This document shows positions 1 through 64,000 of a DNA stretch of 64,000 nt, piece after piece. The notes under the pieces were generated by a model that saw only the letters and a list, made by a program, of their open reading frames with translations, was not told the origin of the DNA and did not search any database. The position numbers were made by a program, and so were the translations under genes. Each line of letters starts with the position of its first letter. Within the stretch, counting starts at the first letter, position 1. The stretch is taken from contig CABYHW010000001.1 in assembly GCA_902518705.1 (NCBI GenBank), positions 114,270-178,269 of the forward strand. Direction: 5' to 3'. This DNA is from an uncultured Alphaproteobacteria bacterium. GTDB taxonomy: Bacteria > Pseudomonadota > Alphaproteobacteria > HIMB59 > GCA-002718135.

Positions 1-1
1 A

Positions 2-622
2 ATTGAAGAAATTGGAAAAGAAATTTATACCTCTTTAGATACATTTTATATTAATAAGCGTGAAAAAAATCCTGTAGAAAATTTTAACTGGCAATTTGCT
101 TTAATTGAGTCTGAAACAAAAAATGCATGGTGTATGCCTGGTGGTAAAATTGCTTTCTACACTGGTATACTTCCAGTTTGTAAAAATGATGACGGGATTG
201 CAGCAGTTATGGGACATGAAATCGCACATGCATTTGCTAGACACACCGTTGAAAAATTAACTCAAGCATCTATGATGCAAATGGCAACAATTGGAATATC
301 GCGAAGTAGATACGCTGAACTTTTAAATAAATCTTTTAGAGTTGGTAACGTAGGTGGCAATGTTTACAACTCAGTGGTTAAGTATGGTATTTTTCTTCCA
401 TTTAGTAGAAAAATGGAAAGTGAAGCTGATTATTTAGGTATGGGATTTATGAACCTTGCAGGTTTTAATATAAAGGAGCCTGCTAAACTATGGCAAAGAA
501 TGATGGCAGGTCAAGAAGGGAGGGTGCCTGAATTTATGGGATCACATCCAAGTCCTGATAATAGATCAAAAAAGTTTCTTGAATGGGAAAGTGAAATTTT
601 AGATAAATTTCCCCAAGTTTAA
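2..622 (+). CDS. M48-family Zn metallopeptidase (5' end cut by window edge)
   Basis: Frame 2 is open from base 2. It reads ...NAWCMPGGKIAFYTGIL... then HEIAHAFARH (HExxH) and ESEADYLG, typical of M48 (YcaL/LoiP-like) peptidases. The listed ORF 134..622 is only the part after an internal Met. Confidence 0.8.
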   Translation: MEEIGKEIYTSLDTFYINKREKNPVENFNWQFALIESETKNAWCMPGGKIAFYTGILPVCKNDDGIAAVMGHEIAHAFARHTVEKLTQASMMQMATIGISRSRYAELLNKSFRVGNVGGNVYNSVVKYGIFLPFSRKMESEADYLGMGFMNLAGFNIKEPAKLWQRMMAGQEGRVPEFMGSHPSPDNRSKKFLEWESEILDKFPQV

Positions 623-643
623 TTTTAGTGTAATAGGTATTTT

Positions 644-1690
644 ATGATTGCTGTTGAAGTTAAAGATCTTAATTACTCTATTAATAATAAAAAAATTTTA
701 AATAATATTAATTTTAATCTCAATAAAGATAGTATCTCTTGTATTTTGGGACCGTCAGGTAGTGGAAAAACTACTTTATTAAAACTCATAGCAGGTCTTG
801 AAAAAGTACAGTCAGGTAAAATTATTATTAATGGTGAAGAAGTAAGTAGTACTGCAAAGCACTTACCTACAGAAAAAAGAAAAATCGGTTTTTTATTTCA
901 AGATTACGCTTTATTCCCGCATTTGACAGTAAAAGAAAATTTGAGATTTCCAACTAATGCAAAAAATTCAACTAACAATGTTGATGAAATTATTGAATTA
1001 ATTAAATTACCAAATTCACTAGATAAATACCCACACGAGTTAAGTGGTGGTGAACAACAGAGAGTTGCTCTTGCACGATCTATAATTTCACAACCTGATT
1101 TACTTTTATTAGATGAGCCTTTTTCAAGTTTGGATTTAAGCCTTCGAGAAGAGGTGAGAGATGATACGCTTCATCTTTTACAAAAATCAAATGTGTCTGT
1201 AATTATAGTCACTCATGATCCTTTCGAAGCAATGTTTATCTCAAATCATATAAATATTTTTGATAAATCAGGTTCGATTGTACAATCAGGAACTCCAAAT
1301 GATCTCTATAACAACCCAAAAAATTCATATGTTACAGGTTTTTTTGGTGAAACAAATAAATTTGAAGGTGTCGTTAAAGAATCTCACATTTACACACCGG
1401 TTGGGAAAATTAAAACACCTGGAAATTTAGAAGGTGAAAAAGTTGTAGTACACATAAGACCTCAAGGTATAAAACTCAACAAACAACCAACACCAGTTAA
1501 TGGAATTAAGGGAACCGTTATGGCATCAAAATTAATGGGTTCATTTAGTTTTATCCATTTATCTGTGTTAGATAATAATAATGAAGTTGTTCATGTTCAT
1601 AGCCACATGCCTGCTGACTTTAATCCAAAACAATCGTCTGCAGTCGAGATAGAAATTGATAATGATCAGGCTTACATATTTAAGAATTAA
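644..1690 (+). CDS. fbpC: ABC transporter ATP-binding protein, Fe(III)/polyamine-type (FbpC-like)
   Basis: Walker A GPSGSGKTT, signature LSGGEQQRVALAR, Walker B LLLLDEP, and a C-terminal TOBE-like extension. It sits next to the Fe(III) permease and SBP genes, convergent with them. Confidence 0.75.
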   Translation: MIAVEVKDLNYSINNKKILNNINFNLNKDSISCILGPSGSGKTTLLKLIAGLEKVQSGKIIINGEEVSSTAKHLPTEKRKIGFLFQDYALFPHLTVKENLRFPTNAKNSTNNVDEIIELIKLPNSLDKYPHELSGGEQQRVALARSIISQPDLLLLDEPFSSLDLSLREEVRDDTLHLLQKSNVSVIIVTHDPFEAMFISNHINIFDKSGSIVQSGTPNDLYNNPKNSYVTGFFGETNKFEGVVKESHIYTPVGKIKTPGNLEGEKVVVHIRPQGIKLNKQPTPVNGIKGTVMASKLMGSFSFIHLSVLDNNNEVVHVHSHMPADFNPKQSSAVEIEIDNDQAYIFKN

Positions 1691-1693
1691 GTT

Positions 1694-3289
1694 TTAGTTT
1701 TTTATTGATTTAGTAATTGTTCTGTTAAGAAAAATTACTGGTCCTAATCCTGCAATAACGATAATTAGAGCTGCAAATGCTGATTCCTCCAACATTTCAT
1801 CAGAGGCATATTGATAAACATAAGTTGCTAGTGTCTCAAAATTAAATGGTCTTAATAAAAGAGTTATTGGAAGTTCTTTTAAGATGTCTACGAAAACTAA
1901 TATTCCTCCAACTAATAAATTTGTATACAGCAAGGGTAATATAATTTTTCTTATACTTTTGAAAAAACCAACACCCATTGTTCTGGATGCATCTAATAAG
2001 TTTGGATGAATTCTTGAAATACCTGATGTAATGGCTCCATTACCAACAGCTAAAAATCTTATACTATAGGCAAATAATAAAATTATAAATCCGCCAACAG
2101 CATAACTCATACGAAAATAAATTAAATCATTAAGCCACCCAACAAATACCACTATTCCAACAGCAAGAATTGTTCCAGGAAAAGCATAACCAGAAGACGC
2201 AAAAAATATTAAAATTTTTTGGAAATTATTTGATTTATATGCTCCAACTATAATCATTAATAAGGAGAGCAACATAATGAATGATGAAGAAATAAATGCT
2301 AAGGATATGCTTGAAAGTGTTATTTGAAAAATTTCAATAAAATTTATTATAGAATAACCTTTAATTACAAAATTCAATAAAATTAAAACAGGTATTATAA
2401 AACCAAGACTTAAAGGTATTAGGCAAATTAAAAACAATAAAGAATTTTTAACACCAGAAACTGTTTGGGTTGGTGTATAAGATGCACCACTGTACTTTTC
2501 ATGAAATTTTCTACTACGCCTACCCAAATACTCTAAAGTTAAAAGTACTATAACAATCATAAATAAAATACTAGAAATCTGTGATGCGCCAGATAGACTA
2601 TTCATTCCTAGCCAAACATTAAATACACCTAAGGTTAATGTTTCAATTGCAAAATAATCAACTGTCCCAAAATCAGAAATTGTTTCCATTAATACTAAGG
2701 CCAAACCAGCAATTATACCTGGACGACCAAATGGAATAGCAACATTGAAGAAGGAATTCCTTCCATAAATAGAACTAGTTTGAAAAAAAGATATAGGTGT
2801 CGTTATAAATGATGCTCTAGTCATTAAATATACATATGGATACAATACAGAAGACATTACCAAAATTGCACCTCCCATTGATCGCACATTTGGAAACCAG
2901 TAATCTTTCGAGCTCGTCCAACCAAATATGTCTCTTAACAATGATTGAAGAGGACCAGCATATTCAAAAAAGTCGGTATAAGTATAGGCAATGATATAAG
3001 CTGGGACAGCAGCTGGTAATAATAACATCCATTCAAAAAATTTTTTCCCAAAAAAATTATATCTTGTCACTATCCAAGCAGTAGTCAAACCAAAGACTAA
3101 ACTTAATCCTCCAACACCAAACATTAGAATTATTGTATTGGTAAAATATCTCGGTAAAACAGTAGAAAATAGGTGTGGCCATAGTGATGTATCGCCTAGG
3201 ATCGCGTAATAAAATATTGAAAAAATAGGGGCGATAATTACTAAAGCAATTATCGCCACAGAATTGGACCATAAATTAAAATTTATCAA
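1694..3289 (-). CDS. fbpB: Fe(III) ABC transporter permease (duplicated-domain FbpB type)
   Basis: 531 aa polytopic membrane protein, about twice the length of a single ABC permease domain as in FbpB/SfuB. Directly downstream of the Fe(III)-binding protein gene. Confidence 0.8.
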   Translation of the reverse strand: MINFNLWSNSVAIIALVIIAPIFSIFYYAILGDTSLWPHLFSTVLPRYFTNTIILMFGVGGLSLVFGLTTAWIVTRYNFFGKKFFEWMLLLPAAVPAYIIAYTYTDFFEYAGPLQSLLRDIFGWTSSKDYWFPNVRSMGGAILVMSSVLYPYVYLMTRASFITTPISFFQTSSIYGRNSFFNVAIPFGRPGIIAGLALVLMETISDFGTVDYFAIETLTLGVFNVWLGMNSLSGASQISSILFMIVIVLLTLEYLGRRSRKFHEKYSGASYTPTQTVSGVKNSLLFLICLIPLSLGFIIPVLILLNFVIKGYSIINFIEIFQITLSSISLAFISSSFIMLLSLLMIIVGAYKSNNFQKILIFFASSGYAFPGTILAVGIVVFVGWLNDLIYFRMSYAVGGFIILLFAYSIRFLAVGNGAITSGISRIHPNLLDASRTMGVGFFKSIRKIILPLLYTNLLVGGILVFVDILKELPITLLLRPFNFETLATYVYQYASDEMLEESAFAALIIVIAGLGPVIFLNRTITKSIKN

Positions 3290-3306
3290 AACAGTTAACC
3301 TATAAT

Positions 3307-4320
3307 TTACCAGCCTACTCTATCAATGATTTTCTGAGCTACAGGAGCAAGTTCTGCAAGTTTTTCAACAGGCAGTTTATCTTCTTTAAACTCGCCCCAT
3401 GATTTTAACTCATCAGTTAATTGCATATCTGGATTAACCGGATATTCATAGTTTATAGAACTGTACAGGGTTTGTGCTTTTGGCTGAGTTAGAAATTCAA
3501 GTAGTGCAATCGCATTGTCTTTATTTTTAGAGTACTTAATAACACCTCCACCAGCAACATTAATGTGATTCCCTCTGTCTTCTTGATTAGTAAAAACTAA
3601 CTCTATTGAGTTAGCCCACTCTTTTTGTTCTGGATTCTTTTCATTAAATTTCATTTTTCCAAAATAATAGGTATTCATTATAGCAATATCACACACACCT
3701 TCATAAATTGCTTTTGCTTGAGCTCTATCATTCCCCTCAGGTTTACGTGCTAAATTTGCAACAACGCCTGCAGCCCATTCTTCAGCAATAACTTCTCCAT
3801 TTGCAGCAATTATTGAAGCTAATAGTGATCTATTGTAGTCATGGCTACCAGGTCTTGTACAAATTTTACCTTTCCATTTTGGATCAGATAAATCTTCTAT
3901 TCTTTTAATTGAGTCTGTAGATAATCTTTCTTTTGATATTGCAACAATTCTAGCTCTCTTTGAAAGTGCAAACCATTTATTATTACTGTCTCTTAAATGA
4001 TTTGGAATATTCATATTTAAAATATCTGAGTTAATTGGTTGCAAAATATCCTTTTCAACAAATTGGTTTAACCTTGCTATATCAACTGTTAATACCAAGT
4101 CAGCAGGTGTATCTTCACCTTCAGCTAGAACTCTTTCTAGTAATCCTTTTTTTGCATGTAAAACATTTACCTTTATGCCAGTCGATTTTGTAAATTCCTC
4201 AAAGAATGGATCTATTAAAATTGGCTGCCTGTAAGAATAAACATTAACCTCTTTGGCAAACAAGTTTAGTGAAATGGTGGATGCAATTAGTATTAATAGT
4301 AATCTAAAAATAATTTTCAT
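3307..4320 (-). CDS. fbpA: Periplasmic Fe(III)-binding protein (FbpA/SfuA/AfuA family)
   Basis: Signal peptide MKIIFRLLLILIASTISLNLFA. Length and sequence are typical of the ferric SBP family (VNVYSYRQP..., ...TRPGSHDYNRSL...). First gene of the fbpA-fbpB pair. Confidence 0.8.
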   Translation of the reverse strand: MKIIFRLLLILIASTISLNLFAKEVNVYSYRQPILIDPFFEEFTKSTGIKVNVLHAKKGLLERVLAEGEDTPADLVLTVDIARLNQFVEKDILQPINSDILNMNIPNHLRDSNNKWFALSKRARIVAISKERLSTDSIKRIEDLSDPKWKGKICTRPGSHDYNRSLLASIIAANGEVIAEEWAAGVVANLARKPEGNDRAQAKAIYEGVCDIAIMNTYYFGKMKFNEKNPEQKEWANSIELVFTNQEDRGNHINVAGGGVIKYSKNKDNAIALLEFLTQPKAQTLYSSINYEYPVNPDMQLTDELKSWGEFKEDKLPVEKLAELAPVAQKIIDRVGW

Positions 4321-4337
4321 ATAACATTCCTTTTTTT

Positions 4338-4360
4338 GTGGAGATAATAAATATCTCCAC
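4338..4360 (-). promoter_or_regulatory. Perfect 9-bp-arm palindrome/hairpin in the fbpA 5' leader
   Basis: GTGGAGATA-ATAAA-TATCTCCAC. On the mRNA strand it lies about 14 nt upstream of the ATG and is followed by AAAAAAAGGAA (SD). It contains one GATAAT hexamer. Confidence 0.5.
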
Positions 4361-4479
4361 GTTCTATGATTAAGAATCTTATTAAAAATTATCAGAATAC
4401 GAATGTAGATCTATATAAATTTTTTTTTAATATCAGTGTTGTTAAAATTCATAAAATTAGATTTATTCTAAATTTAAAG

Positions 4480-4508
4480 TTAAAAATGTTGGGGCCACTT
4501 TGGGCCCC
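4480..4508 (-). terminator. Putative intrinsic terminator of ibpA
   Basis: On the minus strand, GGGGCC-CAAAGT-GGCCCC (4491..4508) sits 9 nt after the ibpA stop. It is followed by AACAUUUUUAAC, so the U-tract is imperfect. Confidence 0.5.
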
Positions 4509-4517
4509 TATCCTAAA

Positions 4518-4955
4518 CTACTTTATTGAAATTAGTCTAGCTTTTTTTTCTTCTGGAATAATTCTCTCCAAATCAATCGCTAAAAGTCCATTCTTCAATT
4601 CAGCATCTTTAACTTTGATGTCTTCTGAAATTGTGAACGATCTTTCAAACTGTCTTGTTGAGATTCCTTTATGGATTACACCATTACCATTTTCATTAAC
4701 CACTTTTTCTTTAGGTTTATTTCTAACAGTTAGGTTGTTTTCTTTTAATTCAATCTCAATATCTTCTTTACTATATCCAGCGAGAGCAACTTCAATTTTA
4801 TAGTTATGCTCATCAACTCTATGAATATTGTAAGGTGGATAATTTGTATTGTATCTTTCCGTAGACTCCAACATTCTATCAAATTCATCAAAAATTGAGT
4901 CAAATCCAACAGAGAATGGTCTAAGAGAATTCCAAACGGATAGGTTTCTAGTCAT
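4518..4955 (-). CDS. ibpA: Small heat-shock protein, Hsp20/alpha-crystallin family
   Basis: MTRNLSVWNSLRPFSVGFDSIFDEFDRM...YPPYNI...YKIEVALAGYSKEDIEIE... is a classic IbpA-like sequence. I use the ATG at 4955, preceded by AAAGGAG, rather than the upstream ORF start at 4997. Confidence 0.9.
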   Translation of the reverse strand: MTRNLSVWNSLRPFSVGFDSIFDEFDRMLESTERYNTNYPPYNIHRVDEHNYKIEVALAGYSKEDIEIELKENNLTVRNKPKEKVVNENGNGVIHKGISTRQFERSFTISEDIKVKDAELKNGLLAIDLERIIPEEKKARLISIK

Positions 4956-4958
4956 AAT

Positions 4959-4979
4959 AACTCCTTTATTAAGCAAGTT
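4959..4979 (-). promoter_or_regulatory. ROSE-like RNA thermometer hairpin occluding the ibpA Shine-Dalgarno
   Basis: The mRNA reads AACUUGCUU-AAUA-AAGGAGUU. UUGCU pairs with AGGAG leaving a single bulged G, the hallmark U(U/C)GCU/SD arrangement of ROSE elements. The AUG lies 4 nt downstream. Confidence 0.55.
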
Positions 4980-5018
4980 TATTTTGTCCGCACCCACAAT
5001 GGCATACAGACAACTGTT

Positions 5019-5046
5019 ATGTGGGGATGATTGTGTTTAATTCAAG
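5019..5046 (-). promoter_or_regulatory. Sigma-32 (RpoH)-type heat-shock promoter of ibpA
   Basis: The minus strand reads CTTGAA-N14-CCCCACAT. The E. coli-type consensus is CTTGAAA-N13-15-CCCCATNT. Confidence 0.6.
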
Positions 5047-5052
5047 TCTTTG

Positions 5053-5709
5053 TTATTTTTTTCTTATAAATGATAATCCATCAGATAATGGCAGAAGAGA
5101 GAATTCCACCCTTGTGTCATTTTGTATTTTTAAATTTAAATCACGGATAGTTTTTGTTTGAGAGTCTTGTTTAGTTTCATCAGCCACATCGCCGTGCCAA
5201 AGCATATTATCAATAATTATTATTCCATTAGAAACTAATAGGTTCAGCGAAAGTTCATAATAATTTGGATAATTATTTTTATCAGCATCTATAAAAATTA
5301 AATCATAACTCTGTTGACGGTCTATCATGCTTTGCATTACCTCAACACCATCTCCAATAATCGATTCAATTTTTGAGCTCATATTATCTAATTCCCAATA
5401 TTTTTTTGCTAAGGATAAAAATTCATCTGAATTATCAACAGTTACGATTTTTCCTGTTTCAGGTAGACCTCTAGCCAAAAACAAAGTGCTCATCCCTGTA
5501 AACCTTCCAATTTCTAAACAGTTTTTAGCATTGGAAATTTTAGTTATCATTTTTAAAAACTGACCTTGTTCTTTTGCAATCTGCATTTGAGAAACACTAC
5601 CAAGTTTTAAAGTTTCATTTTCTAGCTCAGTAATTATTTTATCTTCTCGGTAACCTACGCTTTGTAAGTATTGCACAAGTACTTCATTAATTTCAGTTTG
5701 AGTGCTCAT
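5053..5709 (-). CDS. SAM-dependent O-methyltransferase, family 3 (caffeoyl-CoA OMT-like)
   Basis: LEIGRFTGMSTLFLARGLPETGKIVTVD ... DLIFIDADKNNYPNYYE is the characteristic class I MTase / OMT family 3 pattern. Confidence 0.8.
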   Translation of the reverse strand: MSTQTEINEVLVQYLQSVGYREDKIITELENETLKLGSVSQMQIAKEQGQFLKMITKISNAKNCLEIGRFTGMSTLFLARGLPETGKIVTVDNSDEFLSLAKKYWELDNMSSKIESIIGDGVEVMQSMIDRQQSYDLIFIDADKNNYPNYYELSLNLLVSNGIIIIDNMLWHGDVADETKQDSQTKTIRDLNLKIQNDTRVEFSLLPLSDGLSFIRKK

Positions 5710-7019
5710 TAATTTATAGTTTCAAATATTTCAGATAGTTTTTGAGTTTTTTTATCTGAAATAATGAAACAGCCTTTTATTTTATTTATTAAATTATCAT
5801 CTATATTTTTACTTGAGTATAAACTTAACAGAGGAGTTGAGGAATTCACTTCATCACCAATATTGAGAACATTGTCATATCCAACTCCATAATTTATTTT
5901 ATCGGTAACCTGTTGTCTTCCACCTCCAAGTTCAATAAGTATCAGGCCTAATTCTCTGGTATGAATATTTTCTATCCATCCACCTTCAATAGAAAATATG
6001 TCTTTTTGAATAGATGTATTAGTTAGATCTTTTTCATAAGATGTTAAAATATTTTTTGGCCCACCCAAGGCTGCAACCATCATTTCGAATTTTTCTGCAG
6101 CTAGTCCATTATTAATAACCGTATTAATTTTATTATAAGCCTCTTCTTTTGAAATTTTATAAATGTTTACTAATAGCGAAGATATTAATTCATTAGTGAT
6201 CTTCTCTAATCGATGATCTTTAAAATCATTTTTAATATATTTTATGCATTCTAATATCTCAAGTGTGTGACCAGCACTTTTACCTAAGACCTGATTCATA
6301 TCTGTTAATATAGCTTCACAATGTAATCCTGCTCCTTTAGCGACTCTTACTAAGGAGTTAGATAAATCTCTTGCTATATCAATAGTGCTATTAAAAGATC
6401 CATTACCAACTTTTACATCAAGGACTAACGATGAAAGACCGCTTGCAATTTTTTTTGAAAGAATAGATGATGTTATTAAAGGTAAAGATTCTACTGTACC
6501 TACAATATCCCTTATAGAATATAATTTTTTATCAGCTGGTGCTAAGTTTGAAGTTTGACCAATAATTGCACAACCAACGTCTTTTACTACTTTTTTAAAA
6601 GTTTCTAAATCAGGCTTTGTATTGTACCCGGGTATTGAATCAAATTTATCTAGAGTACCACCGGTATGACCCAAACCTCTGCCTGAAATCATAGGTACAT
6701 ACAGTCCACAAGCTGCAAGTATTGGTGCTAATATAACGCTCGTCTTGTCTCCAACACCGCCAGTTGAGTGCTTATCACAAACTAGCTCAGAATCTACAAT
6801 GTCAGACCAATTCAGTGTATCGCCTGAGTTCGTCATCGCTTCAGTTAAACAAACAGTTTCTTCAGGCGTCATTCCATTTGAAAATATTGCCATGCTCATT
6901 GCTGCAATTTGTGCATCTGAAAAAGATCCATTTGTTAAACCGTCAACAAAAAAGTTGATATCTTCTTTTGATAGATCTTTGTTGTCTCTTTTTTTTCTAA
7001 TTATCTCTTGAGGTATCAT
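5709..7019 (-). CDS. deoA: Thymidine (pyrimidine-nucleoside) phosphorylase
   Basis: MIPQEIIRKKRDNKDLSKEDINFFVDG..., DKHSTGGVGDKTS, SGRGLGHTGGTLDK; 436 aa. Confidence 0.9.
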   Translation of the reverse strand: MIPQEIIRKKRDNKDLSKEDINFFVDGLTNGSFSDAQIAAMSMAIFSNGMTPEETVCLTEAMTNSGDTLNWSDIVDSELVCDKHSTGGVGDKTSVILAPILAACGLYVPMISGRGLGHTGGTLDKFDSIPGYNTKPDLETFKKVVKDVGCAIIGQTSNLAPADKKLYSIRDIVGTVESLPLITSSILSKKIASGLSSLVLDVKVGNGSFNSTIDIARDLSNSLVRVAKGAGLHCEAILTDMNQVLGKSAGHTLEILECIKYIKNDFKDHRLEKITNELISSLLVNIYKISKEEAYNKINTVINNGLAAEKFEMMVAALGGPKNILTSYEKDLTNTSIQKDIFSIEGGWIENIHTRELGLILIELGGGRQQVTDKINYGVGYDNVLNIGDEVNSSTPLLSLYSSKNIDDNLINKIKGCFIISDKKTQKLSEIFETIN

Positions 7020-7827
7020 CGAATTGAACTTCTTGTATAAATTGTTTAATTAAATTTAAAACATTGTTCTCTGCTAAACTTGCATTCTCTAAAGTTTCCT
7101 GATGACTTAATTTCGTTTTATTCATACCAGCAGCTAAGTTGGTGATTACGCTAATACCAATAACGGGAAGTCCGCAATGATTAGCAACTAATACTTCTGG
7201 TACTGTAGACATTCCAACTGCATTTCCACCTATTACTTTTAAGGCATTGATTTCAGCAGGGGTTTCAAAATTTGGTCCTGAGTACATACAATAGATACCT
7301 TCACAAATTTTTTGATCTATTTTTTTAGCGACTTGTATTAACTGATCTCTATAAAACTTGTGATACCCATCACTCATATCATGAAAGCGAGGGCCATACT
7401 CTTCAGCATTGGGTCCAATAAGTGGATTGAAACCACTCCAGTTAATATGATCTTTAATTGCCATTAGACTGCCAGCCGGCATAGCTTCATTTAAACTACC
7501 TGCTGCATTTGTAACAACTAATAACTTGCACCCAATGTCCTTTAATACTCTTATGGGTAAAGCTAAACTTTGAGGATTATGCCCCTCATAAATATGTGAT
7601 CTTCCATACATACAAACAACATTTAAAGTGTTTATTTTTCCTAAAACTAATTTACCTGCGTGACCTTTGACAGTTGGCTGTGGAAAATCAGATAATTGTT
7701 CATATGAAATTGATTCTTGAATATCTTTTTCTTCAAAAAAATTAGTTAGACCACTTCCTAAAATTACAGCAATGTCTGGTGAAGTATTATTTGTTATTTC
7801 TAGAAATTTTTTGGCCGAAGGTAGCAT
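6997..7827 (-). CDS. Purine nucleoside phosphorylase (trimeric PNP/MTAP family)
   Basis: ILGSGL..., HAGKLVLG..., GRSHIYEG..., NAAGSLN, MSTVPEV motifs. Overlaps deoA by 23 nt. Confidence 0.85.
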   Translation of the reverse strand: MLPSAKKFLEITNNTSPDIAVILGSGLTNFFEEKDIQESISYEQLSDFPQPTVKGHAGKLVLGKINTLNVVCMYGRSHIYEGHNPQSLALPIRVLKDIGCKLLVVTNAAGSLNEAMPAGSLMAIKDHINWSGFNPLIGPNAEEYGPRFHDMSDGYHKFYRDQLIQVAKKIDQKICEGIYCMYSGPNFETPAEINALKVIGGNAVGMSTVPEVLVANHCGLPVIGISVITNLAAGMNKTKLSHQETLENASLAENNVLNLIKQFIQEVQFDDTSRDN

Positions 7828-8243
7828 TAAAGATTCTCTGGGCCAAAAGAATCTGGGAGTAATTCTTCTAGCGTAGATGTTTTCATATGACCATTTTCGT
7901 TACACATATGAATCTTAGTATCTAAAGTAGCAAATTCTCTTAACCTCTGTCTACAACCACCACAAGGTGAGCATAATAATTCACCTGAACCTATAACCAC
8001 AACTTCTAAAATTTTTTTGTTTCCATTAGATATCATATTTCCAATTGCTGTTGCTTCGGCACACTGGGATTGAGGATAGGCTGCATTTTCAACATTACAG
8101 CCAGTAATAATTTTACTATCTTCTGTTAGAAAAGCTGCTCCTACTTTAAAATTTGAATATGGCACATGAGCTTGCTCTCTAACTTTTTTTGCAGCCTTAA
8201 ATAAAGTATCAAAATTTTCTGAAACCATATTCTTGTTTAACAT
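7827..8243 (-). CDS. cdd: Cytidine deaminase
   Basis: Zn-binding motifs CAEATAI and CSPCGGCRQ; 138 aa. 1-nt overlap with the PNP gene. Confidence 0.9.
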   Translation of the reverse strand: MLNKNMVSENFDTLFKAAKKVREQAHVPYSNFKVGAAFLTEDSKIITGCNVENAAYPQSQCAEATAIGNMISNGNKKILEVVVIGSGELLCSPCGGCRQRLREFATLDTKIHMCNENGHMKTSTLEELLPDSFGPENL

Positions 8244-8269
8244 GAAATTACTAAAAAAATTATTTATTT

Positions 8270-9421
8270 CTAAATCTTAAACAAATCTTGAGACAAATCA
8301 GGAAGTTCATCTCCCCAAAAAACTTCTTTACGTAAAAATTCTGGATCTTGGTTAAAACAAACAGACATTGCAGAATTATAAACAGCCCTTGAGTCAATAG
8401 TCGAATTTAGATCTCTTCCCTCAAATAATTCTTTCTTTTTTAGTCCAGGCCAATCTGTATAAACTTGAGATTTATTTAGCAAGCCTCCAGCCATTAGTAT
8501 TGCACTTCCATATCCATGCTCAGTTCCATAGCCTCCATTTTGTTTTATAGTTCGGCCAAATTCAGTTAGAGTAAGAATAAGAGTATTATCAAACGCTTGG
8601 CCAAGATTTTCATGTAAAATAGTAACAATTTTATTTACTTCTTCTAGTTCATCAGCATGCGCTCCATCAACACCTCCTTGAGCAGCATGGGTATCAAAAC
8701 CATCTAAATCAAATACAGCAACTCGAGGACCACTTTGATCTTTTAATTGTTTAGCAGCTTCAAGAGCAAGTTTTTTTCTATCATCAGAGTCAGTAGCTAT
8801 TTGCATAGACAATGGTCTTTGTCTAATTGTATCAAGTGTAGATTTAATTAGCTCATTATGCTCACCCTTAAATTCATTATAAATTTGATCTATTAACTTT
8901 GTTTCAACAAAATCTGGTGATGGGAAGAAGTTATTATTCTGTGGCACACCTCTTAATAAAAGTGGCATTGGTAAAGATATTGCCAAACCTTTTCCTATAA
9001 TATTTGAAGCTAGTAACCCCCTACCAAGCCATCCTGTTTTTTCTTTGTATGGAATGTGTGCTCCAGTTTCCATTAAATTTTGTCCATCAAAATGTGATCT
9101 GCCTGTGTAAGGAATATTTGTTGCATGAACAAATGCCGCTTGATTTTTTTGCCAGAGTTTATGAAAAATTTCTAATTTAGGATGAAGGCCGAAGTCGCTG
9201 TTCAAATTAAGAACGTCTTCCAAAATGAGTTTTTTTCTTAATTTTTTGAGACGTTTATCTCCAATAACAGGAACAGCTGTTAAACCATCCATTCCTCCAC
9301 GAAGTGATATAATAATTAGATTTTTTTTCTGCATTGAAGCGAAACTTATTTTAGGAAAATATCCAGAAAGAAATAATGTTGTTGATCCTCCAATTAAAAA
9401 ATTTCTTCTTGTGCAGTTCAT
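8270..9421 (-). CDS. DUF1501-family protein (sulfatase/alkaline-phosphatase-like fold), Tat-exported
   Basis: Twin-arginine signal MNCTRRNFLIGGSTTLF. The conserved C-terminal TEFGRT...GT(E/D)HG pattern (TLTEFGRTIKQNGGYGTEHGYGS) is typical of DUF1501. Confidence 0.75.
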   Translation of the reverse strand: MNCTRRNFLIGGSTTLFLSGYFPKISFASMQKKNLIIISLRGGMDGLTAVPVIGDKRLKKLRKKLILEDVLNLNSDFGLHPKLEIFHKLWQKNQAAFVHATNIPYTGRSHFDGQNLMETGAHIPYKEKTGWLGRGLLASNIIGKGLAISLPMPLLLRGVPQNNNFFPSPDFVETKLIDQIYNEFKGEHNELIKSTLDTIRQRPLSMQIATDSDDRKKLALEAAKQLKDQSGPRVAVFDLDGFDTHAAQGGVDGAHADELEEVNKIVTILHENLGQAFDNTLILTLTEFGRTIKQNGGYGTEHGYGSAILMAGGLLNKSQVYTDWPGLKKKELFEGRDLNSTIDSRAVYNSAMSVCFNQDPEFLRKEVFWGDELPDLSQDLFKI

Positions 9422-10854
9422 ATTTTTAATACTCCTGGCAAATTACAAATGACTCCATACTTTTGACCTAAATCATAATCTGATGTGCCAAATCTAAAAT
9501 TATCAATAAGAGACGCCATATTTTTATGATCTTCAAAATTATTTTTAAGACAAGATAAAATAAAACCATGGGATCTGTTTCCAGATTTAACAAGCATTGG
9601 AAGTTCAACTGAAGCAAACCAAAGGCGGCGTAATAATAATTCTGGTGATACCCAATCTACCTCCAAATCACTCCAACCATTAGGTTGTTTGGCACGATAA
9701 GGTGAATGGCCTATTTCTCTAAGTATCCATGATAATTGTCTTTGTCTGTTATTTGGCTTTGACTTGAAAGTATAATTCATTTTTTCAAAAGAAAGCGGAA
9801 TATTTAAATCAAACATTCTAGATAATTGCATTAACCATATTTCAGGTGGATGAAATTTATGTGTAATCTCATTATACTTATAAGCTTGCGTTATAACTGC
9901 TTTGTGAATTTCAATTAAGCTTCCATTGGATTTGTTCCATGCTTCTATTACTGGATCTATCATTTCTTCTGTTGGTTCATCTGTAATAAAATGCCTGCAT
10001 AATTTTGTTGAAACAAATTTGATACAGATTGGATGTGTTGCCAAATCATGAATTACTTTTGCAAGTTCTCTTTTTGCATCATTTTTATATTTAACTCCTA
10101 AAACTATTTTATCTCCTTTTTGATGCATTTCTTGATCAAACCATATATCTCCTGTCTCTAAATTTTTTCTATCCCATTTGTGTGCCCAACCTGTCATAAT
10201 ATAGGCTAACTGAATAACATCATCCTGAGTGTATCCAGCATTTGGTGAAACAGTATGTAATTCTAGTAGTTCTCTTGCATGATTTTCATTTATAGTTTCT
10301 CGCCACTCCATTCCCTTTTTAGAATTGGGACCAAAAGATTCTGAGTTATCAAGATGGTGAATCATACACCATGAAGTAGTAACTGACTGAACCATCTCTT
10401 CAAAAGTTTTAACCATATTAGGTCTTATAATCTCACGTTGATAAGGCCCAGTGCTAAACTCTGCTAAAAAATCTTTTTCACTTATTGCAAAATGATTTCC
10501 CCAAAAAAGCCAAAAACGCTCAAAAACAGGCTGTTTGGAATACTTAGTTTGATAATGACGAATAGCATGTTCGTTTAATTCAAAATACCTTTCACCAGTT
10601 TTTATTCTTAATTCATCTTTTGCTTTTTTATAGGCATGTTTGTCATTTTTAAATGTTTTTCTTAAAACTTCTCTATCTCCGTATACCCACTCTCCATATT
10701 TTTTTCTTAATTCTTTTTCTGTTGGAATTATTCCAGACCATAAGAGATTGGGTATAGTATCTAGTTGATTTAGTGCCCAATTAAGAGGATCTTTATCTGG
10801 TTTATCATTTGGTGATAAACCAAACGCTACTCGTCTATAAAATTTTAATGACAT
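9418..10854 (-). CDS. DUF1800-family protein (usual partner of DUF1501)
   Basis: 478 aa. The N-terminal RRVAFGLSP and central FWGNHFA / ELHTVS motifs resemble DUF1800. 4-nt overlap with the downstream DUF1501 gene. Confidence 0.7.
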   Translation of the reverse strand: MSLKFYRRVAFGLSPNDKPDKDPLNWALNQLDTIPNLLWSGIIPTEKELRKKYGEWVYGDREVLRKTFKNDKHAYKKAKDELRIKTGERYFELNEHAIRHYQTKYSKQPVFERFWLFWGNHFAISEKDFLAEFSTGPYQREIIRPNMVKTFEEMVQSVTTSWCMIHHLDNSESFGPNSKKGMEWRETINENHARELLELHTVSPNAGYTQDDVIQLAYIMTGWAHKWDRKNLETGDIWFDQEMHQKGDKIVLGVKYKNDAKRELAKVIHDLATHPICIKFVSTKLCRHFITDEPTEEMIDPVIEAWNKSNGSLIEIHKAVITQAYKYNEITHKFHPPEIWLMQLSRMFDLNIPLSFEKMNYTFKSKPNNRQRQLSWILREIGHSPYRAKQPNGWSDLEVDWVSPELLLRRLWFASVELPMLVKSGNRSHGFILSCLKNNFEDHKNMASLIDNFRFGTSDYDLGQKYGVICNLPGVLKI

Positions 10855-10906
10855 ATTTAAAAAAAAATAGTTTACATATATTTATAATATTTAAAAATAA
10901 AATTTA

Positions 10907-11557
10907 ATGAAAAAAATACCCTTAAAAATTTGTGGCATAACAAATGTAAAATCAGTTGAAGTTGCACATAAAAATAAAATAAAATCATTAGGTTTTGCGA
11001 GTAAAAGTTTAAATGGACCAAACACAGCTAGTGATAAAAAAATTCAATCATTAATTAAAGAGTGTAAAAATTATAAAATAGAATCAGTTCTTTTGACTCG
11101 GTATGTATCATTAGATAAAATAATTGAACAAATAGATTTCACAAAACCAAAGACAATTTCATGTTCGTATCATTTTTCCAAAAAAGACTTATTAAAAATA
11201 AAAAATATATTTAAAAGATTAAAAATTGGGATTGCTATTAATCCTGAAAATTTTAATAAAAATTATATTGAGTCAATTAAAAAAATTGTTGATGTAGTTT
11301 ATTTTGATATGAATGTTTATAGAAAAAAAAGCATTAAAAAATACTCATTGAAAAAAAGTATTAAACAAATAGAATTTATTAAAAATAAAAATATTCCTAT
11401 TTATATTGGTGGTGGTATAGATAAGAAAAATGTTTCGAATATTCTGAAACAAACTTCACCTTTTGGTTTGGATATTTCAAGAGGTTTAAAAAATAACCGT
11501 AATTTAATATCTCAAGAAAAGCTTAAAGATTTGTTAAATCAAATTTCTATAGGATAA
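10907..11557 (+). CDS. Phosphoribosylanthranilate isomerase-like protein (divergent TrpF family)
   Basis: N-terminal KICGIT...LGF, a central ...VYFDMN..., and C-terminal IYIGGGI..NV......PFGLDISRGL follow the TrpF TIM-barrel layout, but the sequence is very Lys/Asn/Ile-rich and divergent. Confidence 0.5.
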   Translation: MKKIPLKICGITNVKSVEVAHKNKIKSLGFASKSLNGPNTASDKKIQSLIKECKNYKIESVLLTRYVSLDKIIEQIDFTKPKTISCSYHFSKKDLLKIKNIFKRLKIGIAINPENFNKNYIESIKKIVDVVYFDMNVYRKKSIKKYSLKKSIKQIEFIKNKNIPIYIGGGIDKKNVSNILKQTSPFGLDISRGLKNNRNLISQEKLKDLLNQISIG

Positions 11558-12034
11558 TTTTTTAATAATATATTTATTGGTTAATTCTTTAGATAATTGA
11601 TTAATAGATTTTTTTTCAACCGGATGGAGAAGAAAGGGTTTAATATCTAATATAGGATGTAAAACAAAATCTCTTTCTTTGGCTCTTGGATGCGGAATGA
11701 TTAGATTGTTGTAATGATACTTACTAATTCCAAAAAAAATTATATCAATATCGATACTTCTTGGTCCGTTAACTATTCTTTTATTTTTTTTTAATTTTGT
11801 TTCAATTTTTTGAATAGAATTGATTAATTGTAGAGGCTGTTGATTTGTTTTTAAGATAATTGCACTATTGTAAAAGTTTGACTGATATTTATATCCATAT
11901 GGCGCAGATATATAAATATTGGCAAACTTACTTATGTGACCAATTTTATTTAACTCTTTTACTGCACTACGTAAATTAAGTATTGAATTACCTACATTTG
12001 ACCCAAGGGCTATGATAGTTTCAGTTTGAAACAC
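11534..12034 (-). CDS. folK: 2-amino-4-hydroxy-6-hydroxymethyldihydropterin pyrophosphokinase (HPPK)
   Basis: IALGSNVGN..., YISAPYGY..Q..FYNSAI..., GPRSIDIDIIFF, LIIPHPRAKERDFVL. Confidence 0.85.
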   Translation of the reverse strand: MFQTETIIALGSNVGNSILNLRSAVKELNKIGHISKFANIYISAPYGYKYQSNFYNSAIILKTNQQPLQLINSIQKIETKLKKNKRIVNGPRSIDIDIIFFGISKYHYNNLIIPHPRAKERDFVLHPILDIKPFLLHPVEKKSINQLSKELTNKYIIKKLSYRNLI

Positions 12035-12365
12035 TTACTGACTCTGCTCCATATTTTTTGGCAACAGCTGTTTTATTTATCTTTATTTTTATATTTTTGA
12101 TTTTAAATTTTTTTTCAAGCGCCTTCGATGTTTTAGAAATTAAATGTTCAAGAGTGTGTGACTTTGATTCTGTAATATAAGTCTTAAGAAATTTTGTAAT
12201 GCCAGAATAATCTTTAACATTATTGATACTATTCAAATTTAAAGAGTCTTTTACTTTATAGTCAAAGGATAGAGTAACTTTGAGAAGTTGCTTTTTCTTT
12301 CTTTCAATTTCTGTGATACCTAAGTTTGCACTAATTGATAAGTTTTTTATTTCTACTTTAAACAT
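12021..12365 (-). CDS. folB: Dihydroneopterin aldolase
   Basis: 114 aa. IKNLSISANLGITEIERKKKQLLKVTLSFDY follows the FolB N-terminal pattern. Sits between folP and folK with overlapping ends. Confidence 0.7.
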   Translation of the reverse strand: MFKVEIKNLSISANLGITEIERKKKQLLKVTLSFDYKVKDSLNLNSINNVKDYSGITKFLKTYITESKSHTLEHLISKTSKALEKKFKIKNIKIKINKTAVAKKYGAESVSVSN

Positions 12366-13171
12366 AACTTTTTAAAAATTTTTAATGACTGTGAAGTTTC
12401 TTTAACATCATGAACCCTAAATATATCAACACCCTTTTGATAACAATATAAAGCCGAAGCAATAGAGCCTCCTAATCTTTCGTCAGCATTGCTTTGATCA
12501 ATTAGATTTATCCAGCTTTTTCTTGAAGAGCCCAGCAGCAATCCATAACCTTTAAACTTAAACTGTTCAATTTTTTGCATGATCTCAATATTTTGATTTA
12601 AATTTTTGCCAAAACCTATTCCAGGATCAAACCATACTTTAGTTGAAGGTATTCTTAATTTTTCTAATTGTTTAATTTTTTTTAAAAAAATTTTCTTAAT
12701 ATCCTGTACTACATTTTTATAAGAATTAATTTTAGATTGCATTGTCTTAGGTGGAGCAGGTGTGTGCATTAAGATTAAACCTGTTTTGAATTTTTTAGAT
12801 AAATAAAATAAATCCTCAGAACCACCAAACACATCATTAATTATATGAGCACCCATGCTTAATGCATATTCTTGTGTCTCAATTTTATTAGTATCAACAG
12901 AGATAACAAATTTGTTCTTTGGTAATTTTTTTAATATAGGATCTAGCCTTTTAACTTCTTCCTTATAGGTAAGAGGTTCAGAACCAGGCCTCGTACTTTC
13001 AGCTCCAATATCAATGATATCTGCTCCATTTTCTGTCATTTTCTTGATATTATTTAGAGCATCCTTTGTCTTAAAACTTTTTCCACCATCACTAAAAGAG
13101 TCGGGCGTAACATTGCATATGCCCATTACTGTTGGTTTATTAAATTTAAAATTATGTTTGCCCAATTTCAT
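12353..13171 (-). CDS. folP: Dihydropteroate synthase
   Basis: MGICNVTPDSFSDGG, DIIDIGAESTRPGS, DPGIGFGK, GSSRKS motifs. Confidence 0.9.
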   Translation of the reverse strand: MKLGKHNFKFNKPTVMGICNVTPDSFSDGGKSFKTKDALNNIKKMTENGADIIDIGAESTRPGSEPLTYKEEVKRLDPILKKLPKNKFVISVDTNKIETQEYALSMGAHIINDVFGGSEDLFYLSKKFKTGLILMHTPAPPKTMQSKINSYKNVVQDIKKIFLKKIKQLEKLRIPSTKVWFDPGIGFGKNLNQNIEIMQKIEQFKFKGYGLLLGSSRKSWINLIDQSNADERLGGSIASALYCYQKGVDIFRVHDVKETSQSLKIFKKLCLK

Positions 13172-13172
13172 T

Positions 13173-13922
13173 TTATAAAACTTTTGAATATTCTTTTAAT
13201 ATAGACTTGTACATCTTAAGAGAAGATCTGTACCAATTTAATTGATCAATAGAAGAAATACTTACAACTCCCTTGCCAGATCCAACCAAAAGTATTTCAC
13301 TGTATTCATATAAGTTAGATATTAGAATATCTATTTTTTTAATCTTGTATGGAATTGTTTTTATTAAATATGATAAGGTTATTCCAAAATAATATGAATT
13401 CTTCGGAATAAATAATTGATTATTTTTTACAAAAATTAAGTTTGTGGTCGACCCCTCTAAAATCTTACTTTTATTATAAAAAAGAATTTCTTCTTTTTGT
13501 AAATTTATTTTTTTTTGTAAAGAAAGTATTTTTTTATATTGTAAGTTTTTAAAAGAAGGTAAGGTTCTTTGGTATCTATAGATATGAGCAGCAAAATTTT
13601 TTTCTTCTTTATTTCTTTTTCGCAAAGATAAAGAAATTAATTTTTTTGTAACTGCCACTCTTAATAAGTGATCATAGTTTTTAATTTTAGAATTAGTATG
13701 TATAAAATTAATAAGAAATTGTTCTGAAACTTTAAAACTAATACCAAAGAAATTTGAATCTTTGTTAAGTTTTTTTAAATGTTGATCTATTAAAACTAAG
13801 TTTGGTTTATTTCCTGAAATCCTTATAGTTGTAAAAACACCATTATACCCCCAAAGAGAATTAAACTTTACAGTTTTTAAATCTTTAACGTGATATGATT
13901 TTTTTAATAAGATATTTTCCAT
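13173..13922 (-). CDS. pabC: Aminodeoxychorismate lyase-like (class IV aminotransferase fold)
   Basis: GVFTTIRI...HLKKL and ...LEGSTTNLIFVKNNQLFIP... match fold-type IV PLP enzymes. Its position between pabA and folP supports ADC lyase. Confidence 0.6.
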   Translation of the reverse strand: MENILLKKSYHVKDLKTVKFNSLWGYNGVFTTIRISGNKPNLVLIDQHLKKLNKDSNFFGISFKVSEQFLINFIHTNSKIKNYDHLLRVAVTKKLISLSLRKRNKEEKNFAAHIYRYQRTLPSFKNLQYKKILSLQKKINLQKEEILFYNKSKILEGSTTNLIFVKNNQLFIPKNSYYFGITLSYLIKTIPYKIKKIDILISNLYEYSEILLVGSGKGVVSISSIDQLNWYRSSLKMYKSILKEYSKVL

Positions 13923-14442
13923 TTGGAGTTAAAAAAGAGTCTGGGTGAAACTGAAATCCATATATTTGGTTCATATCATCTTCAATTGCCATTGCCACGT
14001 TTGTTTTTGCACAACGCATTGTAATTGTCATTGATTTTGAAATAAATGGCTCTTCTAATTTAAGTGAATGATATCTGCCGCCAAGGAGGTCGGCATCTTT
14101 TTTAAAAATTGATTTGTCACTTATAATTTTTATACGACTTTGATAACCATGTAAGATATTTTTTTGTTGAACTATTTTACCACCTTCAGAGTGCACTATG
14201 TGTTGGAAACCTAAGCAGATTCCGAGAATTTTTTTCTTTCCCTTATATTTTTTATAAACCTCTGAAGTTAAGGGATAATCTTTAGGTTCACCAGGCCCAG
14301 GTGAAAGAACTATTGTTGAAGCTTTACGAAGTTTTTTATAATTAATTTCATAGTAATTAGATACGATAGTTGGCTCTATACTATCTAATAAGTGAGCAAG
14401 ATTGTATGTAAATGAGTCTTCGTGATCGATTAGATAAATCAT
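13885..14442 (-). CDS. pabA: Aminodeoxychorismate/anthranilate synthase glutamine amidotransferase component
   Basis: MIYLIDHEDSFTYNL..., LSPGPGEP, GICLGFQ (catalytic Cys), FQFHPDS. Confidence 0.85.
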   Translation of the reverse strand: MIYLIDHEDSFTYNLAHLLDSIEPTIVSNYYEINYKKLRKASTIVLSPGPGEPKDYPLTSEVYKKYKGKKKILGICLGFQHIVHSEGGKIVQQKNILHGYQSRIKIISDKSIFKKDADLLGGRYHSLKLEEPFISKSMTITMRCAKTNVAMAIEDDMNQIYGFQFHPDSFLTPNGKYLIKKIISR

Positions 14443-15647
14443 TAAATAAACAAATCTAATAGAGATTTGGCCTTTATATAGTTTTCATTATATTCTTTTT
14501 TTGCAGTGCTTCCCAATATTACTCCACTAGCGACAGATAATTCAATAGTATTTTTAAAATTAAGTAGTGTCCTTATCATTATATTAAAACGCATATCTCC
14601 ATTCGAATGTATGATACCAAAACTGCCAGTATAAATATTTCTATCAGATTTCTCTTTTTGATTTAAAAGTTGAATAGTGCTTATTTTTGGACAACCAATT
14701 ACTGATCCACCAGGCATTAACGATGAGATTATTTCATGATTAGTTATTTTGTTTTTCAAAACACCTTTGATTGTTGTAACGTAATGGAAGAGATCTCTAT
14801 ATTCTTCAACTGTTTTTAATTTATCTATTTTTACTGAACCAGTTTTACAAATTTTTGAAAGATCGTTTCTTTCCATGTCCACTATCATATTGTGTTCTTT
14901 AGTTTCTTTTTCATTTCTTCTAAAAAAAGTTAATGCTTTATTGTGATTTATTTTTTTAGTTTTTCTTAAAGTACCTGCGATAGGTTTAGTTTTTATCAGA
15001 TCTCCTTTTTTTAATAGCAGTGTTTCAGGTGAGCAACTAATGATACTATAACCTTTATCTCTAATTAGAAAACTTTCTGGAGACTCATTAATTTGCATTA
15101 ATTTCCAGAAAAGATCTATCGCGTTTATATTGCCTCTTTTTGAGTAAGTCTGAGCAATTTTTATTTGATAAGTTTTCCCTTGTCTAATATTTTTTGAGAA
15201 ATCATCAAACAATTTAGAATACTGTTTTAGAGTTAAATTTAAATTAAAATTCTTATTTAATTTCGAGTATTTTTTTGAATTAGTTTTAATATTTCTAAAA
15301 TTGGTTTTGGTACTTTGAATTAAAATTTTTTTACCAATACTAATTTTTGTTTTAGGTTTATAAAAAAGTCCACTATAAAAATTCGTAGTTTTTTGTTTTG
15401 GAAGTTTTATTCCAATATTGTCACAAAGTAGTTTGTATCCAAAAAAACCTATGTAACAATTTAAACCGTCAATACTTGAGCTCTTTTCTTGGGTTTGTAT
15501 ATTTAAAAAATTTTTTATATTTTTTTTATCTACAATTATTTTTTTAGAAAAATCAGTATATACGTCAAAGCCATTATCATTTTTATAAATAATGATAGGC
15601 TTATCAGATTGATATAATTTATCTAAATATTCGTTATTGTTCAGCAC
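14442..15647 (-). CDS. pabB: Aminodeoxychorismate synthase component I (shortened)
   Basis: Chorismate-binding motifs SCSPE, PIAGT, EHNMIVDMERND, PGGSVIGCPK, IYTGSFG. 401 aa, with a reduced N-terminal region. Confidence 0.8.
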   Translation of the reverse strand: MLNNNEYLDKLYQSDKPIIIYKNDNGFDVYTDFSKKIIVDKKNIKNFLNIQTQEKSSSIDGLNCYIGFFGYKLLCDNIGIKLPKQKTTNFYSGLFYKPKTKISIGKKILIQSTKTNFRNIKTNSKKYSKLNKNFNLNLTLKQYSKLFDDFSKNIRQGKTYQIKIAQTYSKRGNINAIDLFWKLMQINESPESFLIRDKGYSIISCSPETLLLKKGDLIKTKPIAGTLRKTKKINHNKALTFFRRNEKETKEHNMIVDMERNDLSKICKTGSVKIDKLKTVEEYRDLFHYVTTIKGVLKNKITNHEIISSLMPGGSVIGCPKISTIQLLNQKEKSDRNIYTGSFGIIHSNGDMRFNIMIRTLLNFKNTIELSVASGVILGSTAKKEYNENYIKAKSLLDLFI

Positions 15648-15675
15648 TGGATTCTATTATAATTAGGATACTTAT

Positions 15676-16098
15676 ATGAAAAATATTTTAACTAAAATAT
15701 TCTTTTTTTGCTTAACCGTCACATGGTCATCTTATCTTTATGGTCATGGAACAATAATTTTTTCCAACATTGAACATGGAGAGGGATATATAGATGTTAA
15801 AATATATGACTCCAAAGAGAGTTTTTTAGATGAGGAATTAGCTATTGAGAGTGTGAGAAAAAGAGTTCAAAAAGGTGAGGTTGTGGTCCCCTTAAGTAAA
15901 ATACATGAAGGAAAAATTGCAATAGTTGCTTATCATGATGAAGATTCTAATGGAGAATTAAAGACAGGTTTGTTCTGGCGGCCAAAAGAAGGTTTTGCTT
16001 TTAGCAATAATTATCAGCCTAAAGGCCCTCCATCTTTTGAAAAAGCGGCAATTATTTTAGTTCACGGCGAACCCGTGGTAATAGAACTTAATTATTAA
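15676..16098 (+). CDS. Secreted DUF2141-like protein
   Basis: Signal peptide, then G.I.VKIYDSKESF... AIVAYHDEDSNGELKTG...P.EGFAFSNN, reminiscent of DUF2141. Function unknown. Confidence 0.5.
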   Translation: MKNILTKIFFFCLTVTWSSYLYGHGTIIFSNIEHGEGYIDVKIYDSKESFLDEELAIESVRKRVQKGEVVVPLSKIHEGKIAIVAYHDEDSNGELKTGLFWRPKEGFAFSNNYQPKGPPSFEKAAIILVHGEPVVIELNY

Positions 16099-16108
16099 AA
16101 AAATATTG

Positions 16109-17491
16109 ATGTCATTACAATTACAGAACACACTAAGTGGTAAAAAAGAATTTTTTAAACCAGTTAATCCTGATCATGTAAGAATTTATGCATGTGGCCC
16201 AACTGTTTATAATTTTGCACATATTGGAAATGCAAGAATGGCAGTGGTAAACGATCTATTAGTTCGTGTTTTAAAAACCCAATATAAGAAAGTAACATAT
16301 GTATCTAACATTACTGATATTGATGATAAAATTATAGATGCATCTAAAGAAACTGGTGAGGACATCAGTGTTATTACATCAAAATATACTGAGATATACA
16401 ATAATGATATGAGTGCCCTTGGTGTAAACCTTCCTGATATTCAACCAAGAGCAACTGATCATATAAAAGAAATGATTGAGTTAATAAAAAAATTAATTGA
16501 GGAAGAGAAAGCTTATGAAAAAGAAGGGCATGTTTTATTTCATGTGCCAGCTTTTGAAAATTATGGAATTCTTTCAAAAAGAAATAGAGATGAACAAATA
16601 GCTGGAAGTCGTGTTGAGGTTGCTCCTTTTAAAAAAGACCCAGCTGATTTTATTTTGTGGAAACCTTCCCCTTCTCCACTGCCGGGTTGGGATTCACCAT
16701 GGGGATTTGGAAGACCGGGATGGCATTTAGAATGCTCTGTTATGTCAGAAAAATCATTAGGTCTTCCTTTTGATATCCATAGCGGTGGTATTGACTTGGT
16801 GTTTCCTCATCATGAAAATGAAATAGCACAAACTTGTTCCATATCAGAAAATAAAGATCCTAAAGATTTTGCAGCTTATTGGTTTCATAATGGATTTGTT
16901 AATGTTGAGGGAGAAAAAATGTCAAAGTCAATTGGCAATATTAAACTCGTTCATGATCTCAACAAAAAATACAAGGGAGAGGTTTTGAGATTGACCTTGT
17001 TATCAGCTCATTACAAACAACCATTGAACTGGACAGAAGAAATCATTGAACAAAATAGCAAAATGATCGATCGACTTTATAGAGTTCTATTAGAGCTATC
17101 AGAAGTTGAAGCAGATTCTAAATTACCTTCTGATTCTATAATGGAATCATTTTTAGATGATTTGAATACACCTAAAGTCATTGCAAAACTTAATGAAGAG
17201 GCAAATGATACTTCATCTGCATCTGATGAAAGAAAAAAGGAAATCAAAAATAATCTCCTTTCAGCTGGCAAAATATTAGGTATTCTTGAAGATGATCCAG
17301 GTAATTGGTTAGGTTATAATCAAAAAGATACTGAAAATGCTGAAGAAATTGAAAGGTTGATAAATGAACGTAATGAAGCTAGACGCAGTAAAAATTTTAA
17401 TTTGGCAGATACTATTAGGGACACATTAAAAGATAAAGGTATAGAAATAGAAGATACTGATAAAGGAACGATTTGGCGGAAATCTAAATGA
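16109..17491 (+). CDS. cysS: Cysteine--tRNA ligase
   Basis: [17 protein letters not shown] (HIGH region) and KMSKS. The ORF track starts at TTG 16106; the adjacent ATG at 16109 is the likelier start. Confidence 0.95.
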
Positions 17492-19413
17492 GTGAAAAGA
17501 TAACAATTACATTCCCAGATGGAAATAAAAAAGAAGTTGATAAAGGCATAAATGGTCTAGATTTAGCTTCACAAATTTCTAAATCTCTTGCCAAAGAGTC
17601 AGTCGCTATAAAAATTAATAATGAAATAAAAGATATTAGTTTGCCTATTAATAATGATGCGTCAGTAGCAATTTTAAAAAGAGATAGTGATGAAGCCCTT
17701 GAATTAATTCGACATGATTGTGCTCATGTAATGGCAGAAGCTGTTCAAGAATTGTTCCCTGGAACACAAGTTACAATTGGTCCAGCAATTGAAAATGGTT
17801 TCTATTATGATTTTGCTAGAGATGAACCTTTTACTGTTGCTGATCTTCCAAAAATTGAAAAGAAGATGCATGATATCATTCAAAGAAATAAAAATTTTAT
17901 AAGAGAAGTATGGTCTAAAGAAGAATCAATAAAACATTTTAAAGATAAAGGTGAAAACTACAAAGTTGAATTAATAAATGATTTACCTAATAATGAGGAA
18001 ATCAGTATTTACAAACAGGGTGACTGGTTAGACTTGTGCCGGGGCCCTCACATGGTTTCAACTAAACAAATTGGTAAAGCATTTAAATTAATGAAAGTTG
18101 CTGGTGCTTACTGGCGAGGTGATTCATCCAATGCAATGCTAACAAGAATTTACGGGACTGCATGGGCAACAGAAAAAGATCTTGAACAGCACCTTTTACA
18201 AATTGAAGAAGCAGAGAAAAGAGATCACCGAAAACTAGGACGAGAAATGGATTTATTTCATTTTCAGGAAGAGGCTCCTGGAGCGGTGTTTTGGCATCCT
18301 AAAGGTTGGACATTATTCCTATCCTTAATAAATTATATGCGAAAGAGACAAGACAAGGCAGGTTACGTAGAAACGAATACACCAGACATGATGGATAAGT
18401 CTTTATGGGAGACCTCTGGCCACTGGGATAAATTTAGTGACATGATGTTTAGAACTGAAGCAAAAGACGATAAAATTTATGCAATCAAACCCATGAATTG
18501 TCCTGGTGCTGTAGAAATTTTTAAACAAGGATTAAAAAGTTATAGGGATCTACCATTTCTATTATCTGAGTTTGGAAAAGTACATCGTTATGAACCATCA
18601 GGTGCCCTTCATGGATTAATGAGAGTGAGAGCATTCACACAAGATGATGCACATATATTTTGTACAGAGGATCAAATTACACAAGAGAGTAAGACGGTAT
18701 GTGATCTGATACTTAGTATCTATAAAGATTTCGGTTTTGATAATGTTAGAATTAAATTTTCTGATCGTCCTGAAAAACGCGTTGGAGATGATGCTGTTTG
18801 GGATAAAGCTGAGGCTGCGTTAATGCAAGCTATGGAAGCAACAGGCCTTGAGTACTCGCTAAATCCAGGAGAGGGAGCATTTTATGGTCCTAAATTAGAG
18901 TTTGTTTTACGTGATGCAATTGGCAGAGACTGGCAATGTGGCACACTGCAAGTAGATTTAAATTTACCTGGAAGATTGGAAGCTACTTATGTGGGAGAAG
19001 ATGGTAATAAAAAAATACCAGTCATGTTACATAGAGCACTATTTGGTTCCTTGGAGAGATTCACCGGTATTCTAATTGAGCATTATGCAGGTCATCTTCC
19101 GTTTTGGCTTTCACCGTTGCAAGCAGTAGTTGCTACAATTACATCTGATACTGATGAGTATGCTTATGAGGTACAAAAGGCATTAGTATCAAAAGGAATC
19201 AGGGCCGAAATAGATACACGTAATGAAAAAATTGGTTATAAAATACGTGAACACAGTAACAGTAAAGTGCCAGCAATTATTGCTGTTGGTAAAAAAGAGG
19301 CTCAAGATAAAACAGTATCTGTTAGAAGAATTGGATCTTCTGAAACAAAGACCTTTAAATTAGAAGATATTGTTACTAGCTTATCTAAAGAAGCAAAATC
19401 ACCAATAGAATAA
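17488..19413 (+). CDS. thrS: Threonine--tRNA ligase
   Basis: N-terminal TGS domain (ITITFPDG), class II motifs, 641 aa. Its ATG overlaps the cysS TGA (ATGA). Confidence 0.95.
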
Positions 19414-19416
19414 AAA

Positions 19417-20418
19417 ATGAGTAACATGCAAGGCAAGTTTCCAAGTACAAGACTTAGACGTAATAGAATGAAAGAATTTTCTCGTCGTTTAGTTGCTGAA
19501 AATACACTTAGTGTTAATGATTTAATCTTGCCTCTATTTGTATGCGAGGGAAACAAGGTTGATGATCCTATTAATTCGATGCCTGGTATAAGCAGATACT
19601 CTATTGATAAACTTTTAAGTGAAGTAGAAAAAGCTGTTAATTTTAATATTCCTGCTATTGCAATTTTTCCGCAAATTGAAAGTGGCCTTAAAAATTCTGA
19701 GGGAAGTTTAGCTGTAGATGAAAACAATTTGGTGTGCAGATCAATTAAAAGTATCAAAAAAGATTTTCCAAATATTGGTATTGTATGTGATGTTGCGTTA
19801 GATCCTTTTACGGACCATGGGCATGATGGTTTGGTTATAAATGATAAAATAGATAATGATAAAACTTTGGAGGTTCTGGAACAACAAGCCCTAATCCAAG
19901 CTAATGCTGGTTGTGATGTAATCGCCCCATCAGATATGATGGATGGAAGAGTGGGAAGAATAAGAACTGCATTAGATTCAAACAATTTAGCAGATACCCT
20001 TATTCTCTCTTATGCTGCAAAATATGCTTCAGGTTTTTATGGACCTTTTAGAGATGCTATAGGTTCTGGTTCTAATTTGGGTAAAGATGGTAAATTAACA
20101 TATCAAATGGATCCATCAAATAGTGATGAAGCTATTAGAGAAGTTGGATTAGATATAAGTGAAGGCGCAGATATGGTAATGGTTAAACCTGGTATGCCTT
20201 ATCTTGATATTATTTCTAGAATTAAATCAGAATTTAAAGTTCCAACTTTTGCCTACCAAGTATCTGGTGAATATTCGATGATAAAAGAGTCAATTAATAA
20301 AGGTTGGCTTAATGAAAAAGTTGTAATGGAATCTCTTTTATCTTTTAAAAGAGCTGGGGCAAATGGTATACTGACTTACTTTGCACTAGAAGCTGCTGAA
20401 AAATTAAAAAATGAATAA
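19417..20418 (+). CDS. hemB: Porphobilinogen synthase (ALA dehydratase)
   Basis: RLRRNR..., [23 protein letters not shown] motifs. Confidence 0.95.
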
Positions 20419-20884
20419 CATTCAATTTGAAAAAAGAAAATCTATAGAACAAGTTGAAGAGTCAAATGAGCTTGCTCCGAAATTTGATTCAAATGGTCTA
20501 ATACCCGTTGTAACAACAGATTTTTCATCTGGTGAACTACTTATGCAAGGTTATATGAATGAAGAAGCTTTTAAACAAACTATAAGTTTGGGTGAAGCTG
20601 TTTATTTTTCTAGAAGTAGAAATACCCTTTGGCACAAAGGTAAAACGAGTGGATTAACGCAGAAGATAAAAGAAATAAGAATTGATGATGATCAAGATTG
20701 TGTTTGGTTAAGGGTTGATGTTAAAGGTGGTGCTAGCTGTCATGTGGGATATAGATCATGTTTTTATAGAAGTATACCTTTGGATAATTCTAGCTCTAAA
20801 GTTGTTCTTAAATTTGAAGAGAAAGAAAAAGTTTTTGATCCTGAGGAGGTATACAAAGGTGCTCCAAACCCTACTAAATTATAA
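20411..20884 (+). CDS. hisI: Phosphoribosyl-AMP cyclohydrolase (monofunctional)
   Basis: LIPVVTTD..., [29 protein letters not shown]...[13 protein letters not shown]. Confidence 0.9.
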
Positions 20885-21474
20885 TGTCAGACAAATTAAA
20901 GTTTATTGAAACTAGTAAGCTTCCAACAGATATTGGTGAGTTCACTGTACATGCCTTTACAGATGAAAATGAATCAAAAGATCATTTAGCAATATGTATG
21001 GGTGACTTGCTTACCGCTGAGCCAGTTTTATCAAGAATTCATTCGCAATGTATTACAGGGGAATCTTTTTTTAGTATGAGATGTGATTGTAGATTCCAAC
21101 TAACTGAATCATTAAAACAAATTGCTAAAAATGGCAGAGGAGTTATTTTTTATCTTCAACAAGAGGGAAGGGGTATCGGCCTTTCAAATAAAATTAAAGC
21201 ATATAATTTACAAGACAAAGGACTAGATACTGTTGAGGCTAATCATCAACTAGGTTTCAAAGATGATGAGAGAACATATGAAAATATTGCTGGAATGGTA
21301 AAATATTTAGCAATCAAAGAATTAGATTTAATGACCAATAATCCAAAAAAAATAAAAGCGCTTGAAGATATGGGTATCAAAGTAAATCAAAGAGTTCCTA
21401 TTACCTCAGACACCAATAAGTATAATGAAAAATATATCTCAACTAAGAAAAGTAAACTTGGTCATTTAATCTAA
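20884..21474 (+). CDS. ribA: GTP cyclohydrolase II
   Basis: RIHSQCITGE...CDCR.QL, YLQQEGRGIGL.NK..AY.LQD.G.DTV.AN. Confidence 0.9.
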   Translation: MSDKLKFIETSKLPTDIGEFTVHAFTDENESKDHLAICMGDLLTAEPVLSRIHSQCITGESFFSMRCDCRFQLTESLKQIAKNGRGVIFYLQQEGRGIGLSNKIKAYNLQDKGLDTVEANHQLGFKDDERTYENIAGMVKYLAIKELDLMTNNPKKIKALEDMGIKVNQRVPITSDTNKYNEKYISTKKSKLGHLI

Positions 21475-21879
21475 GTGGAAGCAGATAATTTAATAAAAAA
21501 ACTCAATATGATCAGTCATCCTGAAGGAGGACATTATGTTGAAAATTTTAAGAACGAAAATGTTAGTCAAATTTATTACTTATTAAAGAGGAACGAAAAA
21601 TCACATTGGCATCGATTAACTAAAAATGAAATATTACATTTTTATTCTGGAGATCCTCTAGAAGTTTTCACATCAAATGACGGAGTTAATTATGAAGTTT
21701 TTTCTTTAGGGTCAGATAATAATTATATTTACACCGTAACAGCAAACACATGGTTTGCTATGAGATCTTCTGGTGCTTTCAGTTTAATTGGATGCACTGT
21801 CGCACCTGCTTTTGATTTTGATGATTTTGAACTTGCACCTGCGACGTGGCGACCTGAAAATTTCAAAATTGAGTTATAG
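21475..21879 (+). CDS. Cupin-fold protein (DUF985-like)
   Basis: GTG start abutting the ribA stop. LNMISHPEGGHY...SHWHRL..NEILHFYSG.PLE resembles DUF985/YML079w cupins. Confidence 0.6.
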   Translation: MEADNLIKKLNMISHPEGGHYVENFKNENVSQIYYLLKRNEKSHWHRLTKNEILHFYSGDPLEVFTSNDGVNYEVFSLGSDNNYIYTVTANTWFAMRSSGAFSLIGCTVAPAFDFDDFELAPATWRPENFKIEL

Positions 21880-21939
21880 TTTTCACTTTTCTTTAATTTA
21901 AATTCTTTATATATTAGTATTAAATAACGGAGGTTCTAA

Positions 21940-24075
<2,136 letters not shown>

Positions 24076-24094
24076 AAATAATTTAAATTAATTT

Positions 24095-24127
24095 AAAAGT
24101 GGAACTTAGAGTTCCACTTTTTTTATT
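24095..24127. terminator. Bidirectional intrinsic terminator (katG / NTF2-like gene)
   Basis: AAAA-GTGGAACT-TAG-AGTTCCAC-TTTTTTTATTTT: a perfect 8-bp stem flanked by an A-run and a T-run, between convergent genes. Confidence 0.8.
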
Positions 24128-24443
24128 TTGGCATATTGGTTGCCCCAGTTTCTAGTGAAATTATTTTGCCATCTTTATATTTGTATACCGCCATCACAGC
24201 TTGTGTGTTGCCATCTTTAAAAGTAACGAAAGAGTGATATATCCCAATCTCGTCATTTTCGTATACAATTCTAGACTTATCATCATTAATGTCGTCACTC
24301 ATAGCCCAACTTATAACGTCGGACTTTGATAAAACATTACCACTAGAATGCATTGTAAATTTGAAATCATCATGGATAATTTCATTCATTCCTGCTTCAT
24401 CTTTTTCATTAAATACCTTCATGTATTTTTCTAGTATTGACAT
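24123..24443 (-). CDS. Small hypothetical protein, possibly NTF2/SnoaL-like fold
   Basis: 106 aa ORF with no overlap to other genes. The pattern (YMKVFNEKDEAGMNEIIHDDFKF...) is weakly reminiscent of SnoaL-like domains, so the function call is a guess. Confidence 0.35.
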   Translation of the reverse strand: MSILEKYMKVFNEKDEAGMNEIIHDDFKFTMHSSGNVLSKSDVISWAMSDDINDDKSRIVYENDEIGIYHSFVTFKDGNTQAVMAVYKYKDGKIISLETGATNMPK

Positions 24444-24498
24444 ATTTTCTCCTAGTATCAGTATTTTATATAGGAAATTATTTTAAATAAGTATTTAA

Positions 24499-25470
24499 TT
24501 ATCTTTCTTTAATGTAAGGTTGACCAATAGCATTAGGTGCAATTGCTTTACCTACAAAACCAGCAAGCAATACTACTGTTAGTATATATGGAAGTGCTTG
24601 TATTAATTGAACTGGTATTTCGCCAATTGCAGGTAGTTCAACACCTTGAAGTCTGATTTGAAGAGCGTCTGTGAATCCAAAGAGCAAGCAAGCAATTAAA
24701 GCTGTTTTCGGGTGCCACTTTCCAAAGATCATTGCTGCTAGAGCTAAGTATCCTCTACCAGCTGACATTTCTCTGAAGAAATTTGCATTAACAGCAGTTG
24801 ATAAATGAGCACCAGCAAAAGCAATTAGGACTCCGTTGATTGCTAGCGCTTTATATCTCATAGTAAAGACATTGATTCCAGCAGTGTCAACGGCACTTGG
24901 ATTTTCTCCAACTGCTCTTAAACGCAAACCAAAGCTAGTTTTAAATACTATCCAAAAAACTAGTGGAACAGAGAGATATGCTAAATATACAAAAACATAA
25001 TGACCACTTAATATATCACTATAAAGTGTTCCAATAAACGGAATGTCTCTTAGCGCGTCAGCAAAAGGAAGATGAATTTCTAAAAAACGCTGATCTTCAT
25101 TTAATGTTGGTGTTAGACCTGCTTGCCCAAACCAAGCTGCTGCTAAAGCAGTTGTTAATCCAATAATTAAAATATTTATAGCAACACATGATACTACTTG
25201 ATCGCCTTTATGTGTTACCGAAGCAAATCCATGTAACATTGATAAACATACACATACAATTATAGCTAACAATAAACCTAACCACGGGTTACCTAAATAG
25301 TAAGAACCAACAGCTGCTACAAAGGCAGCCATAAGCATTTTACCTTCTAAGCTAAAATCTATTACGCCAGATCTTTCAGCAAATATACCAGCCATTGCTG
25401 CAAAAACTAAAGGTGTAGATATTCTTAAAGTAGAATTAATTAAAGAAGCAATATCAGATAAAAATTCCAT
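24499..25470 (-). CDS. ABC transporter permease (BMP/nucleoside-type, YufQ/NupQ-like)
   Basis: Polytopic membrane protein in an operon with the BMP-family SBP and a dual ATPase. Typical branched sugar/nucleoside permease sequence. Confidence 0.85.
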   Translation of the reverse strand: MEFLSDIASLINSTLRISTPLVFAAMAGIFAERSGVIDFSLEGKMLMAAFVAAVGSYYLGNPWLGLLLAIIVCVCLSMLHGFASVTHKGDQVVSCVAINILIIGLTTALAAAWFGQAGLTPTLNEDQRFLEIHLPFADALRDIPFIGTLYSDILSGHYVFVYLAYLSVPLVFWIVFKTSFGLRLRAVGENPSAVDTAGINVFTMRYKALAINGVLIAFAGAHLSTAVNANFFREMSAGRGYLALAAMIFGKWHPKTALIACLLFGFTDALQIRLQGVELPAIGEIPVQLIQALPYILTVVLLAGFVGKAIAPNAIGQPYIKER

Positions 25471-26591
25471 TACGCATTTACCTCTCTATTAAGCCTTCTA
25501 ACAAAAAAGCTTTCTATTTGTGGTCTAAAAAGATTTTCTAATGCACCACTAAATAGTATTATTAATCCCTGAACAGCAACAAACATGTATCTAGTTATGT
25601 TTGGCATTTCGAATGTAACTTCTGAGCCTCCTTGGTATAAAATTCCAAATAAAAAAGCTGCTGGTAAAATACCAATCGGATGATTTCTGCCCATTAGTGC
25701 AACTGCAATTCCTGTAAATCCATATCCTGCTGGAAAGCCTGCTTGAATTTTATGGCTTACACCAAGAATTTCATTGACGCCAAGTAGACCTGCTAAACCT
25801 CCAGAAATACACATCGCGATGATAATATTTTTATGTGGTGATATACCTGCATATATTGCTGCTTGAGTATTGTGTCCTACTGCTCGCATTTCATAACCCC
25901 ATTTAGTTTTCCAAACTAAAAACCAAACAAAGAACAATGATGCAATTGCTAATAAAAAAGTCAGGTTAAGAGGTGAATATCTTATTTTTATTCCAAGAAT
26001 TCCGGAGAATGCTTCAAAACTTGGTAACCAGATTTCTTCTGGAAGCTTCACCGTATGTGGTGCCATTTGATTTGTATCTCTAATCACATCTACAAGTAAG
26101 AAAATCATTAAAGATGAAGCGATAAAATTAAACATTATTGTTGTAATAACAACATGACTTCCTCTTTTTGATTGAAGATAAGCAGGTATGTAAGCCCATG
26201 CTGCACCAAATAAAAATGCACCAAAGATTGCTAAAAGCCAAACGATTGGAACAGGGAGAAAACTTAAATTTATTGCTACTAAAAAAACACCTAGGCCGCC
26301 TATGTATGCTTGACCTTCTCCACCAATATTAAATAGTCTACAATGGAAAGCTACAGCAAAAGCTAGTCCAGTAAAAATAAAATTTGTTGTGTAATAAAGT
26401 GTATAAGCAAATCCTTGGATGTAACCAAATGATCCATAAATAATTAACTTAACAGCCTCTATTGGATTTTCACCTGCAATAAAAACAAAAAGTCCTGAAA
26501 CTAATAACGCTAATGTTAAGTTTACTAGTGGAACAATAACATTAGAGACCCACCACGGAACTTTTGATTTATCGACTACAATATTACTCAT
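25470..26591 (-). CDS. ABC transporter permease (BMP/nucleoside-type, YufP/NupP-like)
   Basis: 373 aa polytopic membrane protein. 1-nt overlaps with both neighbours. Confidence 0.85.
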   Translation of the reverse strand: MSNIVVDKSKVPWWVSNVIVPLVNLTLALLVSGLFVFIAGENPIEAVKLIIYGSFGYIQGFAYTLYYTTNFIFTGLAFAVAFHCRLFNIGGEGQAYIGGLGVFLVAINLSFLPVPIVWLLAIFGAFLFGAAWAYIPAYLQSKRGSHVVITTIMFNFIASSLMIFLLVDVIRDTNQMAPHTVKLPEEIWLPSFEAFSGILGIKIRYSPLNLTFLLAIASLFFVWFLVWKTKWGYEMRAVGHNTQAAIYAGISPHKNIIIAMCISGGLAGLLGVNEILGVSHKIQAGFPAGYGFTGIAVALMGRNHPIGILPAAFLFGILYQGGSEVTFEMPNITRYMFVAVQGLIILFSGALENLFRPQIESFFVRRLNREVNA

Positions 26592-28111
26592 TATGCAACA
26601 CCTGCCATTAGCAATCCTAGCTCACGATCAGTGACATTTTTATTTTCCTTTTCTCCAACAATTTTTCCATCAAACATAACAATTATTCTGTCAGATAAGG
26701 ATAAAATTTCATCTAATTCAACTGATGCTAATAATATTGCTGCACCTTTATCTCTCATATCAATAAGACGTTGATGAATAAACTCGATTGCTCCAATATC
26801 TACACCTCTTGTTGGTTGCCCCACTAAAAGAACTTTTGGATTTTCATTAAGCTCTCTACTCAAAATAATTTTTTGTTGATTACCTCCTGAAAAATTAGAT
26901 GTTATTAAGTTTGGAGAATTAGGTCTAACATCATATTCTTGCATAACTTTATTTGAATATTCAGTAATTTCTTTATTGTTCAAAATTGCAGATTTTGAAT
27001 ATGGCTCTTGATCATGATAACCAAAAATTAAATTTTCATGTGCCTTGAAATCACTAATTAAACCCATTCTTTGCCTGTCTTCAGGTACATGTGCTAAACC
27101 TTTTTCTTTAAGCATTCTTGGGTTTAAGAAATTATTCTGATCAGAAATTTTTTCACCAAATAATTCAATACTTCCAGACTCTACTTTTCTAATTCCAGAA
27201 AGTGCTTCTAATAATTCAGTTTGTCCATTACCAGTTACACCAGCAATACCCAGAATTTCTCCTGAACATATTTCTAGGTTTACATCTTTTACACGCGTTA
27301 CATCTAGATCATTTTTAACTGAAAGATTATTAACTTTGAATATGGTCTCCCCTTTTTTTATATCTTTTTTATCAACTCTAAGTAAGACACTTCTTCCTAC
27401 CATCATTTCGGCTAGTTGTTCTTTGCTTGTATCTTCAGTTTTTGTATGCCCAACCATTTCTCCTTGGCGCATCACTGATACTTCGCTTGTTAAATCCATT
27501 ATTTCAATTAATTTATGCGTAATTAAAACTATGGTTTTGCCTTCATCTTTTAATGAACGAAGAATTTTAAATAATTCATCAACTTCTTGAGGTGTAAGAA
27601 CTCCTGTTGGCTCATCAAGAATTAAAATTTCTGCTCCTCTGTATAAGGATTTTAATATTTCCACTCTTTGACGAAAACCTACAGATAAATCTGAAATAGT
27701 AGCATCAAGATCAATATTAAAATTATATGTTTGACATAATTTTTCTAAATCTTCTTTTGCCTTTTGTAATTTTTCTCCAAATACTGTTTCACCTTCAAAA
27801 CCAAGAATTATATTTTCTAGTACAGTAAAATTTTCTACCAACATAAAATGTTGATGAACCATTCCAATGCCGTTTATTATTGAATCTCTTGGTGATCTTA
27901 AATTAATTTCTTTTCCATTAATCTTAATTGAACCTGAATTAGCTTGGTAAAGACCAAAAACTATACTCATCAAAGTAGATTTACCTGCTCCGTTTTCTCC
28001 AATTATGCCGTGAATTGTTCCTTTATTTATTTTGAGATTAATGTTTTTATTGGCATGAACATGACCAAATGATTTATTTATATCAGTTAATTCTAAGATA
28101 GGTGAGACCAT
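26591..28111 (-). CDS. ABC transporter ATP-binding protein with two fused ATPase domains
   Basis: First-domain Walker A GENGAGKST and Walker B ILILDEP. The second domain has GVTGNGQTEL and FSGGNQQK. 506 aa. Confidence 0.9.
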   Translation of the reverse strand: MVSPILELTDINKSFGHVHANKNINLKINKGTIHGIIGENGAGKSTLMSIVFGLYQANSGSIKINGKEINLRSPRDSIINGIGMVHQHFMLVENFTVLENIILGFEGETVFGEKLQKAKEDLEKLCQTYNFNIDLDATISDLSVGFRQRVEILKSLYRGAEILILDEPTGVLTPQEVDELFKILRSLKDEGKTIVLITHKLIEIMDLTSEVSVMRQGEMVGHTKTEDTSKEQLAEMMVGRSVLLRVDKKDIKKGETIFKVNNLSVKNDLDVTRVKDVNLEICSGEILGIAGVTGNGQTELLEALSGIRKVESGSIELFGEKISDQNNFLNPRMLKEKGLAHVPEDRQRMGLISDFKAHENLIFGYHDQEPYSKSAILNNKEITEYSNKVMQEYDVRPNSPNLITSNFSGGNQQKIILSRELNENPKVLLVGQPTRGVDIGAIEFIHQRLIDMRDKGAAILLASVELDEILSLSDRIIVMFDGKIVGEKENKNVTDRELGLLMAGVA

Positions 28112-28139
28112 AAATTATTTATTAATCTTTGGTCTCACC
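28101..28139 (-). promoter_or_regulatory. Intercistronic 10-bp stem-loop that includes the ATPase start codon
   Basis: The mRNA reads GGUGAGACCA-(19 nt AU-rich loop)-UGGUCUCACC. The UG of the AUG (28111..28109) and the next 8 nt form the 3' arm. Confidence 0.55.
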
Positions 28140-28157
28140 AAATATTTATTTTAGTAT

Positions 28158-29135
28158 CTACTCTTGTGACCAGTCAGCAACAACTAGAGCACCACTAGCA
28201 ATGTCTGCAGCAGCAGCATCTGCGGCAGCAGCCATTTCAGATGTTACCATTCCATCTTCAGTTGCATAACCAACCATTCCTTCTGAAAGACCAAGAATGT
28301 TTATGCCAGATTCAAATCTGCCTGACTCAACATTTTTAGCTTGTTCAAAAATTGTTAGATCTAATCTCTTCAACATTGATGTTAACATGTTACCTGGATG
28401 CATCCAGTTTTGATTAGAGTCAACTCCAATACCCATAATGCCTGCATCAGCAGCAGCTTGAAGAACACCAATACCTGTTCCACCAGCAGCTTGGTATACA
28501 ACATCAGCACCGCCATCAATTTGAGCTTTTGTTAATTCTGCACCTTTTGTTGGGTTATTCCATGCCTCATTTGTAGTTCCAGTCATATTAGCTAAAACAG
28601 TTATATCTGGATTTACATATTGTGCACCTTGCTCATAACCACCTTGGAATTTTCTAATCAGAGGAATATCCATTCCACCGACGAAACCTATTGTTCCACT
28701 TTTAGATGCCATAGCAGCCATCATTCCAACTAAGAAAGAACCTTCATGTTCTTTGTAACAAGCTTGATAAATATTATTGTTTGGATCATCTAACCAACAA
28801 ACATCAACTGCAACAAATTTTATATCTGGGTAATCAGCTGAAACTGCTGCAACTGCATCAGCTTGAGCAAATCCCATTCCTACGATCATTGTTGCTCCTC
28901 TATCAGCAATCTTACGCATACCTTGCTCGATCTGATTGTCGTTTGCAGATTCAAACTCAATCATACCCCAGCCAAGTTCATTAACAACTCTCTCAGCTGT
29001 ATTGAACGCTAACTCGTTAAATGATTTGTCAAATTTTCCACCAGAGTCATAAACAACTCCTATTGTGTTTGCGAACGCACTTGAAGAGAAGACAAGAGCG
29101 AAAGAAACTGAAAAAATACTTAAAATTTTCTTCAT
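28158..29135 (-). CDS. BMP-family (Med/PnrA-like) substrate-binding protein, probable nucleoside receptor
   Basis: Signal peptide, then VVYDSGGKFDKSFNE..., GFVGGMDIPLIRKF..G..QGA typical of basic membrane protein family SBPs. Confidence 0.85.
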   Translation of the reverse strand: MKKILSIFSVSFALVFSSSAFANTIGVVYDSGGKFDKSFNELAFNTAERVVNELGWGMIEFESANDNQIEQGMRKIADRGATMIVGMGFAQADAVAAVSADYPDIKFVAVDVCWLDDPNNNIYQACYKEHEGSFLVGMMAAMASKSGTIGFVGGMDIPLIRKFQGGYEQGAQYVNPDITVLANMTGTTNEAWNNPTKGAELTKAQIDGGADVVYQAAGGTGIGVLQAAADAGIMGIGVDSNQNWMHPGNMLTSMLKRLDLTIFEQAKNVESGRFESGINILGLSEGMVGYATEDGMVTSEMAAAADAAAADIASGALVVADWSQE

Positions 29136-29217
29136 ACCAAAAATCCCCCTTAAATATGAATTATAGATATCCCATTGATAACATTTTCTTTATAAAAAAA
29201 TGCATTAAAAAATGAGA

Positions 29218-29250
29218 TTATGGATAAATAATAGGATTTTTTATGGATAA
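29218..29250 (-). repeat. Two exact 10-nt direct repeats upstream of the nucleoside ABC operon
   Basis: TTATGGATAA at 29218..29227 and 29241..29250 (TTATCCATAA on the operon strand), 23 bp start-to-start, between the upp stop and the SBP start. Confidence 0.5.
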
Positions 29251-29252
29251 CT

Positions 29253-29873
29253 TCAAGTACCCATATACCTATCGCCTGCGTCACCTAAGCCCGGTACAAT
29301 GAACTTATTTTTATTCAATTTAGCATCAATGTTGCAAGTAAATATATGAATGCCTTTTTGCTTTTTTTGAATTTTTTTAATACCCTCAGGAGCAGCTAGC
29401 AAAGACACCAAAAATATATCTTTAATATTAACGCCTTTGTTTTTTATTAAATTGATTGCAGCAATTGAAGAATTACCTGTGGCCAACATTGGATCTAAAA
29501 TTAACACTTTTTTATTTTTAACTCTTGGAAGTTTAAAGAGGTATTCTACAGGTTCATAAGTTTGTTCGTCTCGGTATAAACCTATGTGACCTTTTTCGGC
29601 TTCGGGTAAAAATTTTGCAAACCCTTCAAGTAATCCTAAACCAGCGCGTAAAATTGGTACCAAAATTATGGGTTGACCCAATGCTGTACCACTCATTTTT
29701 TTTAGAGGTGTTTCAATTGTTTGTTTTTTAAAGGGAACGTATTGAAGAACATCAGAAGCAATGAGGTAGCTTATTTCATTCATAGTTTGTCTAAAAAAAG
29801 TATTTGATGTTTTTTTATTTCGCAAAATTGTTAATTTGTATTGAACGAATGGTGATTTAATTACTGTAATCAT
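29253..29873 (-). CDS. upp: Uracil phosphoribosyltransferase
   Basis: VPILRAGLG..., ILDPMLATGNS, PGLGDAGDR. Confidence 0.95.
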   Translation of the reverse strand: MITVIKSPFVQYKLTILRNKKTSNTFFRQTMNEISYLIASDVLQYVPFKKQTIETPLKKMSGTALGQPIILVPILRAGLGLLEGFAKFLPEAEKGHIGLYRDEQTYEPVEYLFKLPRVKNKKVLILDPMLATGNSSIAAINLIKNKGVNIKDIFLVSLLAAPEGIKKIQKKQKGIHIFTCNIDAKLNKNKFIVPGLGDAGDRYMGT

Positions 29874-29908
29874 ATGCGATTACATATATAGAATTCACAC
29901 TAAGAGCA

Positions 29909-30397
29909 ATGCGGTTATCAATTTATTTTTTAACATTAGTGATTTTATCTAGCTGTACGACCATTGAGGTTGGAAGAGAAGTTGTGAAAGTTGGGGCGGT
30001 TTTAAAAAAAGATAAAGTTGAAGATACTATTCCAAAAGAAGAGCCAGAAATTATTGAAGATAAAACTATTGTTGAAGAGCAACAAATTATCACTGAAGAA
30101 AAAGAAGAGGAAAAAACTATAGTTAAGGAGCAGCAAAAAATCGCAGAAATAAATTTCATGGGAAAACAACTTGCTGAGATAAAACAAAAACTGGGGAAAC
30201 CTAATTTAGCACGATCTGATGGATCAGTTCATATGATGCGATATGATAGTAGTTCATGTAGATTATTTATTTTCTTTAATTACAACTCTAATATTAAGAG
30301 AGTAGAATATTTTGAATTTCGAGATTCTTCAGGTAAACTTATAAATACAAAAGGGTCTATTGAAGAATGTTATAAAGAATACAACCTTACTAGCTAA
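29909..30397 (+). CDS. Hypothetical lipoprotein with Glu/Lys-rich repeat linker
   Basis: Lipobox LILSSC. Internal near-repeat KTIVEEQQII / KTIVKEQQKI. The globular C-terminal half has unknown function. The 3' end overlaps pyc by 8 nt (convergent). Confidence 0.55.
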   Translation: MRLSIYFLTLVILSSCTTIEVGREVVKVGAVLKKDKVEDTIPKEEPEIIEDKTIVEEQQIITEEKEEEKTIVKEQQKIAEINFMGKQLAEIKQKLGKPNLARSDGSVHMMRYDSSSCRLFIFFNYNSNIKRVEYFEFRDSSGKLINTKGSIEECYKEYNLTS

Positions 30398-33300
30398 TTT
30401 CAACAAGTAGATCTTTGGTCTCCACATTATCACCAGATGCAACATTAATTAATTTGATGGTTCCACTTTTATCAGCGTTTATTGTAGTTTCCATTTTCAT
30501 AGCTTCGATCACTAGTAACTTATCACCTTTGATCACTTTACTACCTGATTGAACAAATATTTTAGCAACTTGCCCTGGTAAAGGGGATCCGACATGATCA
30601 GAATTGTTATCATCTGCTTTAGCTCTTTGTGTTATATTTTTTGAAAATTCTTTATTTTCTATATCTATTGTTCTTGGTTGTCCGTTTATTTCAAAAAACA
30701 CAGAGCACTTTCCATTACTATTAACTTCACTTTTAGCTAAGTATCGTAAGATAAGGTTTTTTCCTTTATCAATTTCTATCGTGTATTCTTTATCTTGTTG
30801 AGGACCATAAAAAAATAATTCTGTTGAAAGAATTGATGTATCGCTAAACTCCTTAAAGTGATCAACATAATCTTTAAAAACTTTTGGATACATTAAGTAA
30901 GACGCTAGATGTGTTTGATTAATTTCCATCCCTATTTCATCTTCTAAATTTTTGGCTTCTTTATCTAAATCAACTGATTCTAAAACTTCCCCAGGTCTTT
31001 TTGTTAGAGGTTTTGTATCGCCAAGAACTTTCTTTTGAAGTTCTTTCGGAAAGCCTCCATGTGGTATACCAATCTCCCCTTTAAAAAATTCAATGACTGA
31101 AGCCGGAAAAGAGATTTCTTTTTTTGGATCTAATACATCTTCTTTAGATAAATCATTAGCAATCATATAAAGCGCCATATCACCTACAATTTTTGAAGAA
31201 GGGGTTACCTTCACAATATCACCAAAAAGTTGGTTTACTTCTGCATATTTATTAGCAACCATTCCCCACTTATCAGTTGTAATTCCCAATGATCTCGCTT
31301 GTTCTTTTAAATTGGTAAACTGGCCACCTGGCATTTGATGAAGATACACATCAGAACTTCCACCTTTAAAATCAGTTTCAAATGCATGATAATTTTGACG
31401 TACCTGCTCCCAATATAAAGATAGTGTTCTTATTGCTTCTTCATCAAGTTGCGGATCTTGATGATTTTGTTTCATTATAGATACGATTGAGCCAAGTGCA
31501 GGTTGTGATGTTAATCCACTCATCGAGTCAATTGCAAGATCTACGATATCTACTTTTTCTTCTATTGCCGCAAGAACTGATGCTGATGAAGTACCAGATG
31601 TATCGTGAGTATGGAAATGAATTGGAAGATCAGTTGTTTGTTTAATTTCGTTAACTAATTTTTTTATAGCATTAGGTTTTGCTAATCCCGCCATATCTTT
31701 AATAGCAATAATATGTGCTCCTGCTTTTTCTAAATCTCTAACAAGATCAATATAATATTTTAATGTGTATTTTTTCTCATTTGGATCAGTTACATCATTT
31801 GTATAACAGATAGTTCCTTCACAAATTTTATTTTGATTGCGTACTTCATCAATTGCAACACGCATATTATCAATTAAGTTTAATGAATCAAAAACTCGGA
31901 ATACATCAATTCCAGCTTCTGCTGACTGTTGAATGAAATGTTTTACAACGTTATCGGGATAATTTTTGTATCCAACAGCATTAGATCCCCTAAAGAGCAT
32001 TTGCTTAAGTAGGTTAGGGGCTCTTTTGTTTAATCTTGCTAATCTATCCCAAGGATCTTCTTTTAAAAAACGCATCGATGTATCAAAGGTTGCGCCGCCC
32101 CAACATTCTAATGAGAATAAATTGCTGAGATTTTCACTATAATATTCAGCAATATTAATAAGATCATCAGTTCTCATTCTTGTAGCAAGAAGCGATTGAT
32201 GTGCATCACGCATTGTTGTGTCAGTAATTAGGGTGTATGATGTTTCTTTTATTTTTTTTGCAAATTTTTCTGGACCTAAAGTTTGTAAATCATTTACATA
32301 ATCATTTTTCTCGCTATTAATTTTTGAACTAGGAATTTGAACTTCAACAGTAGAATTGCCAGTGACTCTTCCAGATATATCATTGTGTCCATTTACGATT
32401 ATATTTCCAAGATAAGATACAATTTTTGATGCTCGATCTTTTTGTGGATTATAAGCATAGAGCTCTTTTTTAGTATCAACAAAATTCGTATTGTAGTTTC
32501 CTTCAAGGAAATCTTTGTTGTTTATAAGAGACTCAAGAAATACTAAATTTGTTTTAACACCTCTAATTCTAAATTCTCTCAAAGCCCTGTCCATTCTTTT
32601 AATACAGTCGTCTTGATGCTTTGCCCAAGTTGTTACTTTTACAAGTAAAGAATCATAGTACGGTGTAATTATAGAACCGGATGATGCATTTGCTGCATCT
32701 AACCTCACTCCAAAGCCAGCGGCAGATCGGTAAGTCATTATCTTCCCATAATCTGGCATAAAATTATTAAGCGGATCTTCGGTAGTAACTCTACATTGAA
32801 TAGCAAATCCGTTTAGATGAATATCTTCTTGTTTAGGAAGTGCTGGGTGACTGCCAATTTTTTCACCTTCTGCAATTTTAATTTGGGCTTTTACAATATC
32901 AATACCAGTAACTTCTTCTGTAACTGTATGCTCAACTTGAATTCTTGGGTTAACTTCGATGAAATAAAATTCACCAGATTTTTTATCAAACAAAAATTCA
33001 ACAGTTCCTGCACCAAAGTATTTAACTTGTTTTGCAATTTTGATAGCAGCGTTACAAATTTCTTCTCTAGTTTTATTTTCAAGAAAATGTGCAGGTGCTC
33101 TTTCAATAATTTTTTGATGTCTTCTTTGAAGAGAACAATCTCTTTCAAAAAGATGTAAAATATTTCCATGTCTGTCACCTAAAATTTGAACTTCAATGTG
33201 TGCAGCATCTTCTAAAAATTTTTCTATAAATACTTCATCTTTTCCAAAAGCTTTAAGTGACTCACTTTGAGCAGTAGTAATTTGATCTATTAATTCGTTG

Positions 33301-33830
33301 CTTGATCTAACAACACGCATTCCTCGACCGCCGCCACCCCAACTTGCTTTAACAATTACTGGGTAACCAATTTTCTCAACTTCTTTTTCAACACTTTTTA
33401 AATTTTCTTTTGTTACAAGAACAGACGGAACGGTGCCTACCTTTGCTTCTTCCGCAACTTTTTTAGCTTCAGTTTTATTTCCAAATCTTTTTAGTATTTC
33501 TTTACTAGGCCCAATAAATGTTATGTCATTTTTTTCACACTGCTCAGCTAGTTCAGGGCTCTCAGATAAAAATCCGTAACCTGGATGAATAGCATCAACC
33601 TTTGCATCTTTAGCAATTTTAATAATTGAGTCTATGTCCAAATATGCTTGAATTGGACCTTTGCCTTCACCTACTAAATAACTTTCATCCGTTTTAAATC
33701 GGTGAATAGCAAAACGATCTTCTTTAGAATAAATAGCAGCTGTTTTAATACCAGACTCTTCTGCAGCTCTGAAAATTCGAATAGCAATTTCACTTCTGTT
33801 TGCTGCTAAAATTTTACTAATCTTTTTCAT
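30390..33830 (-). CDS. pyc: Pyruvate carboxylase (single-chain)
   Basis: About 1146 aa with biotin carboxylase, carboxyltransferase and a C-terminal biotinyl domain (EAMKME). The ATG at 33830 is preferred over the TTG at 33833. Confidence 0.95.
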   Translation of the reverse strand: MKKISKILAANRSEIAIRIFRAAEESGIKTAAIYSKEDRFAIHRFKTDESYLVGEGKGPIQAYLDIDSIIKIAKDAKVDAIHPGYGFLSESPELAEQCEKNDITFIGPSKEILKRFGNKTEAKKVAEEAKVGTVPSVLVTKENLKSVEKEVEKIGYPVIVKASWGGGGRGMRVVRSSNELIDQITTAQSESLKAFGKDEVFIEKFLEDAAHIEVQILGDRHGNILHLFERDCSLQRRHQKIIERAPAHFLENKTREEICNAAIKIAKQVKYFGAGTVEFLFDKKSGEFYFIEVNPRIQVEHTVTEEVTGIDIVKAQIKIAEGEKIGSHPALPKQEDIHLNGFAIQCRVTTEDPLNNFMPDYGKIMTYRSAAGFGVRLDAANASSGSIITPYYDSLLVKVTTWAKHQDDCIKRMDRALREFRIRGVKTNLVFLESLINNKDFLEGNYNTNFVDTKKELYAYNPQKDRASKIVSYLGNIIVNGHNDISGRVTGNSTVEVQIPSSKINSEKNDYVNDLQTLGPEKFAKKIKETSYTLITDTTMRDAHQSLLATRMRTDDLINIAEYYSENLSNLFSLECWGGATFDTSMRFLKEDPWDRLARLNKRAPNLLKQMLFRGSNAVGYKNYPDNVVKHFIQQSAEAGIDVFRVFDSLNLIDNMRVAIDEVRNQNKICEGTICYTNDVTDPNEKKYTLKYYIDLVRDLEKAGAHIIAIKDMAGLAKPNAIKKLVNEIKQTTDLPIHFHTHDTSGTSSASVLAAIEEKVDIVDLAIDSMSGLTSQPALGSIVSIMKQNHQDPQLDEEAIRTLSLYWEQVRQNYHAFETDFKGGSSDVYLHQMPGGQFTNLKEQARSLGITTDKWGMVANKYAEVNQLFGDIVKVTPSSKIVGDMALYMIANDLSKEDVLDPKKEISFPASVIEFFKGEIGIPHGGFPKELQKKVLGDTKPLTKRPGEVLESVDLDKEAKNLEDEIGMEINQTHLASYLMYPKVFKDYVDHFKEFSDTSILSTELFFYGPQQDKEYTIEIDKGKNLILRYLAKSEVNSNGKCSVFFEINGQPRTIDIENKEFSKNITQRAKADDNNSDHVGSPLPGQVAKIFVQSGSKVIKGDKLLVIEAMKMETTINADKSGTIKLINVASGDNVETKDLLVEIS

Positions 33831-34042
33831 CAATCCACCATTAAATAAGGATTATTACTTATTATTTTTTCGGGGATGCATCTATATGTTCCTTACTGAA
33901 TTAGCAAGAGATCAAAGGAATTTAGCCATTTTTTAGGATTTGGAAGCAATTATAAATTGATAATAAACTGCAAATTATCAAATTAATATCTGTGTACATA
34001 TGTCTCTTTATCACAAAGGTTGTTTTATATTAATGTGATATA

Positions 34043-34489
34043 ATGAATTCGATGAATGAAAATATAAGACCTTATCAAAGTTGTTCCAAATCAGTCTTTT
34101 TGGTTTTAGGAATTATTTTTATAAGTTGGATTTCATTATTCTCTATTTTTCTAATTATTCAAGGAGCTTGGCCTGTATCTATATTTCTTGGACTTGAATA
34201 TCTGATAATTTTTTATTTAATCCGTTTATATTTCAAAGAAAAAAATATTAAGGATGAAATAAACATTAATCAAAAAGAAATATCTATAAGAAAATATAAA
34301 GGTGATAAACTTTTACATTCATCTAAATTCAGCACTTACTGGTCTAAAGTTTTTTTTACAAAATTTAAAAATACATCCAAGTTATCAGTTAGAGAATCAG
34401 ATAAAGAAACTGAAGTTGCAACTTTCTTGCATGCTGATTTAAAAGAGGGTTTATATTTAAGAATTAAAAAACAATTAAATTTCTATTAA
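34043..34489 (+). CDS. Small two-TM membrane protein (DUF2244-like)
   Basis: Two N-terminal TM helices followed by a soluble domain of about 80 aa. The layout resembles DUF2244; the assignment is tentative. Confidence 0.45.
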   Translation: MNSMNENIRPYQSCSKSVFLVLGIIFISWISLFSIFLIIQGAWPVSIFLGLEYLIIFYLIRLYFKEKNIKDEININQKEISIRKYKGDKLLHSSKFSTYWSKVFFTKFKNTSKLSVRESDKETEVATFLHADLKEGLYLRIKKQLNFY

Positions 34490-35574
34490 TTTTTTTTAAA
34501 ACTTTTAAAAATATTATTTACAAAATTTTGTTCATTCCATTCTGATGGCCCAGATCCTATTCTTGTTATTATTAAGTCATAAGATGGTATAATATAACAT
34601 CTATTAGAGTTGTATCCTTCCAAAGCATAAGTGTCTCTTGGTAAAGATGGCCATCGAAGGCCGTCTGAATTTATCCAAAATTGATATCCGTAAGATGAAT
34701 TTAAATTTTGTGATTTTGTAGTTGCTAGGTCTATATAATCTGAAGATAATATTTTAATATTATTCCATAGTCCTTTTTTGAGCATGAAATATCCAAAGCG
34801 TGATAAATCTCTGGCTGAAATATGAAGACCAACATGCGATGAGGTAAATGGACCTAAAAAATTTCCACCGCCGTGAATATTCCAACTAGCGTTCTCTATA
34901 CCAATTATTCTAAAAAGTTTTTCATATAAATATTCATGAATATTTTTTTTTGTTATTTCAAAAAAAACAAATGAAAGTAAAGCCACTGCTGGATCAGAAT
35001 ATTCCCATTGTTTTCCAGGTTCAGAAGATAAAATATCGACTGACTTTCCATATCTATTCTCACATTTTCCAATAGCAAATTCAAATGGACCATTTTGAGG
35101 TCCAGTCACTAAGCCATAAATATCATTATTTTCTCCTTTTAAACCTGAAGTCATAGACAATAAATGGTGTAAATTGATATTTTTTTTTCTTGAGTCGTTT
35201 TTTATAAAATCTTTTGGAAGAAAATTGTAGATAGGTGTTTGTAAATTTATATCTAAATTTTTTTTAGATTTATTTTTTTTTATTTCTTCTAATAAAAACA
35301 TCCATGCAATTCCAGTGAATGATTTTGTACAAGACCATATATCAAAACGACTTTGCGGCAATGTCATGAAACTATGATTTTCATAAACTAAATAGCCATC
35401 TTTAATAATGACTGTACTTTGAGGATGGTTTCCAAAAAACAATTGTTGGCGTTTTATTTCTAGTTCAATTAAATTAAAATTGATATTTAGTAATTTTGAT
35501 GCGTGATCAGTTGATATGAGTCTCCAGCCGCCCTCAATTTCTCTATTAGGAAAGTATGAAATATCTTTACTCAT
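34486..35574 (-). CDS. Serine hydrolase, beta-lactamase/PBP-related family
   Basis: SxxK motif SCTKSF, a later YSD (YxN-like) and HGGG (KTG-like) motifs. 362 aa with no obvious signal peptide. Confidence 0.7.
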   Translation of the reverse strand: MSKDISYFPNREIEGGWRLISTDHASKLLNINFNLIELEIKRQQLFFGNHPQSTVIIKDGYLVYENHSFMTLPQSRFDIWSCTKSFTGIAWMFLLEEIKKNKSKKNLDINLQTPIYNFLPKDFIKNDSRKKNINLHHLLSMTSGLKGENNDIYGLVTGPQNGPFEFAIGKCENRYGKSVDILSSEPGKQWEYSDPAVALLSFVFFEITKKNIHEYLYEKLFRIIGIENASWNIHGGGNFLGPFTSSHVGLHISARDLSRFGYFMLKKGLWNNIKILSSDYIDLATTKSQNLNSSYGYQFWINSDGLRWPSLPRDTYALEGYNSNRCYIIPSYDLIITRIGSGPSEWNEQNFVNNIFKSFKKN

Positions 35575-35594
35575 ACATTAAAATTTCAAGATAT

Positions 35595-36404
35595 TTATTT
35601 TAAAGAAATCAAATCATTCATAGAAAAAAATCCCATTTTTTTCTTTGATACAAATACTGCGGCATCAATAGCGCCTGTTACAAAAATTGATCTGTTATTA
35701 GCCTTATGCACTAAATCTATTCTGTCATTTGATCCTATAAAACTTACTGTGTGCTCACCTGCAATTTCACCGCCTCTTGTTACAGAAAAACCAATGTCGC
35801 CTTTTTTTCTAGATATTAGTTTTTTTGTACGATCTAAAACTTTTGAGTTATTTAACTTAGTTTTTCTACCTTCAGCAGCATACTCGCCAAGAGATAATGC
35901 AGTTCCAGAAGGGGCATCTTTTTTATGTTTGTGATGAGTCTCAGCAATTTCAATATCATAATCAGTATCTTTTAAGGCTGATGCTGTTTGTTTTACTAAG
36001 TTAAATAGTAAGTTAACACCCAAGCTCATGTTAGAAGACATGAGTATCGGTATTTTTTTAGAATAACTTTTTACTTTCTTTTTTTGTGCGTCTGTCATTC
36101 CAGTTGTACCAATAACAACTGCCGTTTTATTTGCAGAAGCGATTTTAAGATTATCTAAAGTGGACTCAGGTGTTGTAAAATCAATTATGACATTTGCTTC
36201 TTTGATTAACTGAGCTGCATTAGCTGTAACCAATTTTGCAGAGTTTATACTTGAAACTTTGTTTAAGGGTTTGTTTATATTTTTATGTTTTTTGTGTTCA
36301 AAACCACCGACAAATTCTAAATTTTTATTTTGTAAAATTTGTTTTGATATTTCCTGACCCATTCGGCCAAGACAACCTGAAACTGCTATTTTAATTTTTG
36401 CCAT
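35595..36404 (-). CDS. dapB: 4-hydroxy-tetrahydrodipicolinate reductase
   Basis: IKIAVSGCLGRMG..., ETHHKHKKDAPSGTA. Confidence 0.9.
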   Translation of the reverse strand: MAKIKIAVSGCLGRMGQEISKQILQNKNLEFVGGFEHKKHKNINKPLNKVSSINSAKLVTANAAQLIKEANVIIDFTTPESTLDNLKIASANKTAVVIGTTGMTDAQKKKVKSYSKKIPILMSSNMSLGVNLLFNLVKQTASALKDTDYDIEIAETHHKHKKDAPSGTALSLGEYAAEGRKTKLNNSKVLDRTKKLISRKKGDIGFSVTRGGEIAGEHTVSFIGSNDRIDLVHKANNRSIFVTGAIDAAVFVSKKKMGFFSMNDLISLK

Positions 36405-36445
36405 AAAAACTTCTTATACTTTGGTGATTGTAAGTTGAAAAGAAA

Positions 36446-37579
36446 TTAAGTTAAATCTTCCCAGACTTCTTTTAATTTTGAGAAAAAACCTTGCGATTTT
36501 GGGCTATGTTTTTTTGATGTTCCACCTTCATTTTCGAACTCTCTCAAAATGTCTTTTTGTTTACTATTTAGATTGACTGGTATTTCAACGTTTGCCTGTA
36601 CATACATATCTCCACGTCTACTTTGTCGAAGTATACTCATTCCTTTACCACGTAGTCTAAATTGCGTTTCAGATTGAGTTCCCGCTGGAATATTAAGTCT
36701 GGCTTTTTTTCCCTCTATTGTTGGTACTTCTATTTCGCCACCTAAAATAGCAGTAGTGATTGAAATTGGTATTTCACAAAATAAATTTTCTTCTTCTCTT
36801 TCAAAGAGTTTGTCCTTTTGAACTTCAACAAAAATATATAGATCCCCATTTCCTGCACCTCTTTCACCAGGTTCACCTTCACCAGCTATGCGAATTCTTG
36901 TACCTGTATCAACACCAGCAGGAATAGTAACAGAAATTGTTTTCTGTTTTTTAATATTTCCCGTTCCAGAACATTTAAGGCACGGATTTTTTATACTTGA
37001 ACCTTCTCCGCCACATGTAGGGCATGGTCTTTCAATTGAAAAGAAGCCTTGTTGTGATCGAACTTTACCTGCACCACCACAAGTAGAACAGGTACTTGGT
37101 CCAGATTTATCTGCACTTCCAGTTGCTGCACAGGCATCACAACCAACATAAGTTGGAATTCTTATTTGTGGTTTCTTTCCAGTGAAAGCTTCGAATAGGG
37201 AGACGGACATATTATAACGAAGATCACTTCCTCTTTGTGGTCCTCGTCTTCTTGATGATTGTCCTCCAAAACCTCCACCAAAGAACTCTTCAAAGATATC
37301 AGAAAAGCCACCTGCAAAATCTCCAAAGCCTTGAGCTCCACCCATTCCACCTTGTTTGAAAGCGTCATGTCCATATTGATCATAAGCTGATCTTTTTTCT
37401 GAATCTTTTAAAACTTCATAAGCAGCAGCAGCTTCTTTGAATTTTCTTTCTGCAGTTTTGTCATCCTTGTTACGATCAGGATGATATTTCATGGCTTGTT
37501 TTCTATAAGCTTTTTTTATTTCATCTTCACTGGCATTTCGTTGAACGCCTAGTATCTCATAGAAATCTTTATCAGCCAC
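36446..37579 (-). CDS. dnaJ: Chaperone DnaJ
   Basis: J-domain with HPD, a G/F-rich region and four CxxCxGxG zinc-finger repeats. GTG start preceded by AAGGAGGAG. Confidence 0.95.
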
Positions 37580-37607
37580 ATCTCCTCCTTATAAAAATTA
37601 TGGAGCG

Positions 37608-39530
37608 TTAATCTTTTTTATCTTCGTCTACTTCTTCAAATTCTGCATCTACAACCTTTTCATCTTTTGTATTATCAGCTGATGGTTCAGCACCAGATGG
37701 ATCAGGTTGAGGTCCAGCACCTTGTGGGTTTTGTTTATAAATTGCTTCGCCCATTTTAAGAGATGACTGAACAAGTGCTTCAGTTTTAGATTTTATAGCT
37801 TCTAAATCCTCACCGTCTTTTACTTTCTTAAGCTCTTCAATATCCTCTGTGATTTTATTTCTATCAGCTTCAGGAATTTTATCTCCGTGCTCTTTTAAAT
37901 TCTTTTCAGTTTCATTAATTAAACTATCAGCATGGTTTCTAGTATCAACAGCTTCTCTTTTCTTTTTGTCAGCTTCAGCATTTTCTTCTGCCTCTTTGAC
38001 CATTTTTTCAATCTCTTCATCTGATAATCCGCCAGAAGCCTGGATCTTGATTTGTTGTTCTTTACCAGTTGATTTGTCTTTAGCCGAAACGTTTACAATA
38101 CCATTTGCATCGATATCAAAAGTTACTTCAATTTGAGGCATTCCTCTTGCAGCAGGTGGAATACCTACTAAATCAAACTGACCTAGTAATTTGTTATCCG
38201 CAGCCATTTCTCTTTCACCTTGAAATACTCTAATTGTTACTGCACTCTGATTATCTTCAGCTGTAGAAAATACCTGACTCTTCTTTGTTGGGATAGTTGT
38301 GTTTTTATCAATAAGTTTTGTAAATACACCGCCAAGTGTTTCAATACCAAGTGATAAAGGTGTAACATCAAGTAGTAGTACATCTTTGACATCACCTTGT
38401 AATACGCCTGCTTGAATTGCAGCACCAGATGCAACAACCTCATCTGGGTTAACACCTTTGTTAGGCTCTTTACCAAAGAAATTTTTTACTATCTCCGTTA
38501 CTTTAGGCATTCTTGTCATACCACCAACCAAAATAACATCATCAATTTCAGCAGCTTGTAATCCAGCATCTTTAAGTGCCATTTCACAAGGCTTTAAACT
38601 TTGGTTTAAAAGTTCACCTACGATAGCTTCAAGTTTTGCTCTCGATAATTTAATCGTTAAATGTTTAGGACCAGATTGATCAGCTGTTATGAATGGTAAG
38701 TTAACTTCTGTTTCGGTTGAACTTGATAATTCAATTTTTGCTTTCTCAGCAGCCTCTTTCAAACGCTGAAGAGCAAGCTTATCTAAACGTAAATCAATAC
38801 CATTATCTTTTTTGAATTCATCTGCAAGATAATCAATGATTTTAAGGTCAAAATCTTCACCACCAAGATGCGTATCACCATTAGTTGATTTAACTTCAAA
38901 AACACCGTCACCAATTTCTAAGATAGAAATATCAAATGTACCTCCACCAAGATCGTAAACTGCAACTGTACCTGTTTTCTTTTTATCTAAACCATATGCT
39001 AACGCTGCAGCAGTAGGCTCGTTAATAATTCTTAAGACTTCTAGTCCAGCTATTTTTCCAGCATCTTTTGTTGCTTGTCTTTGAGCATCATTAAAATAAG
39101 CAGGAACTGTTATAACTGCTTGTGTAACAGTGTCTCCTAAATAAGACTCTGCAGTTTCTTTCATTTTTTGTAATATAAATGCACTAATTTGGCTTGGACT
39201 ATACTTGTCTCCACGTGCTTCTACCCAAGCATCACCGTTATCACCTTTTACTATTTTATAAGGTACTAATCCACTGTCAGACTTAACAGCTTCATCCTCA
39301 AATGTTCTTCCGATTAATCTTTTTATGGCAAATAAAGTATTTTCAGAATTAGTTACTGCTTGTCTTTTAGCTGATTGTCCGACAAGTTTTTCTTTTGTGT
39401 CACTGAATGCTACCATTGACGGTGTTGTTCTTCCACCTTCAGAGTTTTCAATTACTTTTGCTTCCTTACCGTCCATTACTGCAACGCAGGAATTTGTAGT
39501 ACCTAGATCAATACCAATTACTTTTGCCAT
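37608..39530 (-). CDS. dnaK: Chaperone DnaK (Hsp70)
   Basis: [18 protein letters not shown]..., DLGGGTFD, 640 aa. Confidence 0.97.
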
Positions 39531-39582
39531 ATTTTTATTCCTCTTTATTTAATTATTTACCAATCAACATTGGCTACATTAG

Positions 39583-39610
39583 ATATGGGAAAAAAGTTTC
39601 AAAATACAAG
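39583..39610 (-). promoter_or_regulatory. Sigma-32-type promoter of dnaK-dnaJ
   Basis: The minus strand reads CTTGTA-N14-TCCCATAT, the same geometry as the ibpA promoter. It lies in the 125-bp grpE-dnaK gap. Confidence 0.5.
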
Positions 39611-39655
39611 GATGTTCCCGATTAATATTAAAAAAAACAAGTAATTTAGGGCTTT

Positions 39656-40324
39656 TTAAGACTTTTCTTTACTCTCATTTTCAGGATAGTCTTCTTCTTT
39701 TTCTTTAGGTTCTTCTGTTTTAGCGACTGGTTTTTTGGAAACTCCAACCATAGCTGCTCTTAGTAATCGGTCGTGCATTGTGTAGCCAGATTGGACTTCT
39801 TGAACTACTGTTCCTTCTTCAACTTCATTATTTTCAACCTCCATCATTGCCTGATGAAAATTATGGTCAAATTTTTGGTTTAAAGTTTCAATTTTTTTGA
39901 CTCCGTGTTTTTCAAGAGTGCTTTTGTATTCTTTAAGCACCATTTTTAAACCATCGATAAGATTTTTTATACTTTCTGGATGATTTTCATCTTCTGGTAA
40001 AGCATCCAGCGCTCTTTCTAGGTTATCCCCTGGCGATAGAATGTCTCTGGCTAAATTTATGCTACCAAACTTAATTGTTTCAACTTTTTCTCGCTCAAAT
40101 CTTTTTCTAAGATTTTCCATTTCAGCGAGTAATCGAATTTTTTCTTCTTTTAGTGTTTCAATTTCCTTTTCTAAATTGTTTTCTTCTGAATTTTCTTCTT
40201 CGCTTGTCTCTTCTGAATCTGTGTTTTCTTGACTATCATTATTATCTTCTTCGTTTTCAATATTCTCAGAATCAGGTTCTTTAATTTCTTCTTGTTGGTT
40301 ATCTTGTTCTTTTTTTTCAACCAT
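39656..40324 (-). CDS. grpE: Nucleotide exchange factor GrpE
   Basis: Acidic N-terminus, coiled coil (LRKRFEREK), and a C-terminal GrpE beta-domain (...GYTMHDRLLRAAMVGV). Confidence 0.9.
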   Translation of the reverse strand: MVEKKEQDNQQEEIKEPDSENIENEEDNNDSQENTDSEETSEEENSEENNLEKEIETLKEEKIRLLAEMENLRKRFEREKVETIKFGSINLARDILSPGDNLERALDALPEDENHPESIKNLIDGLKMVLKEYKSTLEKHGVKKIETLNQKFDHNFHQAMMEVENNEVEEGTVVQEVQSGYTMHDRLLRAAMVGVSKKPVAKTEEPKEKEEDYPENESKEKS

Positions 40325-41370
40325 TAATCAATCACCTTTCCAATAATTTTAGACGTATAGTCAACCAGTGGAACTATTTTAGAGTAGTTTAATCTTGTTG
40401 GTCCAACTACACCTATAGCTCCTATGATTTCTTGTTCATTATTTTTATATGGGGCCATTACCATAGAAAGACCAGAGTGTTTAAACAAAAAATTTTTAGA
40501 TCCAATAAAAATCTGAACCCCTTTTGCCTTTCCTGCAGTTTCTAATATATCTACAAAACTAGATTTTTTCTCAATTTCATCAAAAAGATTTCGAATTTGA
40601 TCTAAATCTTTTGAAACTATTTCATCTTTTAATAAATTTGATTGGCCATGTAAAAAAATATAAGGATTTTTGCTATTTGGCTGAGTTTCAATAATACCTT
40701 GCTGAATTAATTTTGAAGAAATTAATTCTAGCTCATTTTGTGAATTTTTTATTTCTGTTTGTATTAATCTTTTAATTTGCGAAATATTTTTATTAGTAAA
40801 CTTTGATGTAAGGTAGTTTGAGGCCTGTATTAATAATGAACTATTATATTTTCCATTATCTTCAATGATGCGATTTTCTACTTCTCCATTCTCATAAGCA
40901 AGAATTAGCATTAATTGACTACTATTTAATCTTATAAACTCAACGTGCTTTAAGTTTTTTTGAAATTTTGGGGCGATAACTATTCCTGCATAACTTGATA
41001 ATCCTGAAATAGCCTTAGACGCAACATCGAGAACCTCTTCATAGGACTTTCCCTTTGTTAAACACTGTTGTTTAATATTTTCTTTATCTATTTTTGAAAT
41101 TCTTCCAAACTCTAAAAGTCCGTCCACAAAAAACCTCATCCCTTTTTCAGTGGGCATTCTCCCAGCTGATCTGTGTGGGGCGTAAAGTAGTCCTTCTTTT
41201 TGTAAGTTTGATAAAATGGATCTAATTGATGCTGAAGAAAGATTTAAGCCTCCCATCTTCATAATTGTTTCTGATCCTGCGGGAGAACCAGTTTTAAGAT
41301 ATGACTCAACTAATTTTTTGAAAATTAATTTAGATCTATCATTAATTTGAGCATATAAATTGTCTGACAT
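40324..41370 (-). CDS. hrcA: Heat-inducible transcription repressor HrcA
   Basis: N-terminal winged-helix pattern (IFKKLVESYLKTGSPAGSE...SSASIRS.L..L...GLL..PH.SAGR.PT). 348 aa, upstream of grpE. Confidence 0.9.
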   Translation of the reverse strand: MSDNLYAQINDRSKLIFKKLVESYLKTGSPAGSETIMKMGGLNLSSASIRSILSNLQKEGLLYAPHRSAGRMPTEKGMRFFVDGLLEFGRISKIDKENIKQQCLTKGKSYEEVLDVASKAISGLSSYAGIVIAPKFQKNLKHVEFIRLNSSQLMLILAYENGEVENRIIEDNGKYNSSLLIQASNYLTSKFTNKNISQIKRLIQTEIKNSQNELELISSKLIQQGIIETQPNSKNPYIFLHGQSNLLKDEIVSKDLDQIRNLFDEIEKKSSFVDILETAGKAKGVQIFIGSKNFLFKHSGLSMVMAPYKNNEQEIIGAIGVVGPTRLNYSKIVPLVDYTSKIIGKVID

Positions 41371-41417
41371 AAGAATTTTATTTAAAAATAATATTTATCT
41401 ACTATTATTAAATTTAT

Positions 41418-42128
41418 ATGAGAAAAGATAGATCCTTCGATCAAATGCGTGAAATTTCATTTGAGAAAAACGTAAATATTCATGCAGATGGTTCGTGTTT
41501 GGTAAAATTTGGAAATACACATGTGCTTTGTCTTGCAACAATTGACGAAAGAGTTCCTCACTGGTTAAAGAATACTGGCAAAGGATGGGTTACAGCAGAA
41601 TATGGTATGTTACCGAGGTCAACAAATACAAGGATGGATAGAGAAGCTGCAAAAGGAAAACAATCTGGTAGAACTCAAGAAATACAAAGATTAATTGGTC
41701 GAAGTTTAAGGTCTATTGTAGACCTTTCAAGCCTTGGAGAAAGACAAATAAAAATAGACTGTGATGTAATTCAAGCAGATGGTGGAACAAGAACAGCTGC
41801 TATAAGTGGAGGGTTTGTATCTCTATATCTAGCTATTCAAAAGTTGAAAAATAATTACAATTTGCGAGAACCAATTATTACTAATTTTATTGGAGCAGTC
41901 TCAGCTGGAATAATAAACAACAAACCATTGCTAGATTTAAATTATGAGGAAGATAGCGTAGCCCAAGTAGATGCTAACTTTGTTATTTGTGATACAAACG
42001 ATATCTCAGAAATTCAAGTTACAGGTGAAGAATTTTTTTTTAATAATGATCAGTTCAACGAAATATTCTCTTTGGCTAAAAAAGGTGTGCGGAGCATAAT
42101 TTCAGAGCAAAAAAAAATATTATTATAA
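41418..42128 (+). CDS. rph: Ribonuclease PH
   Basis: GSCLVKFGNTHVLC..., GWVTAEYGMLPRST..R, QADGGTRTAAI. Confidence 0.95.
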   Translation: MRKDRSFDQMREISFEKNVNIHADGSCLVKFGNTHVLCLATIDERVPHWLKNTGKGWVTAEYGMLPRSTNTRMDREAAKGKQSGRTQEIQRLIGRSLRSIVDLSSLGERQIKIDCDVIQADGGTRTAAISGGFVSLYLAIQKLKNNYNLREPIITNFIGAVSAGIINNKPLLDLNYEEDSVAQVDANFVICDTNDISEIQVTGEEFFFNNDQFNEIFSLAKKGVRSIISEQKKILL

Positions 42129-42129
42129 A

Positions 42130-42708
42130 GTGAAAGAAATTTTTTTTTTTTCAAATAATATTAATAAAATAAATGAGATTCAGAATATTGTTAGTAAGAA
42201 AAAAATAAAGGTTTTATCAATTTTGGATTTTGAATTTTTAAAGGAGCCAGTAGAAAGCGGTATTAGTTTTTCAGAAAACGCAAAAATTAAATCATATTTT
42301 GGTTATAGAAAAACTTTGATTCCAACTTTTGCTGATGATTCTGGTATTTGTATAGAAGCATTGAATTGGAAACCAGGTATACATTCAAAAAAATTTTTAA
42401 ATGATTTTAAGAAAATGGATGATTGTTTTAATTATATAATTAATAAAGCTAATATGAAGTCTAAATATAAAGCTTTTTTTAAAACATCTATATGCTTAAC
42501 TTTAAAAGACTCTTATCATATAGTGTTTGAGGGCAGAGTTAATGGTACAATTTCAGAAAAACCTTTAGGAAAAAATGGGTTTGGTTATGATCCTATTTTT
42601 ATACCTTCTGAAAATAATAAAACTTATGGTGAAATGACCAAAAAAGAAAAAAATTCGTTCAGTCATAGGTCTATAGCTGTTAATAAGCTTTTAGATTTTT
42701 TAAACTAA
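42130..42708 (+). CDS. rdgB: dITP/XTP pyrophosphatase (Ham1/RdgB family)
   Basis: GTG start 1 nt after the rph stop. ...FADDSGICIEALNWKPGIHS..., GFGYDPIF, SHR. Confidence 0.85.
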   Translation: MKEIFFFSNNINKINEIQNIVSKKKIKVLSILDFEFLKEPVESGISFSENAKIKSYFGYRKTLIPTFADDSGICIEALNWKPGIHSKKFLNDFKKMDDCFNYIINKANMKSKYKAFFKTSICLTLKDSYHIVFEGRVNGTISEKPLGKNGFGYDPIFIPSENNKTYGEMTKKEKNSFSHRSIAVNKLLDFLN

Positions 42709-44033
42709 TCAATTTTAATTGCTGTTCCTTTAGAAATTTTTAAAATATCCAAGTCCCTTTCAACAATGTTATTTTTAAAATAAAATTTTCCATCAATTCC
42801 ATTAAAATTTATTTTTGAGTCATTTAAAGTCAATAAAAATTCATTAAATGAATAATTTTTTGTAAATACAAAATTTAACAAACCAATTAAATCATAATTT
42901 AAAGTAGAGATCCTTAAAATGTTCTCATTATATATTTCTTCGTACTGCTTGATTAAAAAAATTCTTTTATTTTTTTCAATACCTGGAAATATTGTTCCTT
43001 GTAATGATGGTTCTGTAAAAAAATTTTCATCATCAATTACACCAGTTCCTAAAAACTGAACTAAATTAGGGTCAATATCGTAATAAGTTAAAAGTGGTGC
43101 AACTTTTAAAAGGTTAAGACCATAATCAGCAATAAGAATATGTGTGAAATCATAATCACTAGTTGTTTTAAATTTTTGAAGTTTTTTATATCTCTCTTTT
43201 GATTTTAAGTCTGTTTTTGTAGATAATATTTTTTTTTGTCTTTCTAATTCATATTTTCTAAGATTATATTTTCCAAGTTCTTTTATGCTTTCTCTTACAT
43301 TAGATAGATCATTTTTATAAGAAGATCTGTTAATTAGTATTGTCTCACTTTTATTTAATATATCGTCAATAATTGAATTAATCATAAATCCATAATTATT
43401 TTCTGGAAATAAAAATGCTAATCTAGTTTCAGTATCTAAAAAATTAAATAGTTCTTCAAGTTCGTTCTGTGGGAAAAAATTAAATAAATAAATACAATCG
43501 TCTGCCAAATTTCGATTAGAAGCGAATGAAAAAAATATTAATTTTTTATCACAGAACTTTTTTACTAATTGAGTATCATCATTTTTAATTGGACCAATAT
43601 ATATTTTACCAGGTTTATAAGAACTGGAAATAATTTTTTCTAATTCAAAATTGTTGCTATAATATTTAAAGTCAAAATTAATGTTGTTAAAGTTTTTATT
43701 GTAAACAGCTAATTCTAGAACATTTGTAAACTGATTTATAATTTTTTTATTTTCGTTTATGGGAAAAAGAAAAGTAATATTTCTATTTAATGAAATATCA
43801 TTCAAGGTATCGCTCTTACTAACAATATTAGAGTCCAATTCCTGTTTAATTATATTTTTATCTAAAAATTTAGGAGTAGAAGTTTGTTTTCTTTCTATAT
43901 CATCATTTTTATAAGATTGTTTAGACAAATTTGCTGGAGAACAAGAAATTAACGATATAATAAGATGAATAATGAAAAAAAATAGTAGTGGTTTATTTAT
44001 TGTAGCTACACCAATAGGAAATTTAAAAGACAT
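42705..44033 (-). CDS. LpoA/LppC-like lipoprotein (periplasmic-binding-protein-type fold; putative PBP activator)
   Basis: Lipobox ISLISC. A long Asn/Lys-rich body ends in a type-1 PBP-like C-terminal part. It is divergent from rsmI and near a DolP-like BON gene, as with yraL/yraM/yraP in E. coli. The start is set at ATG 44033; the track ORF extends to 44126. Confidence 0.45.
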   Translation of the reverse strand: MSFKFPIGVATINKPLLFFFIIHLIISLISCSPANLSKQSYKNDDIERKQTSTPKFLDKNIIKQELDSNIVSKSDTLNDISLNRNITFLFPINENKKIINQFTNVLELAVYNKNFNNINFDFKYYSNNFELEKIISSSYKPGKIYIGPIKNDDTQLVKKFCDKKLIFFSFASNRNLADDCIYLFNFFPQNELEELFNFLDTETRLAFLFPENNYGFMINSIIDDILNKSETILINRSSYKNDLSNVRESIKELGKYNLRKYELERQKKILSTKTDLKSKERYKKLQKFKTTSDYDFTHILIADYGLNLLKVAPLLTYYDIDPNLVQFLGTGVIDDENFFTEPSLQGTIFPGIEKNKRIFLIKQYEEIYNENILRISTLNYDLIGLLNFVFTKNYSFNEFLLTLNDSKINFNGIDGKFYFKNNIVERDLDILKISKGTAIKID

Positions 44034-44823
44034 ATCTGAAAGAGCAAAAGAAACAATTTTTGAGGCAGATTTGGTTATTTGTGAAAACCCTAAACATTCT
44101 CTAAAACTACTTAACAAATTAGGCATTAAAAAGAAATTATTATCATTACACGATTATAACGAAACACTAGTTATAAATAAAATATCAAAAGAACTATCAA
44201 ATAAAAAAATAGTATTAATATCAGATGCTGGATCTCCTCTAATTTCAGATCCAGGTTTTAAACTTGTAAAATACTGTATTGAGAATAATATTTATACTAC
44301 TTCAATCCCTGGGTCTTGTTCAATAATACCAGCTTTGCAACTATCTGGTATTCCAATAAATGAATTTTCTTACTTAGGATTCTTCCCAAAATCTAAAAAT
44401 AAAATGAAATTATTTATTAATGAAATTAAAAATTCAATTAGGACCTCAGTTTTTTTTGTTTCATCAAATAAATTGATTGATTGTTTAAATTTTATTCAGA
44501 GTGAAGATTTAGTTAGAACAATAAGTATCTCCAAAGAACTTACAAAAATTAATGAAAACGTTTTAAGAGGTAGTTATGAACAAATCATTAGTCAAATAAC
44601 AAATCAACAAATTTTAATGAAAGGAGAGTTTGTTGTTGTTGTTGAAGGAAAATCTATAAAAAAAACAAAAAATATAAATTTGTCTATTTATAACGATACA
44701 ATTACAGTGTTACTTTCAAAATTTTCTTTGACCGAAGTCGTCGAAATAGTGCATAAATTGATTGGAATAAATAAAAATAAAATTTATAAATGGGTTCTAA
44801 AATTAAAAAAATACCAAAATTAA
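43972..44823 (+). CDS. rsmI: 16S rRNA (cytidine1402-2'-O)-methyltransferase
   Basis: GLFIVATPIGNLKDISERA..., CENPKHS..LL, SDAGSP.ISDPG. Confidence 0.9.
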   Translation: MKKNSSGLFIVATPIGNLKDISERAKETIFEADLVICENPKHSLKLLNKLGIKKKLLSLHDYNETLVINKISKELSNKKIVLISDAGSPLISDPGFKLVKYCIENNIYTTSIPGSCSIIPALQLSGIPINEFSYLGFFPKSKNKMKLFINEIKNSIRTSVFFVSSNKLIDCLNFIQSEDLVRTISISKELTKINENVLRGSYEQIISQITNQQILMKGEFVVVVEGKSIKKTKNINLSIYNDTITVLLSKFSLTEVVEIVHKLIGINKNKIYKWVLKLKKYQN

Positions 44824-45392
44824 TAGTTTTTGCATTTATTACTTCAATTTTAGTTTTAAATTATAGTTGTAGTCCGACAAATATTTTAGCAGGTGGTGGT
44901 GGTACTGCAATGGTTGTAGCAGAAGGAGATAGATCATTGGGTACTGTTGTTGATGACACTACAATTAAAGTAAATATTGCTGCAAGTTTTATAGGATCGG
45001 ATAATAATCTTTTTGTCGATATAAACACAAGCGTATTAGAAAGTAGAGTTTTACTTACTGGTTTAGTAGAAGATCAGGAAACAAGGATAGAAGCTGTAAG
45101 ACTTGTCTGGGAAGTTGAGGGTGTGAAAGAGGTTGTTAACGAAATAGAAATAGGAAATAGAGAAACAATAAAAGATTACGCAAATGATCTATGGATTAAT
45201 ACCCAAGCAAGAGGTGTAGCTGCTAAGACAATTGGCTTAAGGGCTGTAGGTTATAATTTTGAAACAATTAATGGTAAGTTATTTATCGCTGGTATAACTT
45301 CAAGACCGAATCAATTAGAACAATTAATTAATGCTTTAAAGTCTATTAAAGGTGTAAAAGAAATCGTAAATTACGTAATAATAAAAAAATAG
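44790..45392 (+). CDS. BON-domain lipoprotein (DolP/YraP/OsmY-like)
   Basis: Lipobox LNYSC followed by two BON-like repeats (...VLLTGLVEDQETR..A......VEGVKEVVNEIEI... and ...KLFIAGITSRPNQLEQL......IKGVKEIVNYV). Confidence 0.7.
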   Translation: MGSKIKKIPKLIVFAFITSILVLNYSCSPTNILAGGGGTAMVVAEGDRSLGTVVDDTTIKVNIAASFIGSDNNLFVDINTSVLESRVLLTGLVEDQETRIEAVRLVWEVEGVKEVVNEIEIGNRETIKDYANDLWINTQARGVAAKTIGLRAVGYNFETINGKLFIAGITSRPNQLEQLINALKSIKGVKEIVNYVIIKK

Positions 45393-45743
45393 CTATCTTA
45401 AGCTTCCAATTTTTTCTCCAGCTAAAATATGAATATGAAAATGTGGAACCTCTTGTCCTCCATCTACACCAGAGTTTGTTATCAACCGGTATCCACTCTC
45501 TTCGATTTTCAATTTGATAATTACATTATGAACACTTTTAAAAAAAGATGTTATATTTTCATTATCTGCTTTTTTTAAAAAATTAGAAAAAGTTGTACAA
45601 GGAAATTTTGGTATACCTAAAACATGTATTTTAGCTTGGGGATTAATATCGTTGAAAAATAAACTAAACTCATCTTCATAAACTTTGTCACAAGGTATTT
45701 CCTTTCTTAATATTTTTGCAAAGATATTATTTTCATCATACAT
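45393..45743 (-). CDS. HIT-family (histidine triad) nucleotide hydrolase
   Basis: IFAKILRKEIP..., GQEVPHFHIHILAG. Its stop codon abuts the BON gene stop (TAGCTA). Confidence 0.85.
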   Translation of the reverse strand: MYDENNIFAKILRKEIPCDKVYEDEFSLFFNDINPQAKIHVLGIPKFPCTTFSNFLKKADNENITSFFKSVHNVIIKLKIEESGYRLITNSGVDGGQEVPHFHIHILAGEKIGSLR

Positions 45744-45749
45744 GATTTT

Positions 45750-46022
45750 TTATTTTCTTTTTTCTAGTTCTTTATGTATTTCGTTTATTGAAATTTTTTT
45801 TGACTTTAATAAAATTAATAGGTGATAGATTACATCTACAGCTTCTTCTATGGTTCTTTTTTTTGATCCTTTTAGAAAATCTATAATCAACTCTGATGCT
45901 TCTTCTCCAAATTTTTGAGCTATTTTTTTTGGGCCCAATTTTAATAATTTATTTGTATATGAGTCTTTTTTTCTATTTTTTACTCTACTATTTATAATTT
46001 CATTTAAATCTTCAATTTTCAT
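45750..46022 (-). CDS. hisE: Phosphoribosyl-ATP pyrophosphatase
   Basis: 90 aa. SYTNKLL..G..KIAQKFGEEA.E... is the typical HisE helix bundle. Downstream of hisF. Confidence 0.85.
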   Translation of the reverse strand: MKIEDLNEIINSRVKNRKKDSYTNKLLKLGPKKIAQKFGEEASELIIDFLKGSKKRTIEEAVDVIYHLLILLKSKKISINEIHKELEKRK

Positions 46023-46027
46023 AGAAT

Positions 46028-46783
46028 TTAATCTCTAATATTTATATTTTTATCTTTTAAATATCTCTTTACTTCTTTAATGCTAATTTCATTAAAATGA
46101 AAGACTGAGGCTGCTAATAAAGCATCGGCTTTGCCTTTAACTATACCCTCATAAAAATGATCTAGAGCTCCAACTCCTCCACTAGCTATAACAGGTATTT
46201 TTAAAAATTCTGAAACCTTACCCAAAAGTTCATTGTCAAAACCAGATTTTGTGCCATCCTTGTCCATTGATGTTAAAAGAATTTCGCCAGCTCCTAGTTC
46301 TTGAGCTTTTTCTATCCAACTTAAAGCATATAATTCGGTTTTCTTAGTCCCGCCATGAGAATAAACAAACCAATCATTATTATGTTTTTTTGCATCAACA
46401 GCTACGACAATGCATTGGTTTCCAAAATATTCAGAAGCCTCTTTAATGATATTGGGATTTCTAATTGCTGCAGAATTTATAGAAACTTTGTCGGCGCCAG
46501 CTTTAAGTAATGCTTGTATGTTTTCTATTGATGAAATTCCACCACCAACTGTGAGGGGTATAAAAACCTCGTTTGCAGTTTTTTTTACTACATTGATCAT
46601 AGTATCTCTATTTTCTAATGATGCACTAATATCTAAAAAACATATTTCATCAGCCCCATTATCAGAATAATATTTTGCTTGCTCAACAGGGTCGCCTGCA
46701 TCAATTAAATTTAAAAAATTGATACCCTTTACAACTCTTCCATCTTTAACGTCCAAGCATGGGATGATTCTTATTTTTACCAT
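46028..46783 (-). CDS. hisF: Imidazole glycerol phosphate synthase cyclase subunit
   Basis: [16 protein letters not shown]..., [22 protein letters not shown]. Confidence 0.95.
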
Positions 46784-46784
46784 T

Positions 46785-47525
46785 TTAGTTTATAATTTTT
46801 TGCGCTTCTACTAGATCAATCTTTCCCTCATAGAAAGATTTACCTGAAATTATTCCTTCAATATTTTTTGTATTAAGCTTTTTTAAATTTATTAGATCAG
46901 AGTAATCTGTTAAACCGCCTGCAATTATAATTTTTTTATTAAATTTTTTAATTAAGTTTATTTTTTTTATAAAATTATTAACAAAATCCAAATTTAAACC
47001 TTTCAGCATTCCATCATTTTGAATATCTGTAATCACATATCCTTTAATTTTTGAGTTTTTATAAATATCAAGAATATCTTGTATTTTCTTTCCTGAATTT
47101 TTATCCCAACCTTTTATCATTATGTTATCTTCAAGAATATCTAATGATATATATACTTTATCCGCATACGTATTTGATAAAATTATAACTTCATTTGGTT
47201 TTTCAACTGACATTGACCCAATAATCAAATTATTTATTCCAACTTCAAAATATTTTTTGGCTAAATCTAAATTTCTAACCCCACCCCCTAATTGTATTGG
47301 TATTGAAATTGATTTTCTAATTTTTTTTATTGTTTCAAAATTAACATTAGATCTACCAAAAGCAGCATCTAGGTCAACTAAGTGAAGTTTTTTACAACCA
47401 ATTTGTTCAAAATAGATAGCTTGTTTTTCTGGGTTTTCATTGTAAACAACACTGGTGTTATCTTTACCTTTAGAAAGTCTAACACATTTATTATCTTTTA
47501 AATCAATGGCTGGTATAATTTGCAC
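46785..47525 (-). CDS. hisA: ProFAR isomerase
   Basis: [17 protein letters not shown]..., [15 protein letters not shown], position in the his operon. Confidence 0.9.
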
Positions 47526-48067
47526 TACAGATTTTTATAGTAATAGTAACCCTTAATAAAACTTCCGTTAATGTAAGCATAGTATGGGTTTTCACCCCAT
47601 TTGATATAATTTTTACCTGTAAATAGTTTTATTGCTGCATCTTGTGTTTCTCTTACAGCTAACTGTAATGATTTAATATTATCTTCTTTAGCAATTTGTT
47701 CGGTGTGATCAATCATTGTTTTAGCCAAACCATAACCCCTTGCCCATGGGGCAACAAACTGTCTTCTTATACGTGCAATATTTTTCCTAGACTCAATATT
47801 AGGCGCCTCATATGCAAGCTGAAGGGTTCCAGCTATAACACCATTTAATCTACCAACAATAAGTTTAATAAATTTATCATTTGTTCTTTTAGTCCAGTAA
47901 TCTATTAAAATATCTCTTGTAGGAACTCTCAACCAACCAAACCCACCTCCAGCTTTTATTGCTTGTTCTGTAATATTACAAAGGTCTGCTAAATCTACAT
48001 CCGTAAGTTTTTCAATACTGTCGACTGAAATATTAATTTTCTCTTTTAGTTGTGTAGACATGTTCAT
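47525..48067 (-). CDS. GNAT-family N-acetyltransferase embedded in the his operon
   Basis: Acetyl-CoA motif A-like FVAPWARGYGLAKTMI and ...AAIKLF...Y. ATGA overlap with the hisH stop and 1-nt overlap with the hisA start. Confidence 0.7.
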   Translation of the reverse strand: MNMSTQLKEKINISVDSIEKLTDVDLADLCNITEQAIKAGGGFGWLRVPTRDILIDYWTKRTNDKFIKLIVGRLNGVIAGTLQLAYEAPNIESRKNIARIRRQFVAPWARGYGLAKTMIDHTEQIAKEDNIKSLQLAVRETQDAAIKLFTGKNYIKWGENPYYAYINGSFIKGYYYYKNL

Positions 48068-48693
48068 ACTCTAATAAATTCACTTAGTAAGTTTAATCCT
48101 TGGGAGGAACTTTTTTCAGGATGAAACTGGACGCCATATATATTTTCTTTTCCAACAATTGAAGCAAAATTTGTTCCGTACTTAGTTTCTGCCAAAATAT
48201 TGTCTTTATCAGCACATTCGAAGTAATAAGAGTGAACGAAGTAATAGTCATTTTTAGTTGAGATTAAGTTATTATATTTTGAATTTGTCGGTATTGCCAA
48301 GTTCCATCCCATATGTGGAAGTTTCAAGGTGTCTCCGGGTAATAGTTTAATTTGCCCGTCTATCCAGCCTAATCCTTCATGAACTCCATTTTCTTCACTC
48401 ATGTTAGCTAACATTTGCATACCAACACATATACCCAAAAATGGTTTCTTTTTTATTAACGCAAACTCACAAAGCTCATCAATTAAGCCGTCAGTTTTTT
48501 TTAAACCATTCATGCATGTAGAAAAAGCTCCCTGACCAGGCAACACGATATGAGTTGAATCTTTTACATCATTCAGTTTTTTTGAAATTAAAACATCAGC
48601 CTCAATATTGTTATCTTTTGCTATCTTAACAAAAGATTTTTGTGCAGATAAAACATTGCCTGAGCCGTAATCGACAATAGTGATCTTTTTCAT
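48064..48693 (-). CDS. hisH: Imidazole glycerol phosphate synthase glutaminase subunit
   Basis: ITIVDYGSGN, PGQGAF, GICVGMQ (catalytic Cys), VQFHPEKS. Confidence 0.9.
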   Translation of the reverse strand: MKKITIVDYGSGNVLSAQKSFVKIAKDNNIEADVLISKKLNDVKDSTHIVLPGQGAFSTCMNGLKKTDGLIDELCEFALIKKKPFLGICVGMQMLANMSEENGVHEGLGWIDGQIKLLPGDTLKLPHMGWNLAIPTNSKYNNLISTKNDYYFVHSYYFECADKDNILAETKYGTNFASIVGKENIYGVQFHPEKSSSQGLNLLSEFIRV

Positions 48694-48699
48694 TAAAAA

Positions 48700-49287
48700 T
48701 TAAAGAGTGCCTTTTGATGATGGTATGTTGTCTTTTCTTCTGTTATCTATTTCGACAGCAAGTCTTAAACTTTTAGCAAATGCTTTAAAGCATGATTCAA
48801 TGATATGGTGATTGTTTTTTCCATATAGGTTTTCAATATGTAAATTACATTTTGATTCATTTGAAAATGCTTTGAAAAATTCATGGAACAACTCCGTATC
48901 CATTTCACCAATTTTTTTTAAACCAAGATTAACATTCCATACAAGCTCTGGCCTTCCACTTAAATCAATAACACATCTTGATAAACATTCATCCATAGGA
49001 ACATATGAAAAACCATATCTGTTTATTCCCTTCTTATCATCTAGTGCTTTGTTTATAGATAAAGCAATTGCGTAAGCTGTATCTTCAACTGAATGATGAA
49101 GATCAACATTAGTATCTCCTTCACATTTCAAGTCTATATCTATTAAGCTGTGATGAGATAATAATTCAAGCATGTGATCAAAAAAACCAATTTGTGTTGA
49201 AATATTAGATTGACCAGCGCCATCTAAGTTAACCTCACAACTTATCTTGGTTTCTTTAGTATTTCTCTCTACTTTACCTTTTCGCAT
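48700..49287 (-). CDS. hisB: Imidazoleglycerol-phosphate dehydratase
   Basis: RNTKETKI..., [23 protein letters not shown]. Confidence 0.9.
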
Positions 49288-49331
49288 TTTTGCCTAATAT
49301 CAGTGAAATATGATTTATTCTAGGTAAATTA

Positions 49332-49359
49332 CTTGATAAAAATAATTAAATAGCCATCT
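49332..49359 (+). promoter_or_regulatory. Possible sigma-32-type promoter of hslVU (near-leaderless)
   Basis: CTTGAT-N14-AGCCATCT has the same spacing as the ibpA and dnaK elements. The -10 ends only 9 nt before the ATG, and no SD is visible. Confidence 0.3.
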
Positions 49360-49368
49360 TAAGAATTA

Positions 49369-49917
49369 ATGGAAAAAAATATTATTAAATCAACAACTAT
49401 TGTAGGAATTAGAAAAGACAACTTAGTCGTTATTGCAGGTGATGGTCAGGCTAGTCTTGGTAATACCGTAATGAAATCCAATGTTAAAAAAATTAGAAGA
49501 CTTGGAGCTGATGAAACAGTTATCTCTGGATTTGCAGGGTCTACTGCAGATGCATTTGCTTTATTTGAAAGATTAGAGGGAAAGTTAGATCAATATAAGA
49601 ACCAACTTAAAAGAGCTTGCGTAGAATTGGCTAAAGATTGGAGAACAGATAGATATCTAAGAAGACTAGAAGCAATGATGATTGTAGCTGATAAAGATGT
49701 AAGTTTGTTATTATCTGGTACCGGCGATGTAATTGAATCTGATGATGGTATACTTGCAATAGGTTCTGGGGGTCCATACGCAAATAGCGCTGCTAAAGCA
49801 TTGATGAAAAATACAAAAATGAATGCCAAAGAAATTGCTTTAGAATCTCTTAATATAGCTGCAGATATTTGTATTTATACAAATCATAATATTATTTCAG
49901 AAACTATTGAGCTTTAA
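49369..49917 (+). CDS. hslV: ATP-dependent protease subunit HslV
   Basis: STTIVGIRK (N-terminal Thr nucleophile after processing), GDGQ.S.G.TVMK, GSGG.YA. Confidence 0.95.
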
Positions 49918-49919
49918 AT

Positions 49920-51233
49920 ATGGAATCAAGTTTTAGCCCAAGAGAAATTGTTTCTGAATTAGATAAATTTATCATTGGTCAGAACAATGCAAAAAAGGCT
50001 GTTGCAGTTGCATTAAGAAATAGATGGAGAAGAAAACAACTTGATGATTCTTTAAAAGAGGAAATTGTACCAAAAAATATTTTAATGGTTGGTCCAACAG
50101 GTTGTGGAAAAACAGAAATCTCAAGAAGACTTGCTAAGTTAGCAAATGCACCTTTTGTTAAAGTTGAGGCAACTAAATTTACAGAGGTTGGATATGTTGG
50201 AAGAGATGTTGAACAAATAATAAGAGATCTTGTTGAAATAAGTATTACAAAAACAAAAATACAAATGGGCCAAGAAGTAAAGGCAAAAGCAGAAAAAAAT
50301 GCAGAAGAAAGAATTTTAGACGTTTTGGTTTCTAAAAGCTCAACACCAGCTACTAGAGATAATTTTAGGAAAAAACTCAGATCCGGAGAACTAAATGATA
50401 ATGAAGTTGAAATTCCAGTTTCAGCTAATGCAAATTTAAGTTTACCAACTATGGACATACCTGGCATGCCTGGTTCTCAAATGGGTATGATTAATTTAGG
50501 CGATGTATTTGGAAAAGGTTTTGGTAATCAAAAGAAAATGAAAAAAATGAGTGTCAAAGATTCTCATGCATATTTGTTAAATGAAGAAACTGATAAACTT
50601 TTAGATAAAGATAAAATAAACTCAAGAGCATTGGATGATGTAGAGCAAAATGGTATCGTTTTTATAGATGAAATAGATAAAATTACTTCTAGAGCTGATA
50701 GAAGTGGTGCGGATGTATCAAGAGAAGGTGTTCAAAGAGACTTATTACCGCTTATTGAGGGAACTGCGGTTACTACAAAATATGGTGTTGTTAAAACAGA
50801 CTATATTTTGTTCATTGCCTCTGGGGCATTTCACTTATCAAAACCATCAGACATGCTGCCTGAGCTTCAAGGCAGATTGCCAATTAGAGTCGAGCTTGAT
50901 AGTCTTAGTAAAAAAGATTTTAAACTTATTCTTACTGAAACACAAAACAGTTTGATTAAGCAGTATCAAGGACTTCTTGGAACAGAGAAGGTTGATTTGA
51001 AATTTGAAGAAGATGGAATTGATACCATCGCTTCTCTCTCTACAGAGATAAATCAGAACGTAGAAAATATAGGCGCTAGAAGGCTACATACTGTAATGGA
51101 AAAACTACTTGAAGAGGTTAGTTATACTGCCTCAGATATAGGCCCTACAGAAATAATAATTAATAAGGAATACGTTGAAAATAGCTTAGGAGAACTTATT
51201 AAAAGTCAGGACTTATCGAAGTTTATATTGTAA
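49920..51233 (+). CDS. hslU: ATP-dependent protease ATPase subunit HslU
   Basis: [35 protein letters not shown], 437 aa. Confidence 0.95.
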
Positions 51234-51262
51234 AGCTCATTTAATTTTTTAAAAATTATAAA

Positions 51263-52597
51263 ATGAGTCTTTTTAAAAATATAAGAATTGAGCTACTTGT
51301 TCTTTTAATAATATCTTTAAATGTTTTCATATCATTCAATTTAGATCTAGGGCTGTATAATTATTTTAAAGATTTTAATAAAAGTCTTAATAGTGTTTAT
51401 TTAAAAGAATTTTTTGTAGACATAACAAGGCTCGGGAGCTCGTCTTGGTATTTTGCTATTTCTGTTATTGGATTTGGTGTTGTTTATTTGAACAACAGAT
51501 TAGAATTTATAAAAATTGAAAAACAAAAAAATATAAGTAATTTTTTTGTATCGTCTTTTTTTTATATTTTGGTTGTTGGAGTTGTAACTCAGGTTCTGAA
51601 GCATATTGTTGGTAGACCAAGACCCAATCACACAAATTTTGAGGACTCTTTTGGTTTTAATTTTTTTACTTTCGACTCAAATTTTCATTCCTTTCCTTCA
51701 GGCCATTCATCAACTATATTTATAATTTGTTTTATTCTTGTAGCCACTTTTCCAAAACTAAAATATTTTTTTTATCTTTTAGCGTCTGTTATTGCTTTGA
51801 GTAGAGTTGTAGTTGGTGCTCACTTTTTTACTGACATTGTTGCCGGTGCTGTATTAGCACTTATATCTTTCAAAATTATAAACACAATCTTAGAAAAGAA
51901 ATATGCCCAATATAAATTTTCAAATTTGTTGCCTGAAGAAAATTCAGAGATTTATAATTATGTATTATTTTTGGTAATTAGTTGTGTGTTTATTACTTCA
52001 GGTCCATCCATAGATTTGTATATTTCAGGTTTGTTTTATTATGGATCACAACAGTTTGCTTTACAAAGTTTTGATTTAACCTCAATATTGTTTCGAGATA
52101 TTTTATTACCATTAATACTTATTTATATTTTAATTTTACCAATAGTTGGGCGTTTCACTAAAATTGATAAAATTTTTTTTAATTATAAATTTTCTATAAA
52201 GGAAATAGTTTTGTTGTGGGGTTCTCAAATTATTGGGGTGTTAATTTTTGTAAACCTGATACTTAAAAATTTATGGGGGAGGGCTAGACCAAATGATATT
52301 TTACAATTAGGTGGAAAAGAAACTTTTTCGCCGTGGTTTGAAATAAGCAACGCTTGCGAAACAAATTGCTCTTTTGTTTCAGGCGATGCTTCTGTTGGGT
52401 TTTCAATTATAATTCTATATTTAATTACAAAAAAAATAATTTTTCTCTATGCAAGTGCTTTTGCTGGTTTAGTACTAGGTTTAATTAGAATAATGGCTGG
52501 TGGTCATTTCTTAAGTGACATTTTTTTTGCTGGTTTTTTAATTGTAATTTTAAATATAGTTTTATTTGAATTGTATAAAAAATATTATGCTAAATAA
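51263..52597 (+). CDS. Membrane protein with two tandem PAP2 (acid phosphatase type 2) domains
   Basis: Domain 1 has KHIVGRPRP / PSGHSS / SRVVVGAHFFTD (complete KX6RP-PSGH-SRX5HX3D). Domain 2 has KNLWGRARP / VSGDAS / IRIMAGGHFLSD, with the motif-2 His replaced by Asp. Confidence 0.75.
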   Translation: MSLFKNIRIELLVLLIISLNVFISFNLDLGLYNYFKDFNKSLNSVYLKEFFVDITRLGSSSWYFAISVIGFGVVYLNNRLEFIKIEKQKNISNFFVSSFFYILVVGVVTQVLKHIVGRPRPNHTNFEDSFGFNFFTFDSNFHSFPSGHSSTIFIICFILVATFPKLKYFFYLLASVIALSRVVVGAHFFTDIVAGAVLALISFKIINTILEKKYAQYKFSNLLPEENSEIYNYVLFLVISCVFITSGPSIDLYISGLFYYGSQQFALQSFDLTSILFRDILLPLILIYILILPIVGRFTKIDKIFFNYKFSIKEIVLLWGSQIIGVLIFVNLILKNLWGRARPNDILQLGGKETFSPWFEISNACETNCSFVSGDASVGFSIIILYLITKKIIFLYASAFAGLVLGLIRIMAGGHFLSDIFFAGFLIVILNIVLFELYKKYYAK

Positions 52598-53972
52598 AAT
52601 TCTATTGCCATCATTTGTTGTTTTACTTTTATTGAAAATAAGTGCCTTAAATTTTACTACTTTTAATTTGTTTGGTGATGAAGCACAGTATTGGGTATGG
52701 TCAAAAAATCTTGACTTTGGTTATTTTTCAAAGCCTCCTTTTTTGTCTTGGATAATAAGAGTTTATACGGAAATATTAGGTAGTAGTTTTTTTTCATTAA
52801 AACTTCTCCCATCGTTTGTCTATTTATTGATTGCCTGGAGTATTTATAATCTTTTACTCAACTCTGGACTAAATAAAAAAGATTCATTTGCGGGTTGTTT
52901 AATTTTTTTATTTATACCCGCTGTTTCTTTTTCATCTTTTATAATTAGTACTGATCTTTTTTTATTATTATTTTGGACACTTTCACTTAATGAATTAATT
53001 AAGATCAATGGTGAACATAGTTTAAAAAATTTTATATTATTGGGTATTTTTCTGGGGTTAGGTTTTTTATCAAAATACGCAGCTATATATTTTGTGATTT
53101 GTTTATTTGTTTTAATTTTATTAGATAAAAGATTTAGAAAAATTTTTTTGGATAATTTATTTGGTTTTTGTCTTACTTTTTTATGTGTATTTGTAATTAT
53201 CGTACCAAATATTATTTGGAACTTTAATAATGACTGGATAACACTTCAGCATACTTCGGATAATGCAAATTTTGGAAATATTGAAATAGATCTTATTAGA
53301 GGTTTAGAATTTTTGTTAATTCAGGTTTTAATGTTAGGCCCGTTTATGGTTTTGGGTGGGATATTTGGATTTAATAAATGGAACTATATTCAAAAAATTT
53401 TTCTAATATTTTCTATGCCTATAATTTTAATTGTTTTAGTAGAAGCTATTATTGTAAGAGCTAATGCAAATTGGGCTGCTCCAGCTTTAATTTCTTTATT
53501 TGCTCTTTTATATATTAGAATTAATAATTCTTTTTTAAAGATAGCTAATTATATGTTTAATTTTATTGTCTGTTTAATTCTTTTTGTAATGATTGGAATG
53601 AGCTATCCGTCTAAAATTTTTGAGCGAATAAGCGGTATAAATGATTATGCTCTAAAAATTTACAGTGGTTCTTCAGATGGTGTCATAAAAAATATAGTGG
53701 TTTCTGATCGGCTTTTATTTTCAAGCCTTAATTTTGAATTAAAAGATAAGGATATTAATTTCTATATGCCACATAAAGAAGGAGATGAAATAACAAACCA
53801 CTTTAAAATAGTATCTCCTCTTAATAAAAACATAAATGAAAACTTTACTTTAATTGGGAGCCCCTCAGATATTAATTATTTAGAGAATGAACATAAGGTT
53901 TTAAAAATAAATTCGCCTAATCAGAAATTTACAAGAAGAAAACTTGATGTTTACGAGGTTGTGTTTGAATAA
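52566..53972 (+). CDS. ArnT/PMT-like membrane glycosyltransferase (GT39/GT83 type)
   Basis: N-terminal FGDEAQYWVWSKNLDFGYFSKPPFLSW loop, about 11 predicted TM segments, and a C-terminal soluble domain. The start may be ATG 52587. Confidence 0.7.
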   Translation: MNCIKNIMLNKILLPSFVVLLLLKISALNFTTFNLFGDEAQYWVWSKNLDFGYFSKPPFLSWIIRVYTEILGSSFFSLKLLPSFVYLLIAWSIYNLLLNSGLNKKDSFAGCLIFLFIPAVSFSSFIISTDLFLLLFWTLSLNELIKINGEHSLKNFILLGIFLGLGFLSKYAAIYFVICLFVLILLDKRFRKIFLDNLFGFCLTFLCVFVIIVPNIIWNFNNDWITLQHTSDNANFGNIEIDLIRGLEFLLIQVLMLGPFMVLGGIFGFNKWNYIQKIFLIFSMPIILIVLVEAIIVRANANWAAPALISLFALLYIRINNSFLKIANYMFNFIVCLILFVMIGMSYPSKIFERISGINDYALKIYSGSSDGVIKNIVVSDRLLFSSLNFELKDKDINFYMPHKEGDEITNHFKIVSPLNKNINENFTLIGSPSDINYLENEHKVLKINSPNQKFTRRKLDVYEVVFE

Positions 53973-54618
53973 ATTTCTAATATTTTTTATTATATTTGTA
54001 ATTAATACATCCTATGCAAATAATTTTAGTGCAGAATATAGGGTCAGCACAACAGGGATTAAAATTGGTAATTTTAGTTGGTCATTAAATATTAATGATA
54101 ATATTTATCAAACAGAAATTAATTTGAAAAATTCTGGTATTTTTTCACCTTTATATAAATTTGAAGGAAGCTATCTTTCAACTGGGGTTATTGAAAACAA
54201 CATATTTAAAACTCAGAATTATAAACAGTTTTGGAAAACTAAGAAGAAAACAAAAATAGTTAAAATGTCTTTTGATGATTATTTAATTGAATTAAAACAA
54301 GAGCCTGTAGAAGAAGAAATAGCTAGGGTAGACCTAGAAGACTTATATTTATATTTTGACCCAATCACCTCTTTTATAAATATTTTACATGGAAAAAATG
54401 AGGCAAAAACAATTGATGGGAGAAGAATTTACACACTCAAACAAAACGAAAGTGAGGATGGAAATATAATTTTAGAAATTGAAGACTATGTAAATATTTG
54501 GGCTGACCATAAAAGAAATGATTTAAAAAAAATTGAATTTTTAGTTGAAGATGATTTACTTCCATATGAAATTCTTATTCATTTCAAAAAAAGGGTATTT
54601 AAGTTAGAAAGAATTTAA
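53944..54618 (+). CDS. Secreted DUF3108-like protein
   Basis: Signal peptide ending SYA, then YRVSTTGIKIGNFSW... and ...DPITSFINIL..., resembling DUF3108. Tentative. Confidence 0.45.
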   Translation: MMFTRLCLNKFLIFFIIFVINTSYANNFSAEYRVSTTGIKIGNFSWSLNINDNIYQTEINLKNSGIFSPLYKFEGSYLSTGVIENNIFKTQNYKQFWKTKKKTKIVKMSFDDYLIELKQEPVEEEIARVDLEDLYLYFDPITSFINILHGKNEAKTIDGRRIYTLKQNESEDGNIILEIEDYVNIWADHKRNDLKKIEFLVEDDLLPYEILIHFKKRVFKLERI

Positions 54619-55154
54619 AACTTTTTTTTTCTTAAATAAACAAAAAGAGCTCCGTCACCCCCATGTTCAAAACCCGCATCTTGATATGTTAAGATATATT
54701 TCTTAAGATCGTCTTCGTTTATCCAGTTTATTATTGAGTTTTTGATCTTTCCATAGAAAAGTTTAGGGCTTGTGTCTTGATCATTTTCTATTTTTTTATG
54801 AACACCCTTTCCAGTAATTATAAGCAAACATCTTTTATTCTTGTTATAATTTTTTTTTACTTCAGTTATAAATTTTTCATGTGCTTCGACTAAACCATAT
54901 CCGTGAAGGTCAATTCTTCTATCTATATTAATTTTTCCCCGCTTAAGCTCCTTATTAACTTCACCAAATGATAGTTTAAACTCTGAGCTACTAACCTTGT
55001 GTTCAGTTATTGTTTTTTTACTGGTATTTTTGGTATTAGTTTTTTTATCTAATTTTACATTTTTTTTATTAGTTGTTTTCGTTTTAACTATGGAGGTATC
55101 TTTTTTAAAAGGTTTTACACCCTTCATGTTTTTTAGAAAAAAATCTTCTTCCAT
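54615..55154 (-). CDS. Smr-domain protein
   Basis: C-terminal IDLHGYGLVEAHEKF...LLIITGKG.H matches the Smr (MutS2 C-terminal) domain. Confidence 0.75.
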   Translation of the reverse strand: MEEDFFLKNMKGVKPFKKDTSIVKTKTTNKKNVKLDKKTNTKNTSKKTITEHKVSSSEFKLSFGEVNKELKRGKINIDRRIDLHGYGLVEAHEKFITEVKKNYNKNKRCLLIITGKGVHKKIENDQDTSPKLFYGKIKNSIINWINEDDLKKYILTYQDAGFEHGGDGALFVYLRKKKF

Positions 55155-55582
55155 TATTTTTTTGTATAGTGTTTAATTAAATTCTTTACCCTTTCAGGTG
55201 TTTGGAGATACCACAAACTGTCTAACATCTCTAGTGATGCCATAAATTTTTGTTTTTTATTTAGAAAATAGAGCATTTTTTTAAATTTAGAGACGCCTTT
55301 TGCTCCAAGTTGAAAAATCATTTCTATTAATAATTCTTTCTCTGAAGTTGTGTGATCTTTTATAAAAAATTTTTTTTTGTATTGTTGGTGTGCTTTTTTA
55401 AAGTCTATCTCAAACAATTCTTCAAAATATTTTTTTTTAAATTTTTTAATATAATATTTATTTTCTTTTTCTGTAATAAGATGACCATAACCAATAGTAT
55501 AAAACCCTAATTGATCTTGATAAGGCTTATCAGAATAACCCTCGTTTTTTTTAATTCGGTTTTTGAGTTCTTTAAAGGACAA
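55154..55582 (-). CDS. GH24 (T4-type) lysozyme homologue, no signal peptide
   Basis: NEGYSDKPYQDQLGFYTIGYGHLI: Glu, Asp (+9) and Thr (+15) spaced as T4 lysozyme E11/D20/T26. TTG start. 142 aa. Confidence 0.75.
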   Translation of the reverse strand: MSFKELKNRIKKNEGYSDKPYQDQLGFYTIGYGHLITEKENKYYIKKFKKKYFEELFEIDFKKAHQQYKKKFFIKDHTTSEKELLIEMIFQLGAKGVSKFKKMLYFLNKKQKFMASLEMLDSLWYLQTPERVKNLIKHYTKK

Positions 55583-55585
55583 ATA

Positions 55586-56167
55586 TTAAGTTTGAGTTAA
55601 TATCCATATAGGACTAGAAGAGTTTATTGGTTTTTCAAAAGTCCAGGTGTCTTTATTTTTAACAATAGAACCCTCATCATTATTTAGCATCTGTTCACTA
55701 ATAAAATTGACCGATATTGATATTGTGTCATTTTCTACTTTCGCATCTGCGATACCTTCTACAACGAGTGAATAAAATTGTGATTCTGGATTATTTGTTT
55801 TTTCATCAATTGCTTTTTCAAAAGCAGAGTAAACATCCTTGGACACTAGATTTTTCAGTGTTTTTTTATCTCCATTATTGAAAGATGAAATTATAATCTC
55901 AAATGCTTTCTTAGCACCATCAAGAAATTCTCGGTGATTAAAATTATTTACTTTTTTATATACAACCTCAAGCTTTGTCTCATTATCCATTAAAGAAGGT
56001 ATGCTTTGGACATCCTCTTGTTTTTTGGTTTCTTGAGGTTTTGGCTCTGTTATATTTTTTTGAAACCCTGTTCTTTTTCCAAGAACACTTCTTAATCTAT
56101 AAATAATAAATCCAGCAATAGCTGCAAAAATCAGAATGTCAAAAAATTGTAAGTCGCCGTAAATCAT
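55586..56167 (-). CDS. Tim44-like domain protein
   Basis: N-terminal TM (ILIFAAIAGFIIYRLRSVLGKRTG) plus a C-terminal Tim44/NTF2-like domain. Typical alphaproteobacterial protein. Confidence 0.75.
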   Translation of the reverse strand: MIYGDLQFFDILIFAAIAGFIIYRLRSVLGKRTGFQKNITEPKPQETKKQEDVQSIPSLMDNETKLEVVYKKVNNFNHREFLDGAKKAFEIIISSFNNGDKKTLKNLVSKDVYSAFEKAIDEKTNNPESQFYSLVVEGIADAKVENDTISISVNFISEQMLNNDEGSIVKNKDTWTFEKPINSSSPIWILTQT

Positions 56168-56197
56168 TTAATTTTAATATAATAACTTTTTCAAATA

Positions 56198-56872
56198 TTA
56201 ATAGTTATATTTTTTCCAAAGAGGGTTTTTTAGTTTTTTTAACATTTCTTTGTGAGCAAGATAATCTTCTTTATTAACCTCTATGATTTTGGTTTTTGTT
56301 TCGTTTTTGTTGTTAATTTGTGTATTTTTTTCATCACTGTTTGAGTTTAGCTCCATAGAAAACTGCTTACCACCTCTAAGTTCTAAATAAACTGCAGCTA
56401 AAAGCTGAGAGTCAAGCAAAGCTCCGTGGAATGATCTGTCTGATAAATCAATATTAAACCTTCTACATAAATAGTCGAGGTTGGCTATTCGTGTTTTTAG
56501 AACTTCTCTTGCAAGAGAAACGGTGTCTACTACAGGATTTTCTAATGGAGATAGTCCTAAGATTGATAGCTCATTATTTATAAAACCTAAATCAAATGAT
56601 GCATTGTGAATTATTAATGTATCATTTTTCAAAAAACTCAAAAGCTCCTTGTGATTTTCTTCAAATGGTTTTTGTTGATTGAGAAAATCATCTGAGAGAC
56701 CTACAATATTTTTTGCACCTTCGCTTATACTTCTATCTGGTTTGCAATAAAATTGAAGGGTGTTTCCTGTAGGCACGTAGTTTTTAAGTTCTACACAACC
56801 AACCTCTATTATTCTGTCACCGGTTTTATAATCAAGACCGGTTGTTTCTGTATCAATTACTATTTCTCTCAT
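56198..56872 (-). CDS. dnaQ: DNA polymerase III epsilon subunit (3'-5' exonuclease)
   Basis: Exo motifs REIVIDTETTGLD, LIIHNASFDLGF, HGALLDSQLLA. Confidence 0.9.
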   Translation of the reverse strand: MREIVIDTETTGLDYKTGDRIIEVGCVELKNYVPTGNTLQFYCKPDRSISEGAKNIVGLSDDFLNQQKPFEENHKELLSFLKNDTLIIHNASFDLGFINNELSILGLSPLENPVVDTVSLAREVLKTRIANLDYLCRRFNIDLSDRSFHGALLDSQLLAAVYLELRGGKQFSMELNSNSDEKNTQINNKNETKTKIIEVNKEDYLAHKEMLKKLKNPLWKKYNY

Positions 56873-56880
56873 TGTTTAAA

Positions 56881-57471
56881 TTAAAGTTTATTTATTAACT
56901 TATTAATTTTAGTTTTATAATCCTTTAATGTCGAGTTGTTGTAAATAACATAATCAGATTTCTTTTTTCTTATAACGTCTGAAGTTTGAGATCTAAATAT
57001 ATTTTTAAACTGTGTTTCTGTCATTTTTCTTGTTTTTTTTAGTCTTTTTAATCTTACTTGTTTTGATGCTATTATAGATATTACTTTGTAGAACTTTTTT
57101 TCTAAATTGTTTTCAAACAATAGGGGTATATCAATAAATATTAATCTGGTTTTTTTATCTTTTTCTTGTTTTATAAAATCAGACCTCTTTTTTCTTACTA
57201 TCTTAAATATGTATAACTCAAGTTTTTTTCTTATCTGTTTATTTTCAAAAATAATTTTTGATATAATTTTTTTATTTATATTTTTTTTTGAAATGGACTT
57301 TGACAGACCTATAGTACGTAAATAAGTAACAAATTTTTTATCAGGGTTTTTGTATATTTTTGCCACCTGCTCGTCTGAACTATGAATTTTGAAACCTTTT
57401 TCTTTTAATTCACTACAAAAGGTAGATTTGCCAGATCCTATTCCACCTGTTATTGCTATGGTTTTCGTCAT
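56881..57471 (-). CDS. coaE: Dephospho-CoA kinase
   Basis: IAITGGIGSGKST P-loop, 196 aa, conserved position between aroE and dnaQ. Confidence 0.85.
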   Translation of the reverse strand: MTKTIAITGGIGSGKSTFCSELKEKGFKIHSSDEQVAKIYKNPDKKFVTYLRTIGLSKSISKKNINKKIISKIIFENKQIRKKLELYIFKIVRKKRSDFIKQEKDKKTRLIFIDIPLLFENNLEKKFYKVISIIASKQVRLKRLKKTRKMTETQFKNIFRSQTSDVIRKKKSDYVIYNNSTLKDYKTKINKLINKL

Positions 57472-58253
57472 TAAATTTTTTTATAAATTGTGTTAAGCAA
57501 TTTTTTGTCTACAGATGGGCTTTTACCAAACCAAATTTTAAAACACGGCCTGGCCTGTTCAATCAACATTGATATTCCATAAATCTTTTTATTTTTTGGA
57601 AACTGTTTAAGAAATGAGGTATTTTTTGGGCTATAAACAATGTCGCTTACAATTGTAGATTTTGTAATACGTTTTAGGTTTTTTTTTAATATAGGGTTTA
57701 TTGGTGTGGTATTAATTATTAAAAAAACTCCCTCAAGATGTCTTTCAAGATCACTATATGTTTTTGTATACTCAGTCTTGTTTGAATACTTAATTTTTTT
57801 CTTAGATCTGTTGAAAATTAAAATATCCTTAAACCCCCTTTTCTTTAAAACATAGTGAATGGCGTGTGATGCGCCCCCATATCCTAGAATAATAACTTTT
57901 CTGCTTTTGGTTTTTTTTATATTTGGTAGGGTTTTGTAATATCCTGTCCAATCAGTATTGGTTCCATTTATAATTTTTTTATTTGTTACACAATTTACTG
58001 CACCAATTTTTTTTGCATGGGCGTCTATTTTATTAAGGTGTTTGATAATTTTGTTTTTGAATGGAATAGTTACATTTAAGCCAAGTGTATCTTTTTTTTC
58101 CAAAATTTCTTTTATTTTTTTATGAAAGTTTTTTTCTGTAAGTTCTAAGTATCCATAAGTTGCTTTAATGTTATATTTTTTAAACCAATAGTTAAATATT
58201 GTTGGTGAAAGACTTTTAGATGCACTATTCCCAACTACGTAAAGTTTTTTCAT
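57471..58253 (-). CDS. aroE: Shikimate dehydrogenase
   Basis: SKSLSPTIFNYWFKKYNI, LNVTIPFK, GAVN, ILGYGGASHAI (NADP-binding). Confidence 0.8.
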   Translation of the reverse strand: MKKLYVVGNSASKSLSPTIFNYWFKKYNIKATYGYLELTEKNFHKKIKEILEKKDTLGLNVTIPFKNKIIKHLNKIDAHAKKIGAVNCVTNKKIINGTNTDWTGYYKTLPNIKKTKSRKVIILGYGGASHAIHYVLKKRGFKDILIFNRSKKKIKYSNKTEYTKTYSDLERHLEGVFLIINTTPINPILKKNLKRITKSTIVSDIVYSPKNTSFLKQFPKNKKIYGISMLIEQARPCFKIWFGKSPSVDKKLLNTIYKKI

Positions 58254-58840
58254 TTTTTTGAATATAAATAATCTAGCAAATTAAATAAAGGTAATCCCAT
58301 CACATTAAAATAATCTCCTTTTATGCTCTCAATGATATTAGGCCCCAAACTTTCTATTTGATAACATCCTACAGAGCTTAGTATTTGTTTGCCTGTTTTT
58401 TTTAAGTATGTTTTTATTTCACCATTATTAAGCTTTCTTATTTTAACATGGGTTTTTTCGTAACTTTCCCAAATTTTGGAGCCATTCAAACAAATAGTTA
58501 AGCCCGATACTATTAAGTGTGTCTTTCCTGATAGAGATTTGATTTTCTTTTGGGCTTTCTCAATAGAATTTACTTTATCTAAAATTTTTCCATTATGATA
58601 AATGACTGTATCACAGCCTAAAACAATCTTATTGGCATACAATTTTTGTCTACTTACACTTCTTGCTTTTTCATAAGAAAGTTTTTTTGCAAAAATCTCA
58701 GGCCTTGTTTTTCTGTTGATGGTTTTTTTAATATCTTCTTCGTTGCAGTTTGGAACTTTTTGTTTGAAATTTAATCCTGCATTTTTCAATATTTTATACC
58801 TAGATTTGCTTGAGCTAGCTAATATAAATTGTTGGTGCAT
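58250..58840 (-). CDS. maf: Maf-like nucleoside triphosphate pyrophosphatase
   Basis: FILASSSKSRYKIL..., LGCDTV, GCYQIE. I prefer the Met at 58840 (MHQQFILASSS) to the ORF-track start at 58873. Confidence 0.85.
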   Translation of the reverse strand: MHQQFILASSSKSRYKILKNAGLNFKQKVPNCNEEDIKKTINRKTRPEIFAKKLSYEKARSVSRQKLYANKIVLGCDTVIYHNGKILDKVNSIEKAQKKIKSLSGKTHLIVSGLTICLNGSKIWESYEKTHVKIRKLNNGEIKTYLKKTGKQILSSVGCYQIESLGPNIIESIKGDYFNVMGLPLFNLLDYLYSKK

Positions 58841-59259
58841 AAGTGTGTTAATAAAAGTTATAGTTATAAACACTATTAAATATAATTTGAATTTAAGAAA
58901 TAGTTCTTTTGTTTCAAAAATGTGTTGTTAACAACTTAATAACTTGTCTGAACATTATAAACTGAGTGTTAATATATTTTTTATACAAAATTAATAACAA
59001 GTTATTAAAAATTTATTGCATTACAAATTATTTAAAAATAGTATTCTTTTTTGATTATTCTTTAAATTAACATGTTTGTTTAGGTTTTTACTCATATGTT
59101 GGTAAATAAAGAATGATACAATAATAAAGCAATAATTAAGCCTTTTAACCTTACAACTAATACTACAATTAAATATATATTATATATTATTATTATTTTG
59201 ACATTAACTTCAATTTTGATTATTAAAATAACCCACTTCTAAACTACCTCAACTACATT

Positions 59260-60519
59260 ATGAATTTACAGGAACTAAAAGGAAAAGAACCTCAAGAGCT
59301 TTTGAAACAGGCAGACAAACTTGGTATAGAAAACCCGTCATCTCTTAGAAAACAAGATTTAATGTTTGCAATTTTAAAAACAATTGCTGAGGAAGGTGAG
59401 ATTATTACCGGTTTAGGGGTTATTGAAATTATGCAAGATGGCTTTGGTTTCTTAAGATCATCAGAATCAAACTATCTTCCTGGTCCAGATGATATTTACG
59501 TTTCTCCATCTCAAATTAAAAAATTTAGTATAAGAACTGGAGATAGTGTCGAAGGTGAAATACGATCTCCAAAACAAGGAGAAAGATATTTTGCTATTAC
59601 TAAAATTAATAAAATTAATGGGCAGGAAACAGATTCTGTTAAAAATAGAGTAAATTTTGAGGACTTAACTCCATTGTATCCTGATTCAAGATTTAGATTA
59701 GAACAAGAAAAACCAATGCCTGATTTGACTGAGAGAATTATAGATATTATTGCACCTCTAGGAAAAGGACAAAGACAATTAATTGTTGCACAACCATTCA
59801 CCGGAAAAACGATAATTATGCAAAAAATAGCTAATGCTATCACTGCTAACAGTCCTGATACAAAGCTAATAGTTTTGCTAATTGATGAAAGACCAGAAGA
59901 AGTTACAGATATGCAAAGATCTCTAAAAAAGGGTGAAGTAATCAGCTCCACATTTGATGAGCCCGCATCAAGACATGTTCAGGTTGCTGAAATGGTTATT
60001 GAAAAGGCTAAAAGGCTGGTTGAATATAAAAATGATGTAGTTATTCTTCTTGACTCAATAACTAGACTTGGAAGAGCTTATAATACAGTTGTTCCTTCTA
60101 GTGGAAAGGTATTAACAGGAGGAGTTGATGCAAACGCTCTACAAAGACCTAAAAGGTTTTTTGGTGCTGCAAGAAATGTTGAAAAAGGCGGTTCTCTTAC
60201 AATTATTGCTACTGCTTTAATAGATACAGGTAGTAGAATGGATGAGGTAATATTTGAAGAATTTAAAGGTACAGGTAACAGTGAAATGGTACTAGATAGA
60301 AAACTCAGCCAAAAAAGAACATATCCTGCATTTGATATTGGTAAATCTGGAACAAGAAAAGAAGAATTATTGCTTGATAAAGATGAACTTGGAAAAATCT
60401 TCATTTTAAGGAAAATACTAGCTCCAATGGGAAGCACAGAAGCTATGGAGTTTTTGTTAGATAAAATGAAAAATACAAAAACAAACAACGATTTCTTCCA
60501 AAGCATGGGAACTAAATAA
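59260..60519 (+). CDS. rho: Transcription termination factor Rho
   Basis: [15 protein letters not shown]..., GFGFLR, P-loop, 419 aa. Confidence 0.97.
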
Positions 60520-60583
60520 ATATAAATTTTTTTTATAATCTTTCTTATTTACTTAATATCATCTTGGGTTTAATTCCCAAAAA

Positions 60584-61870
60584 ATGAAAGCTTCCAAAGA
60601 GACAATTTTTGCTCTCGCTACGCAAAAAGGTAAATCAGGTATAGCTGTTTTTAGGGTTTCAGGAAAAGGCTCTCACAAACTAATAAAATCAATATCGTCT
60701 AAAAAAAAATTCAAAACAAATTTTGCTACATTAAACAATTTATTAGATAGAAATAGTGTTATAGATCAAACGCTAACAACTTTTTTTAAATCACCAAAAA
60801 GCTACACAGGAGAGGATATGGTGGAAATATCTTGTCATGGAAGCATTTCAGTAATTAACAAAATAACTAAAACCCTATTAAAAAAACAGATCAGACTTGC
60901 TGAGCCTGGAGAGTTTACCAAAAGAGCATTAATGAATGACAAGCTTAGTGTTTTAGAAGCTGAAACAATTAATGATTTAGTTAATGCAGAAACTGAAAAT
61001 CAAAGAAAGATAGCTATTGGTAATTTAAGTGGAAATTTAGATAAATTAATTATTGAAATATCAAATAAACAAAAAAAACTTCTAGCAGATATTGAGGCAA
61101 TAATTGATTTTGCTGACGAAGACCTCCCTAAAGAAATATATAAAAGCATAAGAGAACAAAATAAGAACATATATAAAAAAATTGAAAATATTATTAAAAG
61201 GTCGTCTTTATCCAAACAAATACATAACGGTTTTACAATAACTATTATTGGAAAGCCGAATACAGGCAAGTCTTCCTTTATAAACTATATAAATAATAAG
61301 GAGGTTTCTATAGTTACTAATATACCTGGAACTACAACAGATTTAGTAAGCTCCACGTTAGATATACAAGGAGATAAATACACATTTATTGATACAGCCG
61401 GAATAAGAAAATATAAGAATTTAATAGAAAAAATAGGTATTGAAAGATCCTTAGAGAGCGCTGAAAAGTCTGATTTAAATATAGTTTTTCTCAAAAACAA
61501 TGAAAAGAAAAAATATAGTAAAATCAAATCAAAAATATTTGTTAAATCAAAATATGATACAAATAAAAAGAAAATTAGTGGGGTACATAGTATTTCATCA
61601 GTATCTGGTTATGGAATTGAGTCTCTTATTAAAAAAATATTTTCAAAATTAAAGAAAAAACCAATTTCTGGACCAGTCTTTTCACGTGAAAGACATATGG
61701 AAAGCCTAAAGAAATCACTTGTATTGCTTAAAAGTTTAGATTTAAAAGAAATAGATATTGCTGCTGAAAATGTTAGAAGATCTATTATGTATATTGATGG
61801 AATTAATCAAAAATTTGATATTGAGAAAATTTTAGATATAATATTTAGTGATTTTTGTATAGGTAAGTAA
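60584..61870 (+). CDS. mnmE: tRNA modification GTPase MnmE
   Basis: TIFALAT..G.SGIAVFRVSG, G-domain GKPNTGKSS / DTAGIR, C-terminal FCIGK. Confidence 0.9.
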   Translation: MKASKETIFALATQKGKSGIAVFRVSGKGSHKLIKSISSKKKFKTNFATLNNLLDRNSVIDQTLTTFFKSPKSYTGEDMVEISCHGSISVINKITKTLLKKQIRLAEPGEFTKRALMNDKLSVLEAETINDLVNAETENQRKIAIGNLSGNLDKLIIEISNKQKKLLADIEAIIDFADEDLPKEIYKSIREQNKNIYKKIENIIKRSSLSKQIHNGFTITIIGKPNTGKSSFINYINNKEVSIVTNIPGTTTDLVSSTLDIQGDKYTFIDTAGIRKYKNLIEKIGIERSLESAEKSDLNIVFLKNNEKKKYSKIKSKIFVKSKYDTNKKKISGVHSISSVSGYGIESLIKKIFSKLKKKPISGPVFSRERHMESLKKSLVLLKSLDLKEIDIAAENVRRSIMYIDGINQKFDIEKILDIIFSDFCIGK

Positions 61871-61876
61871 TTTCAC

Positions 61877-63754
61877 GTGAAATGGGATATGGACAATAAA
61901 TTCGATGTAATTGTAATTGGTGGGGGGCATGCAGGCGTAGAAGCAGCATGCTCATCTGCAAGAACTGGATCAAAAACAGCACTAATTACTCATAAAGTTG
62001 ATAAAATAGGAGAAATGTCATGCAATCCTGCAATTGGAGGCCTTGGAAAAGGACATCTTGTAAAGGAAATAGATGCTTTAGATGGAATTATGGCCAAAGC
62101 TACAGACAAATCCTGTATACAATTTAGAATGTTAAACTCTAGTAGAGGTGCTGCTGTAAGAGGTCCAAGGGCACAAACAGACCGTATTTTATATAAAAAT
62201 GCCATAAATGAGCTCATATCTGAGCAAAAAAATCTTCAAATTATCGAGGGTTCAGTAGAAGATTTAATTGTTTTAAATAATCAGGTAAATGGTGTTGTTT
62301 TAGGTGATAACAAAAAGATATCATCCAAATCTGTGGTTTTAACTACAGGTACTTTCTTACAAGGCTTAATAAGAATAGGCTCAGAGAAGCAAGAAGCTGG
62401 AAGGGTTGGTGATAAGCCTTCAATAAAGCTTGCAAAAAGGCTTAAAGAACTAAAGTTTTCAATAGGCAGATTGAAGACAGGAACGCCCCCAAGATTACTT
62501 AAAAAAACTATAAATTTCAATGACTTAGATGAACAACACCCAGATAAAAAGCCTGTTCCATTTTCTTTTATCAACAGAGATATCCACATTCCTCAAATTT
62601 CTTGTTTTATTACTCATACTAATAAAAATACCCATGAAATAATCGCTCAGAACTTAAACTTATCACCAATGTATTCGGGAGAAATACAATCAATGGGAGC
62701 TAGGTATTGCCCATCTATTGAAGATAAAATTCATAAATTCAAAAATAAGTCATCACACCAGATATTTCTTGAGCCAGAAGGATTAGATAGTGATTTAATA
62801 TATCCAAACGGAATATCCTCTTCACTTCCAACTGAAATTCAAGAGCAATTTGTTAAAACGATTAAAGGCTTAGAGAATGTTACAATTACACAACCCGCTT
62901 ATGCAATTGAATATGATTTTGTTGATCCACAAGAGCTAACACATACGCTTGAAACAAAGAAAATTAAAAATTTATTTTTTGCAGGACAAATAAATGGAAC
63001 AACTGGATACGAAGAAGCAGCTGCACAAGGTATAATGGCCGGGATAAATGCATCACTTAAAACAACATCTAATAAAGAATTTATAATACCCAGGTCCTCT
63101 GGATATATAGGTGTTTTGATAGATGATTTGGTTACAAAAGGAACAAAAGAGCCATATAGAATGTTTACATCAAGGTCTGAATATAGACTTTTACTTCGAG
63201 CTGATAATGCAGATTTAAGACTTACACCTCTTGGAATTGATATAGGTTGTGTTAATATAAATAGGCAAAGAGAATTTGAAAAAAAATCCAAAAGGATCAA
63301 AGAAGGGTTCAAGTTTGTTAAAAATCACAAATTCTCACCAGACGCACTTCTGAAAAAGGGGATAAAAATAAACAAAGATGGAAAGAAAAGAAATATCATA
63401 GATCTTCTGTCGTTTTCTAATATTACAACCACTAAGCTCAAAAAAATACTTCCTGAATTAAATGACTTAGAAGAATACGTAATAGAACAAATAGAAATTG
63501 AAGCTAAGTACGCAGGTTATCTTGATAGACAAAGAATGGATATACAAGATTTTGAGAAAGAAGAAAGTTTAACAATTCCAAAATCAACGAATTATAAACT
63601 AGTTGGCAGTTTATCTAATGAGATAGTAGAAAAATTAACAAAAATTAAACCACCAACTCTAGGAGCAGCCTCAAGAATATCAGGCGTAACACCAGCAGCC
63701 ACCATAGCGCTTCTTAGATATATAAAAAAAAATAAAAATAAAAAAGCAGCATAA
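61877..63754 (+). CDS. mnmG: tRNA uridine 5-carboxymethylaminomethyl modification enzyme MnmG
   Basis: [27 protein letters not shown], 625 aa. The start is GTG 61877 or ATG 61889. Confidence 0.95.
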
Positions 63755-63755
63755 T

Positions 63756-64000
63756 TTGGATAAAAGCTCTGTAATAAAAAAATATAATCTTAGCAAAAAG
63801 CAAATTGATTTAATTGATAGTTACATACTCAAGTTAACAAAAAGTAACCAAATACATAATTTGGTAGGACCGTCTACAATTGATGTTGCTTGGGATAGAC
63901 ATGTCAACGATTCATTACAATTGTCTGAATTTATTTCGAAAAAAAAAGCACCTATAATAGATCTTGGCACTGGTGCAGGGCTACCAGGGGTGATCCTACA
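63756..64000 (+). CDS. rsmG: 16S rRNA m7G527 methyltransferase RsmG (3' end beyond window)
   Basis: Not in the ORF track because there is no stop in the window. The frame from TTG 63756 reads ...NLVGPSTIDVAWDRHVNDSLQL...IIDLGTGAGLPGVIL, the RsmG SAM-binding motif. Confidence 0.8.
   Translation, partial: MDKSSVIKKYNLSKKQIDLIDSYILKLTKSNQIHNLVGPSTIDVAWDRHVNDSLQLSEFISKKKAPIIDLGTGAGLPGVIL

Follow-up and report, generated by a model that had tools for sequence, protein, structure and literature searches.

A widespread DUF1800/DUF1501 pair and an adjoining nucleoside-catabolism block are probably two independent modules packed side by side in one SAR11 branch

The array of six same-strand genes described here, located in a 64,000-nt stretch of DNA (hereafter the window) from a Pelagibacteraceae (SAR11) genome, is probably best explained as a whole by two independent modules that have come to lie next to each other in a single SAR11 branch. 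The first, DUF1800-DUF1501, would be a self-contained pair of translationally coupled genes that occurs across Proteobacteria, and the second, cdd-PNP-deoA-OMT (OMT, O-methyltransferase), would be a cytoplasmic block for nucleoside catabolism and salvage that belongs to a pyrimidine-usage gene set rare in SAR11 and found in its deep-branching lineages. The adjacency of pair and block is an ordinary, lineage-specific juxtaposition. An earlier note on this DNA had instead read it as a link between the pair and nucleoside catabolism; among 80 surveyed loci, cdd, PNP or deoA lay near the pair in two, both close relatives of the window.

Six minus-strand ORFs were found in the order DUF1800, DUF1501, cdd, PNP, deoA and O-methyltransferase (Table 1), and their coordinates reproduce the junctions given in the earlier note, namely a 4-nt overlap, a 26-nt gap and overlaps of 1, 23 and 1 nt. 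Both DUF assignments were confirmed in Pfam, each above its gathering score (26.1 bits for DUF1800, matched over residues 5-415; 27 bits for DUF1501, where the domain covers residues 228-351 only). The nucleoside enzymes matched NCBIfam equivalog models, with 157 bits against a cut-off of 113.65 for cdd (TIGR01354), 342.5 against 218 for PNP (NF006054), which also matched TIGR01700 at 295.1 against 293.35, and 545.6 against 269 for deoA (NF004490), whose three Pfam domains are Glycos_transf_3 and its N- and C-terminal domains. The upp gene and the ABC importer reported 15-20 kb away were likewise located.

Table 1. Features of the six-gene array and its surroundings, with positions counted from the first letter of the window.
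Feature	Positions	Strand	Assignment and remarks
Intrinsic terminator	4491..4508	minus	GGGGCC-loop-GGCCCC then T-rich tail; closes the same-strand array
HSP20 small heat-shock protein	4518..4955	minus	PF00011; 145 aa
ROSE-like RNA thermometer, HSP20 5' UTR	4950..5011	minus	Rfam ROSE_3 RF02523
Sigma-32-type heat-shock promoter-like motif	5019..5046	minus	CTTGAA-N14-CCCCACAT, upstream of HSP20; read from sequence
Class I SAM-dependent O-methyltransferase, Methyltransf_3 family	5053..5709	minus	218 aa; PF01596, 209.8 bits
Thymidine/pyrimidine-nucleoside phosphorylase (deoA)	5709..7019	minus	436 aa; NF004490
Purine-nucleoside phosphorylase, trimeric PNP/PunA type	6997..7827	minus	276 aa; NF006054, PNP_UDP_1
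Cytidine deaminase (cdd), tetrameric type	7827..8243	minus	138 aa; TIGR01354, dCMP_cyt_deam_1
Spacer DUF1501/cdd	8244..8269	minus	26 nt, A+T-rich; read from sequence
DUF1501 protein	8270..9421	minus	383 aa; PF07394, 85.5 bits
DUF1800 protein	9418..10854	minus	478 aa; PF08811, 261.8 bits
Divergent intergenic region, DUF1800 / PRAI-like gene	10855..10906		52 nt; presumed promoter region of the array
BMP-type ABC transporter	24499..29135
upp	29253..29873

The survey covered 80 species-representative GTDB loci, the best 80 of more than 600 pattern matches, from 18 SAR11 species and 62 other Proteobacteria, with distant DUF1501 clades such as those of PVC bacteria outside the sample; 71 of the 80 have at least 3 kb of downstream DNA. 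Genes for cdd, PNP, deoA and OMT occurred within 10 kb of the pair only in L012 (99% identity) and L013 (86%). Within that distance cdd, PNP and deoA were absent in 16 of the 18 SAR11 species and in all 62 loci outside SAR11, and the remaining surveyed loci gave no match to the nucleoside block even at a tblastn threshold of E<=1e-2. The earlier note had held that a linkage unique to this genome would count against its proposal. The block does extend to relatives of the window, but the linkage is lineage-specific, with all positives confined to one SAR11 subclade. The recurrent linkage among DUF1800/DUF1501 neighbourhoods for which the note had suggested a survey is therefore absent from the 80 loci, and its link to nucleoside catabolism is not supported. 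In a neighbour-joining tree of the concatenated pair, the block-bearing contigs (the window, L001-4, L007, L012, L013 and L092) form that single subclade, which points to one inherited gene order rather than to repeated association. L005 is nested inside it without the block; some 600 nt upstream of its pair lies a gene resembling nucleoside 2-deoxyribosyltransferase (PF11071). Block-bearing lineages share 15 kb of synteny comprising thrS-cysS, pabB-folP-folB-folK and PRAI through HSP20, and OMT always accompanies cdd-PNP-deoA (L001, L007, L012, L013, L092). Adjacency of pair and block is kept in five lineages, and its retention where DUF1501 is only 62% identical is a counterpoint to the two-module view, as is the PF11071 gene of L005.

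Elsewhere the pair has other neighbours. Twelve loci of the main Pelagibacter clade have same-strand PMT_2-GT2 genes upstream that overlap DUF1800 by 1 nt; in L008 HSP20 directly follows DUF1501 and PMT_2-PAP2-PMT_2 lies nearby. An ECF sigma factor is found upstream of the pair in 5-7 Rhizobiales loci. Outside SAR11, 139 flanking ORFs from 52 loci matched 163 Pfam families with a maximum recurrence of 6; no recurrent neighbour emerged, and nucleoside families were absent from the 25 most recurrent families listed. The pair is present in at least 18 SAR11 species, whereas pyrimidine-usage genes are reported from no more than ~3% of SAR11 genomes, which belong to deep-branching lineages (PMC11698098). 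Because the pair adjoins nucleoside genes in one SAR11 branch only, its neighbourhood says little about its function.

In the window genome, the two modules would probably share a single read-through transcript initiated ahead of DUF1800, at a promoter upstream of the array. As the earlier note had remarked, no convincing terminator was found in the six-gene run, the sole strong one following HSP20, and the spacer between DUF1501 and cdd contains no hairpin and is too short for a full promoter. Co-transcription across these 26 nt is plausible from the sequence, and a spacer of this length without a terminator makes it likely enough in the window genome for some regulatory coupling to be possible; the homologous spacer measures 25 nt in L001 and widens in sister lineages to 72 nt (L092) and 209 nt (L007). 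Promoter-like matches are uninformative, since the 24 observed fall under the 34.9 expected from shuffled sequence; one weak match lies at 10913-10884, overlapping the intergenic region between DUF1800 and the PRAI-like gene. Read-through would be the outcome of genome compaction and inherited synteny, and would not show that the pair supplies the pathway with nucleosides.

The same-strand array comprises more than one regulatory unit, given that HSP20 has a sigma-32-like promoter and a ROSE-like thermometer of its own. The promoter-like motif (CTTGAA...CCCA(C/T)AT) is kept upstream of HSP20 in L001, L007, L008 and L092. The ROSE_3 match spans the full-length model at 29.9 bits, under the gathering score of 43 (E 0.0039), and the 5' UTR is predicted to adopt a two-hairpin fold in which the Shine-Dalgarno sequence AAAGGAG is sequestered. 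Translation likely starts at ATG 4955, as orthologues are 145 aa long and a Shine-Dalgarno sequence and ATG are present; a GTG start at 4997 is disfavoured. With its terminator, HSP20 is thus a third unit, which these predicted elements mark as separately regulated.

DUF1501 carries the clear twin-arginine signal attributed to it. The Tat motif MNCTRRNFLIGG lies in a predicted signal of about residues 1-29 (MNCTRRNFLIGGSTTLFLSGYFPKISFAS), in which motif inspection reads T4-R5-R6-N-F-L-I, followed by hydrophobic residues and S-F-A-S. An alignment of 46 diverse DUF1501 sequences shows no variation in the RR pair, and 71 of the 75 called DUF1501 ORFs have the motif, the remaining four being truncated or miscalled. 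The proposed sulfatase/alkaline-phosphatase-like fold agrees with the AF2 model (pLDDT 89.9, pTM 0.84), which Foldseek matched in the PDB to S1 sulfatases, phosphonate monoester hydrolase, NPP and YejM with probability 1.0, at TM values of only 0.41-0.47, identities of ~9-14% and E down to 7e-8. There were 227 PDB matches at E<=0.001, and all 50 among the matches listed belong to the alkaline-phosphatase superfamily, of which DUF1501 is, on the predicted structure, a distant member. A profile search against PDB sequences gave no match at E<=1. Full-length homologues number 7830 representatives, 530 of them at E<=1e-30. The presence of NPP-type nucleotide phosphodiesterases among the structural neighbours is a further counterpoint to the two-module view.

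Alignment identified D45, S109, H110, D243, H245, E287, R290, N295, D/E301 and H302 of DUF1501 as invariant or near-invariant, and the AF2 model places D45, S109, D243/H245 and E301/H302 at the expected secondary-structure positions. At the candidate nucleophile the window protein reads G-R-S-H-F-D-G-Q, with Ser109 at a helix N-terminus. A phosphoesterase-type active site, composed of the conserved Ser with D, D-x-H and (D/E)-H residues and no CxPxR, is plausible from alignment and model. The sulfatase formylglycine motif C/S-x-P-x-R is absent; together with the lack of a PF00884 match at E<=1e-3, this led us to reject DUF1501 as a type I (S1) sulfatase. Identification by sequence as NPP or a known nucleotidase was also rejected, as DUF1501 is the sole Pfam/NCBIfam match, neither Phosphodiest (PF01663) nor 5'-nucleotidase models in those libraries matched, and the NPP likeness is at fold level only. 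In the preferred reading, DUF1501 would be a Tat-exported, metal-dependent alkaline-phosphatase-superfamily enzyme, probably with Ser109 of the R-S-H-F-D-x-Q motif as nucleophile, that would most likely act in the periplasm by hydrolysing or transferring phospho- or sulfo-ester groups.

The description of the pair as Tat-exported was overstated, because the Tat signal is on DUF1501 only. None of the DUF1800 orthologues inspected, from SAR11 and other taxa, showed a signal peptide (by eye; a hydropathy scan was not discriminating), and their N-termini lack an RR pair with a long hydrophobic stretch; the conserved domain begins ~5-25 residues from the start, with an R-x-x-F-G motif. Invariant columns were taken from an alignment of 37 sequences, in which the conserved motifs are W118-x-N-H-F, L168-D, G175-P-x-S, N189-E-N-x-x-R-E-x-x-E-L-H-T, H244 and P391-x-G. 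The protein is predicted to be mostly helical; its AF2 model (pLDDT 42) was unusable, and no other Pfam family scored better than E 0.016 in the 37 members. In all 75 related loci with upstream DNA, the gene directly preceding DUF1501 on its strand is DUF1800, and the usual junction is the 4-nt ATGA overlap by which the DUF1501 start meets the DUF1800 stop in the window. Published work already describes the two genes as forming a predicted operon and counts DUF1501 among Tat substrates (PMC5122149). Without a signal peptide, DUF1800 would be either co-exported by Tat hitch-hiking or a cytoplasmic maturation partner; we favour an obligatory helical partner that most likely binds DUF1501 in the cytoplasm and hitch-hikes out with it, while it might alternatively mature DUF1501 before export.

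Compared with the proteobacterial DUF1800 (PF08811)/DUF1501 (PF07394) pair in general, the window pair shares Pfam matches, gene order, stop/start overlap and the twin-arginine signal on DUF1501, and differs only in its flanking genes, with a nucleoside-catabolism block downstream. The DUF1501 modules of the PVC superphylum have a Tat or signal peptide and always lie beside a large partner, PSCyt1/PSCyt2/PSD1, so that both arrangements combine an exported-type DUF1501 enzyme with an adjoining large partner (PMC3542564). The PVC partner, however, is a cytochrome-motif PSCyt/PSD1 protein rather than DUF1800, none of the 37 DUF1800 sequences having a PSCyt/PSD1 Pfam match at E<=1, and PVC genomes hold dozens of DUF1501 paralogues whereas the window-type pair is single copy per locus. 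On alignment and predicted structure, DUF1501 resembles the alkaline-phosphatase superfamily in its core fold, in an Asp after the first strand, in a nucleophile candidate placed where a helix begins, and in D-x-H and (D/E)-H pairs that look like metal ligands. Unlike S1 sulfatases, phosphonate monoester hydrolase, NPP and YejM, it has no Sulfatase or Phosphodiest Pfam match, and has an R-S-H-F-D-G-Q motif, predicted Tat export and an obligatory partner protein. In Tat hitch-hiker heterodimers such as HybO-HybC and DmsA-DmsB of E. coli, one subunit has the twin-arginine signal and folded complexes are exported. A candidate complex of this kind is suggested by a signal-bearing DUF1501 and an adjoining, co-translated DUF1800 without one, but the window pair differs in having no redox cofactor motifs and in encoding the signal-less subunit first. 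With deo/cdd-type operons and SAR11 pyrimidine-usage sets (PMC11698098) the window shares the cdd, PNP and deoA equivalogs and tight overlaps. The likeness extends to the presence of upp and a BMP-type ABC transporter in the window. It differs in the DUF1800/DUF1501 pair, attached in one subclade only; to our knowledge, known deo operons do not include such a pair.

Three alternatives to the two-module reading were weighed. A clade-restricted role would make the pair a periplasmic nucleotide or nucleic-acid phosphoesterase whose nucleosides are imported by the BMP-type ABC transporter and passed to the co-transcribed cdd-PNP-deoA. The superfamily fold with NPP among the Foldseek matches (E 5e-6 to 2e-5), a Ser-type candidate nucleophile without the sulfatase motif, the short terminator-free spacer, the persistence of the adjacency across five lineages with identities as low as 62%, upp and the importer within the window, and the PF11071 gene near the pair in L005 all agree with this role. 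It is nevertheless very unlikely: 78 of the 80 loci (16/18 SAR11, 62/62 others) lack cdd, PNP and deoA within 10 kb, the association traces back to one event inherited within one subclade, the spacer widens in sister lineages, the pair is widespread in SAR11 and pyrimidine-usage genes are rare there, the fold search ranks sulfatases above NPP, and the DUF1501 active-site residues are the same in clades with and without the block.

A role on an envelope or exported glycan, with neighbouring glycosyltransferases building a periplasmic glycan or glycolipid on which DUF1501 adds, removes or hydrolyses a phospho- or sulfo-ester substituent, has precedents among alkaline-phosphatase-superfamily enzymes (OpgB, BcsG, EptA, LtaS) and appears unlikely here. 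Unlike these membrane-anchored enzymes, DUF1501 is a soluble substrate of Tat. The 12 SAR11 loci in which the pair directly follows PMT_2 (ArnT-like, GT-C) and GT2 fit such a role, but are monophyletic and count as one event; further points in its favour are the PMT_2-PAP2-PMT_2 genes of L008, the Rhizobiales ECF sigma factors, the envelope protein YejM among the Foldseek matches, and the co-transfer of DUF1800/DUF1501 pairs with GT2 chitin-synthase-like genes in Enterobacterales and Agrobacterium vitis (PMC5122149). However, no glycosyltransferase family recurs among the 139 non-SAR11 neighbours, and the argument is an inference from context of the same kind as the failed nucleoside hypothesis. 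It is possible, though still doubtful, that DUF1800 stays in the cytoplasm as a maturation enzyme or Tat-proofreading chaperone that modifies or loads DUF1501 before export, as sulfatase-maturing enzymes and the TorD/DmsD/NapD chaperone class do for their clients. The missing signal peptide, the strict gene order with translational coupling and DUF1800 first, and the many invariant His, Glu, Asp and Asn residues of DUF1800, suggestive of a catalytic or ligand-binding site, are consistent with this, as is the argument that Tat use by DUF1501 implies cytoplasmic folding or cofactor acquisition (PMC3542564). Yet DUF1800, at ~480 aa, is far larger than known Tat chaperones, its 37 members show no radical-SAM, FGE or other maturase signature in Pfam (none better than E 0.016), and Tat hitch-hiking accounts for the same facts.

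That the pair is instead a hitherto unrecognised two-subunit periplasmic phosphoesterase, exported as a Tat hitch-hiking complex and wired into the pyrimidine and purine nucleoside salvage operon of this deep-branching SAR11 subclade, where it frees nucleosides from dissolved nucleotides or DNA fragments, we consider highly improbable; if true, it would give a first hold on the function of a DUF pair that occurs in thousands of bacteria.

The window carries an ordinary member of the DUF1800/DUF1501 pair (PF08811 and PF07394) beside an ordinary block of cdd, PNP, deoA and an O-methyltransferase gene (OMT). The gene order, strand and junctions described in the earlier note match the ORF listing exactly (DUF1800 overlaps DUF1501 by 4 nt, cdd follows after a 26-nt gap, and the last three junctions are overlaps of 1, 23 and 1 nt), and its gene identities were recovered by Pfam for all six proteins, with NCBIfam equivalogs for cytidine deaminase, purine-nucleoside phosphorylase and thymidine phosphorylase. 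The upp gene and the transporter it had described as a nucleoside importer, of the BMP-type ABC class, were located at 24.5–29.9 kb. The window has a G+C content of ~30% and its nearest database proteins belong to Pelagibacteraceae; the GORG single-cell genome AG-897-D18 (locus L012) encodes a DUF1501 protein 99% identical to that of the window. Divergent from DUF1800, a weak PRAI-like ORF (PF00697, 29 bits; 10907–11557, plus strand) is kept in the block-bearing lineages, and its 3′ end overlaps that of folK (11534–12034, minus strand) convergently by 24 nt; beyond it lies a full pabB-pabA-pabC-folP-folB-folK array.

Genes of the six-gene array, in order of transcription
Gene	Coordinates	Strand	Length (aa)	Support
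DUF1800	9418–10854	minus	478	Pfam, 261.8 bits
DUF1501	8270–9421	minus	383	Pfam, 85.5 bits
cytidine/dCMP deaminase (cdd)	7827–8243	minus	138	Pfam; NCBIfam equivalog passed
PNP (PNP_UDP_1)	6997–7827	minus	276	NCBIfam purine-nucleoside phosphorylase equivalog passed
deoA	5709–7019	minus	436	three thymidine-phosphorylase domains; NCBIfam equivalog passed
Methyltransf_3 (OMT)	5053–5709	minus	218	Pfam

Conservation of the arrangement was surveyed at three depths. Exact-protein look-ups of SAR11 homologues, with identity stepping down, recovered the six-gene order followed by HSP20, as in the window, in L001–L004 (DUF1501 86% identical), in the abundant lineage L092 (DUF1800 73% identical; 72-nt spacer before cdd) and in L007 (62% identity; 209-nt spacer). 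The block is absent from L005/L006 (65% identity), where the order is DUF1800-DUF1501-SOUL, from L008/L009 (60%), where HSP20 directly follows DUF1501, and from L010/L011 (58%), where PEMT-GT2-DUF1800-DUF1501 is followed by umuC on the opposite strand. A 46-sequence DUF1501 alignment was then scanned against one genome per GTDB species, and the best 80 loci of more than 600 matches were retained (18 Pelagibacterales-like, the remaining 62 from Alpha-, Beta- and Gammaproteobacteria outside that group). In tblastn searches with the window proteins, DUF1800 directly preceded DUF1501 in every one of the 75 loci having upstream sequence, and L012 and L013 were the only loci with cdd, PNP, deoA and OMT near the pair. 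A looser threshold of E≤1e-2 yielded no further matches among the 80 loci, 71 of which have at least 3 kb downstream. Finally, neighbours were clustered de novo and 139 ORFs beside the pair in loci outside SAR11 were scanned with Pfam; ORFs in GC-rich loci were called with a GC3 filter against spurious ORFs, and ten loci without a called DUF1501 ORF were excluded from the neighbour statistics. These ORFs matched 163 distinct families, the highest recurrence being six, for an aldo-keto reductase inside Bradyrhizobium synteny, and no nucleoside family was among the 25 most recurrent neighbour families listed.

In a neighbour-joining tree of concatenated DUF1800 and DUF1501, all block-bearing loci fall in one SAR11 subclade, within which the block-less L005 is nested. 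A separate 12-locus clade, including cultured HIMB and nBUS Pelagibacter, has PMT_2 (ArnT-like) and GT2 upstream and no block. Because the block-bearing lineages are syntenic throughout (thrS-cysS, DUF2141, pabB-...-folP-folB-folK, the PRAI-like gene, pair, block, HSP20), the adjacency of pair and block represents one inherited gene order rather than a repeated association. The linkage is thus not unique to this genome, yet it is lineage-specific and not recurrent: the nucleoside-catabolism linkage noted earlier is an accident of synteny, and the pair is an autonomous module without a recurrent neighbour. Genes for pyrimidine usage, cytidine deaminase and upp among them, are reported by Braakman et al. 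(PMC11698098) from only ~3% of SAR11 genomes, which belong to deep-branching lineages. The pair itself is present across SAR11.

Other genes of nucleoside metabolism were seen in two of these regions. L005 carries a PF11071 gene (nucleoside 2-deoxyribosyltransferase-like, YtoQ-type; 5517–5966) ~600 nt upstream of the pair, with an opposite-strand ORF between them, and this proximity may be coincidence. L001, of the 86% lineage, encodes adenosine deaminase (PF00962) and a PfkB-family kinase at 19671–21152, ~8–10 kb past HSP20, adding purine-nucleoside metabolism to the region; the corresponding place lies just outside the window start.

In SAR11 genomes the spacers between genes are very short, and synteny is strongly conserved. 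The 26-nt spacer between DUF1501 and cdd (8244–8269) is A+T-rich, lacks a hairpin and is too short for a promoter. Sigma-70-like matches were fewer than in shuffled sequence (24 versus 34.9) and are therefore uninformative, and one weak terminator-like site inside DUF1501 (8318–8298; three GC pairs, G-T pairs allowed) was rejected as within chance expectation. As noted earlier, the six-gene run shows no convincing terminator, the sole strong one (4508–4491) following HSP20, and transcription could plausibly continue from DUF1501 into cdd in this genome. Ahead of HSP20, a sigma-32-type motif, CTTGAA-N14-CCCCACAT (5046–5019, minus strand), is kept in L001, L007, L008 and L092. It is followed by a ROSE_3-like thermometer (4950–5011, minus strand) that matches the full-length model at 29.9 bits (E 0.004), below the Rfam gathering score, and whose predicted fold pairs the HSP20 Shine-Dalgarno AAAGGAG. 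The UTR element GTATGCCATTGTGGGTGC before HSP20 is conserved in L001, L007 and L092. The mechanical HSP20 ORF (4518–4997, minus strand) begins at a GTG at 4997 and encodes 159 aa; since orthologues have 145 aa and AAAGGAG precedes an ATG at 4955, that ATG is likely the start. Judged from these predicted elements, the same-strand array comprises more than one regulatory unit, with HSP20 under its own putative heat-shock control, so that close spacing on one strand does not, in this genome, argue for a common function.

The DUF1501 query retrieved 7830 representative clusters at E≤0.001. Its N-terminus, MNCTRRNFLIGGSTTLFLSGYFPKISFAS, carries the twin-arginine signal noted earlier, which is invariant. 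An AlphaFold2 model from 46 diverse sequences (pLDDT 89.9, pTM 0.84) gave 227 Foldseek matches in the PDB at E≤0.001. All 50 of those listed are alkaline-phosphatase-superfamily structures, among them carrageenan and choline sulfatases (best E 7e-8), phosphonate monoester hydrolase, YejM and NPP, which bears out the proposed sulfatase/alkaline-phosphatase-like fold, though TM-scores are only 0.41–0.47 and identities ~9–14%. The family profile found nothing significant among PDB sequences. Invariant or near-invariant residues comprise D45 (after strand 1), D243-x-H245, E287-F-G-R290, N295, (D/E)301-H302 and, at the N-terminus of helix 109–118, R108-S109-H110-F111-D112-x-Q114, a pattern that fits a candidate metal site with a Ser nucleophile. 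Because the sulfatase C/S-x-P-x-R motif and Sulfatase or Phosphodiest Pfam matches are absent, DUF1501 appears to be a distant member of the superfamily, neither sulfatase nor NPP. A role as an analogue of phosphopentomutase (DeoB), also in this superfamily, was rejected given the invariant Tat signal.

DUF1800 aligned across 37 orthologues shows the invariant polar motifs W118-x-N-H-F, L168-D, G175-P-x-S, N189-E-N-x-x-R-E-x-x-E-L-H-T, H244 and P391-x-G. Only a few residues separate the start of its conserved domain from the N-terminus, and twin arginines followed by a long hydrophobic segment were seen in no taxon inspected; a hydropathy scan did not separate its N-termini from those of DUF1501, and this contrast rests on inspection. 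Only DUF1501 has a signal peptide, and the earlier description of a Tat-exported pair needs correcting on this point. A model from a shallow 16-sequence alignment reached pLDDT 42, a sequence-profile search of the PDB returned nothing significant, and a Pfam scan of the 37 sequences (E≤1) yielded no second family, PSCyt and PSD1 included. A protein-database profile search with a diverse DUF1800 alignment retrieved little besides a single SAR11 population, 73% identical. L002, L003 and L004 are independent metagenome assemblies of the 86%-identity lineage. In all three, an in-frame TAA at 9099–9101 replaces Gln182 (CAA) of DUF1800, directly ahead of the invariant NEN-ARE-ELHT motif, while DUF1501 is identical to that of intact L001/L013. 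If this variant is a pseudogene allele in circulation, as it may be, the pair would seem dispensable in that population.

An ECF sigma-70 gene lies just upstream of DUF1800 on the same strand in L041, L046, L060, L065, L072, L077 and L080 (about 6800–8400; Rhizobium, Mesorhizobium and relatives), beside a small ORF (~150 aa) that is possibly an anti-sigma factor. In the main Pelagibacter clade (L016–L026), GST, dksA, PMT_2 and GT2 are fixed upstream, and the side downstream of DUF1501 (about 11150 on) varies from genome to genome, with umuCD and assorted small ORFs, resembling the border of a hypervariable region. The SAR11 single-cell genome L029 contains two tandem DUF1800-DUF1501 pairs (7369–9908 and 10005–12361), as likewise reported in Agrobacterium vitis (PMC5122149).

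The likely and best explanation, in our judgement, is that a single SAR11 subclade has two independent modules lying side by side. The earlier note had instead suggested that the pair could be a periplasmic phosphoesterase system releasing nucleosides or bases for uptake; its annotation, Tat signal on DUF1501 and fold stand, its nucleoside link does not (two of 80 loci, one subclade), and even for this clade only the proposal is very unlikely. An envelope or glycan role is suggested by the GT2/PMT_2 context in SAR11, by the reported joint transfer of the pair and GT2 chitin-synthase-like genes (PMC5122149) and by ECF sigma factors upstream in Rhizobiales; these hints trace to two or three independent events at most and vanish in the wider sample, so this role carries low confidence.

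That DUF1800 consistently lacks a signal peptide makes the mechanism of the pair testable. DUF1800 would bind DUF1501 in the cytoplasm and be co-exported with it by Tat hitch-hiking or, alternatively, would mature DUF1501 before export. The strict gene order, the ATGA overlap and an invariant Tat signal on one partner with none on the other fit hitch-hiking best.

The pair, its operon status and the DUF1501 Tat signal are already in the literature (PMC5122149). DUF1501 of the PVC superphylum is partnered by PSCyt/PSD1 proteins (PMC3542564), whereas here the partner is DUF1800. Modestly new, and worth carrying forward, are the autonomy of the pair, now quantified, the predicted Ser-type, non-sulfatase alkaline-phosphatase-superfamily signature of DUF1501 and the consistently signal-less DUF1800; the nucleoside linkage should not pass into annotation. 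DUF1800/DUF1501 is among the more widespread uncharacterised gene pairs, and a real functional clue would be valuable because the pair is kept even in streamlined SAR11 genomes.

Follow-up and report, generated by a model that had tools for sequence, protein, structure and literature searches.

A predicted chromosomal replication origin in the maf-rho spacer of an uncultured SAR11-related marine alphaproteobacterium

Where does chromosome replication begin in an uncultured, SAR11-related marine alphaproteobacterium with a GC content of 31%? The question is raised by the 419-bp gap between maf and rho, in which GC is 0.18, vs 0.307 across the window (the whole 64-kb stretch of DNA that was analysed). 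An earlier note, made from the letters of the sequence, had picked out this gap as the largest non-coding stretch of the window, and rightly so: the runner-up measures 209 bp, and an apparently larger gap of 663 bp (44127-44789) was rejected because a gene of the tetrapyrrole-methylase family (PF00590) covers it. We read the spacer as the predicted chromosomal oriC, with a probability of roughly 0.8; the computed support consists of its position, conservation, motif enrichment, core homology, duplex instability and a compositional polarity switch. Most likely, as far as sequence comparison can tell, it is orthologous to the origin that other Alphaproteobacteria have next to hemE. An origin at this place is expected biology, with one unexplained oddity, the strand composition.

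The flanks were identified by protein family matches, with Maf, AroE, CoaE, DnaQ and a Tim44-like protein encoded on the minus strand and Rho, MnmE and MnmG on the plus strand. In L081, a strain 98-99.8% identical to the present one, rsmG, parA and parB come after rho-mnmE-mnmG. These matches agree with the two clusters previously named from the reading frames (maf-aroE-coaE-dnaQ and rho-mnmE-mnmG-rsmG), the rsmG member being seen in L081. The maf start was placed at the ATG at 58840, since the NCBIfam alignment begins at residue 12 of a longer GTG open reading frame; an ATG stands at the equivalent position in 11 relatives. The description of the 45.4-58.9 kb region as mostly minus-strand stands only in part, as it passes over a 5.2-kb plus-strand block at 49.4-54.6 kb that contains hslV, hslU, a PAP2-family gene, a PMT_2-family gene and a DUF3108 gene. 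Outside the species, the nearest proteins to Rho and LeuS come from Pelagibacteraceae and other alphaproteobacteria (65-74% identity).

The same two clusters, tim44-dnaQ-coaE-aroE-maf and rho-mnmE-mnmG, lie on either side of this position in almost every one of 80 alphaproteobacterial loci, so that the synteny described in the earlier note was correct. In SAR11, Brevundimonas and others the order is maf-DUF299, spacer, hemE-hemH-hemJ-rho; the intervening genes in SAR11 and Brevundimonas are DUF299/RP001 (PF03618), hemE (PF01208), hemH and UPF0093, and Bartonella, SAR11 and Brevundimonas all have DUF299 and/or hemE-hemH-UPF0093 between the two flanks. By tblastn with SAR11 queries, DUF299, HemE, HemH and HemJ gave 0 matches in the window. 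Thus, four genes that SAR11 and Brevundimonas carry at this site are missing here, the flanks are directly juxtaposed as had been noted, and the predicted origin now abuts maf and the rho promoter. Since the usual flanking genes are no longer there, the functional unit can be narrowed to about 360 bp. A search of the window with an approximate E. coli fragment of dnaA found no dnaA, although a very divergent dnaA could escape this query. A parS-like site lies inside mnmE and parA-parB lie 6-8 kb from the gap; we counted them as markers of an origin domain. The 12-bp palindromic core of the parS-like site, TTTCACGTGAAA, is retained in L081 and L093, and canonical parS with 0-1 mismatch occurs in the same neighbourhood of the SAR11, L028 and Bartonella loci.

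Alignment across relatives shows that the spacer is under constraint. In 15 of 15 metagenomic relatives, counting those in which the starts of both maf and rho could be placed, the two genes are adjacent and the spacer measures 415-422 bp, although their Maf is only 50-95% identical to that of the window. Spacer identity is 0.73-0.91 where that of the 4-fold degenerate sites of maf and rho is 0.43-0.85. For example, it is 0.73 vs 0.43-0.44 in L093, 0.82 vs 0.53 in L090 and 0.91 vs 0.57-0.85 in L083. This alignment, which had been proposed as a check on the origin idea, places the spacer alike in all these relatives and contains conserved box-like blocks (Table 1).

Table 1. Positions of the genes and predicted elements at the maf-rho locus, numbered from the first letter of the window.
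Feature	Position	Strand	Remarks
maf	58250..58840	-	NCBIfam TIGR00172, 134.6 bits; heads leftward cluster, followed by aroE, coaE, dnaQ
Whole maf-rho spacer	58841..59259		Candidate oriC ~58841-59199, then rho promoter and 5' UTR
Box 1, candidate DnaA-box variant TTATTAACA	58846..58854	-	Exact TTATNAACA; 6 nt from maf start codon
Box 2, candidate DnaA-box variant TTATAAACA	58864..58872	+	Exact match; inverted relative to box 1, 9 nt between
TTAACAACA	58923-58931	-	Overlaps palindrome GTTGTTAACAAC
Perfect 12-bp palindrome GTTGTTAACAAC	58924-58935		Has TTGTTAACA on both strands
TTAATAACTTGT	58936..58947	+	Left arm of perfect 12-nt inverted repeat, partner 58997-59008
Box-like ATATTAACA (plus strand TGTTAATAT)	58967..58975	-	One mismatch to TTATNAACA; TGTTAAT conserved
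TTAATAAC-AA-GTTATTAA	58991..59008		Abutting inverted box-like 9-mers TTAATAACA (+) and TTAATAACT (-)
Box-like AAATTAACA	59064..59072	+	Weak call, 2 mismatches to variant; TTAAcaT block conserved
Box-like TTACCAACA (plus strand TGTTGGTAA)	59097..59105	-	Two mismatches to TTATCCACA
AATAATTAAG	59131..59140	+	Homolog of upstream tandem box (alignment A2); conserved block 59134-59140
CTTTTAACC	59142..59150	+	Degenerate triplet-proximal box (alignment A2)
Triplet array TTA CAA CTA ATA CTA CAA TTA	59151..59171	+	Candidate DnaA-trios
33-nt A/T-only run, rich in TA steps	59167..59199		Candidate DNA unwinding element
rho promoter and 5' UTR (predicted)	59198..59259	+	-35 TTGACA 59198-59203, 17-nt spacer, TATTAA 59221-59226
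rho	59260..60519	+	NCBIfam TIGR00767, 674 bits; heads rightward cluster, followed by mnmE, mnmG
parS-like site CTTTTCACGTGAAAGA	61678..61693		Inside mnmE, 2.4 kb from gap

The stretch 59131-59199 aligns with the core that immediately precedes hemE in 16 other alphaproteobacteria (alignment A2, 17 lineages). Its shared layout comprises two tandem DnaA-type boxes, an array of CTA/CAA/ATA triplets and an AT-rich run. The upstream box reads TAATCCCCG/A in other alphaproteobacteria and TAATTAAC or TAATCACC in SAR11. The triplet-proximal box CTTTTAACC, which is at least three mismatches from either consensus and three from the variant described below, aligns with TTATTCACA in SAR11, CTTCACC in L080 and TTTCCACC in Brevundimonas and others, while TAATTCACT occupies this position in L099. 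The triplet array (bottom strand TAA TTG TAG TAT TAG TTG TAA) is conserved upstream of hemE across alphaproteobacteria; L080 has a copy of CTTACAACTAATACTACAAT with 3 substitutions in 20 nt, directly upstream of hemE and in the same orientation. The A/T-only run that follows had been proposed as a possible unwinding element. By length it is tied third among 40 runs of at least 20 nt in the window, and no other 30-bp duplex in the whole 64 kb is as unstable as 59167-59196; its place 3' of the triplet array agrees with the other origins in alignment A2. A spacer profile searched with nhmmer against 1.27 Mb (2.5 Mb on both strands) matched only L080 (E = 0.014) and SAR11 L065 (E = 2), both in origin-position spacers. 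The reverse search of the window, with the SAR11 spacer profile or single SAR11 spacers, gave no matches, and homology between the SAR11 spacers and the present one is confined at the sequence level to short blocks.

We found no 9-mer in the gap within one mismatch of the DnaA consensus TTATCCACA, as had been read by eye before. The best are five sites with two mismatches; sites of up to two mismatches average 1.9 per 419 bp across the window, with as many as 7 in other places, so the cluster is unremarkable by the E. coli consensus. TTATNCACA has 0 exact copies across the whole 64 kb, and its occurrence within one mismatch was rejected as a signal of the gap (P = 0.15 vs shuffles). By contrast, the gap has a cluster of a variant, TTATNAACA, with 11 sites at no more than one mismatch. 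Dinucleotide shuffles give 3.7 +/- 1.9 (P about 0.001), no other 419-bp window has more than 5, and two of the 15 exact sites in the 64 kb lie in the gap. In six SAR11 spacers at the origin position, TTATNAACA occurs at 7.95/kb vs 0.16/kb outside (~49-fold enriched) and TTATNCACA at 3.06/kb vs 0.022/kb; the TTATNAACA motif was defined after inspection of the present spacer and its SAR11 enrichment is independent of this, yet the SAR11 spacers are very AT-rich too. The recurring TTAATAAC, which the earlier note had put forward as the candidate initiator site, belongs to this predicted variant (TTATNAACA / TTAATAACA, consensus C6 changed to A).

The variant sits where sister lineages carry TTATTCACA or TTATTCACG, and orthologous box sites vary at box position 5 only or switch between C and A at position 6. 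For example, box 1 reads TTAT[A/C/G/T]AACA in a clade of ~50% Maf identity, with position 5 alone varying, and exact TTATNAACA stands at the same end of three of the six SAR11 spacers (L041, L049, L065), two more having the one-off TGTTAATNN. Box 2, part of a block that 8 or more of 9 divergent relatives retain, is replaced by TTATTAACA in L095 and by TTATTCACG in L101, L103 and L109. Also kept in at least 8 of 9 relatives are the TTAACA core of the palindrome region 58923..58935 and the segment 58991-59000, and TTAATAACA fills the triplet-proximal box position in Fonsibacter L040. The region of 59097..59105 has ATGTTGGTAAAT in common with SAR11 L065 in the nhmmer alignment. As to the symmetries described earlier, the perfect 12-bp palindrome was confirmed, while the supposed 18-bp palindrome at 58991..59008 is actually an imperfect one, an 8-bp inverted repeat around a 2-bp centre; the reverse complementarity of 58936..58946 and 58998..59008 is real and extends one base further, to 12 nt.

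The final ~65 bp before rho are predicted to be a promoter and not part of the origin. Here, TTATTTTGACATT is kept in at least 8 of 9 relatives, the TATTAA is followed by a C-rich, G-poor leader of ~30 nt, and in SAR11 the ~65-bp hemJ-rho spacer contains a comparable promoter (TTGAAT/TTGAAA) and a C-rich leader ahead of rho. Our promoter scan did not return the rho promoter because its -10 hexamer ends in A, and the sigma-70/terminator scan of the region found sigma-70-like matches at chance level (7 vs 5.8 expected). Located directly upstream of the -35 element, the A/T run could also act as an UP element. No TTAA-N7-TTAA was detected in the gap (10 in the window vs 15 expected), in line with the previous failure to see a TTAA-N7-TTAAC CtrA site, and the gap also has no GANTC and no GATC. 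No tRNA and no tmRNA were found.

Strand composition is where the locus departs from expectation. Over the 81 kb covered, composition at third codon positions has the gap as its axis of mirror symmetry (Fisher P <= 0.005 for the GC comparisons). In genes that point toward the gap the GC3 skew is +0.198 and +0.159 on the two sides and the AT3 skew -0.061 and -0.051, so that they are G3- and T3-rich on both sides, while the GC3 skew of genes pointing away is about -0.01. The sign of the GC component is the one that a terminus would show, opposite to that of a classical origin. Bartonella, Cohaesibacter and a Rhodobacteraceae genome show the classical sign at the same site, opposite to the present lineage; L028, the other lineage in which maf and rho are adjacent, shares the inverted pattern, and in its AT3 component the present locus agrees in sign with the surroundings of the SAR11 origin spacers. 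Raw cumulative GC skew in the window merely follows the coding strand, with the G-C minimum at 49.3 kb. The skew check proposed in the earlier note, as run over this stretch, shows a third-position polarity switch at the gap, but the sign of its GC component is not the classical one and the raw minimum lies elsewhere. Of 85 genes (59 kb on the left and 22 kb on the right), 53 point away from the gap and 32 toward it (P = 0.03), although beyond parB on the right side 10 point away and 11 toward, with no bias away from the gap.

Could the spacer be only a divergent regulatory region for maf-aroE-coaE-dnaQ and rho, its conserved inverted repeats being bound by a dimeric transcription factor or by DnaA in the role of repressor, with the true origin elsewhere, for example near dnaA? 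We consider this unlikely. The perfect palindrome, the 8+2+8 repeat and the 12-nt inverted repeats do resemble dimer operators, two conserved boxes 6-32 nt from the maf start are placed like operators, and a conserved TTGACA with 17-nt spacing to TATTAA, similar to that of SAR11 rho, stands 60 bp upstream of rho; moreover, the gap lacks canonical DnaA boxes, and no dnaA was found in the window. However, promoters need about 60-80 bp per gene, whereas conservation and fixed length span all 419 bp, and sigma-70-like matches do not exceed chance. The core 59131-59199 precedes a different gene, hemE, in 16 other lineages and is therefore not specific to a rho promoter, and a regulatory function would leave the silent-site polarity switch at the gap unexplained. 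A structured RNA, such as a long rho leader or attenuator, a riboswitch or a small RNA, seems very improbable. E. coli rho is autoregulated through its leader, the conserved non-coding region upstream of rho is long, and its last 60 nt are C-rich and G-poor, resembling a Rho-utilisation site; but the conserved promoter allows a leader of only about 30 nt, Rfam gave no match at the gathering threshold or at E <= 1, the two strands fold no better than shuffles (z = -0.77 and +0.88), and conservation falls on short AT-rich DNA motifs, present in both orientations, and not on segments that pair as RNA.

The inverted GC3 sign raises the further alternative that the gap is the replication terminus or a point of fork convergence, the G+T excess toward it being the classical leading-strand signature. 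The G3- and T3-richness of genes that point toward the gap on both sides, absent from genes that point away, fits this, as do the opposite, classical sign at the syntenic site of three other alphaproteobacteria and the inverted pattern shared by L028. Against it, the parS-like site, parA-parB, rsmG, mnmG and mnmE, markers of an origin domain, all lie within 8 kb, genes diverge from the gap (53 vs 32), and the AT3 sign is that seen around SAR11 origin spacers. No dif-like site was found either, the best match to the 28-bp E. coli dif having 9 of 28 mismatches and not being near the gap, and the core is homologous to origin spacers with canonical DnaA boxes. We give a terminus very little credence and retain the origin as the preferred reading.

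If the spacer is the origin, DnaA would bind an array of AT-shifted boxes (TTATNAACA, TTAATAACA, TTGTTAACA) across 58846-59105 and also the degenerate tandem pair AATAATTAAG and CTTTTAACC at 59131-59150. From this pair, a DnaA oligomer could spread onto the triplets at 59151-59171 and melt the TA-rich run at 59167-59199, where the helicase would be loaded for bidirectional replication. Divergent transcription from a maf-side promoter and from the rho promoter (TTGACA at 59198) may aid opening, and maf-aroE-coaE-dnaQ may come under DnaA control through the two boxes 6-32 nt upstream of maf. DnaA binding, the melting site and any role of transcription are inferred. It is a tentative and on the whole rather doubtful extension that DnaA recognition has shifted to the AT-only TTATNAACA (C6 to A) in this lineage and part of SAR11, and that the silent-site signature is inverted, with a C/A-rich leading strand. 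If true, this would point to an unusual replication-associated mutational regime or, alternatively, to deamination of head-on genes dominating in very slowly replicating, streamlined cells.

Overall, the analysis places a predicted origin in an uncultured, streamlined marine lineage with almost no close relatives in public genome sets, and growth rates can be estimated from metagenomic coverage (peak-to-trough ratios) only when the position of the origin is known. Standard origin finders tuned to TTATCCACA would miss the candidate box variant TTATNAACA in SAR11-like genomes, and the inverted third-position GC asymmetry cautions against calling origin or terminus by the sign of skew alone in such genomes.

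Among known systems, the locus shares its neighbourhood with Cori of Caulobacter crescentus and the hemE-RP001 origin of Rickettsia prowazekii, lying as they do between the maf-aroE-coaE-dnaQ and rho-mnmE-mnmG-rsmG-parAB clusters; its immediate flanks are maf and rho rather than hemE and RP001/DUF299. Brevundimonas (Caulobacterales) and 15 other lineages have the same weak-box pair, CTA/CAA triplets and AT-rich stretch upstream of hemE. Caulobacter Cori carries CtrA and GANTC sites, whereas the present locus is without TTAA-N7-TTAA CtrA sites and GANTC sites as well as without hemE and DUF299/RP001, and the C-rich box cores TCCCC and TCCAC are replaced here by TTAAG and TTAAC.

The DUF299-hemE spacer of SAR11 (Pelagibacteraceae), likewise AT-rich, a predicted oriC and at the same syntenic site, has in common with the present one a left-end TGTTAATAA box, the variants TTATTAACA and TTAATAACA, ATGTTGGTAAAT, an AATAATTAA(C/G) block, the triplet array, the terminal AT-rich run and the sign of third-position AT skew. 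A search of the literature on SAR11 oriC found nothing specific. The SAR11 spacers are ~270 bp long and lie between DUF299 and hemE, whereas the present 419 bp include the rho promoter; three of six keep canonical TTATTCACA or TTATCCACA, unlike the present spacer, and for Rho and LeuS the identity with the SAR11 proteins is no more than about 65-72%.

The basal unwinding system (BUS) of Bacillus subtilis, predicted in most bacteria, consists of a DnaA-box pair, a spacer, DnaA-trios and an AT-rich region, and its rule calls for a DnaA box with up to 2 mismatches located 0-16 bp upstream of at least 3 NAN trios (PMC8287927). Order and orientation are the same here, with box, box, a short spacer, at least three central-A triplets on the bottom strand and the AT-rich region. 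CTA ATA CTA (bottom TAG TAT TAG) stands within the array of seven triplets and the AT run comes after it, though the best box in 59140-59155, TTAACCTTA, has 3 mismatches to TTATCCACA; boxes that conform to the rule occur in SAR11 L049, L063 and L065 (TTATTCACA) and in L099 (TAATTCACT). Since the (NAN)x3 pattern is of low specificity in 82%-AT sequence, with ~6 similar runs elsewhere in the window, the case rests on conservation and not on the pattern.

Loss of genes between the two clusters also has parallels in the DUF299-rho arrangement of Bartonella (L047, spacer 565 bp) and the maf-hemJ-rho arrangement of Rhodobacteraceae (L060, 371 bp), in which the spacer abuts rho or hemJ. Unlike the present locus, these keep DUF299 or hemJ, and a canonical TTATTCACA is still present in the spacer of Bartonella L047. 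Both arrangements have the classical GC3 skew away from the site, which sets them apart from the present lineage.

The 419-bp spacer between maf and rho (GC 18%) is the largest non-coding stretch of a gene-dense window with 30.7% GC, as the earlier note held. The runner-up measures 209 bp, in a ranking that corrects one overlapping call and counts a tetrapyrrole-methylase-family gene as coding. A 473-aa ORF shares 155 bp (as listed) with the start of that downstream gene. An NCBIfam scan of the leftward, minus-strand flank identified Maf, shikimate dehydrogenase, dephospho-CoA kinase, DnaQ and a Tim44-like protein. The mostly-minus run described left of the spacer does consist of minus-strand genes, but a 5.2-kb plus-strand block containing hslVU and three further genes breaks it. 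The sequence features reported within the spacer are all present, except that the reported "18-bp palindrome" proves to be an inverted repeat of 8+2+8. We likewise found no 9-mer within one mismatch of the DnaA-box consensus TTATCCACA and no TTAA-N7-TTAA in the spacer, nor any GANTC site.

Features of the maf-rho region and of other loci in the window
Feature	Position	Strand or direction	Remark
hemB (ALAD)	19417-20418		
Two-domain peroxidase-family (KatG-like) gene	21940-24075		
473-aa ORF	42705-44126	minus	no Pfam match at E <= 1e-5
Tetrapyrrole-methylase-family gene	43972-44823		PF00590
maf	58250-58840	leftward	NCBIfam scan
maf-rho spacer	58841-59259		
Exact TTATNAACA	58846	minus	
Exact TTATNAACA	58864	plus	
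CTTACAACTAATACTACAAT	59150-59169		common to profile matches
Triplet array	59151-59171		candidate DnaA-trios
TTATTTTGACATT	59193-59205		conserved, with TATTAA 17 nt downstream
rho	59260-60519	rightward	NCBIfam scan; then MnmE, MnmG
parS-like CTTTTCACGTGAAAGA	61678-61693		within mnmE coding sequence

Contig CACIXC010000003.1 (assembly GCA_902590495.1) encodes a Rho identical to that of the window. This sister strain is 97.4-99.8% identical to the window across the shared 7 kb and 100% identical in the spacer, and carries rsmG-parA-parB further along beyond rho-mnmE. Its locus (L081) also contains, at 3466-4949 between rho and mnmE, a 1484-bp insertion absent from the window (60533/60536); this strain-level indel sits 1.3 kb away from the putative origin, and the encoded 473-aa FG-GAP_3 protein is unrelated to the window's ORF of equal length. 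Outside the species, the nearest Rho proteins (73-74% identity) belong to assorted alphaproteobacteria and the nearest LeuS proteins reach 64-69%, the sole organism-named match being a Pelagibacteraceae bacterium; marine data sets are the source of every metagenomic relative. We treat the source organism as an uncultured marine alphaproteobacterium, SAR11-related yet outside SAR11. One 42%-GC contig labelled "Patescibacteria group bacterium" (JBIKLN010000001.1) encodes a Rho that shares 72-73% identity with the window's alphaproteobacterial Rho, and the bin label looks doubtful.

Among 80 alphaproteobacterial loci fetched with Rho, both gene clusters bracket the site in almost all, 0.26-4.5 kb apart, which bears out the earlier note's statement that maf-aroE-coaE-dnaQ and rho-mnmE-mnmG-rsmG flank the hemE/RP001 locus. 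In six Pelagibacteraceae loci and Brevundimonas, a leftward DUF299/RP001-family gene (PF03618) is followed by a 260-280 bp spacer, a rightward hemE (PF01208)-hemH-UPF0093/hemJ run and rho. None of DUF299, hemE, hemH and hemJ occurs in the window, and the flanks abut directly, as had been proposed. Other reduced arrangements exist: in Bartonella florencae (L047, 7428-7991) DUF299 faces rho directly over a 565-bp spacer, with hemE, hemH and hemJ missing from the interval; a Rhodobacteraceae genome has hemJ-rho next to maf; and another AT-rich single-cell genome (L028) also joins maf to rho, with a 234-bp spacer. The Bartonella spacer holds one TTATTCACA box and has three near-canonical parS sites no more than 5 kb away. 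The window does encode hemB and a KatG-like protein; the missing heme-pathway genes may therefore have moved elsewhere in the genome instead of being lost.

In 16 metagenomic contigs (Maf 50-95% identical) rho lies directly upstream of maf, and the spacer measures 415-422 bp in all 15 with both start codons placed. Its identity to the window far exceeds that of 4-fold degenerate sites in the flanking genes: 0.91 versus 0.57 (rho) and 0.85 (maf) in L083, 0.82 versus 0.53 in L090, and 0.73 versus 0.43-0.44 in L093. This alignment, suggested earlier as a check, reveals conserved blocks over the entire spacer, beyond its gene-proximal ends, nearly all of them with box-like cores; the spacer is under selection. 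A structured RNA within it was not supported.

Almost every conserved block includes a TTAACA, TAAACA or TAACAA core. Sites within one mismatch of the AT-shifted box variant TTATNAACA number 11 in the gap versus 3.7 +/- 1.9 in dinucleotide shuffles (P about 0.001) and at most 5 in every other 419-bp window; the motif was picked after looking at the data, and independent tests were therefore needed. The canonical pattern TTATNCACA is about 140-fold enriched in six SAR11 spacers (3.06/kb vs 0.022/kb), which marks them as DnaA-box clusters. There TTATNAACA is 49-fold enriched (7.95/kb vs 0.16/kb), and is the sole form in three of the six. In the most distant maf-rho clade, the box lying 6 nt away from maf takes the forms TTATAAACA, TTATCAACA, TTATGAACA and TTATTAACA, with position 5 alone varying, and the second box reads TTATTCACG, TTATTAACA or TTATAAACA; position 5 is the one known to be free in DnaA boxes. 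From the SAR11 enrichment and this position-5-only variation we conclude that TTATNAACA-type sites are predicted DnaA boxes in which the base at position 6 has shifted from C to A. The motif singled out earlier as recurring, TTAATAAC, falls within this family, since TTAATAACA occupies the triplet-proximal box slot in Fonsibacter. Canonical TTATNCACA is absent from both strands of the 64 kb (4.2 +/- 1.9 in dinucleotide shuffles), which may reflect avoidance or simply C-to-A drift.

A spacer-profile search over alphaproteobacterial loci totalling 1.27 Mb (2.5 Mb with both strands counted) matched two places only, L080 (E = 0.014) and the SAR11 locus L065 (E = 2), both origin-position spacers in the correct orientation. 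The shared element is CTTACAACTAATACTACAAT; L080, from a 50%-GC genome, has CTTACAACTACCACTACTAT immediately upstream of hemE. Inspecting the 130 bp that precede hemE in 40 loci, and aligning 17 of them, revealed a common layout of upstream box, second box, CTA/CAA/ATA triplet run and AT-rich stretch. The upstream box is TAATCCCCG/A in most loci, TAATTAAC or TAATCACC in SAR11 and AATAATTAAG in the window; the second is TTTCCACC, CTTCACC or TTATTCACA elsewhere and CTTTTAACC in the window. In the window a 33-nt A/T run follows the triplets, and its first 30 bp form the least stable duplex of the 64 kb. Because TTATTTTGACATT and TATTAA are conserved and SAR11 rho has an analogous promoter with a short C-rich leader inside its 65-bp hemJ-rho spacer, the final ~65 bp of the gap are a predicted rho promoter; the origin proper would span about 58841-59199.

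The cumulative GC-skew minimum within the window falls at 49.3 kb, not at the gap; raw skew tracks the coding strand and thus decides nothing about the origin. We extended the right side to 22 kb with a sister-strain contig (L162, 1-22107) found via its LeuS, and separated gene orientation from position in third-position skews. On the left, GC3 and AT3 skews are -0.010 and +0.019 in genes pointing away from the gap (n=43) versus +0.198 and -0.061 in those pointing toward it (n=21); on the right they are -0.016 and +0.056 (n=10) versus +0.159 and -0.051 (n=11). In pooled Fisher tests the GC differences had P = 6e-9 and 0.002, the AT differences P = 3e-6 and 6e-5. The 4-fold sites repeat this pattern; at codon positions 1 and 2, only GC skew matches in direction, weakly, and AT skew does not agree. 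The switch in polarity, located at the gap or very close to it, is genuine, as a replication landmark predicts, but its GC sign is opposite to the classical origin sign on both sides. The classical sign is seen at the syntenic site in Bartonella, Cohaesibacter and a Rhodobacteraceae genome, whereas L028 shares the inversion and SAR11 has little GC effect with the window's AT sign. The inverted sign may stem from an unusual replication-linked mutation bias, or the exposed coding strand of head-on genes may undergo more deamination.

A replication terminus would explain the inverted sign, yet is unlikely: a parS-like palindrome lies 2.4 kb off with parAB nearby, 53 of 85 genes point away from the gap, a search for a dif-like site found none, and the spacer is homologous to box-bearing origin spacers. 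A purely regulatory spacer, in turn, would leave unaccounted for the conservation along the full 419 bp, the homology to the cores that precede hemE, and the polarity switch. Synteny, conservation and core homology instead favour the origin proposed in the earlier note, and we consider the gap most likely to be oriC (probability about 0.8). The parS-like site itself has a 12-bp palindromic core with degenerate outer bases; it is kept in L081 and reads TTTTTCACGTGAAATT in L093.

The proposed oriC is most likely an ortholog of the hemE-linked alphaproteobacterial origin, cut to its core and joined to the rho promoter, with predicted AT-shifted DnaA boxes and without CtrA or GANTC sites. Two points are worth following: the TTATNAACA box variant, which SAR11 shares, and the GC asymmetry at silent sites with its inverted sign. 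The basal unwinding system was described for Bacillus and is widely predicted; its DnaA-trios are runs of three or more NAN triplets no farther than 16 bp from a box (PMC8287927). The window differs in that its proximal box has 3 mismatches, and the triplet pattern by itself is frequent in AT-rich DNA; the reading of the array as putative DnaA-trios therefore rests on conservation. The box-box-triplet-AT core matches that system in both order and orientation.
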